From positions 106,721 to 170,720 of the forward strand of contig QPGO01000094.1 in assembly GCA_008632985.1 (NCBI GenBank): a DNA stretch of 64,000 nucleotides, written 5' to 3'. The position numbers and the translations under genes are program-made. The notes beneath the pieces are model-generated. The model was not told where the DNA came from. It ran no database searches and saw only the letters and a list, made by a program, of their open reading frames with translations. Origin of the DNA: Psammoneis japonica (taxonomy: Eukaryota). How positions within the stretch are numbered: position 1 is the stretch's first letter; each line of letters starts with the position of its first letter. Shown here piece after piece: positions 1 through 64,000 of the stretch.

Positions 1-162
1 AACAAGCTCGACATGGGTCTTGGCAATCCAGCCAACAATGCCAACAGGGCCCAAGTCTAAACAGTCCACATGGTTTGGTGCCTCAGCTGGGTCACAGAGA
101 TGGCACTTGCATTCCATCTTCTTGACCTGGTGAAGATCTTGGATGCCGTCTTGGATGCTCAG

Positions 163-1023
163 TTAAAATGACACAGAGCCTGTGTCATCCGGCAGCATGC
201 AGTCCATCTGCATGATCTTGACCAGACACAGAGTTTTGGTCACAAGCTTGGTGCAATTGTGGCCAGGGTGGGACTCAAGCAACAAAGCCTTGAGCTTGTT
301 TTTGGCAGACTTAACTTCAACAAGAGCACTTTTGTCACAACCATCCAGGACCATCATCAACAACACTGACCCTGGAAGATCTTTGAAGTTCTTTGCATGG
401 GTGAAGTTCACTTTCATCTTCTCGCAGAACACTTCTGTGATGCAAGTCTTGTCAAGCAGTTGTGAGAGACTGATGTCATCTGTCTCATGCTGCTTGTAGC
501 CTTGGTCACCAGAAGCCTTGGAATGAGTCTTGTGTGCTCCTTCTCAGGGTCGCTGACAGCAATGGCATGAAGACAGACAAATGGGAACATGACCTTGCTG
601 TTAGATTTCTTGAAATGGCAGAAGGTTTCCTGCCCATGTGACTCAATGAGGTCTTGGATGGTCTTGACAAAGTCTTCCTTGTCCAGTTTGGCACTTGGAC
701 CATTGGATGGCTGGATTTGACCATTGAACTTTGAAGCAGTTGATGAGGTGACTTGTCCACAAAGGGTTGGCTCAATGGATCCAACCTGACTCTGCTGACA
801 ACAAATGATCATCATCAGGACAATCCTTCCTCACATGCCCAACCTCATTGCATTTCCAGAATTTGATCTGCTTCTCCTTGTTCTGCACAAAACTTGCATC
901 CTCAGGTTTCTTCTTGTTCATCCTGCAGGCATCCAACACCTGCAGTGCCTCCTTGCTCAAATTGGGACAAATGTCAAACCCCAGTGAAAACTGTTGATGC
1001 AGATCTTTCAAATGACATGCCAA
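163..1023 (-). mobile_element. Degenerate gag-like retrotransposon relic
   Basis: Zinc-knuckle-like KFWKCNEVGHVRKDCP (ORF 772-1023), plus gag-like helical fragments in ORFs 414-815 and 163-432; heavily mutated. Confidence 0.35.
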
Positions 1024-4000
1024 TGTTCCTTGGTGCCATCAGCATCACCGCTGACAACTTGTTCCTTTCTTCTTTGTTCTGGGTGCACCATCATCAGCAT
1101 CCTTGCCAAACCCATCTTCTTTCTTGTGATGAGTGGCCTTTGCACATTGTCAAACAATTGCATTGAATGCCTGTGCCTTCTGTGTCTTCTGTGTCACACT
1201 CTGTTTTGCATGGTGACCACATTGCTTGCCCCAGATTGCCTTGTCCTTCTCCAACGTGGTGTCTGCCAATGGATGCTCTGATGCTTTTGGCTTGCTCTCC
1301 TGCCTCAGAGACACCAATGTCTTCATCTCCACCAGCCCAAACATTCTTCCAAACACACTTGCTGATCTTCCTTGTGGCTTTTGTGCAGCCATCTGCCTGT
1401 CATCCCAACTTGGCAATGGTGTCATGCACCCAATCCTTTTTAAATCTTTTGTTCTTCTGCACTCAGCTGTGTCCTTGCCCATGTTTTCTGGGACTTGTGT
1501 TGGAGCATCACAGCTTGCCCACAGTCTTGTGCTCAGTCTCGCCAACCCCAACACAACCTTGCCTCACCCTCTTTCAGCAGATCTTTGGCAGCTCTTCTTC
1601 AACAGGAAGGCCCTCAAAAGATTGTTTCTCTGCCTTCATCCAGCCAGCTTGTTTGCCACAATCTTCCAAGAAAAGAAGTGCTTTTGGATTCCTGTCAACT
1701 TCCCAGCCTGCCTTCACCTTTGGATTCCTGATGCCTTCCCAGCCTTTAAATGTCACCACTCCTTTGGGTGTCATGCTGTGACTTTTTGGCTTCTGTGTTG
1801 GAGTTTTGTGGCTGGCTCACCAAGGAGTTCTTGGAAGTTGGTTGGGGATGCAGGGGGTCTGATGTCCATTGTGGCTTGTGACATCTGACAGGTCTGCAGA
1901 GGGCATTGGCAGGCAACATGCTTGGGTGCAGAGAGGCAAAGACATGGGTGCTTTCATTGTTTGGGATGAAGTGGATGGGGTTGGGGAGGTGGCAGACAAT
2001 TTGTGGCAGGCTTGGGGTTGATGGGTGTGTGTTTTCAATTGTGCAGTTTTGTGTCTGCAAGTTCTAAAACTCATCTGTTCTGTTTGTGTGCAACACACCA
2101 GGCAAGTTGACATCAATGCTGCTTGGGCAATTTGTGTCATCCATGCTGTTGCCAATGGAGGAAAATGTTGGCATGGACAGCGGGGCTCCAAGTGAGTTTT
2201 GGGTGGTGTGCTTGGATTCTGGGGGCACACTTTGGCTGTGCTCATCAAGGCAAGGTTGTCATGTGGTTGCAGTTGAGAGTTGTGTTGCAGGGGGTTTGCA
2301 TCTGTCAGGCACCAGTCATGAGGGCTCACAGAAATGCCATGTGAGCTGCCTGCCTGTGCTGGATTCTGAGTTTGGCTGGGCTTTGTGGTGGTGTGGCAGG
2401 AAATGTGATTCCTTGGAGAGTTGAAGCTTCTGTTGAGTTGGGGCAGACCCACCACAGGTTGCTGTTGGTGCTGATTTTGCTGGTGCCATCATCAGCATTG
2501 TTGGGTGAGAGGGTCACATCCTCTGTTGTGGTTGTGGTGTCACTGAAGTTGATGCTTGGCTCTTTTGAACTGCTGTCGTGTCTTGGAAAAAAAGAACTCT
2601 GTTGGAATGAGGTTTGCAGTTTGGCTGTCACCGCTGGACAAGCCATGTGAGTTGATGGCCAGGAGGGTCTGGTGGGAGATCAGCAGTGGAGGGAGACTGT
2701 CACAGCTGGAGGCAGAGCTTGAGCTGGGTTTGGAGGCACTTGGGCTTGGCGGGGCTTCACGGTGCTAAAAGGGGCAGTTGGCTCCAAAGGTGGTGAGACA
2801 CAATTGCATGGCTGGGTGGTGTCTTTTGCATGTTGTTGTTCCTCTGGGTTGACAGCATCTGTTTGATTGGCTGCTCAGATTTGAAGAAAACTGAGGCTGC
2901 TGAGTGTGGGGTGGCAAATGCTGCAACAGGTGGGCAGACCTTGGGAGTGATGGAGTTGGCAAGTGACACTTGAGAAAATTCTGTGTCCATGTTTCCCACA
3001 ATGTTGCTCCTGACAACTGGCTTGGCATCAAAGTGAATTTGAGTTGCAGGTCTGGAGGTTCACAGTCTGCCAGTCAAGACACTCACCAAGCTGTTTTTGA
3101 TTGGCCTGAAGCACACCAAGGGCATTGTTGCCAAAGCACTCTTTGCAGGGCATTTTGCATTGAATGACAGAATGGATGGCATCAGGTGGCATGACTTTGT
3201 TTTTGTTGGATTTGTTTGTGATGTCTGTGAAGTGGGTTGAATGGATTGGGTCCGTCTGACCATTCTGGGGAGTGGACAATGTCCAGGTGCTTTTTTGCAG
3301 CAGACAAGTGCAGGCTGCTGAGGCATCCAGTGTCATCTTCAGCAGGCTCATTTGGCTCAGCATTGGAGTTGCTGTTTTTTTCCTCAGCAAAACTGACATC
3401 ATCATCTTGGCAGTTTGGGGCAAGGTTCAAGAGGTGGCACACATTGTCAATGATTGCACATCTTTGGCATCTGGCTCCTGCTGCCACCAGAGGGTGGCAA
3501 CAATTGACACAAAGCACAGGTCAGTGCTGTGTGCCATCTGTGTTTCAGTGCTGGTGTTTGCAGCAGTTGCTGAGTTGTTCATCTCATCTCATCTGCATTG
3601 CAGCATTTCCAGTTCAGTGCAGAGATGGCTCCAAGTTGTTGGTGTGTGGGGAGAATGAGATGGAGCAGCCAGCATCATTGCCATTGTGCTCACTCTGCAT
3701 CATCCAGGCAGGTTGATTGCCCACATTTCCACAGGCACTTCCTGGGTTTGGCACATTTGGGGTGGTGGTGAGTGCTTGCTGCATCAGGCTTGGGGGGTGG
3801 GCATTGTGGGTGAAGAAGCAGGGGCATCAATGTTGCAGGTGAGGGCAGGGGCAGCAATCTGAGCCCTTGGCATGGTCTCCAGTTTGGCGTTGTTGGTTTG
3901 AAATTTTCTCTGAAGATTGCCAGTGCCTTTGGGCTGTTGCATTGTGGGCAATTTTGAAACTTGTGGTTTGAATCCCAGCAACAGAAGCATCCATGGAAAT

Positions 4001-6697
4001 TGGTTCATCCACCAGTGGGGTCAGGCATGTTGAGGGAAGGTCTGAAGCAGAAGTTCCTTGGATTCACTGGCAGCTTGGAGGGGTTGTTCCCAAGGTTTGC
4101 TGGGGGTTCTGGCTGTTTGGCATGATGCTGCAATGTCTGCTTGGCATGGGACTGGAGTGCTGGGGAATTGCTGCAGGCGCAAGTGTCATCAGGAAAGTTG
4201 GGTGGCTTGGGCAATTCTGATTTGGTGGATTCCATGAAGAAGTTCATTCCTTGAGTGGGGTTTCTTTGGTTGCCTGGTGCTTGTTTTCTCATGATGCTGT
4301 TGGCGGCACTTGAACCTTGGTGTCAGAGCTTGTTGAGGGATGTTTTGCTTTTGCAGGCTGCACTCCACAACTGCTCAAGTGCTGCGAGCTCTTCTTGTTT
4401 CAAAAGTGTGGTGGAGGAGCTTGGTGGGGTGCAGCCATCACTTGTGAGTTGTTCCCACTGGTTGAAGCTTGGAGATTGTTGTGAAACACAGCAACAACAT
4501 TTGAGTTCCATGCAGATGCAGCTTTGTGACAGATTGGTGCTTGGCCTTGCCATCTCATCCTCGTGGTGCCTGAGAACTCTTTCACAGTGGAGGCACAATC
4601 TGTGACTTTTGTGATGACTTGAGTGTGGGCTGTTTTGTCATCTTTGCCAACATGATGAGGTTGGCACTTGACCACAAATTTGTCATGAGAGCAGTTGTCA
4701 AGGGAGATTTCCATGGAGGATTCCATGGCAGAGCATTCCCTGGCAGTGATGAGGATTGGTTGTGGGGCTTTTCCAAAGCAGTCTTTGAGCATTTTGCCAT
4801 TGTCCAAGAAGGAGAGGTTGCTCACAAAGGTTCCTGGGGTGATCTGGTTGCCTTTGTGGTTGTTCACCCTGGTGTCAGCTTTGTTTTGCAAACTTCTTCT
4901 GGGTTCTGGTTTGTCAAAGTGAGTCAGGAAAGCACGTGTTGCATCTTTGGGACAGAAAGGTTGGATCTGGTCATGCTGAAGACATCTGCTTAAAGAATGG
5001 GGTCATTGTCCTTGGCTGCAGGTGTGTTGGTGGCTGTGTTGCATGTGTTGGTGGGCAGAGAGAGGCAGAAAGCAAATTGTGCAGTCCTTTGCTTTGGGTG
5101 CAGTGGCAACGCACTTGATGGGTCAATGGTGGGTTGAACTTGAGTGTGGGTGGTGATGCCATCATCATGGAGCAAAGGGCTGGGGTTGGGGATGGGCTGT
5201 CACAGGCTAGCCTTTGTGAATTAAAATGAAATTTCAGCAAGGTTTTTGGGATGAAAGAGCTTGGCACAGAGTTTCTTGTCTCATGTCTCCTCAGCTCAAA
5301 GGGTGGTGAGGGTGCTGGAGAGGGAAAAATGACAAGAAATTGCTTGAATCTTCTTGTTCAGAGCAAGGCAGTGGCTGACAAGGTCAAGTTGTTCCAAGAA
5401 TTTGTTGAAGGCTCAGTGTCAGCCAGCAACAGGAGCTGTGATGTCAGGGGCTTTCTGAACTTTGACAGAGACATTCTTGTTGCCACCAAGTTCTTGCTGC
5501 ATGAAATGAGTTTTCTGCAGCACCTGCACACTGCCATTTTAGTGCCCAGTTGCTGTTGTCATCTTTTGAACTCTGCAACACATCTTCGTTTTGCATTTGA
5601 CACAGTGCTCTCTTTTGCAGTCATGGCTTTTGATGATTCCCGGCAAGAAGGTGCGCTGTGTGGGCAAACCTCTTTTTGACTCATGTTGGAAGGTTTCCAT
5701 CCTAGAATTTCAAGTGCTTTTCCAAGACAGCAACACTTCTGGGCTTGAGCTTCTCTTGCAGCTTTTCTCTCAGATCAAGCACCACAGGGCTCAAGCTGTT
5801 GACAACAACTGCATCAAAACCAGAAACGTCAACTTTCTGCAGACTGTGCAAGATGAAGCTGGTCAATGACCAATTGGAGACTGGACAAGTCACCAAGCAG
5901 CAGCCCAAAGCAAGGTGCAGCACTTTGGACAGAGGTGAAAAAACAATGCAGAAAATCAGGGATCATTGTCAGTGTGTCACTTTTCATGTGACCACAGCAC
6001 AAAGTCCCTGGAAAGGACCAGAAATCAAAGAAACTCACAAGGGTTTATTTTGCATCCAATGCCAACAAAACCCTCTCCAGCCACTCAAAAGACAATTCAA
6101 CAGTCACCACTGCCAAGGTCAACAAACTTCAATTTTCAATTTTTCACCTCAAGACAATGCAACTCTTTGGAGATGAGCAAGTGAACTGGTTTTCTTGGTT
6201 GCAGAAATGCAGAGTCCATTCTCTTTTGAAAGGTTGGAAGACTTGCAGCTCCTGCCCCCACCACTGATGACAGGAAGAAGGCTGAGAAGAATTCCCAGAT
6301 TGAGTGCAAAGGCACCTCAAAGTGCAGCTGCAAAAGACAGGGTGCACTCCAACTCCAGAATCGCCAGCCATCTCAAGCAGCTCTTGGCCTCACCTTTCAC
6401 TTCCCTGTCCACCCTGGTCAAAGCCCACCAGGAAATCAAGCCAATGTTTCAACCTCTTTGTGACAATGATGGAAAAAGAACCCCATGAACAGTGCACCAA
6501 CCCTGTTGTGTTTGCCATGTTAAGATGCATCAAAGTGCAACATGCTGTTTTTTCCAAATCAGGGACATTTGAGTCCAATCAACTCACTCGACTGTCGCAC
6601 TTTGTTGTGGTGAAGTTTCAGCCACACAGGCAGACACCGGGAATGCTTGGAGCAGCCAGCAGCATGATGTGGCAATGTTCACAAACAAATGAATGTG

Positions 6698-6916
6698 CCC
6701 ACAAAACTGAAAAATTTGCTCACACAAAAAATCGTCAGAAAAAAAAAACTGGCACATCTTTCAAACATTCACGATCACCCACAAAACTGAAAATTTTGCT
6801 CATGCAAAAAATCATCAGAAAAAAGAAAAACTGGAGAGATTTGCAGACCACAAATGCACACCCACAACTGAAAATTTTACTTGCTAAAAAAATTGCCAGA
6901 AAAAACAAGAGCTGGC
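6698..6916. repeat. Three degenerate ~80-bp tandem copies of an A-rich unit
   Basis: cacaaaactgaaaa(a/t)tttgctca...aaaaaatc(g/a)tcagaaaaaa...ctgg at ~6700 and ~6780, with a more diverged copy at ~6863. Confidence 0.7.
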
Positions 6917-9900
6917 AATGGGGGTCATTTGAAAATGTCGCGTCAGTCACAACCAGTTCTTTGCATGAGGAAAAATGCAAAATCATGTGGAAATGTGCAC
7001 AATGTCAAGCAAGAAAGTGATCAGAGCCAATGACTTTTCAAGAACTGAGCTGAAACATCATCTGATCAATGGCGCTGGCGCCTTCACCATGTGAGTCAAA
7101 ATGCTGTTGATCAGTTGGCCATTCAGCTGATTTCCTGAGAAGAGCTGTCGACATTCAGATGAGGGTGGATGGACAAACCAACAATGGTTGTTTTTGGCGC
7201 AATGTCTCTGAGGATCCCCAAGCAAAAATCATCAGAAGCAAAACAGCAAAGGAGAAAAATTGGCATCACTGTGATGAAAGAGTGCTGTGGCACAAAAAGG
7301 TTTTTTGGCCCTCCGATCTTTGACAGCACTTGGCCCTGAGGACAATTTCAGGATGAAAGCTTGTGGATGCAACAAACCAGAAAGTTGCAGGTGTGTGGCA
7401 AACTAAAAAGTTCAGCTGCCAATGGAACAAAAACAAGCTGCTGAACTCAGCAACACACCAACAAGCAAAATCAATGTCATTTCTCTTTGTGAAACAAATC
7501 TTGATTTGAGTCCTGACCAACAAACAATTGGTGGAGTGCAGGCACATTTTGAAGCACATGTGTGTGCCTTTGCTTGTTGTTGACAGATGATGCCATGAGC
7601 ATGCAAAAGGAGCCGTTTGAACATGTCAACATGGACCAAGCTGATGTTGTCCATCAAGTGAGTTCTCTTGTGTGATTGCATTGTCGGCATTGTTGTCATC
7701 ATGTGTGTTTTGATTTGTGCTCATTGTCATCTTTTCCAATGACTGCACTTTTGCATTGCATGCTCAAGGAGTCATGAACTGCTTTGCAAAGAATGCTCTC
7801 AAGCATGTCAAGAACAGCATGGAGGATGCCCTTGGTGGTGGAATGCAAGGTGACACCAGCCATTCATTGTGGTGCAACAAGACCAAGGGTTGGAGGAGAA
7901 CAGTGCCTTCAATGTTCTTGTTGTCATTTTTGCAATTGCTGTGCTTTTCTCAACTTTCAAACAAAAAACAGTGAGTCAAAACACATGACAGCCATTTTTC
8001 ATCAGAAATTTTGATTGTTCACAGCATCACAACACAGAGACCACACAGTTGTCACAAGACCCTTGTTTTCTGCTTTTGCCAATGATGCTGGTGGCATCAA
8101 GGACTGGCATTTGATGGGAACCTCTGTTGAAAGCAAAGGCCCAATGGGATGAAAGTCACAATGATGCTGCCAATCAGGGACTTGTTTCCTCCAAGAAAAG
8201 CAAGAAGAAGAACTTGGATGTTTTCAGAATGGGTGGAGGATGATGGGAATGAATCAGATGAGGACACATTTTTGGATTGACCACTGAGTGACTTTCATGG
8301 CTCTTCATGATGGCATTCATGCAAATCCTTTCTCTGTGCAACCCCAGCAAGGTCCGCACATGTCATTGTGGAGACAAGTTGCCTCCATCAGAAATGCCAA
8401 AAATCTCTGTCTGGCACTGATTGTTTGCTTCATGATTGGCAGATGCTGGTTGCTGTGGATTCTCAAGGACCCCACCTTGACAGTGCTCTGTGGTGTCACA
8501 GTGATTCCAAAAGCAAAGATGCTTTCTGTTGTGGTGGTGTTGGCTGCATTGGCTGGCATTTGCAATTGACTGCTCAACTTGGACATTGAGCAACACAAAC
8601 TCTTTTGTGTCTTTGGGTCCTTCTGCTTCTTCTTTTTCTCCATCATTGCATTTTTGCTTGTGGGTGGCAAGATTGGTTTGGCCAATGACAACCCTGGCCT
8701 GACTTGCTTGTTGCTTGGGATGGATCTGCTGTTGCTCCATTGATCCTTCATGAACTCCAACTTTTTTCACTGGAAGACTGCCAAGGCCAGTTGTGGAGTC
8801 CAATGGTGCATGGTGGCCACGGCCCAAGTCAGAAGTGTGTCCTTGGCCCCGCAGTTGCAAATCAACACATGACCCAACTTCTCATTCATGGGGTGGCCAA
8901 AGAAGAGCAAACTGTTCTGGGACCATCATTGCGTCAAGGCATTTTTGCCATTTCATGCACAATGCGTGCTTCTTTTGTTGTGCATCATTTTTGTGCCATT
9001 TCATTGAGTTGGTGATGCCCAGTGCATGAAGCTGGCTGTTTGTGTGCAGATGAAGACTAAAGGCCAGACTGTTTGTGTAGATGTCATCACATTGGTTGGA
9101 TTTTTTTTGCAGCTGTGAAGCACGACGCAACCTCGGTGAGTCAAGAATGTTTCAAGCAGGCAGCGCTGACAACTTCATGTCTCTGCATTCTGCACTCCAT
9201 TTCAACATCCATCACAAAAAACTCAGATGTAAGATCATGATGATTGATTCATTCAACCAACATCAACAACCTTCAGTGACAACAAAAATGGCAACATTTG
9301 TCTGAATTTTGCAGTGGCTGACTTGCAATCACTTCATTTGGCAGAAAACAATGTCTTCATTCAATCAATTTCAAATGGTTTGACACAACAACAAAACCTG
9401 CAGGAGTGCATCAAAACAAGCAGTTGCTCTTAATCTCCCATTTTCATTTCATCAACTGTGCTGCAACACAGACAGTCATTGATCTTGAGAGCAATTTTTT
9501 GTTTGTCCTTGTGAGTGCACAGTTTGAAAGAATCTTTCACTTGTTTGCACAAATGTTCATGGGGAGCCCATCAACAAACAAATCAGACAGTGATCATTTT
9601 TTCTTGCACAAAGAGCACTGACTGTCGAACCAGCAACAAAAGCTCTCATGCCACAAGACATGTGCGCAAACAACTTCATGATGCACTGAGAAAAATGCAG
9701 AATTTGCAATGGACTGCCATGTGTTTTTTGTGCAAGTCACCATGACAGTGTGTGGTTGTTTTTGGCAACTTCTTTTGACTTTGAAACTTTGGAAGTGATG
9801 CAAATCGTGACAATGTGAAGCCAGCATATTGTGCTCCAAAGGATTTTGCAGGTCTTGAAGAACTGCCAGAAAATCAGTGCACGCTGGGTTGCCAAAATGG

Positions 9901-12900
9901 ATCTTCATGACACAGAAATGATTGCACAAAAGATGACATGATTGCAGCAGATTTGATGGTGTCATTTCAATGTTGGGTGCCTTTGTGACAGGGGGAGGGG
10001 AGGGGGGCAAACAGCCTGAGAAGAGGGTGAAAAAGCTTTCTCCTCCCAAAAGTTGGCTGCAATCTTGACAAGTCTGTGGATGCTGCATGCACTGAACAAA
10101 TGAGAAATGAATCCTGTGGACTTGGTGCAATGTGACAGTTCCAATGGAGGTGTTTGCATTTCCAAAGATGTTCATCATCTTGTGTGTGGTTGTCACTTTG
10201 GGAGTTTGCTTCTCATTGAGAAAATGTTGTTCCCTGGAGCATGGGCAAGGCATTGAAAAAAACTTTTTTCTTCAATGCTTTTGATGATGGAGTTCAAGAC
10301 AATTGTTGTGCATGACTGCAAACAACATGTGAAGAAAGTTGGTCAGAAACCAGCCCAGAGAAAAAGGAGATCACAAATCATTTTCAGAGCAGCAGCTGAC
10401 CCAGAGACACGCTCTCATCCCAGAAGTGTGTGGCGAGAGTTGCTGCCAGGCAGCCAGTGGTGAAAAGCCTTGCACACCACCTCTTCTCAGCTTGGTTTTG
10501 CCTGTTTGGGGACTCCCCAAAATGGCCAGGACAAGGGGGAGAGTTGCTTTGCCTGTTTGGAGAAAACCCAAGAAATGAGGGTGATTTTGTGAGAAGGAAC
10601 ACCTGAAAGGGGTCAGGGGAGGGGAACAAACCCAAATGCAGTGCAGCAATGTGCGGCAATTAAGGCCAGGTGGGTGTGCATTTAGACTTGTGAACTCTGT
10701 GTGAATGTGTGCGTGCATGTGTTTGACGACCATGACTGATGCATCAACACATCAACACAAAGCGGCCCCTTGTGGTGGAGCAAGAAAAGAGTGAGCATTG
10801 CCATTGAATCATCCACATCAACATTGCTCATGTGCAGCTCTGTTTTTGCCTTGGCCTTTGCTCTAGAGCCCTTGTGGTTTGCATTTGTGACCACACAACA
10901 CCAGAAGAAAAAATGATGCTCTGCACTCTGCACAAAAGATGGGTCAAATGGAAGAACAAACATTGTCAATCAACCCACCATGTTTTCATCAGTCATGTGA
11001 GGTTCTAATTTTACCTCTGCTTTCACTCTAGATGCCTCATGGCTTGCATTTGTGAATGCATGACAAAAGAGTGATGTGAACGATCCACTTCATTCTGCAC
11101 ACAAGGTGCGTCATTCGGATCAATGAGGGCAACTGCTCAATCTGCCACATTGTTGTCATCAGATGTGTGTGGTTGTGCTTTTGCCTTGGCATTTGCTGTG
11201 TGCCTTGTGGTTTGCATTTGGGACACTGCACAACAAAAGAACACAACTGAAGATCAGCGGCACTGGTGTTCTGCACACAATCCATCACAGGTGTGGCTGC
11301 TTCCATCTCATCTTGTGTTTCATGCTGCAAATCCCATTCAATCAATGCCATTGAATGCATTAAATGGTGTCATGATGGATTGACAAAAGTTGTCACAAAT
11401 GGGACTCAAAAGTGCCATGGTGTGTTGCACCCTTTTTGTTTGTTGCGGTCAGTCACGTGTGGGGCTTGTTCACACGCCCCCCGCACGCAGAAGGTGCAGA
11501 AAGGCATGAGAGGGGAAGCACAGGGAACTCCCAATGTGCAAATTTTTGTTCAAGCATCAAGCACACGTGTGGCACAGTGTCATTTGTGGCAATTCCCTGG
11601 GACTTCACACTTCCCGCAGAAATTGCAGCAAAAAGTGGCAATCCCAGGAAATTTTGGGAAATCCCGTGGCAAAACCAAGAAACTGAGCAGCACCTCTTCC
11701 AGCAACATGAACAACATTGGTGGACCCTTCATGTGTGGCATTGAAGTGTGCACACAACACAAGCAACTGCACACAGGTGGCAGCAGCCAAAGCCCCCCCC
11801 CCCCCCAACGTTCTTTTTGAGTGACAGTGTTTCCTCTCTCCTGCTGCCCCAATGTTTTTCAGCTGATTTCCAAACTCAAAAGCACCTGCCCTCTAACATC
11901 TGCTCTGGAACATGACATGCATGGATCACATGCAGTCTTGTTGGCACCACTGTTCACAAAACTCTGCCACATGTTGTCGTTGTGGTGGATGCGGTGCGAG
12001 AGATTAGATGTGGCAGCCGCTGAACCCAACAAGGCCAGACAGATGATTGAGTCCAACTGGTCAACTCAAATCGATTGTGTCTTCAGCTCGTGCTGGAAAA
12101 CTTGGCGATGCAATTGAATCGTGATGTCCATTGTGCACACTTTTCCCACTTGGAAAGCATGGGCAAATGTGTCTCTCACAGGAATTCAAACAGCCCCAAC
12201 GCTGAGCTCGTGCTTTTTGGAGGCTCATCCTGTCTGTCCCATCAACAAATGGGCGAAGCAAGAAGCAACATGATTTTTGTTCTCACTTCTCATTCAACAG
12301 GCACTTTGTGAAGGGAAGCCAGTGCTGATTGGTTGCTCTTTTGTCTGTGATCATTGCATGGAAAGACAATGGTGGTGCAAACATTTGACGCTGATGCGGC
12401 AGGCCGGCGGTCAAATGCTGGTGCTTGCCAAAAAGAAAGTGTTGGATTGGGATGAGTGGCGCTCACCCATGATTCTCATTGGGTGCGGCCCACCCACACA
12501 AATGTCACATCATTCTTGTGCATCAATCAAGAATTGATCCAGAATCCTTGAGTCAGGACTGGGTTGAAAAAGGACTTGCTGCTTCCCCCCCTAAAACTTT
12601 TGTGGCTCTGCAGACGCCTTGCCAAACCTTTGTGTTTGGACTGTCAGAGATGGGCGTCTTGACCTGCATGTTCTTTGTGTTTTTTGTTTGCTTTGCCCTG
12701 TCATGCAACCAAAAGAAACTCACAAACTTGTTGTCTCCTTGCATCTCTCAACAGATTGTCACACACAGTGGAGGTGCAGAAGAAGAAGCTCAACGGATGG
12801 AGATGCTTTTGAGAATTTGGGAATTGCATTTTTGGATTGAGCTTGCATTCACATGGACCAGTCTTGTGGAGGAATTGAAGGATTGTTTGGAGGAGCAGGA

Positions 12901-12948
12901 AACAGTCCAGTTGACTGCTTGGGATAGAAAGCAAGCACTGGTGCACTT

Positions 12949-13460
12949 GTGGACGCTGTCAAGAAATGGCTGAAATTCAACCGCAGGACTGACAAGAAGG
13001 CAATGCGCGATCACACGGGTGGCGGCTGCAAGGAGATTAATCCCGCCTCGTGCTCTGGAAAGTTGAGTGCGGAAATGAAAGGCCATGTTGACGCCACAGT
13101 GAAAGTGATGGGCAAGTCTTGGAATTGTCCAGTCTTTCAGGGTGCAGTTCACCGGGGTGCACCAACATTTGTGGTGCACGTTTCAATTCGTTGCATCCTG
13201 GAGCCACCTTCATGGACCCGGCTTTTGTGAGTGCCTCTCTGAAAGAGACTGTTGCTTGTGGCTTTCATGGAAGCAAGAAGAACGCACTCTTCAAAATTGA
13301 AAGTGGATTGGGTGTGGACGTGACAAAAGAATCCAAAAGCAAGGCTGAGTCCGAAATTCTTTTTTGACCTGGTGCTTTGTTTGTGATCACGGCGGTTGAG
13401 GAACACGACGATCCCGAGTGCACAAAATGGAAATTTGTTTCAATGCAAGAGATTCATTAA
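12949..13460 (+). pseudogene. ADP-ribosyltransferase (R-S-E clade, VIP2/C3-like) pseudogene
   Basis: Reads RDHTGGGCKEIN...PVFQGAVHRG (frameshift) ...FMDPAFVSAS...LFKIESGLGVDV...AESEILF*PGALFVITAVE. Reverting CA/TG to TA gives DYTGGGY, VYRG and STS; ExE is intact. Confidence 0.75.
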
Positions 13461-14334
13461 TTTTGATGGTGAGAGACAAATGGAGCTTTGGATTTGTGCG
13501 ACAAATGGCAAACAGAAAACTTCCCGCTCCCTCCCTCCGGAGGTGAGGCCATGGGGGCCCATGTGGCATGGACGGGAGTGCTCATTCCCATCGTAGAGTG
13601 TGTGTTGTGGTGTGGGAAAGTGCGCTGCTGTTCACATTGTCAGAAGTGATGGCATTCACATTTACAGAGAACTGTCATTCGCTGTTTATTTGCATGCAAC
13701 CTCTCCTTGTGTGACATGGCTTCGCGCCCAACCTGTTGCACAGAATCCATCTTGCGGCTCGTCTTGCATTGCAATCTCCACAGTGTTCCAGGGGTGGCAA
13801 CATGTTTGGCACTTGGTGAGCAACTCCAGCAACTGCCAGCAGGAGCAAACTGGCTAAAGTTCTGGACTCAGTGAAGCGGTGGTCAGCAACTCTGCCAGTG
13901 CAGTGGTTGACGCGGCTCATGCACCCTTTTCCTTGTGACGAAACTTCAACATCAGGAGTCAGTGAGTCACTGGGCTCTTTTGAATCCTGACAAGATCTCA
14001 CAGTGTGCAGCAGTTGGGACAACGTCTTACATGTCACCAGAACCACGCAATGGCAACGTTCCCATTTTTTAGAGTGGCAACACGCAAATCATCATTGTTG
14101 TCTTTTGTCAACTTTTGTGTTCATTTGAAAGCCATGTCTGTTCAACAGGGCCCTGACGTGCATGCAATCTTGTGCACCTCCATGACACAGTGAATCTGCC
14201 ACCACAGCATTTCTGTCTCCGCAAGTTCAAATTTTTCTGTTGCCCGCTGCCAGCTCTGCACAAACCTGCAGTGCCTTGTGAGCCCTCTCGAGTGGAAAGC
14301 ACAGAACGAACCATGCGTGCCGCATGAACAGGGC

Positions 14335-14470
14335 CCTCTACTCTCTAGAGTAGAGCTGGCTGCTGCTCTCTAGAGCTAGCTAGAGTAGACTCTCTATCTA
14401 GCCACCACCGGCACTAGCTAGCTACTGTAGCTGCTAGAGCCATTCTCTAGAGAGAGAGAGAGAGAGAGAG
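14335..14470. promoter_or_regulatory. CTAG/TAGAG-rich cluster with an (AG)11 tract upstream of MGD
   Basis: Many ctag, tagag and tagctag motifs, AG repeat at 14449-14470, about 280 bp before the ATG. A regulatory role is inferred from position only. Confidence 0.4.
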
Positions 14471-14751
14471 TGCCGCAGCAGCTACAGTGGCCGCCAGCCA
14501 CGTGGGCGTGCATCGCCGCATTCCGCATTCCGTTTCAACATCCATCACACAAAAAACACGAACGACGCATCTACCGTACCGTATCATAGCATATCATCAA
14601 TCATCAACAACTTTCAGTGACAACATCGGCCCTTCACCCTTTGAACTTGTTGGATTCGCTGGCCTCGTCAACGGCTGTAACCAAGTTGTCTGACGTGAAG
14701 TCTAATCACGCTAAGATCATCGTTGCTGCTTCTCTACTGATAGTCTGAATC

Positions 14752-16253
14752 ATGTTGTTCGCTGCGTCGCTGACGCTTCTCGCTATTCAACAGCCCTGCC
14801 ATGGTTTCCTCCCTGCCTTCTCACAACGAGCAGCGCAAACAAGCCGGAAACTTTCGCATCCTCTCTTTGCCACCAAAGGCAAAGACGACGCTGAAGTATG
14901 TACGATCCAGATTCTCATGTCGGATACCGGCGGTGGTCACCGAGCCTCTGCCAACGCGTTACGTGATGCGTTTGATGTGCTACACCCTGGAAGAATTGAA
15001 TGTGATATCGTCGACATTTACACCGACTATGGACCCTTTTGGCCTTACAATGACTACGTCGCGCTGTATAAGATTATGGCGGAATACTCCTTCCTCTGGG
15101 AAGCTTTCTATCGTTTCGGAGAAACAGAGTTTGGTTTGTGTCTCAATGAAATCATGCTTGAGACGTTTTGTTTCGACTCGTTCAAGGAGTGCATGGCCCG
15201 CCCATCGGGTTCTACCTCATCAAGAGCAGACATGGTTGTGTCTGTCCATCCGCTTTGTCAAGATATTCCACTAAAGATTTTGGCCGAGCTCGATTCCAAT
15301 GGGAAAACTAGGGATCCAAAAACACGGACTACTCCCTTTGCAACAGTCGTGACGGACTTGGGTGGAGCTCACCCAACTTGGTTCAACTCTGGTGTTGACA
15401 AGTGCTTTGTGCCCACTGATGTACTTTATCAGTGTGCTCGCGATCGCAAAGTAGAGCCGTCACAGCTTGTTGAATATGGCTTACCAATTCGCAAAGGATT
15501 CTGGGCGTCAGAAGAGAAACCCGCAAAAGAGGGAAGTGGGGACGCGAAGGAGAGAAAGGGCTTGCGCGAAGACCTTGGTATAGACCCAGACCTCCCCACT
15601 GTGTTGGTCGTAGGAGGCGGGGACGGGATGGGTGGTATTGTTGATATTGCCAAGTCTCTTGGAAAGAAGTTGGGGGAAAACAGTGAAACCCCCTCCTATC
15701 AGATGGTGGTTGTCTGTGGAAAGAACGAAGATGCGCAAAAGAGGCTGAGCTCGACTCAGTGGGAAAAGGGTATCAAGGTAGACGTGAAAGGATTCGTATA
15801 CAATATGGACGAATGGATGAAAGCATCTGATGCTCTCGTCACGAAAGCCGGACCTGGAACAATTGCAGAAGCATCCATTTGCGGCCTTCCTTGCATGCTG
15901 TTCTCGTATCTGTATGTTTTTCTTGTTTCTTTCTCTTGAACAAAATTCTGATGTACATGCTCTTGGACTCACACCTTTTTACTATTGTTTAAAGGCCCGG
16001 GCAGGAGGAAGGGAACATTCCCTACGTAGAGACGTCTGGTTTTGGCAAGTACAGTGGTGATCCGAAGGTCATAGCCGATACGGTCAGCTCGTGGTTGTCG
16101 TCGCCAGATAAGATGGAAGAAATGAAATCTGCGGCTCTAGAAGCTGCTCGTCCTAAGGCAACTTTGGACATTGCACGGTATTTGGCGGAGATGGTTTTTG
16201 AGGCAAAGGAGAAGCAGCAGCAACAGCAGCAGGAGGCAACAATGCAGACCTAG
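14752..16253 (+). CDS. MGD: Monogalactosyldiacylglycerol synthase (GT28), probably plastid-targeted; exons 14752-15911 and 15995-16253
   Basis: Motifs ILMSDTGGGHRASA, VVSVHPL, TVVTDL, VGGGDGMG and TKAGPGTIAEA. Removing GT-AG intron 15912-15994 restores SYLPGQEEGNIPYV. Signal peptide is followed by G-F. Confidence 0.95.
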
Positions 16254-16988
16254 TCCTTTCAGGTTACTTAAGTGTGATTGCTATCATTTCCGTAGTTGTT
16301 GCCTTGTCCCCAATTTGTACAAAAGTAGTTTACTGCCTCATGCAAGAGCTGCCCTCTCGCGAGATGCCCCCTTGGGGAAGCTAGCATTAGCTAGGTATGG
16401 CGTCCGACACCTGAAAGACGCTTGAGTAGCTAGAGTACCTATCATACTCTACACTTGGAAGACAATAAAACCTGGAGAAAGGAAGTGCTGGGCATGACGG
16501 AGTTCTATAAGTAGGGCCCTACTTTTTTATTTTTTACTAGCATATTCATAAATTTATCGCAGAATACTTTCCGCGATCGAAATCTGGCTGGAGGGGTGAA
16601 AAAGCACATCTATTTATGGAACAAACCAGATTTAAGATGATTAGCGTACAGAGTACCGTAGTTGCAAAGCTAAGTGACGGTTTTCTCCTACAGTAGCAGA
16701 CCTGAGTTCCCCAACATAGCAAGTAGACAAAAGCCACTGATCTCATCATAAGACTGTTTGATGTACGGGACTTTTGTGATAGATCACTACGTTCAGTGTC
16801 GCTTCGACCAGCTTCTTGCGGTATGGCAGATAAAATGATCCTTGAATTTCTCGGTGGCTCTATCCGGCGATACTAGCGTCTAGCATACGTTCCTCCAAAA
16901 AGAATGTCTGCTAGGAACGCAAAGCACACCAAACTCCAACAGGATGTGGTCCATTTTCCGTCGTAGAGACTAGTAATTGATGGTCTCG

Positions 16989-19156
16989 CTATGTACCAGA
17001 CCAGCGCCGAAGAAGGTTACTGATAGCACCACTTTCAGAGGCATTGGCGAGTAATGCTTTGTCAAGTCTTTCGCAGAGGTGAATGCCTGCTTCGGCATGA
17101 CCAGCTGCATCGCAACATTGCATCGCTTTTGCGGCCGCAGAAGCTAAGACTTCTTGGTCTTCTTTAGAAAGAGGTGTTTTGGCACTGGAGATGGAGTGTG
17201 CTGCTGCCGTGATACGGTGAATGTGGCGATGTGCGCTTTCCCAGCTTCTACCGAGTGACGGGTCCGACTCTGTTGAAAGCGATAATGCGTAGCCGTAGCA
17301 TTGTTCCGCGTCAGACCAGCGCTTGAGCCCATGATTGTTCGCATCGTTGAAATTCTCTTGAGCACTCACTGCAATTTTATAAAGGGTGGCGGCATGCCCA
17401 CTGCATCCAACGCCGCATAGAGAAACCATCAGGGATGTGAGGATCTCCTCACCGCCGCGTACCCCCACCACCAGAGGTAGCAAGGACTCTTCAAGCGTCA
17501 GGTTTCCTCTTTCAGAACTCAGTGTGCCAGCTTTACTTCTGTCCATAGAGTACATGGCGACGTCTACAAGGCGACCACAGAAAAGAGCCATCCCGAAGCG
17601 ACCAGCGGCGTTACAATTGCGCAATACAGATGCTACAACGCCCCCCATTTCCGAGTGCCACGACAAAGGATCCTTGTTGTCATCAGTATCAAGGTCAAAT
17701 ATGTCATCACCAGCGACAAGCCAGTTTGGATAGTCGCATTTATCAATAACGGTGCATAGAACGTTGATGGCGGCTTCCCAGTTCCCGTCCCGTTCGCACG
17801 CTGTAACAACGCCTTTCAGACCGTCGACGCTCAGCGGTCCGCCATCCTCAATTTCTCGGAACAGTGTCATTGCTTGACTGCTCGCATCTCCCTTCTCCAA
17901 GGTAGCGCCACCCAAGGCTCGCATCGCCAAGTCCCTTATTAATGGACCGATGGCACCCGATCCGCCGCCCCATTGCCACTCGCTTTCTGCATCGAAATTG
18001 TCGTCCAACAATTCCACATACAACTCTAATGCTTCATCATAACGAGAGCATAGGAGACAAGCATGCATGGCAGCAGCAACAAGTGACTATAAGACAAGGA
18101 TGTCAGTGTAAGGTATGAAAGAAAACAGCTGTGTATATCAAAAAGTCAGTTCACACACCCTTCCGAGTCTCTCACTGTTGTAGCTAGTCCTAAGGTATCT
18201 GATGCATGAATCCCATTCTCCAACAAGCCCCAATGTCACTCCAGCGGCCATTACATCTTCAACGATAGAAATAAGAAATCAAAAATAATGAAGGTAAGAA
18301 CGATTCTCTCAAGCTCATAGGCAGCGACCGACATACAGTACTCGTGACTCACATTTATGTTGATCCGTCGGCGACACCATGGACATTTTTAGAACAGCCT
18401 CCATGACCTGTTCTGTTGCGGCGCCTCCCTCCTTCTGAGTCTGACGTGCTATCGAGTAGAGACCAACTGGATCTTTGAACGATGTGGTCATGGGTATGTA
18501 CCCCGAGGCATCAGGGTCGATCTGGGCCCAGAACAGATCTGCGGCTTCCTTCCACAACTCTTCGCGCGACGCAGCAAGCACAGCACATTCATAGTGATGC
18601 GGCTGTATGTCGAGATTCCATTCCTTCAAAAGTCTAAAATCTCCAAACAGAGTCGGAAGGGAGATCGTTCCATTTCTTCGAAGTGCGGTGTGGAGGAGAA
18701 AACCAAAATTGTTTCACCAAGAAAGTGAGATAATTCGCGGCCATGCTTCCCAGATGGACTAATAACACCCTTTTCAACGGATTCCCGAACAAGACTTAAA
18801 AGACTCTCGGTTTTCTTCAAAAGCTGCAATCGTTCGGAATGCTCTTTCGAATAACTCGCATGAACCCAGGGAGGTGGCATGGGCTCAAGTTCGAGCGCTT
18901 GACGCCGCAACGAAGCGATTTCGTCCGTGGCTTCTGCCATGGTTGGAGAAGACGGATTTCCCTGGCCTTGCAAGCCGCTTCCATGGTGTCGACCCTCATT
19001 TGTTTCACTCTTGTTGCGTTGCTGCGCCATGCGATAGAGCGGTGGTCCATAATAAGTGGCCTTCGGTACGATGAGGTGGGGAAAAGACTGTCGAAAGCAC
19101 CTCCTTGACGCGACCGGACGCCTGAGTTGGCTTACAGAGCCCCGGCATCGTTGCAT
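16989..19156 (-). CDS. Multi-exon alpha-solenoid (PPR/TPR-like) protein with an apparent 1-nt frameshift at 18628-18631; 3' end uncertain
   Basis: ORFs 18626-19156, 18315-18629 and 16989-18068 join through two GT-AG introns flanking a small exon (YVMAAGVALG...ERLGR). PPR-like phrases: HYECAVLAASREELWKEAADLF and VVTACERDGNWEAAINVL. Confidence 0.7.
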
Positions 19157-19692
19157 CCTTGTCTATGCTGTGCTCACGGCTCACGGTTGCCTTTGCGGTG
19201 TGTTTCCAGTGGACCCAGCCGCCGCTCGCTCATGGCTTTCGAGCTTCGAGCTTGCGCCTGAATGACGTTGTGCTGTGCTGCCTGTGCTGATGCGCGCGCG
19301 GTGTGCTGTGTTCATTGCCGTCCGTCCGTACACCCTTCAACCCGATTCTACAGGAACTGTCCGTCCGCCCATCGGAGCAGTGAGGCGACGACAGCCGCAA
19401 TGGCAATGGCCGACCGCCGACCGCTCTCTCTAATACGAGTAGTAGCTATCTACTCTCTACAGTAGAGAGTAGAGAGCTGATCCTGTCTGTGTGAAACAAC
19501 TAAACTGAGCTCGTAAGAAAGTGATTCATCGTTGGCATCGAGGTTTGCAGTATCGATTCCCAGTGTTCTGGTTAGAATTTTCGTGCAACACAGAACATCC
19601 AGAACCAGCAACATTCGCGCATCTCGTCATATGCGACTTTCTTGCAACGCTTACACCTTTGGGCGAAGTGGAGGGAATTTCTTTTGACTGCC

Positions 19693-20570
19693 ATGAGATG
19701 TCTCTTCGTCTTGGCTTTGTCAGTGCCAGCTGTGTCATGTTTCTCCTCTAAAACGGTACCGGCGCCTACCGGTACAACATCGGTGGTGTTCGATAAACGC
19801 ACCCGATTTGCTCGGAGGTCGAAGGCAGTGGCGTTTGGTGGGGCAATCACTGAAGGCAACAACAGGGGCGAAGGCCTGACAGGACGAATTTCTCGACTTT
19901 GCAAAAGTTATTCGAAGAAACTAAACAGAAAGCCGCTCGTAACGAAGAGCGTCACATCGGCTGTCGTGAGTGGACTTGGGGACATTTTTGCTCAGTGGCT
20001 TGAAGCGCACGCGGCAGGGAATGGATTCACGTTGGATTTTGCTCGCTTCGGTGGTTTCACTTTAGTGGGGGGATTGTATGTTGGGCCGTTTTTTGAATTG
20101 TGGTATTCGCAACTGTGGAAATTAGGAAGGTGGATGGAACGTCATCACGCCTTGTCAAAGAGGTTGCAGACAATAGCACAGGTTTTTGTGGACCAAACCG
20201 TTGGTGTGGCTTTATTCTTTCCGCCATACTTTTACGTCTATGAGGCTTTTGAATCCTTGATGGCGCTGAGGGGTAAGGTCACGGCCTTTGAAAGTGCAAC
20301 CGAGAAGAATCTGTTACGAAATTGTGCACTAACGTCATTTTGTTTTTCTTTCGTCACGACTTGGAAAAAATTTTATGAACAGTTCCTGTAATGGCGAACG
20401 CTTATTTGAATTTGAAGGAGCAGATTGCGTCGGTGCTTTTGATGCAGTACTATATCTGGCCCCTGGCAAACTGGATAAATTTCGCCTATGTGCCAGAAAA
20501 TCTTCGTGTTCTGGTCAGCAACGTTGTCGCCGTTTTCTGGAATGCACTGTTGTGTACCCTGGTTGCCTGA
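19693..20570 (+). CDS. Mpv17/PMP22 family membrane protein; exons 19693-20272 and 20383-20570
   Basis: KPLVTKSVTSAVVSGLGDIFAQ and VDQ; after intron 20273-20382, WPLANWINFAYVPENLRVLVSNVVAVFWN. N-terminal signal MRCLFVLALSVPAVSC-F. Confidence 0.9.
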
Positions 20571-21379
20571 TTCTTGCAAAGCCTCCAACAAGCTAGCATG
20601 CGTTCTGGTTTGTTTATGCCGTAGCTTCTTTGCACGACTTGGTACACTGGTCTCTCAAATCTTCATCTTGACTGCCTCTCAATACCAGAGATGAGCTACT
20701 GCACCTCAAATAGACCTACGCTACGTCTCATTTCGGCGTTTAAGTTTGCTACCAACAATACAGAAAGAGGGGGGTGTATTCAAGCCACTGAGATAGCCGT
20801 CGCCGATCCTTGCATTCTTGTTCATCTTGAAAGTAGAAAAGAGGCGTTCAATCTTTTGGAGGGCGCTGGTTTTTCCAAGTCGAATCCGTACTTTAGTACA
20901 ACAGGGCAAAGTACACGTGCTCTGTACCATGAGTGCTGGCAAATGGCTCGCTCTGCTCAAACAAGTGGTGGGGTCGACTCTCTATGAAGCGGCTCTAACA
21001 GGAAAATCTCGATCGAGTCACCTCTTTGCCACTAGACCGCCTCGTGACGGAACCGTCAACCTTCCCGACGGTCCCGATGTTATGTCTCTTCTCGAACATG
21101 TATTCGTTACGTCCCTTAAGTCTTCTCGGCTATGCGTCATGTCTTTTCCAAGAGACTCTTGGCTCGCAGTGTCGGTGTCGTTTACACTTGAGCACTCGGT
21201 GCAAAATGGATGCCATTACCTTGGAGGGTGACTTGTGCGGCCTTAAGGGAGCCTTGACGGGCGGCTGTGCCGCTTTCGCGCACACGGGCCAATGCGTCCC
21301 TCTAGAGTAGCAAACGGAAAGGGAGTGCCAGGCCGCCAAGAACAGGGCGCAAGAGATTGATCATACCCCCACCAATCTC

Positions 21380-21678
21380 ATGAGCGAGTTGCAGCGGTTA
21401 GAAGCCAGACAAGCCGATCTCAACCACATTCTGACCGATTTGGAACGCAAGGCTGAAACGCTGCAGCACGACATTACCTCGCGCATCACTCTAGCCGACA
21501 AGCTTTGAAAAATGGATTTCCTGGCGTTGGAACGTGACATGGACAGTTTGGCCAAGCACGTGGAATGGTTGCAAGAAAAAAAAATGAAAACCGAATGACC
21601 GCCACCTTGTCGGATGAGGAGCGTGCGACGCTCCAAGAGCTCAAGCCTTCGCAGCAGGAGCTTTCCAAGAAGCTCTAA
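21380..21678 (+). pseudogene. Coiled-coil coding fragment with an internal stop and a frameshift (copies at 37366-37664 and 60239-60537)
   Basis: MSELQRLEARQADLNHILTDLERKAETLQ...KL*KMDFLALERDMD...; the same lesions are present in all three units. Confidence 0.35.
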
Positions 21679-21950
21679 CGTCAGGGGAGCGTTGTCGATC
21701 ATCTCGGGCGTTGCTTGTTGAACCGTTGATTGTAAAAAAGTAGGCCTACGGAATGGTAGTTAACAAGGGAATTCAGGGTAGAACACGTAGTAGACGGCGG
21801 CTTGCAGAGGAGCCGCAAAATTTGCAAAATTGAACTAAGATGACAGATTCAAAGATGGCAAATTTTGACAATATGTAGCTAAGTAATTTAGAAACACACA
21901 GGTCGTACCAAATACCCACCTTTGTTGTTCCCCGTCTTGCTAAAAGGTAC

Positions 21951-24900
21951 CTAAACCGCATACAACGATGTTTCGTTGACCGCGCTGTCAACAACCTCAG
22001 GCACAGACGCACTCTCATCTTGATTACGGTTGGAGTCTTCAGCAGTCACTGCCTTATTGTCTTCTCCATGAAGCCGCTTCCATACACGAGCAAAGAAAGC
22101 CTTTTGAGATCCTGTCTTCAATCGATTGGTTTGCTCCTTCCTTAGTTTTTTGAGCTCAGCAAGGTGTGTTTTTAACGCCGGTGGCGCAAATTCGCAACTC
22201 ATGACATGTGTGTGGACGCTTACAAAGTTGGATTCAACAGCATTTACAGATGACCAAAAGAACTTGCGACTCTCAACTTGCCCAGCACAGTGTTTGCACT
22301 TGACTCCAATACATCCGACATCCTTGAGACGTCTTTTGTTCCTATCGGCTTCAGTGAATCGACACGGCTGAAGCTGCTCCATCACGACGTACAAGAAATC
22401 CGCAATGCAGTTTCGATCTTCAGGAAGAACAAGTGGCTGACTTACGGAGGTGACGTCGGAAGCTACCTGGGCAAGAATATCTAGTGACACTGCCGGAGCT
22501 GTTGGGGTGGACGGATCGCGTGAAAATCGGATGCCTTTGTCGGTATCCACCAATCCTATCTTTTTTGCGGAAGTAATCCAGTAGTGTCTAGTTGCGAGTC
22601 CTTTCGATCCCTTGGTACTGGCGCTTTGCAAAGAAAGGAAACGCTGACGGATGTCCTGGGGCACCATCTTGCATTCACCTAGATGAAACCTTTGAATGTC
22701 GGCCACGGACTGGTAAATCCGAGAAATAGAAAATGGGAAGCACACTGCTCTATTCGATCTTTCCTTAGCAGGAAGCGAGTGGCAGTGAATGCATCCGATA
22801 CCGACTTGTCCCAATACAACAGAAAAGGTTGTGGGAGTCCTTACAGCAATATCCTCCTCGGTCGCACTAAAGGCGCAGACATTCTCGCGTAGAAAACAAC
22901 GAAGCGGACTCAACGCCATCTTGTCTTCTGAAAGAGATAGCTTGATTTTGCCAGTGAAATCCGTCGTTGTGCTGCCTTCGTCCTGCGCGGATGGGGCGTA
23001 AGAAGACGAATCGCTTGATAGCGCTGACAATATAGAGTGAAGCGCTTGAGGAGACATGTCCATCGCGTTACCCTCCGAAGACTTCTCCTTCTCTTCCTTG
23101 GACGCCGTATCGTCATTCCCACGGACCATCTTCTGAGGAGACGACGACGAGCCATCAGAGGAAGATGAAGGGGATATCTTGCTCGTAGAATTCGCCAGTG
23201 GTCGGGTTACCGTGGGTTCTTCGCCCGCCTTGAAACGGACGCCAGATGGCCCATCAATCATTCCCATTTTGGTTGCAGACTTGACAAAGTATTGCATCGT
23301 TGTGCCAGTGCTTCTTGTCTTTACTGCCTTCAGCTCCTCCAGATGCTCCTTCAGTGACGAAGGAACAAACCGACAATGTTGAAAATGATCAAGTTTCATG
23401 TCAATCACCGTTCGATAGATGCGCTTGATTGATGAAGGATAGCATACTGCTCGCTTGACGCGGTCGCTGGTCCTCTCAGTATGACGACAATGGATGCATC
23501 GAAGGCCAACCTGACCTACAACAACAGGGTGCTTGCGCCCAGGAGCAGGAGCTTCGACATCGCTTGTAGTCGCCGTAAATACTTCAATGTTTTCACGTAT
23601 AACACAGAGGGTCTCGCTAAGAGATATTCGATCTTCTGCTTGAGCCAGCAACAAAAGCGATTGATTTGTGGAGTTGACCTTGGCTGTTTCGTGACTTTCT
23701 TTGGAAGGGTGTGCGCCATCCATGTATGAATACATGCCCGTGCTAGTCATTGATGCCTGACGGAGCAGCTCAATCGGCGTAGGGTCACAAAGGGGTCTGG
23801 AGTGGGTGGACGTTGGCACACTTTGAACCACGTTGTGGCACATCTTGTCTGATTCTCCACCGTTTGAATCAAACGTAACTTGACGTTGAACGGATGATTC
23901 CAGCGACAAAGAGAATGGAATCCCGCTATTGTTGTACCTTTCATTTGATAGAGTCGACAATGCACCCACTTCGTCACGAGCTTGAATATCCGACCCTTGA
24001 AATGATCCACCCCAATACTCATTTCTATTTCGATAATTGGGTGATGTTGGCGAAGGATACCATGGCGATGACCCCCACCCTTGGTCCCTGTCAGATTCAT
24101 GCTGTCGACCGGAGATCCGCATCCGACTACCGACGGAAGATTGTGAGCGCGCTGCAGGATAGAAGCTGTGCTCATGGGAACCCATTGATTCATCACGAGG
24201 TTTGTTCCAGGAAACGCTTGCTTCTCGATTACGTTCGCGGCGCTCTGATGTACTTGGATGAGCCCCGTGCTGGTCCCACATCGCGAAATCTTGAGGTGCA
24301 CCCCCAAAATGGGTTAGATTGTACCGATTCCTCATATCTAGATCTCCACGCGTTCCTCTGGGTATCATTGTCTTGTACTCTCGCCTGCTGTCTTCCTTAA
24401 GCTTCATTCGCTTTGGTGGAATGAACGCCGGATGAATATGTTGTGTCTGGTATTCATCTCCTGGCCGACTATGATGCCAAAAGTTACGTTTAAGCTTCTC
24501 TGGCCCTTTGTCTTTGGCTTCTTCTCCAACATATGATACTGGCGGTGCTTCGGCTGGGCTTGGGGGTATCTTAACTGGTTCGTTCCCCGTTGAGCGAGGA
24601 ATCCATTCACGCCCAGACGCAACATTATGATTCTCGTAGGGATGCCAATGATCATCTTGACGGACGGATTCGGCGAGGTGACGGCCATCACCCCTGCTCT
24701 CATAGCGATGTTCTACCGCTCTTTCTGAGCGATACGCACGTGAATTGGTATTCAAATCATCCCTTTCGTCGTCAATGCTAAAAGATGAAGTGACCACAGC
24801 TTGCAGCCGTCGCGGTGTGCTGGGTGTAGGCCTAGGATACGACGTATCTTGCTTCTGATCAATAGGTGAAGGGTACTTTGACAAGTTTGGATATTCTGAA

Positions 24901-24995
24901 TGCTCCCCCATCGGATAGTAAGATTCAGCAGAGCCGGCATTTCGACGCTCTGACAGATTTTCCGGCTGCGAGACGCTAGCTCTGTTCGAAGACAT
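21951..24995 (-). CDS. 1014-aa protein with a disordered N-terminus and three copies of a putative zinc-binding CxHC...H...C domain
   Basis: Long intact ORF. Repeats: VGLRCIHC...RAVCYP...HFQHC, VGIGCIHC...RAVCFP...HLGEC and IGVKCKHC...HVMSC. Confidence 0.9.
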   Translation of the reverse strand: MSSNRASVSQPENLSERRNAGSAESYYPMGEHSEYPNLSKYPSPIDQKQDTSYPRPTPSTPRRLQAVVTSSFSIDDERDDLNTNSRAYRSERAVEHRYESRGDGRHLAESVRQDDHWHPYENHNVASGREWIPRSTGNEPVKIPPSPAEAPPVSYVGEEAKDKGPEKLKRNFWHHSRPGDEYQTQHIHPAFIPPKRMKLKEDSRREYKTMIPRGTRGDLDMRNRYNLTHFGGAPQDFAMWDQHGAHPSTSERRERNREASVSWNKPRDESMGSHEHSFYPAARSQSSVGSRMRISGRQHESDRDQGWGSSPWYPSPTSPNYRNRNEYWGGSFQGSDIQARDEVGALSTLSNERYNNSGIPFSLSLESSVQRQVTFDSNGGESDKMCHNVVQSVPTSTHSRPLCDPTPIELLRQASMTSTGMYSYMDGAHPSKESHETAKVNSTNQSLLLLAQAEDRISLSETLCVIRENIEVFTATTSDVEAPAPGRKHPVVVGQVGLRCIHCRHTERTSDRVKRAVCYPSSIKRIYRTVIDMKLDHFQHCRFVPSSLKEHLEELKAVKTRSTGTTMQYFVKSATKMGMIDGPSGVRFKAGEEPTVTRPLANSTSKISPSSSSDGSSSSPQKMVRGNDDTASKEEKEKSSEGNAMDMSPQALHSILSALSSDSSSYAPSAQDEGSTTTDFTGKIKLSLSEDKMALSPLRCFLRENVCAFSATEEDIAVRTPTTFSVVLGQVGIGCIHCHSLPAKERSNRAVCFPFSISRIYQSVADIQRFHLGECKMVPQDIRQRFLSLQSASTKGSKGLATRHYWITSAKKIGLVDTDKGIRFSRDPSTPTAPAVSLDILAQVASDVTSVSQPLVLPEDRNCIADFLYVVMEQLQPCRFTEADRNKRRLKDVGCIGVKCKHCAGQVESRKFFWSSVNAVESNFVSVHTHVMSCEFAPPALKTHLAELKKLRKEQTNRLKTGSQKAFFARVWKRLHGEDNKAVTAEDSNRNQDESASVPEVVDSAVNETSLYAV

Positions 24996-25349
24996 GGTTT
25001 TTCAACTGATGAAAGGAACGACAAGAAAACAGTAACTAACGTGTGTTAGTCACGACAACTTGAGTATCTCAAGTTAGCACGACACGAGTCTCCGACCACT
25101 TTTTTCTCTCTATGCTAGACAGAAAAAAAAATCCCTCAGGTGATCGGTCGACTGCACCGGTAGTCTAGGTCTAGACTCGTTGACGAACGAAATGTGACGA
25201 CTCACCGTACCGGTATCCGCGAGAAGGTCAGAAGATATTTGTGTATGCCAAAGTCGTCAAGGAAGGTTTTGCGGGGTGTGGCAGCAGAAAAGATGTAGGC
25301 CATCCAGGATGGTGAGAAGTGTGTAGGACCTTCTAGCTAGAGTAGACGC

Positions 25350-27290
25350 CAATGAAGATGAAGATGGCGGTCAAGCATGAGCAACAACCTTCCATTTGAC
25401 TTTGCCCTTGAAGGTTGATTTGGCTTTGCTGCTGGCCACTTCCACAACAACATTTGCCACAGATGGTGGCTTGATGAAGTCATGTTTGTTGTTTGTCATG
25501 CAGCAGAAGGTGCGGTCATCAACTCTGACATTGAAGGAGTCGGCGTTGAAGTTGTGATCACGGTGATCTTTGCAGTGGCAGCCATGTGAGCAGGGTGTGG
25601 TTTGGCATGTGGCAGGCTGTGATTTGAGGCCCATGAGTTGGAGTGCAGCTCCATTGCACACTGTGGAGCATTGGCATTTTCATCAGATGCAGCGCCTGTT
25701 GGTCTTGAGACAGTTGCTTGGGTTTTCTTGGTGGTCTGCGACTTGTCAGGAAGCACTCCATTGCTCGTCACAGCCAGGAACACAGGAGTGGAAAGGAGAG
25801 TGGCCAACTCAACAGTTCTGCCATTGTGCAGCAGATCATGTTGAGTGCACAAGAGAATGGCAGGAAGACTGCACATGTGCCGCAAAGCAGCCACAACTGC
25901 AAGCAGTGCTTGACTTGTTGTTGTGCAGTGCTGGCCAACACTTGCCCTTCATCTGACACATCTTGTGCACCAATGTTTGCCATGGAAGCAGTCAGGTCTG
26001 ATTCATCCTTGTCCATGATGGAGGTGCAATCCTTGGCAAGGTGTGAAGCCCAGCATTTGTGCAACTTGCAGTGCTTGCATGTGCAACCCTCTGCTGTCTT
26101 GGCATGTGGGTGTCCCTCTTTTGGAGTGGTGTTGCACCAGGCATGTTTTCTGGAGAACAGATGCTTCTTGCACCCATCAGACAGGATCTTCAATTTCACC
26201 CCACAAGAGACATGCCTCAAAATGTTCTGCTTCCTCTTTGATCAAAATGCTTCCCAACCCATCAAAGGTTCTGGGTGCTGCTGAGCTCAGCCTGCCTCTC
26301 CACAATGTCCGGATGGCTGTCCTGGAGCCGGCATGCAGATCCAGTCTGATTGACACACTGCAGCACCTGCTGCATTCTCAGGAGGTGCGGGCAAAACAAC
26401 CTTGCCATTCAAGCAATCTTGTCAGCCCTCATCACCTCAACTCTGCCCAAAGTGACGGCGCGTGCTTGCTTCCACATGGGTGCACCTTTTTTCGAATGGC
26501 AGCTGCCATGTTCCAAGACCCAAAGAGAAAGAGGGCACAGCAACACAACTCACGGAGAATTTCAGAGGTGACAGACCTGTTCCAAGAGTTCTTGATCTGG
26601 CAAAGATTGGTGACAAGAGATTGCTGCACCAGCTGCAGCCCCCCTGATCTGGATCACCAATGTTCTTCTTGTTCTTCTTGCAATCACTTTGTGTCTTCTT
26701 CCTTTTTTCCAGACTTGCAGCCCAGCATTGAAAGGTGAAGTCTGAAGATTTGGAGAATGAATTTCAGCCATTGTTCCAGAGTGGCAATGTGCCAGAAGAA
26801 TTGTCAGTGAGAGCCGGTGACTCTGCCAGTCTCCAGTCATGTGACACCATGCAACATTTAACAGCTGACCCAGATCCCAGCAAATCAGTTGCCTTGACAT
26901 CTGTGAATGTGGGTGGTGTCATTGATGGCGCACTTTGCAGGAACCAAAGTGGCGTGCCGCTGCACTGAAATGTCCCGGTGTTGAGCACAAGTCATTTTGC
27001 ACCATGTCTCTGCCACCTGCTGCATGCCTCTCAAGTCCAAATCACAGTTGATGTCATCTTCCTCCCTCATGTTGTCACAGCTGTTGTGCAAGATGAGTGC
27101 AGTGCTGCTGTGTCATGTGAGGCATGATGCTGCTGTTGTTTCTTGGCCGCTGCAATGGACTTCACAAGGGAGAATGCTGCCAGAGCTAAATCCAAGACAA
27201 TGCCAAAGTCCTCAACCCTTGACAACCTGCAACAACAAAACATCAAAACACCTTGAGTGTGAGCTGTGATGCACGGGGGTGGCAGGTGAG
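25350..27290 (-). mobile_element. Degenerate copia-like gag-protease relic, TpA-depleted (copy at ~41330-43270)
   Basis: CKHCKLHKCWASHLAKDC knuckle-like motif followed by protease-like DSFNVRVDD..CMTNNKHDF...GKVKW. Boundaries approximate. Confidence 0.5.
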
Positions 27291-27349
27291 GTCAGCATGG
27301 TTGTCATTTCAAAACATTTGTTCCAACTCCAGCAGCTGACAATGAGCGT

Positions 27350-28180
27350 CATGTCCCAAGAAGTGCGCTTCATTTTCATTGCCCTGTCATCAAAATTTTC
27401 TTCACCTTGTCTTCATAAAATTTTCTTCTGATGCAACACAAACATGTTTCCCCCACCAAGACAATGTGCAGAACTTTGCGCAAATGAGACAAATCGTCAA
27501 TCACCACATTTTTCATGCTGAGGCAGTGCATCACAAACAGAGTGTGCAGAATTGTGCTGAACATTCTCCACACTGAACCATCCATTCCAGCTCCAGCAAA
27601 CAATGCATGGTGTGTCCGAAGAAGTGTGTGTCCAATGGGAATCTTTCGAAAATCACCCGTGACGCAAAAAGCACAAAATGATTGTGGACACCTGCAGAAC
27701 CTGCACGTTTTTGTGCTGAAACTGTCATGTTCACACAATTTGTGCAAAAATGGACTTGACTGTTGTCGGGTCAGGTGTGTTTTTGCAAATGCATTGAAGA
27801 AAAACACACCTGGTCAGAAAACAGTCAAGTCCATTTTTTGCAAAGTTAAAATTCACCAAGGACAGACAGACAGACTTTTCAACAATTGTCTTGGTGCTGT
27901 TCTGCACACTTCTGCGCAAATGACTCCACAGCATGAAAGATTGCTGTTCATTTTCATTGCCCCACCATCAATTTCTCCTTCACCTTTCTTGGTGTGGGAA
28001 GCATGTTTGCAATGCATCAGAGGAAAACTTTGTGAAGACAAGGAGGAGAAATTGCTCCTCCACCTTTCTTGGCACCGGAAACATGTTTGTGATGCATCAG
28101 AGGAAAACTTCATGAAGACAAGGAGGAGAAATTGATGATGGGGCAATGAAAATGACATGCACTTCTTCGGACACATCATC
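27350..28180. repeat. Foldback-like structure with ~100-bp inverted arms and an internal ~98-bp hairpin (copy at ~43332-44162)
   Basis: ~27371-27451 is the reverse complement of ~28077-28154. Hairpin at 27744-27841: gcaaaaatggacttgactgtt...caggtgtgttttt / aaaaacacacctg...aacagtcaagtccattttttgc. Confidence 0.8.
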
Positions 28181-30604
28181 ATTTTTCATTGCAATGCACT
28201 GCCTTTGCTGCAGTGTGAAAAATGATGTGTTTTGCCGATTTGTCGGCAATTTTTTCATGTTCGTGGCCGGTTGAAGGAAAAGAGAAAAAAAGAGGGGATT
28301 CGACCATTGAACACACACACAATTGACCATGCAACCAGGGCCAGAGTTGTGCTGGCTTCTTTTGGTCCAGGGTGGTTGCTGCAGGTGCAAAGAGATGTGA
28401 CACTGAGTGTGTGCCACCAAGCTGAGCAGCCCAGCTTGGGTGTCAGAGCCAAGCCCTGCCAGGCCAGCTGCCCTGGCTCCAGCTCTGCTCCTCCCAGTGT
28501 GCGCGAATTGTTGAAGGAGCACCACATTGACTCAAAGGCTGTGTTTTAAGTGGGCAGAGAGAAAAAAACTGTCATCTTGACTGGTGCTTGCTTCAGACCC
28601 TGCATCATGAGTGCAAGCTCCTCTTGAGAAACAAGCAAGAACAGCCATTTTTGGTGCCTCTCTTTGGTTGCCCACTTGGCCGCATTGCCAACAAATCTTG
28701 AACCCAACTTTGCTCACAGTTTCTTCACTCTTCAACCACAAAACAAATGGTGGGCACATGCCATGTGGCTGCTTGGCAACAAGAATGTGATGCCAAGCAT
28801 GTGCTGCACACCAAGGAGCCAAGCAGCCCAGCTCAGCTTTGAATGGAGCCCCAGGACAGCAGCCAACTCTGGGTGATCTCAGCATGGTTTGCTTGTTCAA
28901 GCTGTGCTGCACTCACCCCACAATGCTCTGTGTTGTGGTGGCTTCTTGTTGCAAGCCGTGGCTGAGTCAGCAGCCAGCGCCAGGGGCCCATCTTGCAAAG
29001 GCCAAACACACATGTTGACCCTGTGCAAAGCTGTGTGAGGGGCCAGGCACAGGAATTTGAAACAATGGCTTCACAGCCATTGGTCCCAAGTTGTCATTTG
29101 GTTGGGAGCCATTGCTGAGGGGCTGTGAAGTGAGGGGTTGGGAGCCCAGCCAGGAGCTCACACTCTGTCACAAAGTGCTGCCACAGCTGTCTTTGCATTG
29201 CAGCCAGCCAGGTGTGGTTGACCCCAAGTTGGTGCTTGATTTAGAGTGACTGCCAAGGAGCTGTGAAGTGTGGGGTTGGGCAGTCCAGCCAGCTCGCACT
29301 CTTTGCTGACAGCAGAAAGTGCTGTCGCAGCTGTCCTTGCATTGTGGTGCCAGCCAGGTGCACACATGGCCAGAGCAGCCTTGGCACGTCCTGCTGACAA
29401 AGCTGGCAAAGATGGCAACTCTTGTGGTTGAGCCACCTGGCATGCAGGAGTTCTGGGCACACTCCTGGGAAGTCAAATGGGAAGGAGGGCTCAGCATTGC
29501 CGCCAGTGCCAGGCACAAATGTCAGCTTGTCTTGAGAGAGATTTGAGCCCACACAGCCCCAAGTTGGGTGTCTTGGCTGGCAAGTTAGAAAGCATTCTTG
29601 AGCACATTCTGGGATGTGGGCAGCACTGTCACCAAGAGAGCTGCTCTGCAGAGGAAGAGGGAAACAGGCAACAACATTTTGCAAGAACTGTTTTGTGTCA
29701 ATGGTTGGGTGGGATGGGGCAGCATCTGGACTTTGACGGAGCATTTGGTGGACAAAGCTTGAGCACAGAGAGCTGTCCACTCAAGCTCCACAAGTGGCAC
29801 ATTTCAAAGGTGACACCAATGTGTTCATGCATCAACATGCCTCAAGCTGCAAGTCGCACAAAAAACTGCCACCAACCTTTCTCAACCAACCACCATCATG
29901 GACAGAACAGGTCAAGAGGTTCGAAACAAGAGTGATTGCTTCATTGACTCTCTTCTTGTTTCATGCATTCAAGAGCTTGTTCTTGTCCTTCTCAGGTGTT
30001 TGTTGTGCATTGTTGTCTCTTTTAATTCAAGTGCAAAGAGGAGTCACTTTTCTTGTTTCTGTCTCTTGAGATGTTGTTGGTTGTTGAGTGATGCAATTTT
30101 TGTTGCTTGTCACATTTTTGGAAATGTTGGCAAACCCGATCACTGCTTGATTGTCAGCCCATTTGCTGCTTTGAGTCTCCATGGCATGAAATGCCACAAT
30201 TCCAGAGCCCTCAATTGTTTCATCAAACGCAGTGCTTTGAAACACGTCCAACATCAACTCGACTCAGTTGAAATCCCAGTTTGTGGGCGATGAAAAATCA
30301 CGAATGTCAAACAAATGGCTGTTTTCGACATCAAGATCCCCGAGTTCAATCCAAGTGTGGCGGCGCACCTCACAGCTTGTGGCCATGACGCACACAAGCA
30401 TGCCTCATTGTTGTCATCACATGTGCTCACATCGAAAATGCCAACAGATCAAAGTTCAGGAAAAGGATGGAGCGCAAATTCATTTGTGCATTCACCAGAG
30501 CGGCACTGGCGCAATGACACCTGCGGCAGAAGCGATCAAAAATCCTCACTCATCGTTGACATTTTGTGTTGCTCAGAATTTGAAATCTGACCACCACCGT
30601 CAAG

Positions 30605-30738
30605 CATTTAGCTTTCTTTGTGTCGAAGTGGAAATGACACTCAACGATTTACACTGACCATTTAGCTTTCTTTGTGTCGAAGTGGAAATGACACTCAACG
30701 ATTTACACCAACCATTTAGCTGTACTTTGGCTCGAAGT
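30605..30738. repeat. 54-bp tandem repeat, two copies plus a partial (copy at ~46587-46720)
   Basis: catttagctttctttgtgtcgaagtggaaatgacactcaacgatttacac at 30605 and 30659. Confidence 0.9.
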
Positions 30739-31119
30739 CAGACAATGAGATTGGGTTATGGGCTTGTCGTTAACCAGCCACGAGCATGAAATCTTTACCG
30801 ATTTGTCTCATCTACGTTCTGTGTATGTAGTATTCAGTATCATCTTGGTAATGTTTCCCGATTTGTCTCATCTACGTGAAGTCCTGCGCACTATCCTAGT
30901 ACGGGAAACACATCTTTTTCATACTAAGGCAGTACGTTAAAAATAGAGTATGTAGAATTATACTGAACATTCTCCGTACTGAACTATCCGTTCAAATGGC
31001 GCGCCGTCGCTCTTGACAAACGAACGAAAAACCCCAAACCGCAGACAGCAAAAAACGTAAACACGCAACGTCGCTTAGCTTCCAGCTTCTTTGGTCCGGA
31101 CGAGATACAATAGATAACG

Positions 31120-34100
31120 ATGTCAACGAGGAGAGACACAGCGACGGGAGAGCATCTATCAGTCACACGTTCGGATGTCAAGATCAATTACGAAGGCGTA
31201 GTTAGCAAAGAAGAGTTCTACCGCAAGCACGATGAGCTTCTTCAAGGAGCCCATCAGATTTGCAAGACAATGAGCCGTGCGTCCGCTCGAGAAACAGTCC
31301 TGCTCATAGGACTGCTGAACGACATCAATACAGCGGTTATCGCCAAGGGAGCCTACAATGATGCGGTGCAGCGGTTGGGTCCACTAGGAAAAATTCTTAT
31401 GCCCGCCTGGAACACGAGAGAACATTGGCGCGCGGACCCCGGGGTTTCTTCTGGACTTCGTTTTGATACTCTGAAAAGGAAAGCAAGAGAAGTCTTGGTG
31501 ATGGAGGACATATATGAGGTTGCCATCAGCAAAGCAAAGGAGATTCCAGACTGCAACATGAGAAAACTAAAGACGGCGATGTCGGCGTATTATTTCAGAG
31601 CGGAAAGCCTTGACCTTCTATTGCCATGCTCCGAGGTATCGCCGCCGGCAGCGACTGGAGAATTGGTGATGGCCGCCCAGAATCCTCATATTGGGATTCC
31701 GTCTTACAATTTTGTCGGAGGAGCGCAGCTTGGCCGCAATTACGGTCAAATGGAAGGAATGGTGAGATGTTTTCCAATGGTGATTGAAATGCAACGACAG
31801 ACGCTTGAACGAGAGCGGGAGCTACGCGATCGAGCTGAAGCACGGCAGGCGGATCAACAAAAAAGGGAGCGGGAGCTACGCGATCGAGCTGAAGCAAGGG
31901 AGCGAGAGCTACGCGATCGAGCTGAAGCACGGCAGGCGGATCAACAAAAAAGGGAGCGGGAGCTACGCGATCGAGCTGAAGCAAGGGAGCGAGAGCAACA
32001 CGATCGAGCTGAAGCACGGCAGGCGGATCAACAAAAAAGGGACGAGCAGAAAGAAGCCAAGTATCGCCAAGAGACCGATCGGGCGAATAGCGCCCACATC
32101 AACACCTTGCTCAAGCAAAACAACATCGCAAACGCGCAAAACCAGAAGTTGTTGGGGCTGATGACGAGCGAGTTTGGGAAGATCAGCAAGTCTTTGGACA
32201 TCATCACTGAGCAAGGACAAGAATCGGAACAACGTCAGAACCAGATATTGATGACTGTGAAGAAGCCACCAAATCCTACCCTCCGCCCTTCTTTCACTGG
32301 TGATAATGATGGAGTTCGCAATCTCTTTCATGATCAGGTGAGCAAGCAAAAGATTGTGTTGGTTGTCGTCCTGTGCAGCATTATCAAATATATTCACCCC
32401 CGTTTTGTCTTTATTCTACTCTACAATACGTGTACAGGTATCCAAGGATGACTCGTCCACGCCCGACCAGAATAAACCTGGTGCAAAAGGTGTTGATAAG
32501 CCAAATGATCCGGAGTCGTTCAAAACTCCCATGACCAAGTGTGCTGTTGGGAATAAGGTACGTAGCCAAGCCACATTTATGTTATCGTCCTGCGTTGCCT
32601 CTTTGTATAATGTTACCGCATCAGATTTATTCACGCCCTTTTTTGACTTCTGTTCTACTTATGAAGGCCTCATTGGACGATGGTGCGAAAAGCTCCGGTC
32701 TCGGTGCGCCAAAGAACATTGGGAATAAGGTATGCAAGCGTCCACTACGTATCGTCCTGCTTTGGCTCTGGTATCATTAACACATTTATTTAACCCCGTT
32801 GTGCTTTTATCCTACTCTCTAGCTGGAGTTCGGCATGTCCCCTCCCATGGACGATCTTGTCGACCTAAAGGATGACGATGACTCAGTTGTGTCCGTCACT
32901 TACTTGTCGACGTCCAGTGTCAGAAAACCCCCGTCATTGGACGACGGTGCGAAACGCGCCTGCACCGGCACGCCGAAGAATATTGGGAATAAGGTATGCA
33001 AGCTATCACTACTACGTATCGTCCTGTTTTGACTCTTGTATCATCATCACATTTATTCACCCCCATTGGGCTTTTATCCTACTATAGCTGGAGTTCGGCG
33101 TATCCCCTCCTCCTTCTCCAACCCTGGACGACCTTGTGAAGCCGAACTTGTTGAACGAGATGTTCAACACCTGCATGACGGAGGAACGGGAGTTCTTGCC
33201 ACAGAAGCAATTGGAGAAACTGGAAGGCGTTCACGAAGAGGTTTTGGAGGGTGGGTTCACATTTCCGCCGGTACTGTGCAGCGACCCAGACATAAGCCTT
33301 TCTAGGCTTGCTTCAGCCCTGGGCCAGAACAACGACAAGCGGCCCACTCTAGGAAGCGTGGTGTTTCGATTGGCCGACTCCTTCCTATACTTTTCGGAAA
33401 ATGAGGTCGACCCGTCCTCCTCAATGGAAGAGGATGATTCTCTAACTTTGGCAGTGGCATTCCAGGGCATGAGGTATCGTGTGGCCAATTCAATTGAAAT
33501 CTCATTTCTCAACGGCGATGAGGCCACAATTGAACTCGTAAGCATGGATCAGTTTGGATCCTCTGAGGCTTTGAGTCGCCTTGTGGAGACGCTGGTAGGA
33601 ATTGAGAGCATCGAGAAACTCACCTTTGCCAGTTCTGTGCGCAACGGCACCACTGTGCTTCCGATCAAGGCGGACGCTTTCAAGAAGCTTGCGAACGCTT
33701 CATTCACGATAGAGCTTCAGGCGGTCGACCTGACTGATGAGCAACAGTACATGTTGGCGAGAAGCAGCGCACCTTGGACGTTTGACCGTTGCAGCTGGAA
33801 CAATAATGCTTTCCTTTTCACAGGGCATGCTCGTTTCACTGAGTCGCCTTTGAAGCTCAGATTCGTTCAAGGATTGCTCTCCAGCAACGGTGATGTCAAA
33901 ATAGGCCTTGGAAACCTCACGCGAATAACAGAGGCTGGCAAACTGGGTAGCCTTCATATCGAGCGCCTAAAGCTACAGCAGGGAGAGGAGGAAACATTCA
34001 AGGCACTCTACGACGCAGCCAAGGAGAGCGATTGTAATTTCACCTTCAAAGATGTCGCGCATGAAACGCTAGGCTCGAAGGGGCTGAGAAAGTTCGTCGA

Positions 34101-35097
34101 GATTCCCAAGCTTGGAACCGCGGTCATGCCTCCGGCAGAGACAGCAGCCAATTCTTTTTCCGCAACAATGCCGACGGCCGACAAGTCATCCGCGTCCTCG
34201 ACAGTTGACAAGAAGGAGGACGCCGCTCCGACACCCGCACCAGCTGCCGCAGCTGATGGAGAAAAGGTATGTCTGTTTGATGTCTCCATCATGCTGTTAA
34301 ACGACAGAGCTTCTAACGCGTGTCTCGATTTTGTTTTTTCCAATTTGCAGAAGAAAGCACATGTTACTTCGGCGTTCACCGCCGAAAAACAAGCGGTCGA
34401 GTCCACCACCGCCAACGAGAAGATTACTTTGATTTTCAGGGAAAAGGCAATGAAGAAAAAAGTTACGGTCAATTGCAAAGCCACCATGCAAGGCGCTTTC
34501 AATGCATACAAGGAGGGAAGAATTGATGTAAAGTCTCCCGACCAGTTTATCTTCAAGTTCGACGGCTTTGAAGTCGAACCTACGTCAACACCAGAATTGT
34601 TGAAGATGGCGGACGGCTACATGCTTGACGTGGAAGTCAAAAAAGGCACAAGGGTGCAAGTTCAGCAAGAGACCATTGAAATATTGGATTCCGATGAGGA
34701 TGAGACGGTGGAACCCACTCGTCCGAATGTTGTCGAGAAATGTTTCATTAGCGGCTGCATGTATCCCGAAGTCTCAGGAACTCACAAATGCCATCTCAAG
34801 AGCTGCGAAAACCACATTCATCATCTTTGCGCTGATTACTATGATCTGCGGGTCGGAGAGGAGCTTAATGTGTATTGTTGCCGCGAGCACCTTATTTCCG
34901 CTGAAGGCGATGAAGCTGACGTGGACAACGCGAAAGGAGACGAAGGCATTGACGCGGACGAAGCCGGCGGCCTACTAGCAGCAGAGGATGAGAAAGCCAA
35001 GTGCGCCGGGGTAACCCTGAAGGGCACCCCCTGCCAACGTTACCCCTTGACGGGGGAACAGTACTGCAAGGACCATGGAGAAACATCTGAATTATGA
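31120..35097 (+). CDS. ~1165-aa six-exon protein: coiled-coil repeats, SUMO-like domain, acidic SIM-like motif and two Cys/His fingers. Exons 31120-32337, 32438-32557, 32667-32729, 32823-32993, 33088-34266, 34351-35097
   Basis: Five phase-0 GT-AG introns; the first four join the 443-aa and 653-aa ORFs in frame and the fifth lies within the 653-aa ORF. FKFDGFEVEPTSTPELLKMADGYMLDV resembles SUMO/Rad60-SLD. C-terminus CAGVTLKGTPC...YCKDH. Confidence 0.8.
31810..32045 (+). repeat. Coding tandem repeat (RERELRDRAEARQADQQK / RERELRDRAEA)
   Basis: Repeated gagctacgcgatcgagctgaagca and cggcaggcggatcaacaaaaaaggga. Confidence 0.95.
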
Positions 35098-35695
35098 GCA
35101 CGAGATTGTATCTCGTCCTCACAGTAGATAGCAATTGAAGTGTTGTGACTTCAGTTGGGAATATTATAAAATCAATAAACTCATTATTGCAAATCAAATC
35201 ACCACTGTAAGATTCTAGACTATGACACTAGACTATTACAACAAATGGACAGACGTAGAGCCCATAGTCAAGGGTGACAAAGGCCAATCGCCCTGCCGGT
35301 ACAGCAGTTGTATTCCTCTGGTAGTGCGCTTTGACTTTGGGCAGAGGAGGGTGTCTCGTTTATTGCTACTTCCGGATTCCCAAGGCAACCCCTTCCATGT
35401 GGCCCACATTCGCGTGTCTGTTGAATTCGATTTCGCTACACCTTCACTCCAGTACAAGTTGCAAGACGTGCAATTGCTCGTGGAACCCTATGCCATTTCT
35501 GTTCAGGGTGTGGCTCACTTTCTCCAGGGTTTTTTTCTCCACCATAACAACGAATTGCCACAATCCTCTCCTCGTCCTGCACAGAGGCAAGACTTTTCTA
35601 GGAATCATGGGACGCCAAGAAATTTGTCAAGGACACGAGTAGTACGGGCTTGTCGGCGGCGCTTCCAGAAGAACAGACAGATCTATTCCAGAATG

Positions 35696-35804
35696 TGACA
35701 GACATCCGAGACGGGGAGTACACTCCCTTGTGTCGGACAGACTAGCATAGACAGCATGGAGAGATCCGATGATCTCTCCTTTGCTCACTTTCTTTCTCAT
35801 CTAG
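35696..35804 (+). mobile_element. Solo LTR of the copia element found in unit 2
   Basis: Identical to 51677-51785 and 58569-58677. Its left flank matches the 5' LTR flank and its right flank matches the 3' LTR flank. Confidence 0.93.
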
Positions 35805-36113
35805 TAGGCAACGGCACAAGACCGCCACGTGGACCACCGCCGCCTCCGCCCAGAAGCGACAAGACTACCACTAGCTAGAGCGGGTCCACCACCCAAATAT
35901 GACAGGGCAAGAAATTTGACGACTTGCATTTCCACCAAGCCTTACAATCCCAATGACTATATCATTGAAACGAGAAAGCGTTGGGTCAATCCTCGGTTCT
36001 TGACGCAACAATGAGGGGTGGGGTTCGTATTTAGAAGCTAGAAACTTCTTCTCTCTAGCCAGCTAGCTAGCGAACTAAGTAGCTGTCTTGTTGTTGCTGT
36101 AGCTCCTCTTTGG

Positions 36114-36556
36114 ATGTTGCTGCGATGTCCTCGAGCCATTCGGAATCGAGACCGTGTGAAAATTGCGCCACTCGCGACGCAAACCGTTGGTGTGGCTTTA
36201 TTCTTTCCGCCATACTTTTACGTCTATGAGGCTTTTGAATCATTGATGGCGCTGAGGGGTAAGGTCACGGCCTTTGAAAGTGTAACCGAGAAGAATCTGT
36301 TACGAAATTGTGCACTAACGTCATTTTGTTTTTCTTTCGTCACGACTTGGAAAAAAATTTATGAACAGTTCCTGTAATGGCGAACGCTTATTTGAATTTG
36401 AAGGAGCAGATTGCGTCGGTGCTTTTGATGCAGTACTATATCTGGCCCCTGGCAAACTGGATAAATTTCACCTATGTGCCGGAAAATCTTCGTGTTCTGG
36501 TCAGCAACGTTGTCGCCGTTTTCTGGAATGCACTGTTGTGTACCCTGGTTGCCTGA
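36114..36556 (+). other. 5'-truncated Mpv17 copy fused in frame to an upstream ATG at the repeat junction
   Basis: MLLRCPRAIRNRDRVKIAPLAT followed by QTVGVALFFPP...; the intron and second exon are retained. Confidence 0.55.
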
Positions 36557-37936
36557 TTCTTGCAAAGCCTCCAACAAGCTAGCATGTGTTCTGGTTTGTT
36601 TATGCCGTAGCTTCTTTGCACGACTTGGTACACTGGTCTCTCAAATCTTCATCTTGACTGCCTCTCAATACCAGAGATGAGCTACTGCACCTCAAATAGA
36701 CCTACGCTACGTCTCATTTCGGCGTTTAAGTTTGCTACCAACAATACAGAAAGAGGGGGGTGTATTCAAGCCACTGAGATAGCCGTCGCCGATCCTTGCA
36801 TTCTTGTTCATCTTGAAAGTAGAAAAGAGGCGTTCAATCTTTTGGAGGGCGCTGGTTTTTCCAAGTCGAATCCGTACTTTAGTACAACAGGGCAAAGTAC
36901 ACGTGCTCTGTACCATGAGTGCTGGCAAATGGCTCGCTCTGCTCAAACAAGTGGTGGGGTCGACTCTCTATGAAGCGGCTCTAACAGGAAAATCTCGATC
37001 GAGTCACCTCTTTGCCACTAGACCGCCTCGTGACGGAACCGTCAACCTTCCCGACGGTCCCGATGTTATGTCTCTTCTCGAACATGTATTCGTTACGTCC
37101 CTTAAGTCTTCTCGGCTATGCGTCATGTCTTTTCCAAGAGACTCTTGGCTCGCAGTGTCGGTGTCGTTTACACTTGAGCACTCGGTGCAAAATGGATGCC
37201 ATTACCTTGGAGGGTGACTTGTGCGGCCTTAAGGGAGCCTTGACGGGCGGCTGTGCCGCTTTCGCGCACACGGGCCAATGCGTCCCTCTAGAGTAGCAAA
37301 CGGAAAGGGAGTGCCAGGCCGCCAAGAACAGGGCGCAAGAGATTGATCATACCCCCACCAATCTCATGAGCGAGTTGCAGCGGTTAGAAGCCAGACAAGC
37401 CGATCTCAACCACATTCTGACCGATTTGGAACGCAAGGCTGAAACGCTGCAGCACGACATTACCTCGCGCATCACTCTAGCCGACAAGCTTTGAAAAATG
37501 GATTTCCTGGCGTTGGAACGTGACATGGACAGTTTGGCCAAGCACGTGGAATGGTTGCAAGAAAAAAAAATGAAAACCGAATGACCGCCACCTTGTCGGA
37601 TGAGGAGCGTGCGACGCTCCAAGAGCTCAAGCCTTCGCAGCAGGAGCTTTCCAAGAAGCTCTAACGTCAGGGGAGCGTTGTCGATCATCTCGGGCGTTGC
37701 TTGTTGAACCGTTGATTGTAAAAAAGTAGGCCTACGGAATGGTAGTTAACAAGGGAATTCAGGGTAGAACACGTAGTAGACGGCGGCTTGCAGAGGAGCC
37801 GCAAAATTTGCAAAATTGAACTAAGATGACAGATTCAAAGATGGCAAATTTTGACAATATGTAGCTAAGTAATTTAGAAACACACAGGTCGTACCAAATA
37901 CCCACCTTTGTTGTTCCCCGTCTTGCTAAAAGGTAC

Positions 37937-40900
37937 CTAAACCGCATACAACGATGTTTCGTTGACCGCGCTGTCAACAACCTCAGGCACAGACGCACTC
38001 TCATCTTGATTACGGTTGGAGTCTTCAGCAGTCACTGCCTTATTGTCTTCTCCATGAAGCCGCTTCCATACACGAGCAAAGAAAGCCTTTTGAGATCCTG
38101 TCTTCAATCGATTGGTTTGCTCCTTCCTTAGTTTTTTGAGCTCAGCAAGGTGTGTTTTTAACGCCGGTGGCGCAAATTCGCAACTCATGACATGTGTGTG
38201 GACGCTTACAAAGTTGGATTCAACAGCATTTACAGATGACCAAAAGAACTTGCGACTCTCAACTTGCCCAGCACAGTGTTTGCACTCGACTCCAATACAT
38301 CCGACATCCTTGAGACGTCTTTTGTTCCTATCGGCTTCAGTGAATCGACACGGCTGAAGCTGCTCCATCACGACGTACAAGAAATCCGCAATGCAGTTTC
38401 GATCTTCAGGAAGAACAAGTGGCTGACTTACGGAGGTGACGTCGGAAGCTACCTGGGCAAGAATATCTAGTGACACTGCCGGAGCTGTTGGGGTGGACGG
38501 ATCGCGTGAAAATCGGATGCCTTTGTCGGTATCCACCAATCCTATCTTTTTTGCGGAAGTAATCCAGTAGTGTCTAGTTGCGAGTCCTTTCGATCCCTTG
38601 GTACTGGCGCTTTGCAAAGAAAGGAAACGCTGACGGATGTCCTGGGGCACCATCTTGCATTCACCTAGATGAAACCTTTGAATGTCGGCCACGGACTGGT
38701 AAATCCGAGAAATAGAAAATGGGAAGCACACTGCTCTATTCGATCTTTCCTTAGCAGGAAGCGAGTGGCAGTGAATGCATCCGATACCGACTTGTCCCAA
38801 TACAACAGAAAAGGTTGTGGGAGTCCTTACAGCAATATCCTCCTCGGTCGCACTAAAGGCGCAGACATTCTCGCGTAGAAAACAACGAAGCGGACTCAAC
38901 GCCATCTTGTCTTCTGAAAGAGATAGCTTGATTTTGCCAGTGAAATCCGTCGTTGTGCTGCCTTCGTCCTGCGCGGATGGGGCGTAAGAAGACGAATCGC
39001 TTGATAGCGCTGACAATATAGAGTGAAGCGCTTGAGGAGACATGTCCATCGCGTTACCCTCCGAAGACTTCTCCTTCTCTTCCTTGGACGCCGTATCGTC
39101 ATTCCCACGGACCATCTTCTGAGGAGACGACGACGAGCCATCAGAGGAAGATGAAGGGGATATCTTGCTCGTAGAATTCGCCAGTGGTCGGGTTACCGTG
39201 GGTTCTTCGCCCGCCTTGAAACGGACGCCAGATGGCCCATCAATCATTCCCATTTTGGTTGCAGACTTGACAAAGTATTGCATCGTTGTGCCAGTGCTTC
39301 TTGTCTTTACTGCCTTCAGCTCCTCCAGATGCTCCTTCAGTGACGAAGGAACAAACCGACAATGTTGAAAATGATCAAGTTTCATGTCAATCACCGTTCG
39401 ATAGATGCGCTTGATTGATGAAGGATAGCATACTGCTCGCTTGACGCGGTCGCTGGTCCTCTCAGTATGACGACAATGGATGCATCGAAGGCCAACCTGA
39501 CCTACAACAACAGGGTGCTTGCGCCCAGGAGCAGGAGCTTCGACATCGCTTGTAGTCGCCGTAAATACTTCAATGTTTTCACGTATAACACAGAGGGTCT
39601 CGCTAAGAGATATTCGATCTTCTGCTTGAGCCAGCAACAAAAGCGATTGATTTGTGGAGTTGACCTTGGCTGTTTCGTGACTTTCTTTGGAAGGGTGTGC
39701 GCCATCCATGTATGAATACATGCCCGTGCTAGTCATTGATGCCTGACGGAGCAGCTCAATCGGCGTAGGGTCACAAAGGGGTCTGGAGTGGGTGGACGTT
39801 GGCACACTTTGAACCACGTTGTGGCACATCTTGTCTGATTCTCCACCGTTTGAATCAAACGTAACTTGACGTTGAACGGATGATTCCAGCGACAAAGAGA
39901 ATGGAATCCCGCTATTGTTGTACCTTTCATTTGATAGAGTCGACAATGCACCCACTTCGTCACGAGCTTGAATATCCGACCCTTGAAATGATCCACCCCA
40001 ATACTCATTTCTATTTCGATAATTGGGTGATGTTGGCGAAGGATACCATGGCGATGACCCCCACCCTTGGTCCCTGTCAGATTCATGCTGTCGACCGGAG
40101 ATCCGCATCCGACTACCGACGGAAGATTGTGAGCGCGCTGCAGGATAGAAGCTGTGCTCATGGGAACCCATTGATTCATCACGAGGTTTGTTCCAGGAAA
40201 CGCTTGCTTCTCGATTACGTTCGCGGCGCTCTGATGTACTTGGATGAGCCCCGTGCTGGTCCCACATCGCGAAATCTTGAGGTGCACCCCCAAAATGGGT
40301 TAGATTGTACCGATTCCTCATATCTAGATCTCCACGCGTTCCTCTGGGTATCATTGTCTTGTACTCTCGCCTGCTGTCTTCCTTAAGCTTCATTCGCTTT
40401 GGTGGAATGAACGCCGGATGAATATGTTGTGTCTGGTATTCATCTCCTGGCCGACTATGATGCCAAAAGTTACGTTTAAGCTTCTCTGGCCCTTTGTCTT
40501 TGGCTTCTTCTCCAACATATGATACTGGCGGTGCTTCGGCTGGGCTTGGGGGTATCTTAACTGGTTCGTTCCCCGTTGAGCGAGGAATCCATTCACGCCC
40601 AGACGCAACATTATGATTCTCGTAGGGATGCCAATGATCATCTTGACGGACGGATTCGGCGAGGTGACGGCCATCACCCCTGCTCTCATAGCGATGTTCT
40701 ACCGCTCTTTCTGAGCGATACGCACGTGAATTGGTATTCAATCATCCCTTTCGTCGTCAATGCTAAAAGATGAAGTGACCACAGCTTGCAGCCGTCGCGG
40801 TGTGCTGGGTGTAGGCCTAGGATACGACGTATCTTGCTTCTGATCAATAGGTGAAGGGTACTTTGACAAGTTTGGATATTCTGAATGCTCCCCCATCGGA

Positions 40901-40980
40901 TAGTAAGATTCAGCAGAGCCGGCATTTCGACGCTCTGACAGATTTTCCGGCTGCGAGACGCTAGCTCTGTTCGAAGACAT
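37937..40980 (-). CDS. Copy 2 of the triple CxHC-domain gene; a 1-nt deletion near 40741 splits the ORF
   Basis: ttcaatcatccc here versus ttcaaatcatccc in units 1 and 3; a real lesion or a homopolymer error. Confidence 0.8.
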
Positions 40981-43900
40981 GGTTTTTCAACTGATGAAAG
41001 GAACGACAAGAAAACAGTAACTAACGTGTGTTAGTCACGACAACTTGAGTATCTCAAGTTAGCACGACACGAGTCTCCGACCACTTTTTTCTCTCTATGC
41101 TAGACAGAAAAAAAAAATCCCTCAGGTGATCGGTCGACTGCACCGGTAGTCTAGGTCTAGACTCGTTGACGAACGAAATGTGACGACTCACCGTATCCGC
41201 GAGAAGGTCAGAAGATATTTGTGTATGCCAAAGTCGTCAAGGAAGGTTTTGCGGGGTGTGGCAGCAGAAAAGATGTAGGCCATCCAGGATAGTGAGAAGT
41301 GTGTAGGACCTTCTAGCTAGAGTAGACGCCAATGAAGATGAAGATGGCGGTCAAGCATGAGCAACAACCTTCCATTTGACTTTGCCCTTGAAGGTTGATT
41401 TGGCTTTGCTGCTGGCCACTTCCACAACAACATTTGCCACAGATGGTGGCTTGATGAAGTCATGTTTGTTGTTTGTCATGCAGCAGAAGGTGCGGTCATC
41501 AACTCTGACATTGAAGGAGTCGGCGTTGAAGTTGTGATCACGGTGATCTTTGCAGTGGCAGCCATGTGAGCAGGGTGTGGTTTGGCATGTGGCAGGCTGT
41601 GATTTGAGGCCCATGAGTTGGAGTGCAGCTCCATTGCACACTGTGGAGCATTGGCATTTTCATCAGATGCAGCGCCTGTTGGTCTTGAGACAGTTGCTTG
41701 GGTTTTCTTGGTGGTCTGCGACTTGTCAGGAAGCACTCCATTGCTCGTCACAGCCAGGAACACAGGAGTGGAAAGGAGAGTGGCCACTCAACAGTTCTGC
41801 CATTGTGCAGCAGATCATGTTGAGTGCACAAGAGAATGGCAGGAAGACTGCACATGTGCCGCAAAGCAGCCACAACTGCAAGCAGTGCTTGACTTGTTGT
41901 TGTGCAGTGCTGGCCAACACTTGCCCTTCATCTGACACATCTTGTGCACCAATGTTTGCCATGGAAGCAGTCAGGTCTGATTCATCCTTGTCCATGATGG
42001 AGGTGCAATCCTTGGCAAGGTGTGAAGCCCAGCATTTGTGCAACTTGCAGTGCTTGCATGTGCAACCCTCTGCTGTCTTGGCATGTGGGTGTCCCTCTTT
42101 TGGAGTGGTGTTGCACCAGGCATGTTTTCTGGAGAACAGATGCTTCTTGCACCCATCAGACAGGATCTTCAATTTCACCCCACAAGAGACATGCCTCAAA
42201 ATGTTCTGCTTCCTCTTTGATCAAAATGCTTCCCAACCCATCAAAGGTTCTGGGTGCTGCTGAGCTCAGCCTGCCTCTCCACAATGTCCGGATGGCTGTC
42301 CTGGAGCCGGCATGCAGATCCAGTCTGATTGACACACTGCAGCACCTGCTGCATTCTCAGGAGGTGCGGACAAAACAACCTTGCCATTCAAGCAATCTTG
42401 TCAGCCCTCATCACCTCAACTCTGCCCAAAGTGACGGCACGTGCTTGCTTCCACATGGGTGCACCTTTTTTCAAATGGCAGCTGCCATGTTCCAAGACCC
42501 AAAGAGAAAGAGTGCACAGCAACACAACTCACGGAGAATTTCAGAGGTGACAGACCTGTTCCAAGAGTTCTTGATCTGGCAAAGATTGGTGACAAGAGAT
42601 TGCTGCACCAGCTGCAGCCCTCCTGATCTGGATCACCAATGTTCTTCTTCTTGTTCTTCTTGCAATCACTTTGTGTCTTCTTCCTTTTTTCCAGACTTGC
42701 AGCCCAGCATTGAAAGGTGAAGTCTGAAGATTTGGAGAATGAATTTCAGCCATTGTTCCAGAGTGGCAATGTGCCAGAAGAATTGTCAGTGAGAGCCGGT
42801 GACTCTGCCAGTCTCCAGTCATGTGACACCATGCAACATTTAACAGCTGACCCAGATCCCAGCAAATCAGTTGCCTTGACATCTGTGAATGTGGGTGGTG
42901 TCATTGATGGCGCACTTTGCAGGAACCAAAGTGGCGTGCCGCTGCACTGAAATGTCCCGGTGTTGAGCACAAGTCATTTTGCACCATGTCTCTGCCACCT
43001 GCTGCATGCCTCTCAAGTCCAAATCACAGTTGATGTCATCTTCCTCCCTCATGTTGTCACAGCTGTTGTGCAAGATGAGTGCAGTGCTGCTGTGTCATGT
43101 GAGGCATGATGCTGCTGTTGTTTCTTGGCCGCTGCAGTGGACTTCACAAGGGAGAATGCTGCCAGAGCTAAATCCAAGACAATGCCAAAGTCCTCAACCC
43201 TTGACAACCTGCAACAACAAAACATCAAAACACCTTGAGTGTGAGCTGTGATGCACGGGGGTGGCAGGTGAGGTCAGCATGGTTGTCATTTCAAAACATT
43301 TGTTCCAACTCCAGCAGCTGACAATGAGCGTCATGTCCCAAGAAGTGCGCTTCATTTTCATTGCCCTGTCATCAAAATTTTCTTCACCTTGTCTTCATAA
43401 AATTTTCCTCTGATGCAACACAAACATGTTTCCCCCACCAAGACAATGTGCAGAACTTTGCGCAAATGAGACAAATCGTCAATCACCACATTTTTCATGC
43501 TGAGGCAGTGCATCACAAACAGAGTGTGCAGAATTGTGCTGAACATTCTCCACACTGAACCATCCATTCCAGCTCCAGCAAACAATGCATGGTGTGTCCG
43601 AAGAAGTGTGTGTCCAATGGGAATCTTTCGAAAATCACCCGTGACGCAAAAAGCACAAAATGATTGTGGGCACCTGCAGAACCTGCACGTTTTTGTGCTG
43701 AAACTGTCATGTTCACACAATTTGTGCAAAAATGGACTTGACTGTTGTCGGGTCAGGTGTGTTTTTGCAAATGCATTGAAGAAAAACACACCTGGTCAGA
43801 AAACAGTCAAGTCCATTTTTCGCAAAGTTAAAATTCACCAAGGACAGACAGACAGACTTTTCAACAATTGTCTTGGTGCTGTTCTGCACACTTCTGCGCA

Positions 43901-46900
43901 AATGACTCCACAGCATGAAAGATTGCTGTTCATTTTCATTGCCCCACCATCAATTTCTCCTTCACCTTTCTTGGTGTGGGAAGCATGTTTGCAATGCATC
44001 AGAGGAAAACTTTGTGAAGACAAGGAGGAGAAATTGCTCCTCCACCTTTCTTGGCACCGGAAACATGTTTGTGATGCATCAGAGGAAAACTTCATGAAGA
44101 CAAGGAGGAGAAATTGACGATGGGGCAATGAAAATGACATGCACTTCTTCGGACACATCATCATTTTTCATTGCAATGCACTGCCTTTGCTGCAGTGTGA
44201 AAAATGATGTGTTTTGCCGATTTGTCGGCAATTTTTTCATGTTCGTGGCCGGTTGAAGGAAAAGAGAAAAAAAGAGGGGATTCGACCATTGAACACACAC
44301 ACAATTGACCATGCAACCAGGGCCAGAGTTGCGCTGGCTTCTTTTGGTCCAGGGTGGTTGCTGCAGGTGCAAAGAGATGTGACACTGAGTGTGTGCCACC
44401 AAGCTGAGCAGCCCAGCTTGGGTGTCAGAGCCAAGCCCTGCCAGGCCAGCTGCCCTGGCTCCAGCTCTGCTCCTCCCAGTGTGCGCGAATTGTTGAAGGA
44501 GCACCACATTGACTCAAAGGCTGTGTTTTAAGTGGGCAGAGAGAAAAAAACTGTCATCTTGACTGGTGCTTGCTTCAGACCCTGCATCATGAGTGCAAGC
44601 TCCTCTTGAGAAATGAGTGAGAACAGCCATTTTTGGTGCCTCTCTTTGGTTGCCCACTTGGCCGCATTGCCAACAAATCTTGAACCCAACTTTGCTCACA
44701 GTTTCTTCACTCTTCAACCACAAAACAAATGGTGGGCACATGCCATGTGGCTGCTTGGCAACAAGAATGTGGTGCCAAGCATGTGCTGCACACCAAGGAG
44801 CCAAGCAGCCCAGCTCAGCTTTGAATGGAGCCCCAGGACAGCAGCCAACTCTGGGTGATCTCAGCATGGTTTGCTTGTTCAAGCTGTGCTGCACTCACCC
44901 CACAATGCTCTGTGTTGTGGTGGCTTCTTGTTGCAAGCCGTGGCTGAGTCAGCAGCCAGCGCCAGGGGCCCATCTTGCAAAGGCCAAACACACATGTTGA
45001 CCCTGTGCAAAGCTGTGTGAGGGGCCAGGCACAGGAATTTGAAACAATGGCTTCACAGCCATTGGTCCCAAGTTGTCATTTGGTTGGGAGCCATTGCTGA
45101 GGGGCTGTGAAGTGAGGGGTTGGGAGCCCAGCCAGGAGCTCACACTCTGTCACAAAGTGCTGCCACAGCTGTCTTTGCATTGCAGCCAGCCAGGTGTGGT
45201 TGACCCCAAGTTGGTGCTTGATTTAGAGTGACTGCCAAGGAGCTGTGAAGTGTGGGGTTGGGCAGTCCAGCCAGCTCGCACTCTTTGCTGACAGCAGAAA
45301 GTGCTGTCGCAGCTGTCCTTGCATTGTGGTGCCAGCCAGGTGCACACATGGCCAGAGCAGCCTTGGCACGTCCTGCTGACAAAGCTGGCAAAGATGGCAA
45401 CTCTTGTGGTTGAGCCACCTGGCATGCAGGAGTTCTGGGCACACTCCTGGGAAGTCAAATGGGAAGGAGGGCTCAGCATTGCCGCCAGTGCCAGGCACAA
45501 ATGTCAGCTTGTCTTGAGAGAGATTTGAGCCCACACAGCCCCAAGTTGGGTGTCTTGGCTGGCAAGTTAGAAAGCATTCTTGAGCACATTCTGGGATGTG
45601 GGCAGCACTGTCACCAAGAGAGCTGCTCTGCAGAGGAAGAGGGAAACAGGCAACAACATTTTGCAAGAACTGTTTTGTGTCAATGGTTGGGTGGGATGGG
45701 GCAGCATCTGGACTTTGACGGAGCATTTGGTGGACAAAGCTTGAGCACAGAGAGCTGTCCACTCAAGCTCCACAAGTGGCACATTTCAAAGGTGACACCA
45801 ATGTGTTCATGCATCAACATGCCTCAAGCTGCAAGTCACACAAAAAACTGCCACCAACCTTTCTCAACCAACCACCATCATGGACAGAACAGGTCAAGAG
45901 GTTCGAAACAAGAGTGATTGCTTCATTGACTCTCTTCTTGTTTCATGCATTCAAGAGCTTGTTCTTGTCCTTCTCAGGTGTTTGTTGTGCATTGTTGTCT
46001 CTTTTAATTCAAGTGCAAAGAGGAGTCACTTTTCTTGTTTCTGTCTCTTGAGATGTTGTTGGTTGTTGAGTGATGCAATTTTTGTTGCTTGTCACATTTT
46101 TGGAAATGTTGGCAAACCCGATCACTGCTTGATTGTCAACCCATTTGCTGCTTTGAGTCTCCATGGCATGAAATGCCGCAACTCCAGAGCCCTCAATTGT
46201 TTCATCAAACGCAGTGCTTTGAAACACGTCCAACATCAACTCGACTCAGTTGAAATCCCAGTTTGTGGGTGATGAAAAATCACGAATGTCAAACAAATGG
46301 CTGTTTTCGACATCAAGATCCCCGAGTTCAATCCAAGTGTGGCGGCGCACCTCACAGCTTGTGGCCATGACGCACACAAGCATGCCTCATTGTTGTCATC
46401 ACATGTGCTCACATCGAAAATGCCGACAGATCAAAGTTCAGGAAAAGGATGGAGCGCAAATTCATTTGTGCATTCACCAGAGCGGCACTGGCGCAATGAC
46501 ACCTGCGGCAGAAGCGATCAAAAATCCTCACTCATCGTTGACATTTTGTGTTGCTCAGAATTTGAAATCTGACCACCACCGTCAAGCATTTAGCTTTCTT
46601 TGTGTCGAAGTGGAAATGACACTCAACGATTTACACTGACCATTTAGCTTTCTTTGTGTCGAAGTGGAAATGACACTCAACGATTTACACCAACCATTTA
46701 GCTGTACTTTGGCTCGAAGTCAGACAATGAGATTGGGTTATGGGCTTGTCGTTAACCAGCCACGAGCATGAAATCTTTACCGATTTGTCTCATCTACGTT
46801 CTGTGTATGTAGTATTCAGTATCATCTTGGTAATGTTTCCCGATTTGTCTCATCTACGTGAAGTCCTGCGCACTATCCTAGTACGGGAAACACATCTTTT

Positions 46901-47101
46901 TCATACTAAGGCAGTACGTTAAAAATAGAGTATGTAGAATTATACTGAACATTCTCCGTACTGAACTATCCGTTCAAATGGCGCGCCGTCGCTCTTGACA
47001 AACGAACGAAAAACCCCAAACCGCAGACAGCAAAAAACGTAAACACGCAACGTCGCTTAGCTTCCAGCTTCTTTGGTCCGGACGAGATACAATAGATAAC
47101 G

Positions 47102-50100
47102 ATGTCAACGAGGAGAGACACAGCGACGGGAGAGCATCTATCAGTCACACGTTCGGATGTCAAGATCAATTACGAAGGCGTAGTTAGCAAAGAAGAGTTC
47201 TACCGCAAGCACGATGAGCTTCTTCAAGGAGCCCATCAGATTTGCAAGACAATGAGCCGTGCGTCCGCTCGAGAAACAGTCCTGCTCATAGGACTGCTGA
47301 ACGACATCAATACAGCGGTTATCGCCAAGGGAGCCTACAATGATGCGGTGCAGCGGTTGGGTCCACTAGGAAAAATTCTTATGCCCGCCTGGAACACGAG
47401 AGAACATTGGCGCGCGGACCCCGGGGTTTCTTCTGGACTTCGTTTTGATACTCTGAAAAGGAAAGCAAGAGAAGTCTTGGTGATGGAGGACATATATGAG
47501 GTTGCCATCAGCAAAGCAAAGGAGATTCCAGACTGCAACATGAGAAAACTAAAGACGGCGATGTCGGCGTATTATTTCAGAGCGGAAAGCCTTGACCTTC
47601 TATTGCCATGCTCCGAGGTATCGCCGCCGGCAGCGACTGGAGAATTGGTGATGGCCGCCCAGAATCCTCATATTGGGATTCCGTCTTACAATTTTGTCGG
47701 AGGAGCGCAGCTTGGCCGCAATTACGGTCAAATGGAAGGAATGGTGAGATGTTTTCCAATGGTGATTGAAATGCAACGACAGACGCTTGAACGAGAGCGG
47801 GAGCTACGCGATCGAGCTGAAGCACGGCAGGCGGATCAACAAAAAAGGGAGCGGGAGCTACGCGATCGAGCTGAAGCAAGGGAGCGAGAGCTACGCGATC
47901 GAGCTGAAGCACGGCAGGCGGATCAACAAAAAAGGGAGCGGGAGCTACGCGATCGAGCTGAAGCAAGGGAGCGAGAGCAACACGATCGAGCTGAAGCACG
48001 GCAGGCGGATCAACAAAAAAGGGACGAGCAGAAAGAAGCCAAGTATCGCCAAGAGACCGATCGGGCGAATAGCGCCCACATCAACACCTTGCTCAAGCAA
48101 AACAACATCGCAAACGCGCAAAACCAGAAGTTGTTGGGGCTGATGACGAGCGAGTTTGGGAAGATCAGCAAGTCTTTGGACATCATCACTGAGCAAGGAC
48201 AAGAATCGGAACAACGTCAGAACCAGATATTGATGACTGTGAAGAAGCCACCAAATCCTACCCTCCGCCCTTCTTTCACTGGTGATAATGATGGAGTTCG
48301 CAATCTCTTTCATGATCAGGTGAGCAAGCAAAAGATTGTGTTGGTTGTCGTCCTGTGCAGCATTATCAAATATATTCACCCCCGTTTTGTCTTTATTCTA
48401 CTCTACAATACGTGTACAGGTATCCAAGGATGACTCGTCCACGCCCGACCAGAATAAACCTGGTGCAAAAGGTGTTGATAAGCCAAATGATCCGGAGTCG
48501 TTCAAAACTCCCATGACCAAGTGTGCTGTTGGGAATAAGGTACGTAGCCAAGCCACATTTATGTTATCGTCCTGCGTTGCCTCTTTGTATAATGTTACCG
48601 CATCAGATTTATTCACGCCCTTTTTTGACTTCTGTTCTACTTATGAAGGCCTCATTGGACGATGGTGCGAAAAGCTCCGGTCTCGGTGCGCCAAAGAACA
48701 TTGGAATAAGGTATGCAAGCGTCCACTACGTATCGTCCTGCTTTGGCTCTGGTATCATTAACACATTTATTTAACCCCGTTGTGCTTTTATCCTACTCTC
48801 TAGCTGGAGTTCGGCATGTCCCCTCCCATGGACGATCTTGTCGACCTAAAGGATGACGATGACTCAGTTGTGTCCGTCACTTACTTGTCGACGTCCAGTG
48901 TCAGAAAACCCCCGTCATTGGACGACGGTGCGAAACGCGCCTGCACCGGCACGCCGAAGAATATTGGGAATAAGGTATGCAAGCTATCACTACTACGTAT
49001 CGTCCTGTTTTGACTCTTGTATCATCATCACATTTATTCACCCCCATTGGGCTTTTATCCTACTATAGCTGGAGTTCGGCGTATCCCCTCCTCCTTCTCC
49101 AACCCTGGACGACCTTGTGAAGCCGAACTTGTTGAACGAGATGTTCAACACCTGCATGACGGAGGAACGGGAGTTCTTGCCACAGAAGCAATTGGAGAAA
49201 CTGGAAGGCGTTCACGAAGAGGTTTTGGAGGGTGGGTTCACATTTCCGCCGGTACTGTGCAGCGACCCAGACATAAGCCTTTCTAGGCTTGCTTCAGCCC
49301 TGGGCCAGAACAACGACAAGCGGCCCACTCTAGGAAGCGTGGTGTTTCGATTGGCCGACTCCTTCCTATACTTTTCGGAAAATGAGGTCGACCCGTCCTC
49401 CTCAATGGAAGAGGATGATTCTCTAACTTTGGCAGTGGCATTCCAGGGCATGAGGTATCGTGTGGCCAATTCAATTGAAATCTCATTTCTCAACGGCGAT
49501 GAGGCCACAATTGAACTCGTAAGCATGGATCAGTTTGGATCCTCTGAGGCTTTGAGTCGCCTTGTGGAGACGCTGGTAGGAATTGAGAGCATCGAGAAAC
49601 TCACCTTTGCCAGTTCTGTGCGCAACGGCACCACTGTGCTTCCGATCAAGGCGGACGCTTTCAAGAAGCTTGCGAACGCTTCATTCACGATAGAGCTTCA
49701 GGCGGTCGACCTGACTGATGAGCAACAGTACATGTTGGCGAGAAGCAGCGCACCTTGGACGTTTGACCGTTGCAGCTGGAACAATAATGCTTTCCTTTTC
49801 ACAGGGCATGCTCGTTTCACTGAGTCGCCTTTGAAGCTCAGATTCGTTCAAGGATTGCTCTCCAGCAACGGTGATGTCAAAATAGGCCTTGGAAACCTCA
49901 CGCGAATAACAGAGGCTGGCAAACTGGGTAGCCTTCATATCGAGCGCCTAAAGCTACAGCAGGGAGAGGAGGAAACATTCAAGGCACTCTACGACGCAGC
50001 CAAGGAGAGCGATTGTAATTTCACCTTCAAAGATGTCGCGCATGAAACGCTAGGCTCGAAGGGGCTGAGAAAGTTCGTCGAGATTCCCAAGCTTGGAACC

Positions 50101-51078
50101 GCGGTCATGCCTCCGGCAGAGACAGCAGCCAATTCTTTTTCCGCAACAATGCCGACGGCCGACAAGTCATCCGCGTCCTCGACAGTTGACAAGAAGGAGG
50201 ACGCCGCTCCGACACCCGCACCAGCTGCCGCAGCTGATGGAGAAAAGGTATGTCTGTTTGATGTCTCCATCATGCTGTTAAACGACAGAGCTTCTAACGC
50301 GTGTCTCGATTTTGTTTTTTCCAATTTGCAGAAGAAAGCACATGTTACTTCGGCGTTCACCGCCGAAAAACAAGCGGTCGAGTCCACCACCGCCAACGAG
50401 AAGATTACTTTGATTTTCAGGGAAAAGGCAATGAAGAAAAAAGTTACGGTCAATTGCAAAGCCACCATGCAAGGCGCTTTCAATGCATACAAGGAGGGAA
50501 GAATTGATGTAAAGTCTCCCGACCAGTTTATCTTCAAGTTCGACGGCTTTGAAGTCGAACCTACGTCAACACCAGAATTGTTGAAGATGGCGGACGGCTA
50601 CATGCTTGACGTGGAAGTCAAAAAAGGCACAAGGGTGCAAGTTCAGCATGAGACCATTGAAATATTGGATTCCGATGAGGATGAGACGGTGGAACCCACT
50701 CGTCCGAATGTTGTCGAGAAATGTTTCATTAGCGGCTGCATGTATCCCGAAGTCTCAGGAACTCACAAATGCCATCTCAAGAGCTGCGAAAACCACATTC
50801 ATCATCTTTGCGCTGATTACTATGATCTGCGGGTCGGAGAGGAGCTTAATGTGTATTGTTGCCGCGAGCACCTTATTTCCGCTGAAGGCGATGAAGCTGA
50901 CGTGGACAACGCGAAAGGAGACGAAGGCATTGACGCGGACGAAGCCGGCGGCCTACTAGCAGCAGAGGATGAGAAAGCCAAGTGCGCCGGGGTAACCCTG
51001 AAGGGCACCCCCTGCCAACGTTACCCCTTGACGGGGGAACAGTACTGCAAGGACCATGGAGAAACATCTGAATTATGA
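47102..51078 (+). CDS. Copy 2 of the SUMO-like-domain gene; 1-nt deletion in exon 3 (~48703)
   Basis: Same ORFs as 31120-35097; attggaataag versus attgggaataag. Confidence 0.75.
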
Positions 51079-51676
51079 GCACGAGATTGTATCTCGTCCT
51101 CACAGTAGATAGCAATTGAAGTGTTGTGACTTCAGTTGGGAATATTATAAAATCAATAAACTCATTATTGCAAATCAAATCACCACTGTAAGATTCTAGA
51201 CTATGACACTAGACTATTACAACAAATGGACAGACGTAGAGCCCATAGTCAAGGGTGACAAAGGCCAATCGCCCTGCCGGTACAGCAGTTGTATTCCTCT
51301 GGTAGTGCGCTTTGTCTTTGGGCAGAGGAGGGTGTCTCGTTTATTGCTACTTCCGGATTCCCAAGGCAACCCCTTCCATGTGGCCCACATTCGCGTGTCT
51401 GTTGAATTCGATTTCGCTACACCTTCACTCCAGTACAAGTTGCAAGACGTGCAATTGCTCGTGGAACCCTATGCCATTTCTGTTCAGGGTGTGGCTCACT
51501 TTCTCCAGGGTTTTTTTCTCCACCATAACAACGAATTGCCACAATCCTCTCCTCGTCCTGCACAGAGGCAAGACTTTTCTAGGAATCATGGGACGCCAAG
51601 AAATTTGTCAAGGACACGAGTAGTACGGGCTTGTCGGCGGCGCTTCCAGAGGAACAGACAGATCTATTCCAGAATG

Positions 51677-54600
51677 TGACAGACATCCGAGACGGGGAGT
51701 ACACTCCCTTGTGTCGGACAGACTAGCATAGACAGCATGGAGAGATCCGATGATCTCTCCTTTGCTCACTTTCTTTCTCATCTAGCAGTACACGATTATC
51801 ATCTGTCCTAGATATCCGTTAGATTGTCCCGATGCCGCTAGTCCATGAGGTTATGAGCAGCAGTGCGCTGTTCCTCTTCCTCTGTGCTCATCTGCTGCAA
51901 CGCCTGTTGTGCGATTTGGCAACCTTTTCTTCGTTGAAATTGTCATCATTGTCACAGCTGTTTTTTCACCTCTCGATTTGTGATCAAACGACCACCGTAG
52001 AACACATGCCAGAGCTCTACATAGAAATTTGATTTTTTTCCCGCGCAACCATGGCGCCAACTGAGCAAACTTCCGTCGATTTGACCAAGATCAAGTCGAC
52101 ACAAGTCGAGTTCAAACAGCAAAATCGCTTGCCAGATGCCCGTCATTGCCTGAACGTCCTTCATTCCGACGAGACACCTGCTCCCAAAGAACTTCTGGAT
52201 AGATTTGCTCCTCAAGGCCTCAAGAGCAATGCCATCGCTGTTCTCTGTCATGAGATTGTTCATGACCTCATCATCCCCAAGGCTGCGTTGACCAAAGATC
52301 TCACACGGATTGGACCGCTTGTGGTCAAAGCTCCTCTCTTTGTGGCTGCTCCTGAAGCTCCTCCGGTTCGTCCCAACCTTGGCAATCTTCAGAAGGCCAT
52401 GATTGGGGTGATCTCAGATGGTCAAGATGCCATGACGGTCCATGTTGAGACTGTCAGTCTCTTCTTTTGCCCTGGTCTCGAGAGTTGTCTGTGTTGGGAT
52501 GATGTCTCTGCTGCTCCACACCCACCGTCAGCGACTCCTCCAAGATCTACATCTCAGTCGACCACTGCTGCAGGTCCAACTCCTGAAGATTTTGCCAAGG
52601 CCTCAGCCACTCATTTGCCTGGTCCAAAACAGTTTGAGCAAGCCATGACAAACGCACCGAAGAGCTCTGCTCCCAAGGTGTCGTCTCCTGCACCGTCTGC
52701 CATGACTGCCACTGGCGCGGCTTCTTCATCAACTGCTGCCAGCGTCACACACACCTTTAATCTAAAAGGACTTCCAAAGGATGTGCTGGCCCGCTGTCAG
52801 CGCAAGGAAGCCGGCAAAGCAGCACTTGGCAAATCTCTGGCACACCCCACAAGTCTGGAAACCTTTGTTGCGAGGATGGTGCTGAGCATCTCATCCTTGC
52901 TGATGGTTCACTCTTTGTTCATCATGCTGACTGGGACGCGAAGTCATTCCTCTGTGATCCTCTCACTTGTGATGACATCTCTCCTCAAGGAATCCGTGCA
53001 TGGCACATCACTGCAACCCAACAAGCCTCGGCTTGTGGTGTGTGCATGCATCCTCTGTGGTGTTTTATCAAGGATGGTGGAAATTGGGGTTTTGCCTGTG
53101 GAAATGATCCAACAGATGATCTGCCTCTCTGGATGACAGCAGCACTTGACCGCATGAAACTGACTGTCTTCCAGCACATTCAGAAAGTTGGAATTTTTCC
53201 GGCAGACTCCAAGCACCCTGACGTCGTTCGTCAATGCTGTGGTGATGGACATGCGGCTGTCAAGATGATTCTCTTTGACATCCTGCCGATTTGGACGAAG
53301 CACCCGCATGAGTTGATCAAGAGTCACCCGCACAAAAACAATCTTGCGGTCCTTGGCTGTCATGCTCCATTCAGAGACTGCCTCCAGCTGCGGGCTGTCA
53401 TCTCCAACGTTGATGCCTCTCTTGATGACCCTGGTGAGCTTGATGTTTTTCTCAGCAACACCCGCTGTGGCGAGTGCCTTCACCGTAAAACAGCGGATGC
53501 CCAGGAAGACAAGACCAAACAACACAAGTTCACCCAGAAGAAGATTGTTGAAACTGTTGGTGCGATTCTCAAGGAACTGGATGGCCCAGCTCTGCGTGTC
53601 AAGGAACCTCCCAAATGCCCTCCACATCGTCTTCACACATCGCCTCCTCCTCCTCTCGCTGCTCCTGTCCGCGGTCTTGACTCACTTCCCCAAGATGAAG
53701 TTTCCACTCCGCCTCCAGCGATTGAAGAGCCACCCAAGGTGCCTGACTCTCCTCCTGCGGAAGAGCCTGCGGAAACTGTGGAGCATTTTGTGAATGAATT
53801 TGCTGCTGTGGATGTTCCTGTAGATGATGATGCACAAGCCCTCCATGGTGTCTGCAAGGCCTGCATCTGTCGGATCAAGTCCTCGCCTGCCATTGCACAG
53901 AACTGTCCATGTGTTGTTTGTGGTGACAACCACTTGTTCCATGAGTGTCCTGTGTTGAACAATGCTGAGTGCCTGCACACCCATCTCATTTGGTTCTCCC
54001 AGTTTCTTCAACGTGACCAGCGTGCTTGTGATGCACTTGCGTCTGGCACGGCCAAGAAGGATTTTTCCCAGGGCCATTGTTGTGTTCGGACAAACAATGC
54101 CGCCCATTCTCCTCCAATCCGAAAACTCCTGCAAGCGGGGCAACTGTGAAAGAGGGTCCAAACGACTCGTTGCCTTCCGCTGATCCTCCTCTTTCACCTG
54201 TCTCATTTGCTGCCCTTCTTTCGAGCCCGACGAAGGCTGGTGCTCCTGATCCCAAGATGATTCCTGATGACGACCCTGGCAATCATGATCAGGGGAGGGA
54301 ATTCGATCCTCCCACATTGGATGCTGATGCTCCATTGTCCACTGATCAAGACCAAGCATTTGAGCATCTTGATGTGACTGACACCCAGCATTTGTTGCCT
54401 CTCAGTGCCGTGCGCATCTCCCCGATTTTTCTCCCCCGGAGTCACCTGCGACCTTTGCATCCTTGGCTGCCCCAGTCATTCCCATCAATCATGTGCTTCG
54501 TGATTCAACGACACATCGTGCACAGATTGATGCTGGTGCTTGGGCATCCTGTGCAGGGGACAAGAACCTCCTCCACGCCTGTGCTCCTTTTGGACTGGAC

Positions 54601-57600
54601 AACCCATGCCCTTTGAAGATGCTTCCGGCTGCTGAAGGCTCTGATGCGGCTCCTCATGGCTTTGGTTGCCTGCAGGTGCCTGCAGACAATCCTGAAGGCT
54701 TTCTTCTCGTGCGCACTTTTTATCATCCCAGTCTGCGTTCCACTTTGATTGATGAACGTGATTTTGCACGGGCTTCTGGTTTCAAATCTCAGTCCATTCG
54801 CTCCGAGCTCCTTGAGAAAACATGCGCCGACGGCACTTGCACTTGCGCTGCTTCCACTGATGCACAAGCGGCAGTTGTCCATGGTGTCCTTCGACATGGC
54901 AAGGTGTTCACACAACCCCTGGTTCCTCCGTCTCCGTCTGGCACCCCTTCGACATCAACGACCCCCAACTTGTCCTTGGTTGATGACATTGATGATGCAT
55001 GTCAACGTGCAGTCTTTTTTGTCAATGTCCAACAAGGTCCATCTGATCCCTTGCTGATGGATGCTGAGCTGTTTTTGATGCAGTGTGACTCGGCTCCGTT
55101 GTCCACCCCTGCTCATGTCCGCTCTCTCAAGGTTGAGACTGAACGTCTTCTGTGGCATCAATGCCTTGGACACCCCAGTGATCACTGCTTGTACAATGCT
55201 CACAAGTGCATTGAGGGCGTCCCCAAGTTCCGTCATGCCAATCCTGTCCTTGACACATGCCCTGCATGCATCCAAGCCAAGCAAGTCAAGACTCCTGCTG
55301 GACCGAACACGACTCGGAAGGCGACCCAACCATGCCAAGGTCTCACTGTTGACTTTGCTTTTGCTGGTCAGACTTCCAAGAATGAAGCCCGCAAGGTTGA
55401 TTGTCTTGGACACAATGGTGAAACATGTTGGATTGCTGTTTATGATCATCACACGTGGATGCTCCATGGAGCAGCGAGGGTTTCAAAGGCCAGTCCTCTC
55501 AAGTGGCTTCGCCGATTCTTGGATCGACATTCACCAAATTGTCGTGATGAACATGTGTTTGTGGACCAAGGTGGGGAATTGCACAAAAACCCCAAAGTTC
55601 GTGACCTCTTTGAACGAGAATTCCAGTGTGACATCTGTCCTTCTGGCGCTGGTGCATCCAACCAATGTGGGCCTGTTGAACGCTCACATTTTGCTGTTGA
55701 AAACGCGATTCGTGCGATTTTAATTGGTGCCAACCTTCCGATCCGATTCTGGCCCCATGCATTTTACCACTGCCTCCGCATCAAGAATGCCACTCCTGCA
55801 AAAGATCAAGATGTGGCACCCATCACTCTTGCTGCTGGAAAGGTCAAAGATTTCACCACTCTGAAGACTTTCGGATGTCGAGCATGGTCCAAACGGTCCA
55901 CTGCTTGTTCTGCTGCCTTCCGGACCAATTCCAAGAAGAGTGTCTTCCTTGGTTGCCTTCCCAACACCCTCAAGAATGTCATGTGGTGGGATCTGAGACT
56001 GATGAAGTCAAGACAGCCAAGCATGTGTGCTGCGATGAAGGCACGAATGACCCATTTTTGGATCAACTCCCTCCCAATGCTGTCCATTTACAGCGTGTGG
56101 AAAATGGTCAGCCTTTTCCAGCTGAAACACAGGACACCACCATTCCTGTGTTCACGTCTTCGTCGAATCCGTTTGCTGCGACTGTTGCATGCACCATGAA
56201 ACGTCCTCCAAAGGACCCCACTTGTGGTTTTGGATTTTCTCAGTGTGCGCCAATGGACCGTGTCCATGTGTTGGAAATCAAGCAGTGCAGTCCTGCGGCT
56301 TCATTGTTTTCTTCCCTCCGTGCTGCTTGCAACAAGATCATGGGTGCATGCGTTGTCTCTGTCAACAAGCGTGAAGTCTTTACTCCTTCGGATGCTGAAG
56401 AGGCCTTGTCTCAGGTCTTCCAAGATAAAATTCCGACTTTCGAGATCACTTTTGCGCCGGAACGACGACTGGATTCTCGCACCCTTAACAAGGCATTTGA
56501 GGAAGCAGAGTCATTTGAACCTGACACTGTGGAGGACGACTCTCATGTTCCTGAACTTACTTTGGAAGATGTGCGATCTATTGTGGCTCTTCTCTGTCCC
56601 GATGATGATTTTTTGGATGAGGCCATTCCTGCGGATGTCTTTTGTGCACATCTCAATGCGATTAGCTCCTGCTCCCTCACTCCGGAGGAAGCTGCTCTTG
56701 ACCGTCTCACCCGTGCCAAGCTTCGTAAACTTGACACATGGCCTGAATGGGAAGAAGGCGAGCAGCGTCAACTGGACCAATTTCATGCCCTGGGTGTGTG
56801 TGGTCCTCCGCAACCACATCCCCCTGGCGCGAACGTCATGCGTCCGCATTGGGATCACATGGCAAAGCCGGATGGGCAACGTTGTTCCCGACAATGTGGT
56901 GATGGTTCCAAGTTGGCAATGCCGGCCTTGCACAAGTTGACGTCCACCCATTTGTCGTGTGTGGAACGTTCCATCGAACAGATGTTTTTTGCTCTCAGTG
57001 CAGCTGTGTCGCATCGTGTCTTCGGCGGCGATGCACGGGATGCCTGCGCTCATTCTCCTGGCCCATCCCAACCGGTTTTTGTTGCTGTTGATGATGCATG
57101 TGCTGTCTGGCATGAAAAGAGATTTGGCAAGAAAGCACCCCGCCCTTGTGTTCTTCTGCTCAAGCATGCTTTTCAAGGCCATCCTGAAGCTGGTGTCCTC
57201 TGGGAGAGGCACATCAACTCGATTCTCATGGGTGCGAAACTTCTTTTCCGTAACACCACTCATGACAAGTGCATCTGTTCCGGTGAGTGTGATGGTGTCA
57301 AGGTCCTCCTCCTTCGTCAGGTTGATGATTTTGCTCTTGCTTGTCCATCTGAAAAGATTGCGAAAGAGATCTACGACCATGTTGGCAGGGCTCTCCAGAT
57401 GGAGAATGAGGGTGCTCCTCCCTTCAAGTGTTTGGGCTTGGTCACTGAATTCAACGGCATTGATGTCTTTCAAAATGACGACTCAATCACTGTCAACGTT
57501 GCCAGCTGCCTTGACCGTGTTTTCAAGACCCATGGTTGGGATGCTCCCGCTGCACATGAGTCTGATTCTGATTTCAAGGCTGCACCTGTTCCGGTTGATT

Positions 57601-58677
57601 GCACTCCTGATCTGTGCACTGCTGAAGGTCCTGAAGAGGGTGCACCCGAGTGTGACACTCTTGCTGAGTCCCAAGGATTCTCGCGCCATTCTGTCTTGGG
57701 TGAATTGGTCTTTGCCTGCTCCTGTTGTCGTTTGGACATTGGCCATCCCATTGTCACCTTGTCCAAGTTTTCCAAGGCACCAGCTGAGCTCCATTGTGAA
57801 TCACTCAAGCGTGGCCAAGCATTTGCGGCGCACCAAACATTGGGGGCTAACCCACAAGAAGTCTAAACGCGATCCCGGCCTGCCTCCTCACGATTTTGAA
57901 TGGCTTGAGGATGACCCATCTCTCCCGGATTTTCCTTGTGCTGTTGACCTTTTCCAACTTCTTGGCTTCATTGATGCGGCACATGGCGGTGAACCATGGC
58001 GTCGCCGTTCTGCTGCTGGGCACGCGCATGTCCTTGCTGGTGCTGCGATTGACTGTCGATGCTGCACGCAAACGATTGCCGCCACTGGTTCCATGGAAGC
58101 TGAGTTCCTCGCGGCTGTTGCTGGTGCAAAACAGACCCTGCACCTCCGCATGGTTCTGGAAGAATCGGGCTTTCCCCAGCGTGATCCTGCTCCCTTGCAC
58201 ATTGATGACTCCTCTGCCATCCAGATGATCAACAACAAGGTGCCTACGGAGTGATCCCGTCACATTGACATTCAACATTTTGCTGTCCAAGACTGGCATG
58301 ATGCAGGCAAGATTGTCACTCGACATGTCCCGGGTGTCATCAACCCTGCTGATGCACTGACCAAGGCCGTGGGTTGGACACTCCATTCCCGCCATGCCCG
58401 CCGCTTGATGGGACACTGCCGTTGATTGTCATCGGGTTTTGTTGTGGATTGAGTCTTGGGTGTGTCTCTGTTTTATTTGTTTCTTTGTTCTGCTGTTCTG
58501 GTCCTCTCTTTTTATTCGGATCGTCTCTTTCTTTCTTGTTGAGCATTGCATTGCTCATCAGGGGAGGGTGACAGACATCCGAGACGGGGAGTACACTCCC
58601 TTGTGTCGGACAGACTAGCATAGACAGCATGGAGAGATCCGATGATCTCTCCTTTGCTCACTTTCTTTCTCATCTAG
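51677..58677 (+). mobile_element. Ty1/copia LTR retrotransposon, internally complete but inactivated
   Basis: Identical 109-bp direct repeats starting TG; PPT aggggaggg before 58569; PBS-like GGTTATGAGC at 51849; domain order gag-PR-IN-RT-RH. Confidence 0.96.
52051..58425 (+). pseudogene. Copia gag-pol with frameshifts, a stop and pervasive Tyr to Cys/His changes
   Basis: Knuckle CVVCGDNHLFHEC; protease AQIDAGA; LWHQCLGH; integrase VDF...VDQGGEL...GPVER; RT QGHPEAG and RQVDDF; RNase H FIDAAHG, EAEF, HIDI and NPADALTK. Confidence 0.93.
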
Positions 58678-58986
58678 TAGGCAACGGCACAAGACCGCCA
58701 CGTGGACCACCGCCGCCTCCGCCCAGAAGCGACAAGACTACCACTAGCTAGAGCGGGTCCACCACCCAAATATGACAGGGCAAGAAATTTGACGACTTGC
58801 ATTTCCACCAAGCCTTACAATCCCAATGACTATATCATTGAAACGAGAAAGCGTTGGGTCAATCCTCGGTTCTTGACGCAACAATGAGGGGTGGGGTTCG
58901 TATTTAGAAGCTAGAAACTTCTTCTCTCTAGCCAGCTAGCTAGCGAACTAAGTAGCTGTCTTGTTGTTGCTGTAGCTCCTCTTTGG

Positions 58987-59429
58987 ATGTTGCTGCGATG
59001 TCCTCGAGCCATTCGGAATCGAGACCGTGTGAAAATTGCGCCACTCGCGACGCAAACCGTTGGTGTGGCTTTATTCTTTCCGCCATACTTTTACGTCTAT
59101 GAGGCTTTTGAATCATTGATGGCGCTGAGGGGTAAGGTCACGGCCTTTGAAAGTGTAACCGAGAAGAATCTGTTACGAAATTGTGCACTAACGTCATTTT
59201 GTTTTTCTTTCGTCACGACTTGGAAAAAAATTTATGAACAGTTCCTGTAATGGCGAACGCTTATTTGAATTTGAAGGAGCAGATTGCGTCGGTGCTTTTG
59301 ATGCAGTACTATATCTGGCCCCTGGCAAACTGGATAAATTTCACCTATGTGCCGGAAAATCTTCGTGTTCTGGTCAGCAACGTTGTCGCCGTTTTCTGGA
59401 ATGCACTGTTGTGTACCCTGGTTGCCTGA
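58987..59429 (+). other. Second junction copy of the truncated/fused Mpv17 ORF
   Basis: Same sequence as 36114-36556. Confidence 0.55.
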
Positions 59430-62400
59430 TTCTTGCAAAGCCTCCAACAAGCTAGCATGTGTTCTGGTTTGTTTATGCCGTAGCTTCTTTGCACGACTTG
59501 GTACACTGGTCTCTCAAATCTTCATCTTGACTGCCTCTCAATACCAGAGATGAGCTACTGCACCTCAAATAGACCTACGCTACGTCTCATTTCGGCGTTT
59601 AAGTTTGCTACCAACAATACAGAAAGAGGGGGGTGTATTCAAGCCACTGAGATAGCCGTCGCCGATCCTTGCATTCTTGTTCATCTTGAAAGTAGAAAAG
59701 AGGCGTTCAATCTTTTGGAGGGCGCTGGTTTTTCCAAGTCGAATCCGTACTTTAGTACAACAGGGCAAAGTACACGTGCTCTGTACCATGAGTGCTGGCA
59801 AATGGCTCGCTCTGCTCAAACAAGTGGTGGGGTCGACTCTCTATGAAGCGGCTCTAACAGGAAAATCTCGATCGAGTCACCTCTTTGCCACTAGACCGCC
59901 TCGTGACGGAACCGTCAACCTTCCCGACGGTCCCGATGTTATGTCTCTTCTCGAACATGTATTCGTTACGTCCCTTAAGTCTTCTCGGCTATGCGTCATG
60001 TCTTTGCCAAGAGACTCTTGGCTCGCAGTGTCGGTGTCGTTTACACTTGAGCACTCGGTGCAAAATGGATGCCATTACCTTGGAGGGTGACTTGTGCGGC
60101 CTTAAGGGAGCCTTGACGGGCGGCTGTGCCGCTTTCGCGCACACGGGCCAATGCGTCCCTCTAGAGTAGCAAACGGAAAGGGAGTGCCAGGCCGCCAAGA
60201 ACAGGGCGCAAGAGATTGATCATACCCCCACCAATCTCATGAGCGAGTTGCAGCGGTTAGAAGCCAGACAAGCCGATCTCAACCACATTCTGACCGATTT
60301 GGAACGCAAGGCTGAAACGCTGCAGCACGACATTACCTCGCGCATCACTCTAGCCGACAAGCTTTGAAAAATGGATTTCCTGGCGTTGGAACGTGACATG
60401 GACAGTTTGGCCAAGCACGTGGAATGGTTGCAAGAAAAAAAAATGAAAACCGAATGACCGCCACCTTGTCGGATGAGGAGCGTGCGACGCTCCAAGAGCT
60501 CAAGCCTTCGCAGCAGGAGCTTTCCAAGAAGCTCTAACGTCAGGGGAGCGTTGTCGATCATCTCGGGCGTTGCTTGTTGAACCGTTGATTGTAAAAAAGT
60601 AGGCCTACGGAATGGTAGTTAACAAGGGAATTCAGGGTAGAACACGTAGTAGACGGCGGCTTGCAGAGGAGCCGCAAAATTTGCAAAATTGAACTAAGAT
60701 GACAGATTCAAAGATGGCAAATTTTGACAATACGTAGCTAAGTAATTTAGAAACACACAGGTCGTACCAAATACCCACCTTTGTTGTTCCCCGTCTTGCT
60801 AAAAGGTACCTAAACCGCATACAACGATGTTTCGTTGACCGCGCTGTCAACAACCTCAGGCACAGACGCACTCTCATCCTGATTACGGTTGGAGTCTTCA
60901 GCAGTCACTGCCTTATTGTCTTCTCCATGAAGCCGCTTCCATACACGAGCAAAGAAAGCCTTTTGAGATCCTGTCTTCAATCGATTGGTTTGCTCCTTCC
61001 TTAGTTTTTTGAGCTCAGCAAGGTTTGTTTTTAACGCCGGTGGCGCAAATTCGCAACTCATGACATGTGTGTGGACGCTTACAAAGTTGGATTCAACAGC
61101 ATTTACAGATGACCAAAAGAACTTGCGACTCTCAACTTGCCCAGCACAGTGTTTGCACTCGACTCCAATACATCCGACATCCTTGAGACGTCTTTTGTTC
61201 CTATCGGCTTCAGTGAATCGACACGGCTGAAGCTGCTCCATCACGACGTACAAGAAATCCGCAATGCAGTTTCGATCTTCAGGAAGAACAATTGGCTGAC
61301 TTACGGAGGTGACGTCGGAAGCTACCTGGGCAAGAATATCTAGTGACACTGCCGGAGCTGTTGGGGTGGACGGATCGCGTGAAAATCGGATGCCTTTGTC
61401 GGTATCCACCAATCCTATCTTTTTTGCGGAAGTAATCCAGTACTGTCTAGTTGCGAGTCCTTTCGATCCCTTGGTACTGGCGCTTTGCAAAGAAAGGAAA
61501 CGCTGACGGATGTCCTGGGGCACCATCTTGCATTCACCTAGATGAAACCTTTGAATGTCGGCCACGGACTGGTAAATCCGAGAAATAGAAAATGGGAAGC
61601 ACACTGCTCTATTCGATCTTTCCTTAGCAGGAAGCGAGTGGCAGTGAATGCATCCGATACCGACTTGTCCCAATACAACAGAAAAGGTTGTGGGAGTCCT
61701 TACAGCAATATCCTCCTCGGTCGCACTAAAGGCGCAGACATTCTCGCGTAGAAAACAACGAAGCGGACTCAACGCCATCTTGTCTTCTGAAAGAGATAGC
61801 TTGATTTTGCCAGTGAAATCCGTCGTTGTGCTGCCTTCGTCCTGCGCGGATGGGGCGTAAGAAGACGAATCGCTTGATAGCGCTGACAATATAGAGTGAA
61901 GCGCTTGAGGAGACATGTCCATCGCGTTACCCTCCGAAGACTTCTCCTTCTCTTCCTTGGACGCCGTATCGTCATTCCCACGGACCATCTTCTGAGGAGA
62001 CGACGACGAGCCATCAGAGGAAGATGAAGGGGATATCTTGCTCGTAGAATTCGCTAGTGGTCGGGCTACCGTGGGTTCTTCGCCCGCCTTGAAACGGACG
62101 CCAGATGGCCCATCAATCATTCCCATTTTGGTTGCAGACTTGACAAAGTATTGCATCGTTGTGCCAGTGCTTCTTGTCTTTACTGCCTTCAGCTCCTCCA
62201 GATGCTCCTTTAGTGACGAAGGAACAAACCGACAATGTTGAAAATGATCAAGTTTCATGTCAATCACCGTTCGATAGATGCGCTTGATTGATGAAGGATA
62301 GCATACTGCTCGCTTGACACGGTCGCTGGTCCTCTCAGTATGACGACAATGGATACACCGAAGGCCAACCTGACCTACAACAACAGGATGCTTGCGCCCA

Positions 62401-64000
62401 GGAGCAGGAGCTTCGACATCGCTTGTAGTTGCCGTAAATACTTCAATGTTTTCACGTATAACACAGAGGGTCTCGCTAAGAGATATTCGATCTTCTGCTT
62501 GAGCCAGCAACAAAAGCGATTGATTTGTGGAGTTGACCTTGGCTGTTTCGTGACTTTCTTTGGAAGGGTGTGCGCCGTCCATGTATGAATACATGCCCGT
62601 GCTAGTCATTGATGCCTGACGGAGCAGCTCAATCGGCGTAGGGTCACAAAGGGGTCTGGAGTGGGTGGACGTTGGCACACTTTGAACCACGTTGTGGCAC
62701 ATCTTGTCTGATTCTCCACCGTTTGAATCAAACGTAACTTGACGTTGAACGGATGATTCCAGCGACAAAGAGAATGGAATCCCGCTATTGTTGTACCTTT
62801 CATTTGACAGAGTCGACAATGCACCCACTTCGTCACGAGCTTGAATATCCGACCCTTGAAATGATCCACCCCAATACTCATTTCTATTTTGATAATTGGG
62901 AGATGTTGGCGAAGGATACCATGGCGATGACCCCCACCCTTGGTGCCTGTCAGATTCATGCTGTCGACCGGAGATCCGCATCCGACTACCGACGGAAGGT
63001 TGTGAGCGCGCTGTAGGATAGAAGCTGTGTTCATGGGAACCCATTGATTCATCACGAGGTTTGTTCCAGGAAATGCTTGCTTCTCGATTACCTTCGCGGC
63101 GCTCTGATGTACTTGGATGAGCCCCGTGCTGGTCCCACATCGCTAAATCTTGAGGTGCACCCCCAAAATGGGTTAGATTGTACCGATTCCTCATATCTAG
63201 ATCTCCACGCGTTCCTCTGGGTATCATTGTCTTGTACTCTCGCCTGCTGTCTTCCTTAAGCTTCATTCGCTTTGGTGGAATGAACGCCGGATGAATATGT
63301 TGTGTCTGGTATTCATCTCCCGGCCGACTATGATGCCAAAAGTTACGTTTAAGCTTCTCTGGCCCTTTGTCTTTGGCTTCTTCTCCAACATATGATACTG
63401 GTGGTGCTTCGGCTGGGCTTGGGGGTATCTTAACTGGTTCGTTCCCCGTTGAGCGAGGAATCCATTCACGCCCAGACGCAACATTATGATTCTCGTAGGG
63501 ATGCCAATGATCATCTTGACGGACGGATTCGGCGAGGTGACGGCCATCACCCCTGCTCTCATAGCGATGTTCTACCGCTCTTTCTGGGCGATACGCACGT
63601 GAATTGGTATTCAAATCATCCCTTTCGTCGTCAATGCTAAAAGATGAAGTGACCACAGCTTGCAGCCGTCGCGGTGTGCTGGGTGTAGGCCTAGGATACG
63701 ACGTATCTTGCTTCTGATCAATAGGTGAAGGGTACTTTGACAAGTTTGGATATTCTGAATGCTCCCCCATCGGATAGTAAGATTCAGCAGAGCCGGCATT
63801 TCGACGCTCTGACAGATTTTCCGGCTGCGAGACGCTAGCTCTGTTCGAAGACATGGTTTTTCAACTGATGAAAGGAACGACAAGAAAACAGTAACTAACG
63901 TGTGTTAGTCACGACAACTTGAGTATCTCAAGTTAGCACGACATGAGTCTCCGACCACTTTTTTCTCTCTATGCTAGACAGAAAAAAAATCCCGCAGGTG
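59053..64000 (+). repeat. Tandem segmental repeat, unit 3 (runs off the window)
   Basis: Same junction and gene order; carries more substitutions relative to units 1 and 2. Confidence 0.97.
60810..63854 (-). CDS. Copy 3 of the 1014-aa triple CxHC-domain gene, intact
   Basis: Full ORF with about a dozen amino-acid differences from copy 1, e.g. RPER/RSER, QDLA/QDFA, TRQY/TRHY. Confidence 0.9.
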   Translation of the reverse strand: MSSNRASVSQPENLSERRNAGSAESYYPMGEHSEYPNLSKYPSPIDQKQDTSYPRPTPSTPRRLQAVVTSSFSIDDERDDLNTNSRAYRPERAVEHRYESRGDGRHLAESVRQDDHWHPYENHNVASGREWIPRSTGNEPVKIPPSPAEAPPVSYVGEEAKDKGPEKLKRNFWHHSRPGDEYQTQHIHPAFIPPKRMKLKEDSRREYKTMIPRGTRGDLDMRNRYNLTHFGGAPQDLAMWDQHGAHPSTSERREGNREASISWNKPRDESMGSHEHSFYPTARSQPSVGSRMRISGRQHESDRHQGWGSSPWYPSPTSPNYQNRNEYWGGSFQGSDIQARDEVGALSTLSNERYNNSGIPFSLSLESSVQRQVTFDSNGGESDKMCHNVVQSVPTSTHSRPLCDPTPIELLRQASMTSTGMYSYMDGAHPSKESHETAKVNSTNQSLLLLAQAEDRISLSETLCVIRENIEVFTATTSDVEAPAPGRKHPVVVGQVGLRCIHCRHTERTSDRVKRAVCYPSSIKRIYRTVIDMKLDHFQHCRFVPSSLKEHLEELKAVKTRSTGTTMQYFVKSATKMGMIDGPSGVRFKAGEEPTVARPLANSTSKISPSSSSDGSSSSPQKMVRGNDDTASKEEKEKSSEGNAMDMSPQALHSILSALSSDSSSYAPSAQDEGSTTTDFTGKIKLSLSEDKMALSPLRCFLRENVCAFSATEEDIAVRTPTTFSVVLGQVGIGCIHCHSLPAKERSNRAVCFPFSISRIYQSVADIQRFHLGECKMVPQDIRQRFLSLQSASTKGSKGLATRQYWITSAKKIGLVDTDKGIRFSRDPSTPTAPAVSLDILAQVASDVTSVSQPIVLPEDRNCIADFLYVVMEQLQPCRFTEADRNKRRLKDVGCIGVECKHCAGQVESRKFFWSSVNAVESNFVSVHTHVMSCEFAPPALKTNLAELKKLRKEQTNRLKTGSQKAFFARVWKRLHGEDNKAVTAEDSNRNQDESASVPEVVDSAVNETSLYAV

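Follow-up and report, generated by a model that had tools for sequence, protein, structure and literature searches.

Repeat and retrotransposon DNA in the nuclear genome of the diatom Psammoneis japonica has probably been rewritten by two transition processes, one of them specific to TpA. We analyzed a stretch of 64,000 nucleotides (the window; contig QPGO01000094.1) in which TpA is nearly absent from four blocks and present at ordinary density around them.

TpA-erased blocks and their borders

In 1-kb windows, the observed/expected ratio (o/e) of TpA is 0.00-0.10 across 1-14000, 26001-30000, 42001-46000 and 52001-58000, versus 0.39-0.93 in neighboring genes. The domains are as follows:

Block A, 1..14338, no strand: TpA-erased, CpG-poor repeat DNA, continuing past the left end of the window
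Block A right border, 14339..14480, + strand: CTAG-rich stretch where normal TA density returns
Block B, 25344..30608, no strand: TpA-erased, CpG-poor, within a duplicated unit of ~16 kb
Block B', 41324..46590, no strand: the counterpart of block B carried by the second ~16-kb unit
Block C, about 52023..58473, + strand: degraded Ty1/copia retrotransposon, TpA-erased, moderately CpG-poor

Counts of TA against those expected from base composition are 43 versus 993 in block A, 8 versus 343 in block B and again in block B', and 25 versus 365 in block C. This corresponds to o/e values of 0.02-0.07: 93-98% of the composition-expected TpA is gone, and TpA makes up 0.15-0.39% of dinucleotides. The flanks (14339-25343 and 30609-36179) hold 650 TA per 16,576 bp, an o/e of 0.61. 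Both the near absence of TpA from four domains and the sharpness of their borders had been claimed in the original prediction, and both are borne out, the latter by exact TA positions, which show transitions within tens of bases. At the right edge of block A, for example, the last isolated TA lies at 14070 and TA is dense from 14339. The CTAG-rich border contains, at 14376-14390, the 15-mer CTAGCTAGAGTAGAC, which also occurs at the left edge of block B (25333-25347). Within the blocks, G+C is 0.42-0.53 and AA o/e is 1.2-1.3.

Some base-callers can err on heavily modified DNA. It is nevertheless very improbable that the signature arose as an artefact of sequencing, base-calling or assembling modified DNA: it recurs in unrelated metagenome assemblies (loci L075, L015 and L045), and contigs built independently from X1, a publicly available run from the same sample with a depth of about 60-70, reproduce the sequence, although X1 may be the source data of the assembly. 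These contigs show three differences from the window over 1784-6833 and none over 13387-16498, which spans the block A border; the TpA-poor sequence of block A lies at the same X1 depth as genes. We consider it confirmed that the TpA-poor blocks are a real feature. The change is the mirror image of fungal repeat-induced point mutation (RIP).

Content of the blocks

The domains had been described as transposon-rich. This stands for the copia element of block C and for the multi-copy parts of block A; however, protein family searches recognized no transposon or viral protein in blocks A and B. The multi-copy stretches of block A, as seen in X1 contigs (668-2001, 6671-7337, 10006-11339 and 12674-13340), reach a summed contig depth of up to 1179 versus ~69. 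In block A, Pfam gives matches below E 0.001 solely to a fragment of an ADP-ribosyltransferase, at 13092-13364. Open frames in block A are not longer than those of shuffled sequences (238 aa versus a mean maximum of 224), and those in block B are no longer than chance.

A second process at CpG

CpG is also depleted, with an o/e of 0.18 in block A (140 CG versus 796 expected), 0.23 in block B (74 versus 315) and 0.59 in block C, versus 0.95 in the flanks. Along block A, CpG o/e is 0.03-0.19 up to ~11000 and 0.27-0.56 over 11000-14000; at 13001-14000, TA o/e is 0.10 while CG o/e is 0.56. In the blocks, the gain in TG and CA equals the loss in TA and CG. Since the summed frequency of pyrimidine-purine steps is unchanged (0.2365, 0.2443 and 0.2363 in blocks A, B and C versus about 0.2376 in flanks), TA and CG became TG and CA through transitions alone.

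The second process present here is ordinary CpG-to-TpG/CpA decay, as expected for CG-methylated diatom transposons; methylation of these elements at CG has been attributed to DNMT5a (PMC9998398). Deamination of 5-methylcytosine would explain the change of CpG to TpG/CpA (o/e 0.18-0.59), as well as the arginine losses and nine duplicate differences described below. It is unable to remove TpA, whose loss is independent and goes further (o/e 0.02-0.07 versus 0.18-0.59). The original prediction, which held that 5mC decay does not explain the TpA deficit, left out the CpG decay that these blocks also show.

Direction of change in the copia element

Block C offers a coding sequence against which the direction of change can be read:

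Insert bearing copia, 51789..58567, + strand: sits between the ~16-kb unit copies, with a 113-bp direct repeat on either side (51676-51788 = 58568-58680)
Copia integrase, around 54382-56199, + strand: shifted frames
Copia reverse transcriptase, around 56202-57863, + strand: shifted frames
Copia RNase H, around 57900-58254, + strand: shifted frames

The first ~230 bp of the insert retain normal TA density. Pfam matches in block C are to gag-pre-integrase, SH3_retrovirus and RVT_2, and the best phmmer match has 47% identity (E 3e-150). A search around the element for a pair of long terminal repeats found none.

We aligned 141 homologues with normal tyrosine content to block C, obtaining 373 conserved columns (54520-58414). 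None of the 20 conserved tyrosines is kept: the columns now hold seven Cys (TGY), eight His (CAY), two Trp, one Arg, one Ser and one Phe. Elsewhere the conserved residue survives in 281 of 353 columns. Conserved Ile has become Val in 8 of 14 cases, all eight after a T, and all four Thr to Ala changes likewise follow a T. Conserved Arg has become Cys (two), Gln (one), His (one) and stop (one), all CpG transitions, and frames are broken, in one instance by a CGA to TGA stop. These data show that the change runs from TpA to TpG or CpA, that is, from A:T to G:C on both strands, as had been proposed; the seven TGY and eight CAY codons, together with the TpA enrichment in element copies (see below), leave this part of the claim intact.

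Suppression of UpA and CpG is well known in RNA viruses, so that one might imagine elements that avoid both dinucleotides in RNA and never were TpA-rich. Such a native composition is very unlikely to account for the blocks. In intact relatives, neither Tyr nor TpA is out of the ordinary: the homologues have median Tyr, Cys and His contents of 3.7%, 1.9% and 3.9%, and related loci a median TpA o/e of about 0.65, so that the relatives are not equally TpA-poor, a possibility raised beforehand. We rejected this explanation on the loss of Tyr codons in copia, 15 of which are now TGY or CAY, and on a twin repeat (11 TA versus 0 TA), an unmutated copy of a block B segment lying 3 kb off; the broken frames speak against it as well. 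The evidence supports a TpA deficit that is mutational and confined to repeat and retroelement DNA.

Duplicated sequences within the window

The twin repeat consists of two short copies:

Mutated copy inside block B, 27495..27590, + strand: 0 TA, 1 CG
Unmutated copy 300 bp outside block B, 30902..30997, + strand: 11 TA, 4 CG

Differences in their 95-bp alignment include six TA to TG, five TA to CA and three CG to CA, so that all 11 TA of the outside twin are converted in the block B copy.

The two copies of the ~16-kb unit are 99.7% identical over 15.6 kb. TA positions in blocks B and B' are identical at an offset of 15982: all eight surviving TAs of block B are common to both copies, and hence no TpA loss is visible since the duplication. 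The duplicates differ at 22 substitution columns within the block versus 12 outside, and 9 of the 22 are CpG transitions. One pair of sites differs in the following way:

Two dinucleotides, CA in copy 1 and TG in copy 2, 28632..28637 versus 44614..44619, + strand: from the duplicate comparison

These are independent hits, after duplication, on ancestral dinucleotides that could have been CG as well as TA.

Mutation spectrum in related elements

Eighty related metagenome loci have TA o/e values of 0.11-0.82. Examples are L075, with 23 TA versus ~216 expected and a near-normal CpG o/e of 0.69, and L015, where TA o/e is ~0.29 in the element versus ~0.69 in its flank. We derived a spectrum by comparing each copy of a 56-copy family with the majority. 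In L075, conversion affects 84 of 96 TpA (A>G at 58, T>C at 26) versus 8-9% of other A and T, whereas in the least mutated copies TpA conversion is 2-4%, equal to background. In the 13 most mutated copies, A>G by 5' neighbor reaches 24.4% at TpA, 7.2% at ApA, 7.4% at CpA and 3.3% at GpA; in the 14 least mutated, the values are 3.3%, 3.8%, 4.7% and 1.4%, all these figures coming from a consensus-based spectrum, which counts inherited changes repeatedly and is confounded by subfamily structure. Comparison of copies with their consensus had been suggested beforehand, and A>G/T>C changes indeed prove strongly enriched at TpA. Error-prone synthesis of the Pol eta type (A-to-G at WA), one of the agents first considered, is not borne out, as ApA is no more hit than CpA.

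The 3' neighbor matters also: conversion is 33.6% at TAC, 28.0% at TAT, 16.7% at TAA and 15.5% at TAG. The context of the surviving TAs in the window agrees with this preference, 53% being preceded by T and 51% followed by A versus 19% and 18% in normal DNA. At one and the same Tyr column, some copies read Cys and other copies read His, implying independent hits. Among 48 copies, TpA conversion is graded from 4% to 87.5%. The same process is shown to be present, in graded amounts, in related elements of other samples. TpA conversion does not track CpG conversion in the 48 copies (rho 0.14, p 0.33), and the two processes are shown to be separable. TpA conversion does correlate with background transitions (rho 0.55), so that part of the gradient may be mere age.

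This correlation, and the fact that TpA deficit and CpG decay occur together in the blocks, would be expected of a by-product of heterochromatin as opposed to a dedicated mutator, arising for example when silenced DNA is repaired or replicated in an error-prone way, or when an enzymatically modified thymine (5hmU- or J-like) before A mispairs; 'A after T' and 'T before A' look alike in sequence. We regard such a by-product as unlikely, if slightly less so than the editing scenario considered next. The WA signature of Pol eta is absent (ApA and CpA are hit alike, TpA far more), among copies TpA conversion varies independently of CpG conversion, and the extreme specificity and abrupt borders suggest a targeted activity.

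In environmental copies, sense-strand A>G exceeds T>C (502 to 404, p 0.0013), a strand excess that would not be expected if the DNA process were purely symmetric. It might point to editing before integration, in which a deaminase acts, during reverse transcription, on retroelement RNA (A>G) and on single-stranded minus cDNA (T>C) and the mutated copies are then inserted, much as APOBEC3 acts on retroviruses. The modest excess, which in L075 is 58 to 26, agrees with this scenario, as do the end of depletion at or near element ends (the borders in the window; element versus flank in L015) and the lack of TpA loss between the 16-kb duplicates. We nevertheless find it improbable: blocks A and B are without retroelement features, the extent of conversion in L075 and in the window is probably far above what one passage would produce, and the graded series fits accumulation. 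Moreover, in the alga discussed below, integrated DNA viruses, which involve no RNA stage, acquire the same signature in place. RNA editing of the ADAR type coupled to retrotransposition was rejected, since one strand would be expected, and both the Cys to His ratio (7 to 8) and the A>G to T>C ratio (502 to 404) show two.

A similar hypermutation in Bigelowiella natans

The original prediction knew of no described system with this signature; a 2026 preprint on Bigelowiella natans reports the same one. In mutation-accumulation lines of this alga, 231 of 302 nuclear mutations fell in two integrated viral regions, and 230 of these 231 were A>G or T>C, all 230 at TpA (Mettrop et al., bioRxiv 10.64898/2026.01.13.699255). 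The diatom case joins this very recently described kind, first reported in an unrelated alga; our literature search found no report of TpA-erasing hypermutation in diatoms.

Both cases involve A:T>G:C at TpA only, giving TpG or CpA by strand, amid a normal genome. In B. natans the affected DNA is foreign or mobile; here this description applies to copia in block C and perhaps to the multi-copy parts of block A, no transposon or viral gene being recognizable in blocks A and B. B. natans has TpA-depleted, CpA- and TpG-enriched clusters rich in reverse transcriptase and DDE domains, and the blocks here are likewise depleted and enriched. Intensity is uneven, between lines in B. natans and between copies here. 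The hosts differ, a rhizarian versus a stramenopile, as do the targets: NCLDV and virophage insertions in which TpA remains abundant (3.3% and 9.2% of dinucleotides) in the former, copia and unclassified repeats with 0.15-0.39% TpA in the latter. CpG goes unmentioned in the preprint's main text, whereas here CpG decay runs alongside, and the rate was measured in B. natans but is only inferred here.

A candidate mechanism

The TpA-specific process would be an A:T-to-G:C hypermutation acting on both strands and nearly saturated; by analogy with the B. natans measurement, it may be cumulative and act in place on chromosomal DNA. It would be driven by an enzyme and directed against DNA that is silenced or foreign, a genome defense that would destroy coding capacity by turning Tyr into Cys or His and Ile, Thr and Met after T into Val or Ala. 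In the likeliest chemistry, adenine after T would be deaminated to hypoxanthine and read as G.

TadA/ADAT2 enzymes target an adenine that follows T or U, their native context being UAC. That conversion is more frequent at TAC and TAT than at TAA and TAG fits a TadA/ADAT2-like deaminase, which sequence context makes the leading candidate for the agent; it is the signature, with its strict 5' T and TAC/TAT preference, and not any protein, that has the expected context, and a domain scan of ORFs from the window turned up no deaminase. A:T>G:C at TpA could equally begin from a modified thymine before A. A defense that erases TpA from silenced mobile DNA by deaminating adenine, common to stramenopiles and rhizarians, guided by the same marks that recruit CG methylation and perhaps old in the SAR supergroup, is a tentative idea that we hold to be rather less probable than its opposite. 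If true, it would be a functional mirror of fungal RIP, strong enough to leave kilobases without TpA, and diatoms, being transformable and editable, would allow the enzyme and the rule by which it is targeted to be discovered directly.

Other systems of context-specific hypermutation

APOBEC3 and ADAR in animals offer a parallel in that deaminase-type, context-specific transition hypermutation disables retroelements. APOBEC produces C>T (G>A) instead of A>G. Editing by ADAR takes place on RNA, so that a single strand would be altered, and would extend to ApA, whereas here both strands are changed and ApA is spared. ADAR does share a preference for a 5' U, according to the preprint (10.64898/2026.01.13.699255).

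Fungal RIP, in Neurospora and others, resembles the present case in filling repeat DNA with context-specific transitions on both strands, with sharp borders and destroyed coding capacity. RIP turns CpA into TpA, and the DNA becomes AT-rich and TpA-rich. The direction here is the reverse: TpA is lost, CpA and TpG are gained, and G+C remains near 47-52%. We therefore rejected RIP itself (C>T at CpA) as the cause, TpA being destroyed at a G+C of 0.42-0.53. Also unlike RIP, the process here has left intact the copy of the 95-bp repeat that lies 300 bp beyond block B.

TpA and CpG deficits in the blocks

The original prediction held that TpA is nearly absent from four sharply bordered stretches of the window. 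This was borne out: in 1-kb windows, the observed/expected ratio (o/e) of TpA is 0.00-0.10 over 1-14000, 26001-30000, 42001-46000 and 52001-58000, as against 0.39-0.93 in the genes between them. The position of every TA gives the following borders, and the predicted coordinates proved correct to about 100 bases.

Borders of the TpA-erased blocks, from the position of every TA
Block A: right border at 14338/14339
Block B: 25343/25344 to 30608/30609
Block B', duplicate of B: 41323/41324 to 46590/46591
Block C, copia element: about 52023 to 58473

Block B includes a stretch of 1.5 kb without a single TA; outside it, a TA occurs every few tens of bases.

Observed and expected TA counts
Block A: 43 observed, 993 expected
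Block B: 8 observed, 343 expected
Block C: 25 observed, 365 expected
Flanks (normal DNA at 14339-25343 and 30609-36179; 16,576 bp): 650 observed, 1065 expected

Two features were not stressed in that prediction. CpG is also deficient (o/e 0.18, 0.23 and 0.59 in blocks A, B and C, versus 0.95 in the flanks), and the gain in TG and CA equals the loss of TA and CG. Added up from counts, the four pyrimidine-purine steps amount to 0.2365, 0.2443 and 0.2363 in blocks A, B and C and to about 0.2376 in the flanks. Only the choice within these steps has collapsed onto TG/CA while the purine/pyrimidine pattern is normal, as expected of pure transitions.

Direction of change within the window

Block C is a degraded Ty1/copia element, with weak Pfam matches to gag-pre-integrase, SH3_retrovirus and RVT_2 (E 1e-5 or weaker) and 1770 relatives in a full phmmer scan (best 47% identity, E 3e-150). 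We compared it with 141 homologues of normal Tyr content, having excluded 9 of 150 with less than 1.5% Tyr, over 373 columns from 54520 to 58414 that show at least 60% agreement among at least 8 homologues. None of the 20 conserved Tyr columns is kept: block C now has Cys (TGY) in 7, His (CAY) in 8, Trp in 2, and Arg, Ser and Phe in one each. Some residues other than Cys and His may be native to the subfamily, as the closest homologue, database protein P0121, itself has Trp at 2 of the conserved Tyr columns, Phe at 3 and Arg at 1. Conserved columns other than Tyr are retained in 281 of 353 cases (Gly 38/41, Asp 21/23, Trp 10/11, His 13/14). Val replaces 8 of 14 conserved Ile, in each case after a T, and T likewise precedes all four Thr>Ala changes; both are TpA>TpG changes that span a codon border. 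At conserved Arg columns, two residues have turned into Cys and one each into Gln, His and a TGA stop, all by CpG transitions.

Median contents of 3.7% Tyr, 1.9% Cys and 3.9% His among the homologues indicate that the ancestor of block C was an ordinary TpA-bearing element, from which this copy lost TpA on both strands about equally. A second comparison comes from a 95-bp segment inside block B (27495-27590) and its twin 300 bp outside (30902-30997). Counts of 11 TA and 4 CG in the twin compare with 0 TA and 1 CG inside the block; among the differences are 6 TA>TG, 5 TA>CA and 3 CG>CA. Because both strands are changed, RNA editing alone is excluded.

Graded conversion among relatives of the copia element

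Searching metagenome contigs with six aligned close homologues gave 80 loci with TA o/e from 0.11 to 0.82 (median near 0.65), a sample in which heavily mutated copies are under-represented since one of the two search patterns holds a Tyr. The 19 conserved Tyr columns form a graded series across these loci, from all Tyr to none, and a given column may read Cys in one locus but His in another, which indicates independent hits. One locus, L075, is TpA-poor throughout its 4.1 kb (23 TA versus about 216 expected) with near-normal CpG (o/e 0.69); in another, L015, TA o/e is about 0.29 in the element versus about 0.69 in 6 kb of flank.

Fifty-six loci group into one family (nucleotide identity of at least 80%), for which the column majority of the alignment served as reference. 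Relative to it, L075 has converted 84 of 96 TpA (58 A>G, 26 T>C) versus 8-9% of other A and T; a third locus, L045, has converted 31% and 23% at TpA versus 3-4% elsewhere; and in the least mutated copies the 2-4% at TpA equals the level elsewhere.

A>G change by preceding base, strands folded, in the 13 most and 14 least mutated copies
After T (TpA): 24.4% in most mutated, 3.3% in least
After A (ApA): 7.2% in most mutated, 3.8% in least
After C (CpA): 7.4% in most mutated, 4.7% in least
After G (GpA): 3.3% in most mutated, 1.4% in least

The original prediction of A-to-G mutation at TpA on both strands is thus supported by the Tyr columns turned to TGY or CAY, by the 95-bp twin and by these spectra. 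The checks it had proposed came out in favour of its core inference: intact relatives have normal Tyr, and copies compared with their consensus are enriched in A>G/T>C at TpA (24.4% versus 3.3-7.4%). One of its candidates fared less well. Pol eta-type synthesis is disfavoured, ApA being spared: its 7.2% is close to the 7.4% of CpA, against 24.4% at TpA.

The 3' base has an effect of about twofold (TAC 33.6% and TAT 28.0%, versus TAA 16.7% and TAG 15.5%). In agreement with this context, A follows 51% of the 76 surviving TAs of the window, and T precedes 53% (18% and 19%, respectively, in normal DNA). The native context of TadA is UAC. The preference for TAY fits this context, as a property of the signature that points to no particular protein.

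For correlation tests we removed eight near-identical twins. Among the remaining 48 copies, TpA conversion ranges from 4% to 87.5%; it shows no correlation with CpG conversion (rho 0.14, p 0.33) and one of rho 0.55 with background transitions. The counts score a change anew in each copy that inherited it, and subfamily structure confounds them. On the sense strand, A>G exceeds T>C (502 versus 404, p 0.0013), and no heterogeneity of this bias was detected among 29 copies (p 0.73). Strand-coordinated patches were also considered and found no support: runs tests on the order of TG and CA yielded z values of -2.3, -0.35 and -0.87 for the blocks versus -1.2 and -1.9 for normal DNA, and the strand bias, as stated, shows no heterogeneity among copies.

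Every named member of the copia lineage comes from a pennate diatom (Nitzschia inconspicua, Cylindrotheca fusiformis, Fistulifera solaris and Fragilaria crotonensis), whose long predicted proteins retain Tyr. Pfam matched nothing on the flank frames of L015 and L075, and the diatom link of the lineage comes from named database proteins only. Two full copia polyproteins of this lineage, P0289 and P0300, 56-57% identical to P0121, are filed in an NCBI 'Flammeovirgaceae bacterium' MAG; their presence in a bacterial bin is probably eukaryotic contamination.

TpA loss and CpG loss are separable

Loss of TpA is separable from loss of CpG. L075 has lost TpA without losing CpG, the right end of block A (13001-14000) has a TA o/e of 0.10 with a CG o/e of 0.56, and the two conversions are uncorrelated among copies; the copia element (TA o/e 0.07 versus CG 0.59) adds to this in part. 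In Phaeodactylum, DNMT5a is reported to CG-methylate transposons, and the RID-related DNMT4 is reported in many diatoms as well (PMC9998398). By analogy, the CpG loss in the blocks would be the ordinary decay of CG-methylated transposons.

The relative timing can be read from a gene-bearing unit of about 16 kb that is tandemly duplicated (20194-35807 versus 36180-51788, 99.7% identity). The copies differ at 22 substitution columns in the block (5265 bp) versus 12 outside it (10,349 bp), and 9 of the 22 in-block differences are CpG transitions. Four more amount to two adjacent dinucleotides at which one copy has CA where the other has TG, implying two independent hits after duplication on an ancestral TA or CG, either being possible. 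No difference of TA versus TG/CA was found between the block B copies and all 8 surviving TAs are common to both, so the TpA process was complete in block B before the duplication.

Identity of the blocks

The original prediction placed the depletion in 'transposon-rich' domains. This holds for block C, which is a transposon, and in the sense of repeat-rich DNA for block A, parts of which are multi-copy in contigs built from X1, a public run of the same sample (summed depth up to 1179 versus about 69, with many contigs 90-95% alike); a transposon identity was not obtained for blocks A and B. Over 88 stop-to-stop frames of these two blocks, Pfam gave one fragment besides chance-level matches.

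Frame in block A: 13092-13364, plus strand, NAD:arginine ADP-ribosyltransferase (ART, PF01129), E 1.5e-6, above the curated cut-off

The fragment may derive from a host or foreign gene that was hypermutated. PHROGs matched none of 30 frames in blocks A and B, none of 260 HSPs from 150 copia homologues fell outside 51789-58567, and open frames in the two blocks are no longer than in shuffled TA-free DNA. With TGA as sole stop codon and no Tyr codons, such blocks give rise to long open frames that are spurious, and annotation of transposons by profiles misses them; even for copia, Pfam E was 1e-5 or weaker.

The copia-bearing insert (51789-58567, 6.8 kb) lies between units of the 16-kb type and is flanked by a 113-bp direct repeat (51676-51788 and 58568-58680). 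At word size 7, no LTR pair was found in block C, the sole repeat being this host duplication. The 113-bp repeat is host sequence and far longer than a copia target-site duplication; the arrangement looks like a junction of 16-kb units and not a simple insertion.

Reliability of the sequence

X1, which is possibly the source data of the window's own assembly, yields contigs (depth about 60-70) that match 1784-6833 with 3 differences and 13387-16498, spanning the block A border, with 0 differences. Contigs of 5 kb with so few differences indicate accurate reads. An assembly or sequencing artefact was rejected on this agreement and on the same signature in unrelated metagenome assemblies.

At 16745-18984, contigs from X1 and from a second run, X2, differ from the window at many sites (40 listed, 54 more), and in places two contigs of about equal depth occur, which looks like two diverged haplotypes. 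Over TpA-poor 1784-6833 there is a single contig, with 3 differences.

A possible mechanism and its relation to known systems

The data demonstrate a context-specific A:T>G:C transition at TpA that affects both strands, is confined to repeat and retroelement DNA, is cumulative across copies and is independent of CpG decay. That no described system has this signature, as first stated, is outdated: a 2026 preprint on the chlorarachniophyte Bigelowiella natans reports TpA-only hypermutation. Its 15 mutation-accumulation lines are reported to have gained 302 nuclear mutations, 231 of them in integrated giant-virus and virophage regions; 230 of the 231 were A>G or T>C, all 230 at TpA, at rates near 6e-7 per site per generation and in some lines only (10.64898/2026.01.13.699255). 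Other TpA-depleted clusters of that genome are reported to be enriched in reverse transcriptase and DDE domains, and an ADAT2-like enzyme that deaminates adenine is the agent proposed by the authors (10.64898/2026.01.13.699255). This is the closest known system, and the signature features that we tested, transitions at TpA and clusters in which TpA loss is coupled to CpA and TpG gain, agree with it. Fungal RIP has a similar outcome; however, its chemistry makes TpA, which is here destroyed.

By comparison with B. natans, the diatom process would act in place on chromosomal DNA and would be enzyme-driven. For the copia elements, editing during reverse transcription, on RNA and minus-strand cDNA, is a live rival that would explain both why depletion ends at the element ends and the small sense-strand excess of A>G; however, it accounts neither for blocks without retroelement features, nor for the degree of saturation, nor for the B. 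natans result in DNA viruses. The altered base may be a modified thymine before A instead of the adenine after T, the sequence fitting both alike.

Full-text literature searches found no report of the signature in diatoms or other stramenopiles, the B. natans preprint being the sole report; its main text mentions neither diatoms nor CpG (10.64898/2026.01.13.699255). We rate the diatom case as an addition to a very recently described kind: it extends the process to another lineage and to other targets, shows a saturated end state and supplies a rule for the 3' context. Conversion is nearly saturated in the diatom's retrotransposon and its unclassified repeats, and graded in the same copia lineage across several metagenome assemblies. 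Its occurrence in a diatom besides a chlorarachniophyte means that at least two distant algal lineages are concerned and not one strain's peculiarity. Targets include retrotransposons besides integrated viruses, the process is separable from CpG methylation decay, and it becomes open to study in a group with good genetics, with a testable sequence rule: T-A-pyrimidine is favoured, while TTA and TAA are resistant.

Host genes, duplicated unit and border motif

The frame at 14749-15939 encodes an MGDG synthase whose best relatives are 69-78% identical, those named being diatom proteins (Asterionellopsis transcriptome, Seminavis robusta); this places the window in a diatom nuclear genome. An X2 contig joins 15911 to 15995, leaving out 83 bases with GT..AG ends, likely an intron at the end of this frame. 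From this joint X2 looks RNA-derived, though it is recorded as 'DNA?'. Its contigs give almost no cover on block A, a plain lack of cover that we do not count as evidence of silencing. Those matching short parts of block A (8165-8939, 11931, 12523) extend into CG- and TA-rich sequence and may be transcripts of unmutated relatives of its repeats.

Each full copy of the 16-kb unit carries block B, a SUMO-like (Rad60-SLD) frame and a frame of 1016 aa (or 934 aa) that has no Pfam match; a third, partial copy (58568-64000) is 99.2-99.4% identical. Overlapping 143-nt direct repeats with spacings of 54 and 33 nt occur at 31813-32042 and 47795-48024, within a 445-aa frame (31114-32451), which suggests that this frame encodes a repetitive protein. 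At the block B border, 30609-30730 is a tandem repeat with units starting every 54 bp that differ, TG versus CA, at one dinucleotide (ACACTGACC versus ACACCAACC).

An exact 15-mer, CTAGCTAGAGTAGAC, occurs at 14376-14390, 25333-25347 and 41313-41327 (0 expected by chance), in each case just beyond a block border, the right one of A and the left ones of B and B'. We dropped it as a boundary element of the system because CTAG-rich motifs resembling it also occur elsewhere between genes (16381-16430, 36038-36067 and 58911-58940); it may be an element that is common in the intergenic DNA of this diatom.

Follow-up and report, generated by a model that had tools for sequence, protein, structure and literature searches.

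The 64,000-nt stretch of DNA analyzed here (the window) encodes an ADP-ribosyltransferase (ART) domain of the R-S-ExE type on the plus strand at positions 12943 to 13460. The domain is spread over two reading frames and carries an in-frame TGA (Table 1), and it sits inside an island that is depleted in TA and CG dinucleotides and enriched in TG and CA. Just beyond the island, also on the plus strand, a frame encoding an MGDG synthase begins at position 14749. The 120 relatives listed for this synthase are 57 to 78% identical to it, and the organism names among them are all diatoms, including Seminavis, Cyclotella, Mayamaea, Pseudo-nitzschia, and several MMETSP diatoms. A diatom is therefore the most likely host, and on the same grounds we rejected a chlorarachniophyte one.

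An initial annotation had described the stretch as a hidden ART gene with an R-S-E layout, and both the positions it gave for its quoted motifs and this assignment were borne out. We scanned the C-terminal piece (13170 to 13457) unaltered, with the TGA rendered as X and no residue reverted, and it matched the Pfam family ART (PF01129) at 32.5 bits (E = 7e-8, cut-off 22.3) and ADPrib_exo_Tox (PF03496) at 22.9 bits (E = 5.9e-5), just below the cut-off of 23.4. Neither the N-terminal piece alone nor the upstream open reading frame (ORF) had a Pfam match at E ≤ 1. When positions 1 to 14400 were read in all six frames with stops rendered as X, ART was the sole Pfam family at E < 0.01. A profile built from 29 natural single-domain relatives recovered both halves of the domain, aligning nucleotides 12943 to 13161 in frame 3n+1 with profile positions 101 to 172 (E = 9.7e-15) and nucleotides 13179 to 13454 in frame 3n with positions 178 to 265 of 267 (E = 8.7e-31).

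These two matches are colinear but lie in separate frames, and only 17 nt stand between them for five profile positions, which places a frameshift within about 13162 to 13178, where the sequence is either one base short or two bases too long. The frameshift may be an assembly indel. The initial annotation had not registered the change of frame: the DHTGGGC and VHRG stretches are in 3n+1, while SAS, ESE, and the TGA are in 3n. Among 31 columns that are invariant in nine intact members of the family, the remnant retains 26; two others fall in the frameshift gap (L129 and P130 in the numbering of the relative P0004, unreadable in the remnant), another coincides with the TGA, and the remaining two carry substitutions. 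The catalytic arginine, both serines, and both glutamates are present without any reversion, including the E-x-E that had been reported as intact, and the TGA stands at a family-invariant arginine, as expected if it is the decayed arginine codon that the annotation had proposed. Family proteins end in ...V.MEE[IL]x; the remnant has a TAA directly after VSMQEIH, which puts its native stop where the family leads one to expect it. With the halves in different frames and a TGA at an invariant arginine column, the protein can no longer be made, and we accordingly file the locus as a remnant and not as a working member. A tblastn search of the window for a second ART copy gave no non-self match below E = 1.2, and PADLOC defense-system profiles found no family among the four proteins searched. 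We are highly confident that this locus is the genuine remnant of an ART gene that is now dead; it is a new, though broken, addition to an established enzyme superfamily.

Table 1. Features of the ART remnant and the surrounding island (window coordinates)
Feature	Position	Strand	Basis or remark
TA/CG-depleted, TG/CA-enriched island around the remnant	1-14330		dinucleotide observed/expected ratios in 500-nt windows
ORF ahead of the domain in frame 3n+2, the third frame, spanning the acceptor-like site at ~12753	12473-12970	+	no family match
N-terminal half of ART domain, with decayed NAD-site helix motif (DHTGGGCKEINPASCSG) and VHRG strand	12943-13161	+	family profile, alignment
D-H-T-G-G-G-C, gat cac acg ggt ggc ggc tgc	13009-13029	+	frame 3n+1
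V-H-R-G, gtt cac cgg ggt	13147-13158	+	frame 3n+1
Catalytic Arg codon CGG of the R-S-E triad, intact, a surviving CpG	13153-13155	+	aligns to invariant R125 of P0004
Frameshift zone, 17 nt for 5 profile positions	13162-13178	+	frame 3n+1 to 3n
C-terminal half of ART domain, frame 3n	13179-13457	+	Pfam ART, family profile
S-x-S motif, S-A-S, agt gcc tct	13230-13238	+	invariant S150 and S152 kept
E-x-E motif of the ARTT loop, E-S-E, gag tcc gaa, intact	13347-13355	+	invariant E187 and E189 kept
In-frame TGA at the family-invariant Arg of the LFRP motif	13365-13367	+	R193 of P0004 is X
TAA stop at the family C-terminus, after VSMQEIH	13458-13460	+	accounts for one of the remnant's two TA

An intron-like acceptor had been proposed at about 12753, and a pyrimidine-rich run ending in cag is present there, but frame 3n+2 is open straight across it and no upstream family match was recovered, so we do not retain the acceptor. 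Searched with phmmer against 64 relatives, the 3n+2 frame gave nothing significant (best E = 0.72), and the upstream frames scored E ≥ 0.057 against an N-terminal profile of 22 members even with Z = 1. The N-terminal region is poorly conserved within the family, with long and variable extensions. Since only TGA stops remain where TA is missing, long ORFs occur by chance in such DNA and carry little meaning. The 3n+1 frame of the domain is itself closed by a TAG at 12925, 18 nt ahead of where the profile match begins, and our search for a 5' end, start codon, or promoter found none, with no in-frame ATG ahead of the domain. We set aside a candidate upstream exon, which by eye resembles P0007 and P0012 colinearly immediately upstream of the domain, and we do not claim a second frameshift through a near-duplicated 8-mer at 12937 to 12952; neither had statistical support.

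The remnant belongs to a family of small ARTs. Searched exhaustively with HMMER, the C-terminal piece matched 56 proteins at E ≤ 0.001, five of them at E ≤ 1e-10, and the single-domain relatives are 40 to 58% identical to the piece. Sixteen of the 18 relatives scanned carry both ART and ADPrib_exo_Tox, the exceptions, P0002 and P0017, being repetitive proteins; none of 24 candidate longer homologues of the piece reached E ≤ 0.001. The family proteins (P0004 to P0064) are 110 to 420 residues long and come solely from environmental assemblies. All 14 homologues found for P0004, the closest intact relative (223 residues), are in ENA or JGI assemblies, on contigs of 1 to 6 kb, and a search of ESM Atlas with the same protein gave a mixture of ART clusters from bacteria and rotifers. 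A pattern-limited search of IMG/VR with a nine-member alignment yielded two distant loci, at 26 to 28% identity. The metagenome contig L003 encodes a relative with an intact C terminus, 51% identical to P0004, adjoining an AIM24-family gene, and its composition (TA observed/expected [o/e] 0.57, CG o/e 0.97) resembles that of the normal zones of the window.

Because the remnant cannot be read in one piece, P0004 was modeled in its place from nine sequences (pLDDT 80.4). The top PDB match to the model was Vis (4xzk; E = 7.5e-11, TM 0.58/0.61), and the best-matching folds, those of Vis, XopAI, Certhrax, C3bot1, and HopU1, gave TM scores of 0.5 to 0.6; this model indicates an ART fold for the family. 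An E-x-E rather than a Q-x-E motif is the mark of arginine-type ARTs. The ancestral gene would have encoded a small arginine-type (R-S-ExE) mono-ADP-ribosyltransferase that, as predicted from the conserved motifs of the family, would bind NAD+ via a YTG..Y..N..LR helix, a (Y)RG strand, and an S-x-S strand and would transfer ADP-ribose to its target via the ExE loop.

Compared with PDB chains, the family profile matched Vis best (4xzj, E = 4.9e-30), followed by a PAAR-linked toxin (6drh, E = 4.7e-24), XopAI (6k94, E = 3.5e-18), HopU1 (3u0j, E = 4.2e-17), a 65 kDa virulence protein (2gwm, E = 1.6e-11), VIP2 (1qs2, E = 2.3e-11), ExoT (6gnn, E = 5.9e-11), a C3-type enzyme (4xsg, E = 3.1e-6), and rat ART2 (1gxy, E = 4e-6). 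Vis, an NAD+:arginine ADP-ribosyltransferase of Vibrio splendidus (4xzj, 4xzk, 4y1w), is the solved structure closest to the family in sequence and to P0004 in fold, and it has the R-S-ExE layout in common with the remnant, but it is a bacterial toxin at ∼20% identity, whereas the family of the remnant has its own C-terminal tail and long, variable N termini. The PAAR-linked toxin (6drh, 6dre), which we take to be the type VI effector Tre1, ranks second by profile and 14th in the fold list; it has bacterial secretion delivery and a paired immunity gene, whereas a Pfam search of the window found no PAAR domain or hydrolase-type partner. XopAI and HopU1 (6k93, 6k94, 3u0j), at fold ranks 2 to 10, are type III effectors of bacterial plant pathogens, and the remnant shows no sign of secretion or injection. 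The gene had been called VIP2/C3-like in the initial annotation, which holds for the superfamily and the R-S-E layout, with both types present in the P0004 fold list, but not for the nearest relatives, since Vis, the PAAR-linked toxin, XopAI, and HopU1 are all closer to the family. C3 enzymes have a Q-x-E motif and modify asparagine, whereas the remnant has the arginine-type ExE form. The Pfam family that the remnant matches best is that of the vertebrate ecto-ARTs (PF01129), yet these GPI-anchored or secreted animal enzymes are distant from it.

The island around the remnant runs past the left end of the window and is thus at least 14.3 kb long; its right edge, at about 14330, is 870 nt past the ART stop. 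In 500-nt windows, TA o/e is 0.00 to 0.14 from position 1 to 14000 and 0.52 to 0.61 beyond, and TG and CA reach an o/e of 1.4 to 2.9 within the island, the gain falling exactly where TA and CG drop. CG o/e is 0.03 to 0.35 up to 11.5 kb, 0.03 to 0.2 in the island core, and 0.2 to 0.4 in the flanks of the ART, compared with 0.74 to 0.76 in the ART segment, a CpG retention which hints that the history of the segment differs from that of the core. None of the 31 island ORFs of at least 110 residues (positions 1 to 14088) had a Pfam family, and apart from ART the six-frame reading of positions 1 to 14400 yielded just a weak gag-type zinc knuckle on the minus strand near nt 815 to 860 (E = 0.032). 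Positions 1 to 15000 contain no LTR or TIR pairs and have short tandem repeats at 6698 to 6915 and 10828 to 11241.

Further islands occur in the window at about 25.9 to 30.2 kb, repeated at about 41.9 to 46.2 kb, and at about 51.8 to 58.5 kb, the last of which is Copia-like (gag_pre-integrs, E = 9.4e-6; RVT_2, E = 2.4e-4). A tblastx comparison of the ART island with the two other islands gave only three matches of 10 to 18 residues (E = 7e-4). The window also contains 16-kb tandem copies (99.2 to 99.7% identical) in which TA is normal outside their inner island. Between copies that are 99.7% identical, two dinucleotides are CA in one and TG in the other, which fits independent hits on one ancestral dinucleotide.

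The remnant bears the compositional mark of the island. Its 518 nt contain two TA, where about 22 would be expected from the adjacent normal zone (236 TA in the 5,670 nt of positions 14331 to 20000), and its o/e ratios are 0.06 for TA, 1.54 for TG, and 1.39 for CA. At the residue level, we compared the remnant with 26 natural members over 82 columns that have a majority residue. It departs from the consensus at 27 of these, with 10 changes in the signature-forward direction and 2 in the reverse, and the natural members have 0 to 4 signature-forward changes each. At the codon level, once present-day flanks and contexts across codon boundaries are taken into account, a change from TA or CG to TG or CA explains 14 of these mismatches (9 TA-type and 5 CG-type), and any single transition could produce 16. 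Three of four conserved tyrosine columns are now His or Cys, and four of six conserved arginine columns are now C, W, H, Q, or a stop, compared with 0 to 1 in each of the 26 members for either class. Tyrosine is absent from all 166 residues of the remnant domain, while the 25 members that cover at least 133 of the same columns have 2 to 6. On every signature measure, the remnant is the extreme of the 27 sequences.

Single reversions prove little, because histidine is natural at some of the tyrosine columns: 2 of the 26 members (P0034 and P0055) have it at the VYRG tyrosine, and P0004 has it at the GY column. Only the aggregate is informative. The proposal that reverting the signature restores the catalytic motifs stands for the odd His and Cys residues at conserved tyrosine columns, but the catalytic residues themselves need no reversion, and reading S-A-S as a decayed S-T-S finds little support, as S-A-S also occurs naturally at this motif, for example in P0004. 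One further substitution, a serine (TCG) at the consensus leucine of N.ALR, is not of the TA/CG type. Taking the measures together, we consider it very probable that the decay of the remnant is dominated by the TA/CG-to-TG/CA signature of the island. Nearly every TpA and most CpG across at least 14.3 kb would have been turned into TpG or CpA, and about half of the departures of the remnant from the consensus are of this type, including the loss of all tyrosine codons. The initial annotation had gone further, proposing that this process killed the gene. The signature is evident in the decay, but the frameshift falls outside the TA/CG type. The process is therefore a plausible cause of the stop codon and no more than a candidate cause for the death of the gene as a whole.

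Two alternatives would deny that a gene has decayed in this way, and we regard both as very improbable. One is that the sequence is poor in TA natively or by chance and the apparent reversions are coincidental. The occurrence of His or Cys at single tyrosine columns in some natural members favors this reading, but the reading is scarcely compatible with the extreme position of the remnant on every measure, with the excess of forward over reverse changes, with the rise of TG and CA exactly where TA and CG fall, or with the CA/TG differences between nearly identical tandem copies, and of all the explanations considered it is the one to which we give the least credence. Only slightly more credible is that the gene still functions, the frameshift being an assembly error or bypassed and the TGA read through. 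The survival of the catalytic arginine, S-x-S, and ExE, the retention of most invariant columns, and a CpG content far better kept than in the flanks would all agree with a working enzyme. The conserved tyrosine and arginine columns, however, have changed to a degree that no natural member approaches, and the TGA aligns to an arginine, not to a tryptophan or cysteine, so a variant code is not suggested; the neighboring MGDG synthase frame runs through 396 codons with no in-frame TGA. The gap at 13162 to 13178 spans 17 nt, too few for an intron, and contains no GT...AG, and the domain lacks an in-frame start codon.

The question of origin is more evenly balanced. We somewhat favor the view that the remnant is a cellular paralogue, which would have been overrun by the mutational and silencing process of the island, over the view that the island is a mobile element or integrated virus which carried the ART as cargo, the two being mutated together as foreign DNA, a reading that we judge unlikely but worth serious consideration. 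Mobile conflict systems often carry ART toxin domains, and the remnant lies within the island, 870 nt from its edge, a position that counts for cargo and against a cellular gene. The Copia-like character of another island and the weak zinc knuckle point the same way, although the remnant has no hallmark of a transposon or virus within 12 kb of it, nor any on its own strand. Terminal repeats are likewise absent from positions 1 to 15000, the island ORFs lack Pfam families, and protein-level similarity to the two other islands is wanting. Relatives offer a further comparison: the intact copy on L003 is among ordinary genes, beside the AIM24-family gene in DNA of normal composition, the pattern-limited IMG/VR scan found only the two distant relatives, and family members have long, variable N-terminal extensions. 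The CpG content of the ART segment, kept there and lost in the island core, also speaks for a cellular gene. Set against these points is the precedent of Bigelowiella natans, where a preprint ties such a process to foreign DNA, describing integrated viral DNA that is hypermutated at TpA and transposon domains that are enriched among TpA-poor genes (10.64898/2026.01.13.699255). Taken together, a dead ART remnant, decay dominated by the island signature, and an origin as a cellular paralogue form the reading that we prefer, with a probability of roughly 60%.

The closest described parallel to the island is this B. natans process. In mutation accumulation, two integrated viral regions of B. natans mutate about 1,000-fold faster, almost only from TpA to TpG or CpA; TpA-poor, TG/CA-rich clusters occur across the genome, and transposon domains are enriched among the TpA-poor genes, while CpG is absent from the main text of the preprint (10.64898/2026.01.13.699255). 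As far as that text describes it, the process is sharply bounded, with TA loss mirrored by TG and CA gain, and the same is true here. The changes in B. natans are at TpA, whereas here CpG is depleted too (core o/e 0.03 to 0.35); the target there is integrated viral DNA on which de novo mutation was observed, whereas the signature in the window is read from composition, consensus mismatches, and differences between tandem copies; and B. natans is a chlorarachniophyte, whereas the MGDG synthase that neighbors the island is closest to diatom proteins. Among the papers listed by our literature search, none dealt with TpA-directed hypermutation in diatoms.

Fungal repeat-induced point mutation (RIP) also introduces local, dinucleotide-specific transitions that disable genes and can reach neighbors. 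RIP, however, generates TpA, whereas the process here destroys it, and since TA is normal in the 16-kb tandem copies except in their inner island, duplication by itself does not set the process off. The mechanism may combine deamination of A in TpA with methyl-CpG decay. More tentatively, and leaning slightly against it on present evidence, we hypothesize that a diatom has a form of local genome editing, akin to the chlorarachniophyte process, in which conversion of TpA to TpG or CpA is coupled to CpG decay, was active after a very recent tandem duplication, is strand-biased in places, and can engulf ordinary cellular genes that neighbor its targets, with the ART as collateral damage. If this is true, the signature would be regular enough to recognize genes that have been stripped of every tyrosine codon.

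The pseudogene itself is a minor finding, a single dead copy from an enzyme superfamily that is already known. Its value is as an internal control: conserved tyrosine and arginine columns of a well-defined family have been hit in the predicted direction, which indicates that the TA/CG poverty of the islands comes from mutation and not from native composition. The remnant also places a TpA-directed signature, so far described in one 2026 preprint on Bigelowiella natans, beside a diatom-like gene and couples it to CpG loss. Finally, it draws attention to small arginine-type ARTs that form an uncharacterized family in marine, eukaryote-like DNA and that have bacterial toxins and effectors as their closest relatives of solved structure.

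Three kinds of island in the window share a dinucleotide composition with a TA observed/expected (o/e) ratio of 0.02-0.1, a CG o/e of 0.06-0.6 and TG/CA values of 1.4-2.9; in the remainder of the window, TA o/e is about 0.5 and CG o/e about 0.9-1.0. The TpA part of this signature agrees with the TpA to TpG/CpA hypermutation process reported for integrated viral DNA of Bigelowiella natans (10.64898/2026.01.13.699255), but loss of CpG is absent from the main text of that preprint. However, the gene neighboring the island here is diatom-like: it is an uninterrupted frame of 396 codons for an MGDG synthase that starts about 420 nt past the island edge, and its nearest named relatives are from diatoms, with identity of ≤78% among all relatives listed.

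Features of the window, with positions in nucleotides
Feature	Positions	Strand	Remarks
Island, kind 1	1-14330		
Short tandem repeats	6698-6915 and 10828-11241		Within island 1-14330
MGDG synthase frame	14749-15936	+	MGDG_synth, E=1.5e-19
16-kb tandem unit	20191-35804 = 36176-51785 = 58568-64000		
Island, kind 2	about 25900-30200; copy at about 41900-46200		
Island, kind 3	about 51800-58500		Copia-like retroelement

Within the islands, TG exceeds CA on the + strand at 2001-6000 and 56001-58500 (TG:CA counts of 291:191, 256:181 and 289:191), and the two are balanced in normal DNA (404:402). The coding strand of the Copia-like element is +. TA has been lost throughout the segment that codes for the ADP-ribosyltransferase (ART) remnant, its flanks and the island core alike. 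CpG, on the other hand, is retained in the ART segment (13001-13500, o/e of 0.76, vs 0.20 and 0.41 in the 500-nt windows on either side and 0.03-0.2 in the island core); possible explanations are that the segment joined the island later, was under selection in the past or is less methylated.

Besides the ART, the sole Pfam signal in the 14.4-kb island is a gag-type zinc knuckle (zf-CCHC) on the minus strand at about 815-860, whose match is weak (E=0.032). Identity in the short tandem repeats is 67-81%, and their periods are about 80 nt and about 165 nt. Among the relatives of the ART remnant are four giant proteins (P0001, P0003, P0022 and P0026; 1231-1814 aa) with 3-5 consecutive ART domains; one of the proteins carries a Phage_Mu_F domain and one a SAP domain. 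The Copia-like retroelement, identified by gag_pre-integrs (E=9.4e-6) and RVT_2 (E=2.4e-4) with its ORFs on the + strand, is itself TA depleted and splits the tandem array between units 2 and 3.

This array comprises about 2.5 copies of the 16-kb unit at 99.2-99.7% identity. Copies 1 and 2 (at 26391-30443 vs 42370-46425) differ by 33 substitutions, a count that leaves out 3 further differences at the alignment edge. Of the 33, 22 lie inside the 4-kb inner island, where 9 of the 22 set CG against TG or CA. At sites 28632/3 and 28636/7, one copy has CA and the other TG, a pattern consistent with a single ancestral dinucleotide having been hit independently in the two copies after the duplication. 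The TA content of the unit is normal except in the inner island, so the process is not set off by duplication alone.

Follow-up and report, generated by a model that had tools for sequence, protein, structure and literature searches.

The window, a stretch of 64,000 nucleotides, is diatom nuclear DNA, and an ORF for MGDG synthase found in it points to diatoms. A dinoflagellate origin was rejected, since the spliced-leader motif had no match when it was looked for. A 15,986-bp repeat occurs in tandem in the window, with unit 1 on the forward strand at 20194..35807, unit 2 at 36180-51788 (99.70% identity) and a partial unit 3 at 58568-64000 (99.2-99.4% identity). A 113-bp host segment (51676..51788, forward strand) is repeated at 58568-58680, and the two copies flank an insert that holds block C, one of four TA-depleted blocks (A, B, B' and C). 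The blocks show an observed to expected ratio (o/e) for TA of 0.03-0.08, and their edges are sharp to within about 40 bp. Block A (1..13000) contains 35 TA in 13 kb (TA o/e 0.04, CG o/e 0.16) and continues past the left edge of the window; its tail (13001..14330) contains eight TA in 1.33 kb, with CpG mildly reduced only (34.6 per kb). Block B (25344..30608), located between divergent ORFs, contains eight TA in 5.27 kb (TA o/e 0.03, CG o/e 0.22), and block B' (41324..46590) is its tandem copy. Block C (51853..58567, forward strand) is a degraded Ty1/copia retrotransposon with a TA o/e of 0.08 and a CG o/e of 0.58. Flanks of the blocks show TA o/e of 0.58-0.60 and CG o/e of 0.93-0.97, and TA o/e in host ORFs is likewise 0.58-0.60.

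Comparison of dinucleotide frequencies revealed that the YpR total (TA+CG+CA+TG) is 235.5 per kb in block A, 244.3 in block B and 236.0 in block C, against 237.5 in normal DNA. Alongside the drop in TA, CA+TG rises from 140.5 per kb in normal DNA to 192-229 in the blocks. The constant YpR total indicates that TA and CG were converted and not lost. Depletion is limited to TA and CG, the self-complementary YpR steps, and both end as TG/CA.

Content of the TA-depleted blocks

In block C, gag, integrase, reverse transcriptase and RNase H are recognisable across shifted frames. No LTR pair was found for this block: transition-tolerant alignments of its ends scored no higher than shuffles (74 vs 92; 45 vs 68), and the sole strong match in the end comparison was the 113-bp host repeat. 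Block A carries a gag-like retrotransposon remnant on the reverse strand (1153..1563), in which 70 aa show 47% identity to a protein of 343 aa with a CCHC zinc knuckle; three tyrosines of this relative read His, Cys and His in the remnant.

Pfam analysis of ORFs from blocks A and B (88 ORFs of at least 90 aa at E <= 0.01, 38 of these also at E <= 0.3) returned only a fragment of an ART (ADP-ribosyltransferase) domain in the tail of block A (13092-13364), a weak YqaJ match and noise. A longer homolog of the ART fragment was sought and none was found. The YqaJ identity was rejected, the block A ORF in question being gag-like by homology. The same analysis identified no recognisable protein domain in block B and no retroelement genes in block B or in the tail of block A. 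Block B has internal 80-bp repeats, both tandem and inverted; the tandem copies differ by three adjacent CA/TG double changes, which points to mutation later than the duplication, and such double changes occur between genomic copies too. The right part of block B' belongs to a multi-copy family, with a summed depth of 3,600-7,700 compared with about 140-190 on unique DNA. TA-free blocks lose TAA and TAG stops, so that long spurious ORFs occur in all frames, and tyrosine is absent from them; both features will mislead gene prediction and transposon annotation.

Overall, TpA loss is confined to transposon or foreign-like blocks, block C being copia and block A containing a gag remnant. Such confinement may also be expected if an ADAR- or APOBEC-like reaction had edited retrotransposon RNA or cDNA and the mutated copy had been inserted afterwards, the block edges being element ends. 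The sharp edges, the presence of copia in one block and of a gag remnant in another, and copies that differ mutually at TG/CA, as independently edited cDNAs would, are consistent with editing before integration; in addition, the LTRs through which action in situ might have been seen were sought on the copia element and not found. The lack of retroelement genes in block B and the tail of block A argues against it, as do the strand and context data presented below, and we consider this explanation improbable.

The 79-bp paralog pair and the direction of change

A 79-bp paralog is present inside block B (27509..27587, forward strand), where it contains no TA and no CG, and again 307 bp to the right of the block (30915..30993, forward strand), in single-copy DNA of normal composition, where it contains 11 TA and three CG. 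A preliminary description of this DNA had reported that the two copies align without gaps, and our analysis recovered the same alignment, in which 14 of the 15 differences are transitions. As described there, all 11 TA of the outside copy are rewritten in the inside copy, six to TG and five to CA; all three CG read CA; and a single other base differs. Each TA has exactly one base changed, and the one difference among the 51 bases outside TA and CG is a C/A transversion. None of the 31 other A/T bases carries a transition. Plain blastn supports homology of the segments (E = 9e-14, 81.0% identity), and in purine/pyrimidine space the identity is 78/79. The chance of at least 14 of the 15 differences landing on the 28 TA/CG positions of the 79 is 3.9e-7. 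The outside copy indeed lies beyond the depleted block, as the stretch 30024-30608 is free of TA and a normal TA density resumes at 30609.

A second pair named in the preliminary description, 43491..43569 and 46897..46975 (both forward strand), gives the same alignment. Its members are letter-identical to the inside and outside copies, respectively, and the pair does not constitute an independent replicate because it sits in the next unit of the 15,986-bp tandem repeat.

The first pair had been taken to show a context-specific change that acts on both strands and is nearly saturated, and all three properties are borne out at a larger scale. TpA-restricted change is seen in the pair and across the blocks; six TG against five CA in the pair are paralleled by 13 Cys against 11 His in the copia block; and the loss of 11/11 TA in the pair is matched at block scale, where normal DNA has 39.2 TA per kb and blocks A, B and C have 1.5-4.5. 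Change at CG is most plausibly ordinary CpG decay, a process separate from this reaction.

For the pair itself, which comprises two sequences with no third or outgroup copy, polarity is read from block composition instead of a tree. That TA is ancestral had been proposed in the preliminary description, and conserved tyrosines in the copia block confirm this direction independently for that block. At 30 conserved-Tyr columns from an alignment of 40 homologs, the block reads Cys at 13, His at 11, Tyr at three and another residue at three. Other conserved residues are kept (Trp 15/15, Gly 52/56, His 23/24). Isoleucine reads Val in 9/32 columns and threonine reads Ala in 11/38, both of which are expected where TA spans codon borders. 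A second set of columns gave a similar picture, with Tyr at two, Cys at 12 and His at eight of 25, whereas 77% of 609 other conserved columns are kept. Near-complete TA loss next to this retention may lend indirect support to a mutation rate in the block that is orders of magnitude higher than in the genome at large. Intact copia relatives show a TA o/e of 0.6-0.8; hence the family is not TA-poor by nature.

The opposite direction would start from TG/CA and have RIP-like C>T changes at CpA/TpG create the TA of the outside copy; it draws on the fact that a pair of two sequences alone cannot be rooted. It is excluded by the copia polarity (Cys or His at 24/30 conserved tyrosines) together with the ordinary composition of the flank (TA o/e 0.6, CG o/e 0.95), which lacks a RIP-like TA excess. 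It also demands three changes from CA to CG, for which A>G mutation is required, a type that RIP does not produce; and the 16-kb repeats are untouched at 99% identity. We regard its probability as negligible. The 16-kb tandem triplication (99.2-99.7% identity) is normal in TA and CG outside block B, and this absence of mutation indicates that the process is not RIP and is not triggered by duplication.

The depleted sequence itself is well reproduced by reads. A 2,379-bp read-derived contig corresponds to 41325-43702 inside block B' with no other letters and at unique-DNA depth, and a 1077-bp read-derived contig, also at unique depth, spans 46897-46975, the twin of the outside copy. Contigs of 2.4-3.8 kb built from k-mers at a depth of about 140-170 reproduced TA-free and normal sequence alike, with 0-3 other letters. 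The sequencing run used (X1) may be the assembly's own data, so that this agreement excludes consensus error and does not count as an independent sample. Other sources of the pattern would be foreign DNA that is intrinsically poor in TA, or an artefact of base calling or polishing where bases are modified; in favour of an artefact are this possible identity of run X1 with the assembly's source data and a library type that is without record. Long k-mer contigs with 0-3 other letters are nonetheless impossible from noisy reads. With strand-mixed miscalls, roughly half of the sites should read TA or CG, against 0/11 in the pair, and the outcomes are single transitions to TG or CA and almost never CG. 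Metagenome assemblies of other samples show the same loss of Tyr to Cys or His (in locus L065, Tyr 2, Cys 8 and His 6 of 17 columns), and the TA o/e of the intact relatives speaks against intrinsic avoidance. An origin of either kind is therefore considered very remote.

Sequence context, copy specificity and possible chemistry

A total of 47 metagenome copia loci with inferable ancestral states were used as relatives. Across these loci the per-base transition rate at TA is graded and copy-specific, from 0.00 to 0.31, whereas the transition rate at CG is uniform, at 0.06-0.18 in all. The five most affected loci hold 300 ancestral TA, which now read TG (77), CA (55), TA (156) or other (12). Strand choice is random in four of the five hypermutated loci and clustered in the remaining one, L079 (z = -2.55), so that the process may act by single hits or along short single-strand tracts.

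Analysis of neighbouring bases in these five loci revealed A>G rates of 0.319 at TAC, 0.275 at TAT, 0.157 at TAA and 0.128 at TAG; in all 12 contexts with a 5' base other than T the rate is 0.011-0.051, and after 5' A it is 0.024-0.047. In the window, the 73 TA surviving in blocks A, B and C occur as YTAR (41), YTAY (17), RTAR (13) and RTAY (2), compared with YTAR 128, YTAY 178, RTAR 160 and RTAY 183 among 649 TA in normal DNA (chi-square 55.5, p = 5e-12). The rates in relatives and the surviving TA of the window thus agree independently on a preference for TAY over TAR. Viewed from the side of thymine this is a preference for RTA, so adenine and thymine chemistry are not separable by the motif.

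ADAR prefers U or A over C over G as 5' neighbour and G as 3' neighbour. ADAR-type hyperediting of double-stranded RNA was rejected, as 5' A is at background and 3' G is the least favoured (TAG 0.128 vs TAC 0.319). Editing of cDNA or of a single strand is strand-biased. Both facts bear on editing before integration: the two strands are about equally affected and intermixed in the copia block, in the relatives and in the pair, and the strict 5' T with a preferred 3' pyrimidine is unlike ADAR. Moreover, the main text of a recent preprint describes the same signature arising de novo in integrated single-copy DNA of Bigelowiella natans (Mettrop et al., 2026, bioRxiv 10.64898/2026.01.13.699255).

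Change at CG behaves differently from change at TA. In the hypermutated loci C>T occurs at NCG at a rate of 0.053-0.177, and the 49 other loci show 0.066-0.121; elsewhere the rate is 0.013-0.050. In all related copies, transitions at CpG run at about five times background. Of the 23 substitutions between blocks B and B', 9 are at CpG. The CG>TG/CA component, uniform over copies, fits decay of methylated CpG, the methylation itself being presumed.

The present data demonstrate the signature, its polarity, the extended motif and its confinement; they further show that it does not depend on duplication alone and that related elements in other samples carry it. The cause is very probably a directional hypermutation specific to TpA. 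Such a targeted process would turn T:A into C:G solely at TpA and on either strand, each TA becoming TG or CA, and would favour 5'-TAY over 5'-TAR. It would strike some copies of an element hard and spare others, halt sharply at block edges and reach about 90-96% saturation. A second, slower process, presumably the ordinary decay of methylated CpG to TG/CA, would affect all copies alike. The expected outcome is irreversible missense inactivation (Tyr to Cys or His, Ile to Val, Thr to Ala), in which stop codons would be removed and none created.

As to chemistry, the most likely route is deamination of adenine in DNA to inosine, which is read as G, by a TadA/ADAT2-like deaminase, presumably directed to silenced foreign DNA; we give adenine deamination slightly less than an even chance. 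TadA and ADAT act on U33-A34 of tRNA, so that A>G with a 5' U/T is their natural context. The tRNA targets of eukaryotic ADAT2/3 mostly have a purine after A34, and TAY is hence closer to the target of bacterial TadA (UACG) than to those of ADAT2/3. Taken as a whole, the explanation in which the 79-bp pair consists of one unmutated and one mutated paralog, the latter in a transposon-derived block, with targeted TpA hypermutation plus CpG decay and a deaminase as the agent, has in our estimate a probability of roughly 55%.

The same signature would also follow from chemistry on thymine, or from a symmetric mark maintained at palindromic TpA in silenced DNA: an oxidised thymine (5-hydroxymethyluracil, for example) or N6-methyladenine, copied like 5mC at CpG, could lead to T>C by mispairing or mis-repair. 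Loss of only the self-complementary steps TA and CG, both to TG/CA, is what two maintained marks would leave; single and mostly strand-random events (4/5 loci) suit slow independent hits; and the RTA/TAY preference is compatible with either base. In dinoflagellates, 5hmU preferentially replaces T at TpA. We know of no thymine or adenine mark of this kind at TpA in diatoms. TA depletion outruns CpG depletion in block C (TA o/e 0.08 vs CG o/e 0.58) and likewise in the tail of block A, and it is copy-specific where CpG decay is uniform. Because TA loss is faster and differs between copies, episodic enzymatic attack is favoured over passive decay of a mark, and a symmetric mark or thymine chemistry is judged rather unlikely.

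Implications and comparison with known systems

We tentatively suggest, as a possibility, that diatoms carry an active defence based on a DNA adenine deaminase, homologous to the Bigelowiella system and a mirror image of RIP. It would recognise silenced mobile or viral DNA and not duplication, and would edit 5'-TAY in resident nuclear DNA, whichever the strand, to the point where hardly any TA survives. If this is correct, the defence would be old and shared across the SAR supergroup, and nature would supply an adenine editor for DNA with specificity for TA. A naturally occurring enzyme that deaminates adenine at TA in nuclear DNA would be of interest to genome-defence biology and to base editing. 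Transformation and gene-editing tools exist for diatoms, which places the responsible enzyme within experimental reach.

Context-specific T:A>C:G hypermutation of foreign DNA has been reported once before, in a 2026 preprint on a rhizarian alga and without a known enzyme. For diatoms, no description of TA>TG/CA hypermutation emerged from our literature searches. The diatom footprint, with graded versions in environmental relatives, widens the phenomenon to major marine primary producers. It further indicates that the process acts on retrotransposons, separates it cleanly from CpG decay and from duplication-triggered RIP, and adds a testable extended motif, TAY over TAR.

The CG>TG/CA component resembles methylation-driven CpG decay through deamination of 5mC, with CpG o/e of 0.16-0.58 in the blocks. 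Loss of TA is unlike such decay in that it is faster, copy-specific and affects the opposite base pair.

Similar to RIP in Neurospora and other fungi, dense irreversible transitions are found in transposon DNA in a dinucleotide context, sharply limited to the element, and copies diverge mutually. RIP, however, changes C:G to T:A (mainly CpA>TpA), raises TpA and creates stops; the diatom blocks show the converse, T:A to C:G, with TpA erased and the TAA/TAG stops lost. Duplication sets off RIP, whereas the diatom 16-kb triplication was left untouched. Fungal RIP depends on a homolog of the RID/DNMT-type cytosine methyltransferases. As an account of the blocks, fungal RIP was rejected on its opposite polarity, the erased TpA and the normal TA of the duplicated units.

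Hypermutation of foreign nucleic acid by base deamination, as by APOBEC3 on cDNA, by ADAR on double-stranded RNA and by TadA/ADAT2, would have a counterpart in the putative diatom reaction. The diatom pattern differs from animal deaminase editing in showing no strand bias, a strict 5' T and a preferred 3' pyrimidine. By analogy with B. natans, the diatom process probably targets DNA already resident in the nucleus, unlike APOBEC3 and ADAR.

The diatom signature matches the TpA-specific hypermutation of integrated viral DNA described for the chlorarachniophyte B. natans in the main text of the preprint (10.64898/2026.01.13.699255). There, two integrated viral regions of mutation-accumulation lines yielded 231 mutations, 230 of them A>G or T>C; the GC-biased changes all fell at TpA, with a rate of about 6e-7 per site per generation. 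Genes for reverse transcriptase and DDE were enriched among TpA-depleted CDS, and adenine deamination by a TadA/ADAT2-like deaminase was proposed for B. natans as well (10.64898/2026.01.13.699255). As far as that text describes the system, the two share T:A>C:G change found exclusively at TpA, with TpG or CpA as the product depending on strand; confinement to foreign DNA within an otherwise normal nuclear genome; patchy activity, in some lines of B. natans and in some copies of the diatom; and clusters depleted of TpA and enriched in CpA+TpG.

Several differences were also evident. The host is a diatom (Stramenopiles) and not a member of Rhizaria, another lineage of the supergroup, and the main identified diatom targets are remnants of LTR retrotransposons, in place of the giant virus and virophage described for B. 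natans. The diatom blocks are close to saturation (TA o/e 0.03-0.08), compared with 0.45 given for the NCLDV region of B. natans. CpG loss accompanies TpA loss in the diatom blocks, whereas the term 'CpG' has no occurrence in the main text of the preprint, and the preference for TAY over TAR has no equivalent there, nothing on neighbouring bases being found in that main text. Finally, the evidence from B. natans, as presented in the preprint, is measured de novo mutation, and that from the diatom is a footprint only.

Composition of the window and the 79-bp pair

The window is diatom nuclear DNA. It contains an intact MGDG synthase ORF (14749-15939) whose best matches show 65-78% identity, and the named organisms among them are all diatoms (Asterionellopsis, Seminavis, Thalassiosira-type and Cyclotella). 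The observed/expected (o/e) ratios of TA and CG are 0.04 and 0.16 in block A (1 to ~14330; ratios over 1-13500), 0.03 and 0.22 in block B (25344-30608) and 0.08 and 0.58 in block C (51853-58567), against 0.58-0.60 and 0.93-0.97 in DNA of normal composition (normal DNA); block B' (41324-46590) is the tandem twin of block B. The block edges are sharp: at the left of block B, TA occurs at 25296, 25324, 25334, 25338 and 25343 and next only at 26859, and at its right, zero TA in 30024-30608 gives way to normal spacing. The sum of TA, CG, CA and TG per kb is 237.5 in normal DNA and 235.5, 244.3 and 236.0 in blocks A, B and C, while CA+TG rises from 140.5 to 192-229. Since this pyrimidine-purine (YpR) total balances, TA and CG were converted to TG/CA, neither deleted nor avoided. 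TGA is the sole stop codon remaining in the TA-free DNA of blocks A, B and C, and overlapping ORFs of 90-240 aa occur in all six frames of the blocks (88 in A and B); these are compositional artefacts, not genes.

The preliminary description had aligned 27509-27587, inside block B, with 30915-30993, outside it, and had claimed context specificity, action on both strands and near saturation. The coordinates and the gap-free alignment are correct, and its counts were reproduced: 14 of the 15 differences are transitions, all 11 TA of the outside copy have one base altered in the inside copy (six to TG, five to CA), all three CG read CA, and one of the 51 other bases differs (a C/A transversion). 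Specificity is evident from the absence of transitions at the 31 other A/T bases, action on both strands from the TG and CA outcomes, and near saturation from the loss of every TA here and the fall of TA from 39.2 per kb in normal DNA to 1.5-4.5 in the blocks. By chance, at least 14 of the 15 differences would hit the 28 TA/CG positions with a probability of 3.9e-7. The homology is genuine (plain blastn E = 9e-14; 78/79 identity in purine/pyrimidine space). A further check proposed at that stage, 43491-43569 against 46897-46975, gave an alignment letter-identical to the first; this pair lies in the next tandem-repeat unit and is therefore no replicate or independent evidence. No third copy was found at read level, so the polarity of the pair rests on that of the copia block and on normal flank composition.

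Public sequencing run X1 contains 69% of sampled words from 24500-31500. Its contigs match 41325-43702, in block B', letter for letter (depth 172) and adjacent normal DNA with 0-3 differing letters (depth 144-150). Contigs of such length and accuracy require accurate reads, and base calls in such data would be unaffected by base modification. X1 is possibly the assembly's own data, so the match excludes errors of consensus or polishing but leaves room for an effect specific to this sample. Independently of X1, the same pattern occurs in metagenome assemblies made from other samples, and strand-mixed miscalling was rejected, as TA or CG would then be left at roughly half the sites, against 0/11 in the pair.

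Direction, motif and variation among copies

For polarity, 40 copia homologs were aligned to block C by tblastn, and 589 columns were conserved (≥70% agreement among at least 15 homologs). The 30 conserved-Tyr columns read Cys (13), His (11), Tyr (3), Phe (1), Trp (1) and Arg (1) in the window; other residues were retained (Trp 15/15, Gly 52/56, His 23/24, Ala 42/49). Tyr codons are TAY, and their single-transition products are TGY (Cys) and CAY (His). TA is therefore ancestral, as previously proposed, and the opposite scenario, a gain of TA by change resembling repeat-induced point mutation (RIP), was rejected for the blocks by the Tyr columns. The earlier observation is thus confirmed and its interpretation supported. 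Changes of Ile to Val (9/32 columns) and Thr to Ala (11/38) fit TA across the codon border, and Arg to Cys (4/43) fits CGN>TGN. Two database copia polyproteins, P0215 and P0216, contain 1.0-1.5% Tyr and 3.4-4.1% Cys (medians of 120 homologs, 3.4% and 1.8%); they look like partly hypermutated copies, with frames still open because hypermutation also erases TAA/TAG stops.

Scanning of metagenome contigs with the copia alignment retained 79 loci from 388 confirmed matches, with a bias against mutated copies since one of the two search patterns demanded Tyr or Phe. TA o/e ranged from 0.24 to 0.83. Tyr loss was graded, nearly all Tyr being retained in most loci; the conserved-Tyr columns read Tyr 2, Cys 8, His 6 and other 1 in L065 (17 columns), Tyr 2, Cys 5 and His 2 in L049 (9), Tyr 5, Cys 5 and His 5 in L057 (15), and Tyr 10, Cys 7 and His 2 in L066 (19). 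Many loci are mutually 92-98% identical, and the ancestral base was inferred where at least four relatives at ≥85% identity agreed at ≥75%. Exclusion of pairs above 99.5% identity (same element) and of loci with <60 ancestral TA bases left 47 of the 79 loci. Per-base transition rates were 0.00-0.31 at TA (45 of 147 TA bases in L065, about 60% of its TA dinucleotides), 0.06-0.18 at CG in all loci and 0.012-0.06 at other sites. As TA rates vary by locus and CG rates are steady, TA conversion is copy-specific, or episodic among copies, and can far outrun background, and CpG decay is a uniform, separate process. Across the five loci hit hardest, a set without L062 because it duplicates L066, 77 of 300 ancestral TA became TG, 55 CA and 12 other, 156 were kept, and only 1 became CG. 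Strand choice along the element was random in four of these five (runs test z +0.2 to +1.3). In L079 the TG/CA outcomes form same-strand runs (8 runs, 14.5 expected; z = -2.55), a pattern that editing in short single-strand tracts may have left.

A>G rates in the five hypermutated loci were highest at TAC (58/182; 0.319) and TAT (56/204; 0.275), followed by TAA (14/89; 0.157) and TAG (23/180; 0.128), and were 0.011-0.051 in all twelve contexts with 5' A, C or G. The same ranking appeared faintly in 49 other loci, a set omitting L062 and the intermediate L055 and L039 (TAT 0.066, TAC 0.055, TAG 0.034, TAA 0.029; other contexts 0.014-0.034). Under a TAY preference YTAR, with a purine after both adenines, should survive longest. 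The 73 TA remaining in blocks A, B and C comprise 41 YTAR, 17 YTAY, 13 RTAR and 2 RTAY, compared with 128, 178, 160 and 183 of 649 TA in normal DNA (chi-square 55.5, p = 5e-12); in the most saturated blocks YTAR makes up 27/35 (A) and 7/8 (B). These survivors are an independent check on the metagenome-derived motif, and together the two results define the target as 5'-TAY, equivalently RTA from the thymine side.

Content and history of the blocks

A degraded Ty1/copia retrotransposon makes up block C. Pfam matches there (gag_pre-integrase, RVT_2 and retroviral SH3) are weak, under gathering scores; its RT region nevertheless matches 1,263-2,694-aa polyproteins bearing these domains, one labelled Cylindrotheca (best E 6e-170; closest 44-51% identity). 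An LTR pair, as a means of demonstrating action in situ, was sought at block C and none was found. Block A contains a gag-like remnant (1153-1563, minus strand) that matches, at 47% identity over 70 aa (E = 2.7e-9), a protein of 343 aa bearing a CCHC zinc knuckle. In the remainder of blocks A and B, Pfam searches of ORFs gave no domain besides an ADP-ribosyltransferase (ART) fragment. Read-derived contigs put the summed k-mer depth at ~1,600-7,700 over the right part of block B' and the whole of block C, against ~140-190 for unique DNA; both are thus members of multi-copy families. The T:A>C:G process is limited to transposon-like blocks. Editing of RNA or cDNA before integration is improbable, as strand symmetry, the motif and the blocks without retroelement genes all speak against it.

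The ART fragment (13092-13364) is a broken NAD:arginine ADP-ribosyltransferase domain (Pfam E = 1.5e-6) for which no longer homolog turned up; the stretch bearing it (13001-14330), nearly TA-free with CpG almost normal, may be a host pseudogene or mobile cargo. A 113-bp host direct repeat (51676-51788, 58568-58680), far longer than an integrase target duplication, brackets the insert with the copia block. The first 64 bp of the insert (51789-51852) are TA-rich and unmutated. Contigs of a second run, X2, part from the window at ~51844, a hint that the locus is structurally variable or that the insert came in by a route other than integrase.

A 15,986-bp tandem unit occupies 20194-35807, 36180-51788 (99.70%) and, as a partial third copy, 58568-64000 (99.2-99.4%). 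It includes block B and long ORFs of 1,016 aa (minus strand), 445 aa and 669 aa, the last encoding a Rad60-SLD domain, and its copies differ at 47 positions, including a 6-bp indel (25207-25212). Since blocks B and B' share all TG/CA choices, conversion was finished before the 16-kb duplication; since these units remain unmutated at 99.2-99.7% identity, repetition alone is not the trigger. Substitutions since duplication number 23 in 5.27 kb between B and B' and 15 in 10.35 kb of flank; CpG sites hold 9 of the 23, though CpG is rare there. Within block B, the two copies of an 80-bp tandem (27970-28054 and 28050-28134) differ at 11 positions, among them three adjacent CA/TG double changes. Doubles of the same kind separate the window from other genomic copies at 41798/9, 44693/4 and 54966/7 (among the 40 listed of 1,670 entries). 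They are the sign that a single ancestral TA or CG went to TG in one copy and to CA in the other once duplication had taken place. Two adjacent CA-to-TG doubles also separate the otherwise 99.7%-identical B and B' (28632-28637, 44614-44619); with no TA remaining there, new TA hypermutation is ruled out as their source, and they suggest either gene conversion by a different copy of the family or a local mix-up in the assembly.

Mechanism and relation to known systems

The process is directional, TpA-specific and strand-symmetric, converts T:A to C:G and prefers TAY. It outpaces CpG decay: hardly any TA is left in block C or in the tail of block A, where CpG is only mildly reduced. The favoured chemistry, to which we assign a probability of about 0.45, is DNA adenine deamination: a TadA/ADAT2-like enzyme would deaminate adenine in DNA, and the inosine would be read as G. 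The native context of the TadA/ADAT family has a 5' U/T (U33-A34), and a TAY preference would suit bacterial TadA, whose target is UACG. Targeting may be by small RNAs or by silent chromatin. Diatom transposons are reported to be CpG-methylated, and CpG loss suggests that the blocks are methylated. The main rival, an unlikely one, is a maintained symmetric TpA mark, oxidised thymine or methylated adenine that mispairs; it would neatly account for the loss of only the two palindromic YpR steps but fits the speed and copy-specificity of TA loss less well.

RIP was rejected as a known counterpart, as it affects the opposite base pair, shifts TpA in the opposite direction and has a duplication trigger that is absent here; ADAR-like editing does not match the motif. 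No report of a TA>TG/CA signature in diatoms was found in the literature searched, most subscription journals lying outside its coverage. As far as its 2026 preprint describes it, the closest known case is Bigelowiella natans, where 231 of 302 nuclear mutations in mutation-accumulation lines fell in giant-virus and virophage regions, the giant-virus region being integrated, and 230 of the 231 regional mutations were A>G or T>C (10.64898/2026.01.13.699255). In that account every GC-biased change lay at TpA, mutations arose at ~6e-7 per site per generation, and only some lines were affected. The B. natans genome has 124 TpA-depleted, CpA+TpG-enriched clusters, its 324 TpA-depleted CDS are enriched in reverse-transcriptase and DDE genes, and DNA adenine deamination is hypothesised there also (10.64898/2026.01.13.699255). 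The window carries, as a footprint, every defining feature described there that sequence allows to be tested. It differs from that description in its host, a diatom, in the degree of saturation, in its identified targets (copia and gag remnants), in the CpG decay accompanying TA loss and in the TAY preference; a term search of the preprint's main text found no mention of neighbouring bases (10.64898/2026.01.13.699255). The diatom case joins a very recently described and mechanistically unsolved genome defence, and adds an internal pair that cleanly shows the states before and after, a mass balance that proves conversion, support from other samples and a new detail of the motif.

Follow-up and report, generated by a model that had tools for sequence, protein, structure and literature searches.

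The internal 6.7 kb of a dead Ty1/copia element in the diatom Psammoneis japonica appears to have been hypermutated from TpA to TpG or CpA by a process that is confined to discrete zones and distinct from CpG decay, a reading to which we assign a probability of about 0.8. The element lies in a 64,000-nucleotide stretch of contig QPGO01000094.1 (positions 106,721 to 170,720 of the forward strand), referred to in the following as the window, and all coordinates are positions in it. The change has one direction, is specific to TpA, affects both strands alike, is restricted to zones and independent of CpG, and was also found in a second diatom copia family.

Results

Structure of the Copia Element

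The initial annotation had placed the copia pol at 52051..58425. This interval falls inside the element, but the element itself is larger and extends from 51677 to 58679 with its terminal repeats. The following features were assigned, together with a solo copy of the terminal repeat:

51677–58679, + strand: Ty1/copia element, terminal repeats included
51677–51787, + strand: 5′ terminal direct repeat, putative short LTR (repeat and three-way alignment with the solo copy)
51788–51852, + strand: leader directly 3′ of the 5′ repeat (TA positions, sequence)
51853–58567, + strand: TpA-purged internal region (TA positions, dinucleotide observed/expected ratios)
52051–54149, + strand: gag-side ORFs in two frames (52033–53136 and 52761–54149)
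54622–55992, + strand: pol segment 1, frame 1, pre-integrase and part of the integrase (tblastn of 10 relatives)
55995–57812, + strand: pol segment 2, frame 3, reverse transcriptase (RT; tblastn, inside the 663-aa ORF)
57811–58416, + strand: pol segment 3, frame 1, RNase H part, with an in-frame TGA at 58252
58560–58568, + strand: polypurine tract AGGGGAGGG, directly 5′ of the 3′ terminal repeat
58569–58679, + strand: 3′ terminal direct repeat, putative LTR, TpA kept
35696–35806, + strand: solo terminal-repeat copy, at the equivalent site in the preceding 16-kb tandem unit

The end repeats of 111–113 nt are 99% identical (the 113-nt 5′ repeat against 58568–58680), and AGGGGAGGG adjoins the 3′ one. 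As terminal repeats they are unusually short. The 5 nt flanking them are unequal (GAATG and GGCAA), and no TGG-type primer site was found directly after the 5′ repeat. A search for longer, transition-obscured LTRs by purine/pyrimidine-coded alignment gave scores within the shuffle range (24 for the LTR versus the region before the polypurine tract; shuffle mean 22.5, maximum 34), and purine/pyrimidine-coded self-BLAST found no additional hidden repeats except one inverted pair.

The gene order is that of copia, with the integrase 5′ of the RT: gag_pre-integrase and SH3-like matches lie in 54382–56199 and the RT in 55701–57866, and by tblastn the element is colinear with 10 full-length relatives. 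Pol segment 1 matched Pfam PF13976 (E 9.4e-6) and PF25597 (E 0.0022), both under the curated cut-offs, and the RT matched RVT_2 (PF07727, E 2.4e-4) at 21.2 bits, below the 31.6-bit cut-off. By phmmer the RT had 1816 relatives at E ≤ 0.001 (best E 2.1e-170, best identity 47%), and the relatives listed carry precomputed PF07727. The gag-side ORFs 52033–53136 and 52761–54149 had no Pfam match and contain no Tyr in their 368 and 463 residues.

An RT-containing ORF of 663 aa, as described earlier, is present (721 aa from stop to stop at 55701–57866, 663 aa from the first Met), but pol is not one ORF: two frameshifts divide it into three frame segments, and a single TGA, at 58252, interrupts it in frame. 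Gag is likewise in two frames. There is thus no intact gag–pol frame, and this copy is a dead member of the Ty1/copia family.

TpA and CpG Composition

The region 51853–58567 contains 30 TpA in 6715 nt, an observed/expected ratio (O/E) of 0.078, compared with the roughly 230 that a background O/E of 0.60 predicts; TpA makes up 0.45% of the element's dinucleotides. The two genic blocks of the window have a TpA O/E of 0.60–0.61, and a 1-kb profile gave 0.02–0.14 within the element versus 0.39–0.93 in genic DNA. The O/E of TG and CA in this region was 1.66 and 1.44, respectively, and ranged from 1.44 to 1.92 in the purged zones of the window. G+C was 0.518 in the element versus 0.49 in the background, and TAA and TAG, counted on both strands, occurred 5.4 times per kb versus 35 in the background. 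The depletion did not differ between frames, non-coding parts and gene-free zones. The residual TpA had a marked context: of the 74, 42 lie in YTAR and 2 in RTAY.

The leader is still TpA-rich (7 TpA in 64 nt) and was therefore placed outside the purged zone. The 5′ terminal repeat has kept its TpA, with one TA>CA at 51786 relative to the other two copies in the three-way alignment. The sharp edges of the purged zone match the element's internal part, which also fits editing before integration.

It had been claimed that CpG is still common where TpA is lost, and the ratios agree: CpG O/E was 0.59 against 0.08 for TpA (0.58 and 0.07, respectively, over 52051–58425). The CpG of the element is partly decayed rather than intact, with 0.95 in neighbouring genic DNA, and part of this drop in CpG O/E may be due to the gain in G+C alone.

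Tyrosine Loss

As stated in the initial annotation, the 663-aa ORF has a single Tyr, encoded by TAC at 57372, beside 44 Cys and 34 His. The six motifs quoted there as having lost a Tyr (ARDACAH, DKCICSG, DIGHPI, KHLRRTK, GHAHVL and LGCLP) were all present in the translations. In four of them Tyr was the commonest residue at the flagged position among 16 relatives (15/16 at the second Cys of DKCICSG, 13/16 for KHLRRTK, 10/16 for LGCLP and 8/16 for DIGHPI). The other two did not bear out the assignment: at the ARDACAH position, 12 of 16 relatives have Phe and a minority of 4 have Tyr, and at the two GHAHVL positions Tyr was found in 2/16 and 0/15.

A broader comparison used 21 pol columns with a conserved Tyr in the relatives. 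This copy has 8 Cys, 8 His, 2 Trp, 1 Ser, 1 Arg, 1 Phe and no Tyr at these columns, and the 8 Cys (TGY) and 8 His (CAY) are those predicted from a change of TAY to TGY or CAY. The objection that intact relatives might themselves carry Cys or His at the same positions fails because the database relatives are rich in Tyr (2.5–6.4% Tyr and 1.2–3.0% Cys in the 40 top relatives); they carry Tyr there. Close unmutated relatives of this exact family were sought by phmmer over 1.84 billion representatives and by a word-indexed search, and the best matches were 46–52% identical.

The effect of TpA loss reaches beyond the Tyr codons. For 16 replacements, a first-position A>G change is a candidate (Ile/Met>Val, Asn>Asp, Lys>Glu, Thr>Ala and Ser/Arg>Gly); in 15 of them the preceding codon ends in T. 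Replacements of the TpA-loss type outnumbered their reverses by 36 to 5 in this copy; in eight relatives used as a control, there were 2–8 such replacements versus 6–11 reverses. The expectation that the change makes no stops from sense codons is correct by codon logic and in the data, the single in-frame stop of pol being TGA.

Other Purged Zones and Paired Copies

Two further zones of the window are depleted of TpA, and one of them includes a segment with a copy outside:

25344–30608, no strand: second purged zone, 8 TpA in 5265 nt (TpA O/E 0.023, CpG O/E 0.23)
1–13400, no strand: third purged zone, which continues beyond the window start; 36 TpA in 13400 nt (TpA O/E 0.038, CpG O/E 0.15)
27509–27587, + strand: in-zone copy of a 79-nt segment, paired to 30915–30993
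30915–30993, + strand: out-of-zone copy of the 79-nt segment, unmutated, 11 TpA and 3 CpG

No recognizable domain was found in these two zones: none of 47 ORFs of at least 110 aa had a credible Pfam match, the only matches being to YqaJ (E 0.0094) and PG_binding_3 (E 0.024). When 10 copia proteins were run against the window by tblastn, they matched in the element only and in neither of the other zones.

The two copies of the 79-nt segment are only 3.3 kb apart. All 11 TpA of the unmutated copy are changed in the zone, 6 to TG and 5 to CA; all 3 CpG read CA, and there is 1 transversion. The zone 25344–30608 is itself duplicated at ≈41324–46590, with 99.7% identity. The differences between the duplicates are mostly of the CpG type, with two adjacent CA|TG swaps (28632–3 and 28636–7); with so few TpA remaining, they reveal little about the loss of this step. 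The 8 residual TpA are identical in both duplicates, suggesting either that these sites are resistant or that the process is inactive there now. In the genic part of the 16-kb unit, compared over three copies, only 2 of 37 polarized substitutions were at TpA.

Family Copies in the Organism's Own Reads

A total of 3272 contigs from these reads matched the stretch at a likeness of at least 80%, and the summed depth over it was 1400–3000 versus 144 in the flank. The copies in the reads differed by transitions at 1505 places and by transversions at 436. Among the 40 places listed of 1941, there were two TG|CA swaps (54286–7 and 54966–7) and 5 places with CA in this copy and TA in nearly all others. 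The read run, which has short contigs and a flank word depth of ≈144, holds 0.55 of the sampled 31-letter words of 51600–58700.

A Second Copia Family

The second copia family was represented by 35 metagenome loci from assemblies other than that of the window; the flanking gene on one of them (L033) was closest to pennate diatoms. Tallies were site-based; counts against a single reference (L028) inflated the "other" transitions. In the RT part, TpA O/E ranged from 0.83 to 0.00 and CpG O/E from 0.54 to 0.95; the share kept was 0.77 to 0.00 of 69 TA sites and 0.28–0.61 of 114 CG sites. TpA loss and CpG loss were unrelated across the copies, and copies without TpA keep a CpG O/E of 0.63–0.95, in line with the earlier view that TpA loss is separable from CpG decay. 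The further suggestion that TpA loss comes first fits the window, where every zone of CpG loss is also TpA-purged, but it is not a rule, as the lack of a relation in the metagenomic family shows; copy L020 kept 0.70 of its TA sites versus 0.32 of its CG sites.

One close pair (L012/L001, transversion distance 0.8%) had 21 TG|CA swaps and 26 TA|TG or TA|CA differences, and the least-mutated pairs had 0–1 swaps. In fully mutated copies, the TG:CA counts at TA sites were 33:20, 29:24 and 26:13. The concordance of outcomes between copies was 0.59–0.93 rather than 0.5, suggesting that some mutated states were inherited or that sites have a strand preference. A half-mutated copy (L005) had 7 strand-coordinated runs versus 15.9 expected, with 1 of 2000 permutations as extreme. 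Per-context A>G rates polarized by an 80% majority were uninformative in this family because almost no TA site has such a majority. The apparent CpA gains in L008 are probably retained CpG.

Discussion

The pattern is best explained by a TpA-specific A:T>G:C transition process acting at the self-complementary TpA, on either strand about equally. This process is limited to sharp-edged zones of repeat or foreign DNA and is saturated here; it differs from CpG>TpG/CpA decay, ahead of which it ran to completion in this window. Its consequences are Tyr>Cys/His replacements, changes of the type xxT|Axx>xxT|Gxx (Ile>Val, Asn>Asp, Thr>Ala) and a rise in G+C. TAA and TAG are nearly gone in all six frames, leaving the element "open" yet crippled by missense. 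By analogy, the process is probably enzymatic, for example an adenine deaminase or other base modifier at silenced chromatin. It presumably acted on chromosomal DNA in place, not on replication intermediates, and the hypermutation may serve as a genome defence.

A more specific version of this proposal is a diatom defence resembling repeat-induced point mutation (RIP) but with the opposite chemistry, in which a chromatin- or small-RNA-guided editor of double-stranded DNA rewrites TpA in silenced repeats in place. It would act much faster than CpG decay, hit RTAY and spare YTAR, and leave the promoter-bearing terminal repeats untouched. We regard this version as tentative, at somewhat less than even odds. 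The terminal repeats (4–5 TpA each) and the 64-nt leader (7 TpA) were spared although they are part of the same insertion, a pattern that a simple "silenced domain" model does not predict.

The copies might instead have arrived already purged, if an ADAR- or ADAT-like adenosine deaminase had edited the element's RNA or single-stranded cDNA before integration, as in APOBEC or ADAR hypermutation of retroviruses. That the purged zone is the element's internal part and ends at the polypurine tract would fit, as would the close metagenomic copies with largely independent sets of changes, as if each round of copying added edits, and the strand-coordinated runs of L005, which are typical of single-strand deaminases. 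However, the spared terminal repeats and leader belong to the RNA and cDNA as well, and the outcomes are strand-symmetric (8 Cys to 8 His; 6 TG to 5 CA), whereas RNA editing would give A>G on the sense strand only. The two other purged zones have no retroelement signature (0/47 ORFs with a credible Pfam match), and one of them contains a mutated segment with an unmutated copy at a distance of 3.3 kb. In the alga Bigelowiella natans, mutations of this kind arise de novo in resident, single-copy integrated DNA (10.64898/2026.01.13.699255; this and all statements on B. natans below follow the accessible part of that preprint). Editing before integration is thus quite unlikely in our judgement. 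We also consider it unlikely, if less so, that the loss is a passive by-product of heterochromatin, where a modification (for example one of thymine or adenine at TpA, leading to mispairing) or a repair deficiency would make TpA mutable with no evolved targeting of transposons. The same zones lose CpG (O/E 0.15–0.59), as in methylated, silenced chromatin, purging is uniform over the entire 13.4 kb at the window start, and the YTAR-rich context of the residual TpA would suit a sequence-selective modifier of any purpose; the sequence evidence does not separate such a by-product from a defence. What favours a regulated activity is the sharp edges, the saturation in DNA with flanks that differ by only 0.3–0.8%, and the episodic, line-specific activity in B. 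natans (10.64898/2026.01.13.699255).

An artefact of assembly or base calling, with modified TA in repeats miscalled as TG or CA depending on the strand, seems very improbable. Strand-specific miscalls at a palindromic modified site could yield the ≈1:1 ratio of TG and CA, but the short-contig run, which may be the source sample, holds 0.55 of the element's 31-letter words, and the signature is graded in 35 metagenome contigs from other assemblies. Copies also differ at TpA-derived sites in a heritable, copy-specific manner, and the element has frameshifts and an in-frame stop besides. Least probable of all is a functional element of adapted composition, with TpA (as UpA) avoided under selection, e.g., for escape from RNases or for host codon use. 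UpA avoidance is common in RNAs and the pol frames are largely open, but none of the 21 conserved Tyr is kept, the Pfam scores are under the curated cut-offs, pol has two frameshifts and a stop, gag is split, and the depletion extends equally to every frame, to non-coding parts and to gene-free zones.

For the preferred reading, hypermutation at TpA in zones, the full-text literature outside subscription-only papers yielded no account, for diatoms, of hypermutation specific to TpA or of transposons depleted of it; PMC7884421 and PMC4504042 are, in their accessible parts, unrelated. We know of no sequence-degrading transposon defence comparable to RIP that is established outside fungi. TpA-specific hypermutation has been described in a single 2026 preprint, for integrated viruses of one rhizarian alga (10.64898/2026.01.13.699255). 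Judged by its sequence, the diatom signature matches the kind recently described in B. natans, and its occurrence in diatoms is apparently unreported. The window and the independent metagenomic family extend the same chemistry, at saturation, to diatom LTR retrotransposons and to a wider phylogenetic range, and as diatoms are a major and experimentally tractable group, the phenomenon becomes testable where genetics and mutation-accumulation lines exist. Since the signature is shared with chlorarachniophytes, a RIP-like system would be old in the SAR supergroup or horizontally spread; if real, it would explain why many algal repeats are unrecognizable and full of long spurious ORFs. The disappearance of TAA and TAG leaves long open frames in six phases, so gene callers may report purged elements as genes, and because the likeness of purged elements to profile models is lost, too little repeat content is annotated. 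For such elements, neither dating by LTR divergence nor age estimates from CpG are reliable. A natural TpA-specific A:T>G:C editor of double-stranded DNA would be of interest to biochemistry.

Comparison with Known Systems

CpG decay via cytosine methylation of diatom transposons affects the same zones and has the same products, TpG and CpA, but its substrate is different and it is independent: metagenomic copies without TpA keep a CpG O/E of up to 0.95, and TpA-rich copies can be CpG-poor. With fungal RIP, the process shares context-specific transition hypermutation confined to repeats, fairly sharp edges, transposon inactivation and a dinucleotide footprint. Because RIP changes C to T mainly at CpA, it creates TpA, lowers G+C and makes stops; here the direction is the opposite, with TpA destroyed, G+C raised and TAA and TAG vanishing. 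RIP also requires duplicated sequence and a sexual cycle.

ADARs are, to our knowledge, regarded as metazoan. A-to-I editing by ADAR has in common with the present pattern an A>G change that is favoured where U (T) lies 5′ of the edited A. This 5′ neighbour preference of ADAR is also cited in the Discussion of the B. natans preprint (10.64898/2026.01.13.699255). ADAR edits RNA, so integrated copies would show A>G on the sense strand only, whereas here the sense strand shows T>C and A>G equally often (8 His versus 8 Cys), and zones without a retroelement signature are affected as well.

The closest likeness is to B. natans, where two integrated viral regions of mutation-accumulation lines had 231 mutations, of which 230 were A>G or T>C, all of those 230 at TpA (10.64898/2026.01.13.699255). 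The hosts differ, a diatom (Stramenopila) here and a rhizarian chlorarachniophyte there, as do the targets, an LTR retrotransposon and unidentifiable repeats versus an integrated giant virus or virophage. TpA-depleted coding sequences of B. natans are, however, enriched for reverse transcriptase and DDE domains (Mettrop et al., 10.64898/2026.01.13.699255). The zones described here are saturated (O/E 0.02–0.08) with accompanying CpG decay, whereas the B. natans viral region keeps 3.3% TpA (Rho 0.45); our evidence is a historical footprint, whereas theirs was measured in accumulation lines. For B. natans, the accessible text describes neither spared terminal repeats nor a YTAR context of the surviving TpA. 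Common to both are A>G and T>C changes at TpA only, giving TpG and CpA on either strand, a restriction to foreign or repeat DNA against a normal background, and a depletion of TpA with an enrichment of CpA and TpG in clustered 1-kb windows. In our data, the restriction to TpA is seen in 11/11 paired TpA, in 16/21 Tyr columns reading TGY or CAY and in 15/16 first-position changes after T, the use of both strands in 8 Cys versus 8 His and 6 TG versus 5 CA, and the confinement, within one 64-kb window, in zones at 0.02–0.08 versus genic DNA at 0.60. For B. natans, an adenine deaminase or other base-modifying activity directed to silenced chromatin was proposed (10.64898/2026.01.13.699255), and an activity of this kind could account for the diatom pattern as well.

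Structure and setting of the element

A dead Ty1/copia retrotransposon (51677–58679) was found where the initial annotation had placed one, at 52051–58425. Pfam matches to its domains were weak and fell below the curated cut-offs. When the 721-aa reverse transcriptase (RT) ORF was searched by phmmer against 1.84 billion representatives, 1816 relatives were returned at E ≤ 0.001, the closest being the database protein P0001, with 47% identity. By tblastn, pol was recovered as three colinear segments in differing frames, and therefore contains two frameshifts, together with one in-frame TGA at 58252.

Features of the copia element
51677–51787, 5′ direct repeat, 111–113 nt, 99% identical to the 3′ repeat
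54382–56199, ORF with gag_pre-integrase and SH3-like domains (Pfam, below cut-off)
54622–55992, pol segment 1, frame 1 (tblastn, 10 full-length relatives)
55701–57866, ORF with RVT_2 domain (Pfam, below cut-off)
55995–57812, pol segment 2, frame 3 (tblastn, 10 full-length relatives)
57811–58416, pol segment 3, frame 1 (tblastn, 10 full-length relatives)
immediately 5′ of the 3′ direct repeat, polypurine tract AGGGGAGGG
58569–58679, 3′ direct repeat, 111–113 nt, 99% identical to the 5′ repeat

Between the 5′ repeat and the internal part, a leader piece of about 50 nt (51793–51844) is a repeat in its own right, because contigs of a second sequencing run, X2, that carry this piece diverge on both sides of it.

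The element is located in the second unit of a ~16-kb tandem segmental duplication (20194–64000, period ≈15,986 bp), whose units are 99.2–99.7% identical and whose third unit extends past the window end. The pair 20194–35807 and 36180–51788 is 99.7% identical, and 35695–41128 matches 58568–64000. A solo terminal repeat in the first unit (35696–35806) occupies the position that, in the next unit, is taken by the full-length element. Either recombination between the repeats removed the internal part from the first unit, or homologous recombination brought the element into a solo repeat that was already there. No target-site duplication was visible. The three terminal-repeat copies are identical except at 51786 (compare 35805 and 58678), where TA has become CA in the 5′ copy, adjoining the purged internal part. 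Each unit also holds several long ORFs, for example one of 1016 aa on the minus strand (21951–25001) and a 669-aa ORF in which a Rad60-SLD/SUMO-like domain is present (33088–35097 and 49069–51078). Outside the duplication, an intron-free MGDG synthase gene (14749–15939; PF06925 and PF04101) has no database match above 78% identity. Its best named matches, up to 76% identity, are in diatoms such as Seminavis, which indicates that the host is a diatom.

Loss of tyrosine and TpA

The initial annotation had described a pol ORF with a single Tyr. Counted from the first Met, the RT ORF has 663 aa with 1 Tyr, 44 Cys and 34 His, and the gag-side ORFs have no Tyr; the top 40 relatives have 2.5–6.4% Tyr and 1.2–3.0% Cys. 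In the internal part (51853–58567), only 30 TpA steps were found in 6715 nt, an observed/expected (O/E) ratio of 0.078, compared to 0.60–0.61 in two genic blocks of the window. The corresponding CpG O/E was 0.59, compared to 0.95–0.96. The edges of the purged region are sharp, with TpA dense through 51852 and again starting at 58592.

The conceptual pol (1264 codons) was aligned with 16 long relatives, and columns with Tyr in at least 60% of relatives were taken as conserved. In these 21 columns, this copy has Cys (TGY) in eight, His (CAY) in eight, Trp in two, and Ser, Arg and Phe in one each, but Tyr in none, so that 16 of the 21 show the proposed conversion of TAY to TGY or CAY. Replacements of the type expected from TpA loss (Tyr>Cys/His, Ile>Val/Met/Thr, Asn>Asp, Lys>Glu, Thr>Ala, Met>Val, Ser/Arg>Gly, Val>Ala and Leu>Pro/Ser) numbered 36 against 5 of the reverse type; with each of eight relatives as target in turn, the same count gave 2–8 against 6–11. 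The codon preceding a first-position A>G candidate ended in T in 15 of 16 cases, compared to only 2 of 43 for conserved A-initial codons. In four of the six motifs originally quoted as former Tyr positions, Tyr is what relatives most often have; in ARDACAH the relatives have Phe (12) over Tyr (4), and GHAHVL was unsupported. The observation of a Tyr- and TpA-poor copia pol is thus confirmed, and its interpretation as TpA loss is supported.

It had also been argued that the change creates no stops. By codon logic, TpA>TpG or CpA never turns a sense codon into a stop: the products of TAA are limited to TGA and CAA, and those of TAG to TGG and CAG. The abundance of long ORFs in all frames agrees with this, as does the presence of just one in-frame stop in pol. 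Counted on both strands, TAA and TAG together occur at 2.8–5.4 per kb in the purged zones of the window (1–13400, 25344–30608 and 51853–58567) vs. 35 in genic DNA, and TGA at 49–54 vs. 37–39.

Other purged zones in the window

TpA and CpG O/E were 0.023 and 0.23 in zone 25344–30608, and 0.038 and 0.15 in zone 1–13400. Short tandem repeats lie within these zones at 6698–6909 and 27970–28129 (80-nt units), and at a zone edge at 30605–30712 (54 nt); another is at 31811–32042 (87 nt). A 79-nt segment occurs both outside (30915–30993) and inside (27509–27587) a zone. None of the 11 TpA in the outside copy survives in the inside copy, where six are TG and five CA; all three CpG are CA there, and there is one transversion. 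Two 99.7% identical duplicates of zone 25344–30608 differ by two adjacent swaps, at 28632–3 and 28636–7, with CA in one copy and TG in the other, the mark of a single ancestral TpA hit on opposite strands in the two copies. When substitutions were polarised across three copies of the unit's genic portion, only 2 of 37 fell at TpA, and the mutation process is therefore zone-specific.

Relatives in databases and metagenomes

Low Tyr content (<1.5%) was found in 10 of 198 database relatives. Most of these ten have Cys or His at the conserved Tyr columns they cover; ten control hits retain Tyr. Six predicted proteins in public collections (P0125, P0117, P0056, P0300, P0146 and P0042) combine <1.5% Tyr with Cys/His at conserved copia Tyr positions and are probably additional hypermutated copies that were annotated as genes.

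A metagenome contig scan from the database protein P0291, one of the ten low-Tyr relatives, yielded 35 loci of one copia family, with 69–100% protein identity. A propionyl-CoA carboxylase gene flanking locus L033 is 84–90% identical to pennate diatom proteins, for example from Fragilaria and Seminavis. Across the RT part of the loci, TpA O/E ranged from 0.83 (L028) to 0.00 (L008 and L029), while CpG O/E was 0.54–0.95 throughout and G+C rose from 0.49–0.51 to 0.58–0.60. TpA loss with CpG spared is seen most clearly in L008, in which the whole 5.5-kb contig (1–5501) is purged (TpA O/E 0.00–0.04, CpG O/E 0.50–0.94). At alignment-defined sites (69 TA, 114 CG), the share of TA kept fell from 0.77 to 0.00 and that of CG was 0.28–0.61, not tracking TA; in this family TpA loss is separable from CpG decay, as had been proposed. 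The close pair L012 and L001 (0.8% transversion distance) differs by 21 TG/CA swaps, 26 TA/TG or TA/CA differences, 33 CpG-type differences, 21 other transitions and 13 transversions; the least-mutated pairs have 0–1 swaps.

Copies in the organism's own reads

The sequencing run X1, kept as contigs, may be the source sample of the window assembly and so is not independent support for its letters. It contains 0.55 of the sampled words of 51600–58700, and 3272 contigs match this stretch at 80% likeness. The element family is multi-copy, since summed depth is 1400–3000 across the element, greater at its ends, vs. 144 in the flank. Transitions predominate among the differing places (A>G 254, T>C 411, C>T 459, G>A 381), with 29–86 for each transversion class. 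Site by site, 40 of the 1941 differing places were listed, 37 of them within the element. Among those listed, TG/CA swaps occur at two adjacent pairs (54286–7 and 54966–7); this copy has CA against TA in nearly all other contigs at five places, TA against CA or TG at two, and CG against TG or CA at six. The remaining 20 are other changes.

Mechanism and comparison with known systems

What the footprint records is an A:T>G:C transition limited to the palindromic TpA step, hitting either strand equally often; it is found in repeat zones only, proceeds independently of CpG decay, and runs to saturation. A base-calling artefact could be proposed instead, but is very improbable: the same signature appears on metagenome contigs from other assemblies, and the pattern is copy-specific and heritable. 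For a mutational process in the diatom, we infer that the evidence favours one working directly on the chromosomal DNA, because the two strands are hit alike, purging extends to zones that bear no retroelement signature, one segment is found mutated and, 3.3 kb away, unmutated, and closely related copies have independent hits.

Some features do not fit. TpA is retained in the terminal repeats (4–5) and the 64-nt leader (7), although the remainder of the element is purged. Survivors in the three zones cluster in TTAA and CTAA/TTAG: 42 of 74 are YTAR (TTAA 18, CTAA 13) and 2 of 74 RTAY, against backgrounds of 19% and 29%. In the metagenome family, where sites are few and not independent, the fractions kept (YTAR 0.57, YTAY 0.43, RTAY 0.28, RTAR 0.25) point in the same direction. 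A preference of the mutator for certain sites may account for this context, as may the formation of new TpA from TCA/TGA. The RT part of the half-mutated locus L005 has long strand-coordinated runs of TG or CA (7 vs. 15.9 expected, reached in 1 of 2000 permutations). Single processive events could have left them, or the copy could be a recombinant; no such runs were found in 19 further copies that were tested.

The strand outcomes in the diatom do not agree with ADAR-type editing. Fungal RIP is a functional analogue working in the opposite direction, its C>T changes making TpA and stops. Full-text searches of the openly accessible literature found no report of such hypermutation in a diatom. 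The closest known case is Bigelowiella natans, for which a preprint (bioRxiv 10.64898/2026.01.13.699255) describes 230 of 231 mutations in two integrated viral regions as A>G or T>C, all of those at TpA, at rates ~1000 times background and only in some lines; its authors propose an ADAT2-like DNA adenosine deaminase with a role in defence. The diatom footprint matches this de novo spectrum, and the signature is the same. The diatom case differs in host group, in its target (LTR retrotransposons), in having reached saturation, and in its coexistence with CpG decay. The diatom case adds to this recently described TpA hypermutation.

Follow-up and report, generated by a model that had tools for sequence, protein, structure and literature searches.

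We report a retrotransposon whose coding interior has been almost emptied of TpA dinucleotides, while its long terminal repeats (LTRs) are unmutated. The element lies in a 64,000-nt stretch of Psammoneis japonica DNA, here called the window, and we give an even chance to the reading that its state reflects TpA-to-TpG/CpA hypermutation of chromosomal DNA in a sharp tract inside the LTRs. The interior (52026-58568) retains 27 TA in 6,543 bp, an observed/expected (o/e) ratio of 0.07, with o/e values of 0.58 for CG, 1.66 for TG and 1.44 for CA; roughly 250 interior TAs have been lost. The TA o/e of the 5’ LTR is 0.57; that of the flanks is 0.65 and 0.68, corresponding to 42 and 47 TA per 1,000 bp. 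Taken together, 287 bp made up of the two LTRs and the initial part of the leader contain 15 TA, as compared to the 27 of the interior (Fisher p = 5.5e-11). The initial annotation, which described the saturated interior of an LTR retrotransposon, is borne out on this point.

As far as its domain order and protein relatives tell, the element (51677-58679, all features on the plus strand) is a dead LTR retrotransposon of the Ty1/copia type, akin to the CoDi elements of diatoms. The 5’ LTR (51677-51787; 111 bp, TG...CA) is unmutated, holds 4 TA and is identical to 58569-58677 and 35696-35804; a 9-bp hairpin is found at 51739-51760. The hypermutated interior contains gag-PR-INT-RT-RH remnants in at least five frame pieces, with open reading frames (ORFs) at 52033-53136, 52761-54149, 54382-56199, 55701-57866 and 56941-58254. 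Integrase precedes reverse transcriptase: gag_pre-integrs and SH3_retrovirus matches (Pfam E = 9.4e-6 and 0.0022, below the curated cut-offs) mark an integrase region at 55069-55992 within ORF 54382-56199, and an RVT_2 remnant of a copia-type reverse transcriptase (57150-57530; Pfam E = 2.4e-4, likewise below cut-off) falls within ORF 55701-57866. A polypurine tract (AGGGGAGGG, 58560-58568) adjoins the 3’ LTR (58569-58679), which is unmutated and carries a terminal TA in place of CA. Protein searches returned three relatives at 40-41% identity and no sibling among them; the tentative CoDi assignment rests on this level of identity. The closest relative, P0001, contains PF07727 and PF25597 and is 40% identical over 611 aa (E = 3e-126 / 3e-136). 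It has 14 tyrosines in 605 aa, as opposed to 1 in 604 aa for the element.

Inspection of the element’s ends revealed no target site duplication (TSD) of about 5 bp (GAATG on the left; on the right GGCAA, or TAGGC with the LTR end set at 58677), which leaves more than one route to this site conceivable and is counted against chromosomal hypermutation in place. Neither a tRNA-type nor a self-priming primer binding site (PBS) was recognised: no TGG follows the 5’ LTR, the window contains no tRNA genes, and complementarity between LTR and leader extends over no more than 7 nt. Searches of the rest of the window with blastn and tblastx returned no other family copy except a solo LTR, and exact LTR-pattern searches of metagenome_contigs and viral_contigs gave no match.

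The mutated tract ends short of both LTRs, on their inner side. On the 3’ side, the last interior TA is at 58513 and the first LTR TA at 58592, placing the limit within 78 bp of the polypurine tract/3’-LTR junction; on the 5’ side, the tract starts 176-350 bp inward of the element’s end. The leader had been proposed to keep TA to about 52025. This applies to an unmutated PBS-side segment (51788-51852; 7 TA at 51789-51852) and to an unmutated 28-bp patch directly before the gag ATG at 52051 (51998-52025; 3 TA at 51998-52022, in susceptible contexts), but not to the 145 bp between them (51853-51997). The latter are free of TA (P = 0.004 at normal density), have interior-like TG/CA o/e ratios of 1.67/1.74, and are probably mutated. 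Within the interior, 168 TA in fully susceptible contexts would be expected at normal density and 7 are left. Susceptible contexts account for 16 of the 19 TAs in the LTRs and spared leader, compared to 7 of the 27 interior survivors. Chance and sequence context were ruled out as causes of the sparing, since the spared TAs mostly sit in contexts that are normally erased. Relative to the paralogous unit described below, the host DNA flanking the element is free of TA-type changes.

The mutations affected both strands. Among 27 codons aligned to tyrosine, 10 read TGY, 6 CAY and 1 TAY, and their order along the element, with C for TGY and H for CAY, is CCC HHH CC HH C (Y) CCC H C. The interleaving of TG and CA outcomes rules out editing of a single RNA or cDNA strand as the only cause, and the earlier argument from the two outcomes against editing of one RNA strand stands. 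Survival of TAA, TAC, TAG and TAT is 0.24, 0.09, 0.07 and 0.06 in the element versus 0.19, 0.01, 0.07 and 0.01 in the window’s other purged domains, and survivors outside the spared edges are mostly TTA/TAA. The sequence shows in this way that the A of 5’-TA is attacked independently on each strand and that a 3’ A has a protective effect.

In principle, a TpA-specific deaminase might have acted during retrotransposition, on the RNA genome or single-stranded minus-strand cDNA, sparing the quickly double-stranded LTR and leader and leaving the LTRs identical at insertion. The geometry is consistent with such a process, including the sharp limit at the polypurine tract/3’ LTR, the sparing of LTR and PBS-proximal leader, and the clean flanks. 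Moreover, all five sites at which sibling copies have TA (5/5, among the best-supported 40 of 2,058 variable places) read CA here, corresponding to minus-strand A-to-G. However, the interleaved TGY and CAY codons refute it as sole cause; the plus strand has more TG (716) than CA (542), the susceptible survivors (52200, 52548, 53821, 55192, 56579, 57372 and 58245) display no 5’-to-3’ gradient, and a non-LTR repeat carries the same signature in a position-dependent manner. We consider editing during retrotransposition very improbable.

That repeat serves as a control within the window. One copy (27505-27590, plus strand) lies inside a TA-free domain and its unmutated counterpart (30911-30993) 3.3 kb away. 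Each of the 11 TAs in the unmutated copy is converted in the one inside the domain, to TG (6) or CA (5), as are 3 of 3 CG to CA, with a single transversion. Being converted inside the domain and intact outside it, the repeat implies that mutation tracks position, not family. Across the window, TA-poor repeat domains lie beside normal host DNA. The genic parts of 16-kb tandem units that are 99.7% identical over 15.6 kb have normal TA (o/e about 0.5-0.7), suggesting that duplication alone is no trigger, with the caveat that there may have been no sexual cycle since the duplication.

If hypermutation struck the chromosome, the interior would have been rewritten as double-stranded DNA, most likely at its present locus, by the same TpA-to-TpG/CpA process that purged the window’s other repeat domains, with slower CpG decay added. 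With tract limits inside the element, neither LTR (111 bp each) would be touched, nor would the initial 65 bp of the leader, the solo LTR or the host flanks. Silenced bodies of long elements seem to draw the mutator, and short terminal or solo pieces abutting transcribed host DNA seem exempt from it. Besides the missing TSD and the low number of near-fixed differences with TA in the siblings and CA here (5), further observations argue against this reading. The 3’ limit, within 78 bp of the LTR/polypurine tract junction, fits sparing of the LTR as such better than an arbitrary chromatin edge; and edge sparing is not general, as TA-free zones overshoot CpG-poor bodies at 30024-30608 and about 12950-14330.

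A bolder version, which we hold to be rather unlikely, makes LTR sparing systematic: a per-strand adenine deaminase specific for 5’-T-A-(not A) would be recruited to silenced long-element bodies and stop at LTR boundaries. If true, elements dead in their coding parts would retain working LTR promoters along with their cis signals. They could still produce transcripts, activate host genes next to them and undergo mobilisation in trans. Hypermutation would then give rise to non-autonomous lineages, beyond the mere burial of elements, and with LTRs spared as a rule the defence would kill genes and let promoters remain.

To place the element in its family, we drew on summed read-contig depth from the Logan contigs of three runs (X1, X2 and X3) of one sample; X3 gave no cover and X2 none over 52106-58423 or the 3’ LTR, and such blanks are uninformative. 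Summed depth is 144 in the flank, 350-1,900 (about 2,000 at most) over the interior and about 10,600-11,264 over the LTR (11,264 at 58585), the last being ~75 times the flank. By this measure, the family amounts to about 30 equivalents of the interior and at least 165 of the LTR, and the 110-bp repeats are genuine LTRs belonging to a Ty1/copia family with many copies. They might instead be host sequence, with host-like TA content, that was duplicated when an LTR-less fragment inserted, in line with the single copy with both flanks in the paralogous unit, the missing TSD and the lack of a recognisable PBS. Against this speak the LTR depth, 96% of which (10,845/11,264) carries T at 58585, absent from the locus, where all three LTRs have C; the polypurine tract adjoining the 3’ copy; and the need for the insert to start exactly after the repeat. 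Host duplication can hardly be entertained.

Depth also sets the window copy apart from its siblings. Among the best-supported 40 of 2,058 variable places, there are 35 at which 92% or more of the sibling depth carries a different letter, and the letters of the window copy itself have roughly the depth of a single copy (median about 65), indicating that it is no fresh duplicate. A 1-bp deletion at 54425 is private to it, the extra base being present in 907 of 1,177 of sibling depth. Just 5 of the near-fixed differences among these 40 places pair a sibling TA with a window CA, their direction being unpolarised: a reciprocal TG/CA site may derive from TA or CG, and near-fixed differences are thus not polarisable. 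Changes tallied by type amount to 468 C>T, 394 G>A, 426 T>C and 264 A>G, with 40-91 transversions per type; splitting these into shared and reciprocal TA outcomes was dropped, as it hinges on an assumed share of ordinary transitions. The idea that the LTR really measures about 220 bp and that its 3’ copy is shortened, prompted by seemingly high depth over the first ~100 bp of leader, was likewise set aside because depth is too crude for it.

The two LTRs match at 110 of 110 nt (51676-51785 and 58568-58677), or at 99% over 113 nt when extended, and each has TA at offsets 24, 48, 53 and 107 (51700, 51724, 51729 and 51783; 58592, 58616, 58621 and 58675), confirming the reported identity with retained TA. 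The two bases after the repeat read CA at 51786-7 and TA at 58678-9, and for an LTR ending in canonical CA this is the sole LTR-LTR difference. The third identical copy, the solo LTR (35696-35806, plus strand), shares the terminal TA of the 3’ LTR and occupies the paralogous site in the first of three tandem units, with matching left and right flanks. Unit 1 spans 20191-36175 (15,985 bp), unit 2 spans 36176-59048 and contains a 6,892-bp insert, and unit 3 occupies the rest of the window from 59049 onward; self-BLAST of the units gave 99.70% over 15,619 bp, 99.21% and 99.39%. Variants are shared among units 1, 2 and 3 in a mosaic pattern, implying that conversion between tandem units happens.

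Such conversion could have homogenised the LTRs, overwriting mutated or diverged copies from an unmutated one such as the neighbouring solo LTR. Besides the mosaic variants, 35695-37132 and 58568-60005 (3’ LTR plus right flank, 1,438 bp) differ at 0 positions, and the C at 58585 that is common to the three local LTRs contrasts with the T prevailing in the family. Yet a solo LTR holds no leader and cannot restore the 7+3 leader TAs, so homogenisation, offered earlier as an explanation, leaves these unaccounted for. In addition, units 1 and 2 differ at 51651, 26 bp left of the 5’ LTR, a site where X1 lacks the window’s letter, and two separate conversion tracts would be required, each ending at the inner edge of an LTR. 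This scenario is improbable.

Alternatively, the interior may have been hypermutated at a donor locus before arriving, either by trans retrotransposition with proteins of live relatives or by recombination or gene conversion between a pre-existing solo LTR and a sibling, its cDNA or a circle. The sparing would here be a filter, with mobility limited to copies whose cis parts (LTR, PBS-side leader and polypurine tract) are unmutated, and the unmutated parts are indeed the cis-required ones. Also consistent with earlier mutation elsewhere are the missing TSD, the solo LTR with identical flanks in the paralogous unit, the existence of TSD-less recombinants with near-identical LTRs among diatom CoDi elements (PMC2806351), the family size given above, and the low number of near-fixed sites with sibling TA and window CA (5 among the best-supported 40 of 2,058 places). 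The depth bin that joins the final 33 bp of the 5’ LTR to the leader averages 5,320, more than LTR spill-over plus the interior level, crudely suggesting that LTR-plus-leader may exceed the interior in copies. On the other side, a donor would itself need spared LTRs, which displaces the sparing and leaves it unexplained, and mutation in the window follows position rather than family. The window copy, moreover, is twinless, with private letters at single-copy depth, and its 11-20 ordinary private changes (among the best-supported 40 of 2,058 places) together with the 54425 deletion bespeak time apart. We treat arrival in an already mutated state as a lesser possibility, though one to be taken seriously.

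Among the three options put forward earlier, namely a fast mutator sparing edges, movement of a mutated element in trans and homogenised LTRs, the first fits best. With a TA-specific rate about 1,000 times background, the interior would be saturated long before a 110-bp LTR gains one ordinary change; at the ratio of about 1,700 for Bigelowiella natans, TA sites are expected to be saturated at an age that still allows identical LTRs. The caution that 109 bp dates weakly was justified, the probability of no difference in 110 bp being about 0.58 at 0.25% ordinary divergence per lineage. The step from identical LTRs to a young insertion, by contrast, finds no support in view of the third identical LTR in the paralogous unit, the missing TSD and the 35 near-fixed sibling differences. 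Nothing about age can be read here from LTRs that agree over 110 bp. More broadly, identity of ~110-bp LTRs cannot date insertions in a genome whose TA sites change faster than its other sites by orders of magnitude.

Several known systems offer parallels. APOBEC3G converts C to U on one strand, the retroviral minus-strand cDNA (HIV-1), where the LTR and PBS-proximal region are least affected and editing stops at the polypurine tract. The present element resembles this in being a hypermutated retroelement with a spared LTR/PBS-proximal part and a limit at the polypurine tract, but its changes are A:T-to-G:C on both strands, interleaved. RIP of Neurospora and other ascomycetes is DNA-level, dinucleotide-specific and two-stranded, and kills transposons in sharply bounded tracts through C-to-T changes at CpA, leading to TpA excess. 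Two-strand, sharply bounded dinucleotide-specific DNA hypermutation is common to both; the chemistry is opposite, with TpA depleted here, and in contrast to RIP the genic parts of a 16-kb tandem duplication at 99.7% identity are unmutated. RIP is mentioned in the discussion of the Bigelowiella natans preprint (bioRxiv 10.64898/2026.01.13.699255).

Among diatom CoDi Ty1/copia elements, Maumus et al. 2009 describe Blackbeard, with an LTR of 163 bp that is active as a promoter, and intact-looking elements with LTRs >99% identical and no TSD, explained as recombinants (PMC2806351). The element studied here shares with these the copia type, very short LTRs and near-identical LTRs without TSD; that article, in which the word ‘dinucleotide’ is absent, does not discuss TpA loss, and the literature searched yielded no description of TpA hypermutation in diatoms or retrotransposons.

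The only account published so far of TpA-specific hypermutation of foreign DNA is one 2026 preprint, for a chlorarachniophyte host. In B. natans, Mettrop et al. describe hypermutation that is confined to TpA and strikes integrated DNA of giant viruses and virophages, at 6e-7 versus 3.5e-10 per site per generation, with TpA-poor coding sequences enriched for reverse-transcriptase and DDE domains (bioRxiv 10.64898/2026.01.13.699255). The likeness extends to TpA specificity, to TpG or CpA outcomes by strand, and to targets that are foreign or repetitive, the adjoining host DNA being normal. The B. natans rate lies far above background; the process in the window is read from its sequence pattern. 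The target also differs, being a retrotransposon on which tract limits can be placed against LTRs, and two features go beyond the description for B. natans: CpG decay in the same domains and a 3’-neighbour rule with resistant TAA. The preprint’s main text has no wording on trinucleotide, context, flanking, neighbour or boundary. To this picture the locus adds a tract end placed on known element structure, inward of both LTRs, and a 3’-neighbour rule compatible with independent attack on each strand.

The LTR retrotransposon at 51677–58679 (7.0 kb) combines direct repeats, a polypurine tract (PPT) and a copia-type interior. Its repeats (51676–51785 and 58568–58677) are identical over 110 nt, the PPT AGGGGAGGG (58560–58568) adjoins the 3′ LTR copy, and the interior, split into at least five frame pieces, runs from gag through integrase to reverse transcriptase. 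Pfam matches to gag_pre-integrs, SH3_retrovirus and copia-type RVT_2 were weak and under the curated cut-offs; the closest protein found was a 958-aa relative with PF07727 and PF25597 (40% identity, E = 3e-126), and two further, shorter relatives reached 41% identity. On the strength of LTRs, PPT, domain order, Pfam matches and protein relatives, we classify the sequence as a dead Ty1/copia-type element.

This element sits within tandem units of 15,985 bp, of which about 2.7 copies occupy 20191–64000: unit 1 at 20191–36175, unit 2, which holds the insert, at 36176–59048, and unit 3 from 59049 onwards. On one side it is bordered by a gene with a Rad60-SLD match, whose unit 2 ORF stops at 51078, and on the other by an Mpv17/PMP22-family exon (E = 1e-15). 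At the paralogous place, unit 1 carries one 110-bp copy (35696–35806), a solo LTR, between the same two flanks as the element. The base after the 110 identical nt is C at the 5′ LTR (51786), giving a canonical CA end, but T at both the 3′ LTR (58678) and the solo LTR (35805), giving TA; if this base belongs to the LTR, CA/TA would be its sole difference. Each of the three copies contains a perfect hairpin (9-bp stem, 4-nt loop; 51739–51760, 58631–58652 and 35758–35779), and a second LTR stem of 6 bp lies at about 51694–51707.

The initial annotation described two identical LTRs that keep TA, and each LTR indeed retains four TAs. In the interior (52026–58568), by contrast, 27 TAs remain in 6,543 bp (observed/expected, o/e, 0.07) as compared to o/e 0.65 and 0.68 in the host flanks; TG (1.66) and CA (1.44) are raised and CG (0.58) is moderately lowered. 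LTRs plus proximal leader (15 TAs in 287 bp) thus differ sharply from the interior (Fisher p = 5.5e-11). The leader had been described as keeping TA to ~52025. Seven TAs at 51789–51852 and three at 51998–52022 agree with this, but the 145 bp between them are TA-free (P = 0.004 for no TA at normal density; TG/CA o/e 1.67/1.74) and look already mutated. Reading from the left, unmutated LTR plus 65 bp gives way to the mutated-looking patch, which is followed by 28 intact bp and then by the saturated body. Maximum-likelihood change points of the TA tract fell at 52023 and 58474; because the TAs at 58474 and 58513 both sit in TTAT, a typical survivor context, the right limit more likely lies at 58514–58591, at the PPT/LTR junction. 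Elsewhere, the rims of CpG-poor repeat bodies (12950–14330 and 30024–30608) hold almost no TA at normal CpG density, so TA loss and CpG loss differ in their limits. The copia interior resembles those rims.

Survival of TA depended on its neighbours. Throughout the window's purged domains—repeat stretches with TA lost to TG or CA—survivors were enriched in TTAA (7.9-fold), CTAA (3.5-fold) and TTAG (2.8-fold), with TTAA the most resistant tetranucleotide. Relative to normal DNA and over both strands, TAA/TAC/TAG/TAT survival was 0.24/0.09/0.07/0.06 in the copia interior and 0.19/0.01/0.07/0.01 in older purged domains; across all TA-poor domains, TAA survived 3–15 times better than TAC, TAT or TAG. 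By our own arithmetic, the tetranucleotide survivor table can be reproduced by multiplying two factors, one for each strand, as would be expected if the A of each strand were attacked independently and hindered by a 3′ A. Context as the cause of sparing was ruled out: of the 19 TAs in the LTRs and the spared stretches of leader, 16 lack a protecting neighbour, against 7 of 27 survivors in the interior, where 168 such TAs are expected at normal density.

We next consider the strands. In 27 alignment columns with Tyr in at least one of three relatives, the window encodes Cys (TGY) ten times, His (CAY) six, Tyr once, Phe three times and other residues seven times. The Cys and His codons interleave along the gene (CCC HHH CC HH C (Y) CCC H C; eight runs, about chance level). 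Both strands of the interior were thus hit, with a moderate coding-strand bias (716 TG versus 542 CA on the plus strand). The initial argument that mixed TG and CA outcomes speak against editing of one RNA strand is thereby upheld. Editing of RNA or minus-strand cDNA fits the geometry, but outcomes on two strands and the lack of a gradient make it very improbable.

A control repeat offers a before/after comparison: one copy (27505–27590; unit 2 equivalent at 43.5 kb) lies inside a TA-free domain, and an intact one (30911–30993; unit 2 equivalent at 46.9 kb) lies 3.3 kb away, outside it. The 11 TAs of the outside copy correspond to TG in six cases and CA in five, interleaved within 80 bp; CG became CA in 3/3 cases, and one transversion was seen. 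Position, on duplex DNA, rather than family membership therefore governs mutation. Compared with unit 1, host DNA on either side of the copia element carries no TA-type change: the left flank differs at three sites (A/T, A/T, A/G) and the right at none in 1.3 kb. Since genic parts of the tandem units are 99.7% identical and keep normal TA, duplication alone does not appear to be the trigger. After duplication, 23 substitutions accumulated across about 5.1 kb of repeat domain (25.3–30.4 kb), compared with 10 over about 10.5 kb of genic parts; CpG accounts for most of the excess. At 28632–28637 and 44614–44619, two sites 4 bp apart read CA in unit 1 and TG in unit 2; these are reciprocal double hits that postdate the duplication, and the ancestral state may have been TA or CG.

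Units 2 and 3 agree with each other against unit 1 over roughly the first 400 bp, whereas from 21147 on, units 1 and 2 agree against unit 3; this mosaic suggests gene conversion between units. Homogenised LTRs would accord with such sharing and with the 1,438 bases identical to unit 1 on the right side, but the leader TAs could not have been restored from a solo LTR, and we regard this explanation as unlikely.

Logan contigs of one sequencing run (X1) were aligned over 50000–60500, and 3,291 were placed: 533 at ≥99% identity, 631 at 95–99%, 1,166 at 90–95% and 961 below 90%. Summed contig depth, which is not a true copy number, was 144 in the left flank, 1,500–2,900 in the interior and 11,264 at LTR position 58585, where T makes up 96% of depth and all three local copies have C. 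Window letters at private sites had depths of 33–139 (median about 65); if this equals one copy, the family comprises about 30 equivalents of the interior and no fewer than 165 of the LTR. A host origin of the 110-bp repeats can practically be dismissed, as this order of magnitude excludes a single-copy source. At 50649, 51315 and 51651, where the left flank differs from unit 1, only unit 1 letters occur in X1; the window letter at 51315 is also unseen in X2, a second run of the sample. One X2 contig lacks 59131–59240, with GT..AG ends, and looks RNA-derived; an X2 contig starts exactly at 58680, the first base past the 3′/solo LTR. X2 depth averaged 7.7 in the bin with the 5′ LTR end and leader (51755–52105).

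Identical LTRs had been taken as normally implying a young insertion, a premise that is not supported here. One possibility is that the full element is older than the duplication and that LTR–LTR recombination removed the interior from unit 1; the other is that homologous recombination brought the interior into a pre-existing solo LTR. Units 1 and 2 may also be two alleles joined by the assembler; flank depth (144 left, 163–191 right) fits the tandem layout better, short of proof, and in both cases solo and full forms of one site coexist. A target-site duplication (TSD) was sought in the element's flanks and none was found (GAATG left, GGCAA right). Among the best 40 of 2,058 variable places in X1, the alternative share was at least 92% throughout; three rows lie in the left flank and 37 (35 sites) in the element. 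The latter comprise window CA versus TA in other family copies (5), window TA versus CA or TG (2), TG against CA (4 rows, 2 sites), window CG versus TG or CA (6), other transitions (10) and transversions (10). In 15 of the 37 the window's letter is unseen, and some of these may be assembly errors; the remaining 22 are sound. Siblings carry an extra base behind 54425 (907 of 1,177 depth), so the window's frameshift there is absent from most of them. At 54286–54287, where sibling depth is mostly CA, the window has TG; its T occurs at about single-copy depth (65) and its G is unseen. Reads may hold TA in place of the assembled TG, which might reflect a very recent change, a different copy or an error of assembly. 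Ordinary private changes number 11–20 in 6.9 kb (0.16–0.29%). On these counts the window copy is not fresh.

As had been cautioned for 109 bp, such LTRs date poorly: if each lineage had diverged by 0.25%, two 110-bp LTRs would still match perfectly with a probability of about 0.58 (own arithmetic). In Bigelowiella natans, TpA mutates at 6e-7 against a background of 3.5e-10, about 1,700-fold (10.64898/2026.01.13.699255); at a similar ratio, 0.25% ordinary divergence would correspond to some four hits per TA site, i.e. saturation. Given the third identical copy, the missing TSD, a copy that is not fresh and this rate ratio, LTR identity gives no date for the insertion. With a fast TA rate and short LTRs, a saturated interior between identical LTRs is therefore no paradox; the real observation is the sparing of LTR and leader TAs.

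For this sparing, we give about an even chance to an in-place mutation tract whose limits lie within the element. On this view, the mutator would attack a long element in its silenced body and would spare terminal or solo pieces that are short and adjoin active host DNA. Against this stand the coincidence of the right limit with the LTR boundary and the overshoot of TA-free zones beyond CpG-poor bodies elsewhere in the window. Possible, if clearly less probable, is an interior mutated before arrival, by trans-mobilisation or recombination into a solo LTR; the absent TSD, the solo LTR and the cis-acting nature of the spared parts favour it, but a donor with spared LTRs is still required.

Our literature search returned no paper on such TpA hypermutation in diatoms or retrotransposons, and in the main text of the B. 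natans preprint the words trinucleotide, context, flanking, neighbour and boundary do not occur. What the copia locus adds are tract limits relative to LTRs, a solo-LTR paralogue, the 3′-neighbour rule and an in-window before/after control. In its very short LTRs the element resembles the diatom Blackbeard, whose 163-bp LTR is described as functioning as a promoter, and in combining near-identical LTRs with an absent TSD it resembles recombinant diatom elements described in the same source (PMC2806351). The process itself matches the hypermutation of integrated viral DNA in B. natans, which is confined to TpA and yields TpG or CpA depending on the strand (10.64898/2026.01.13.699255).
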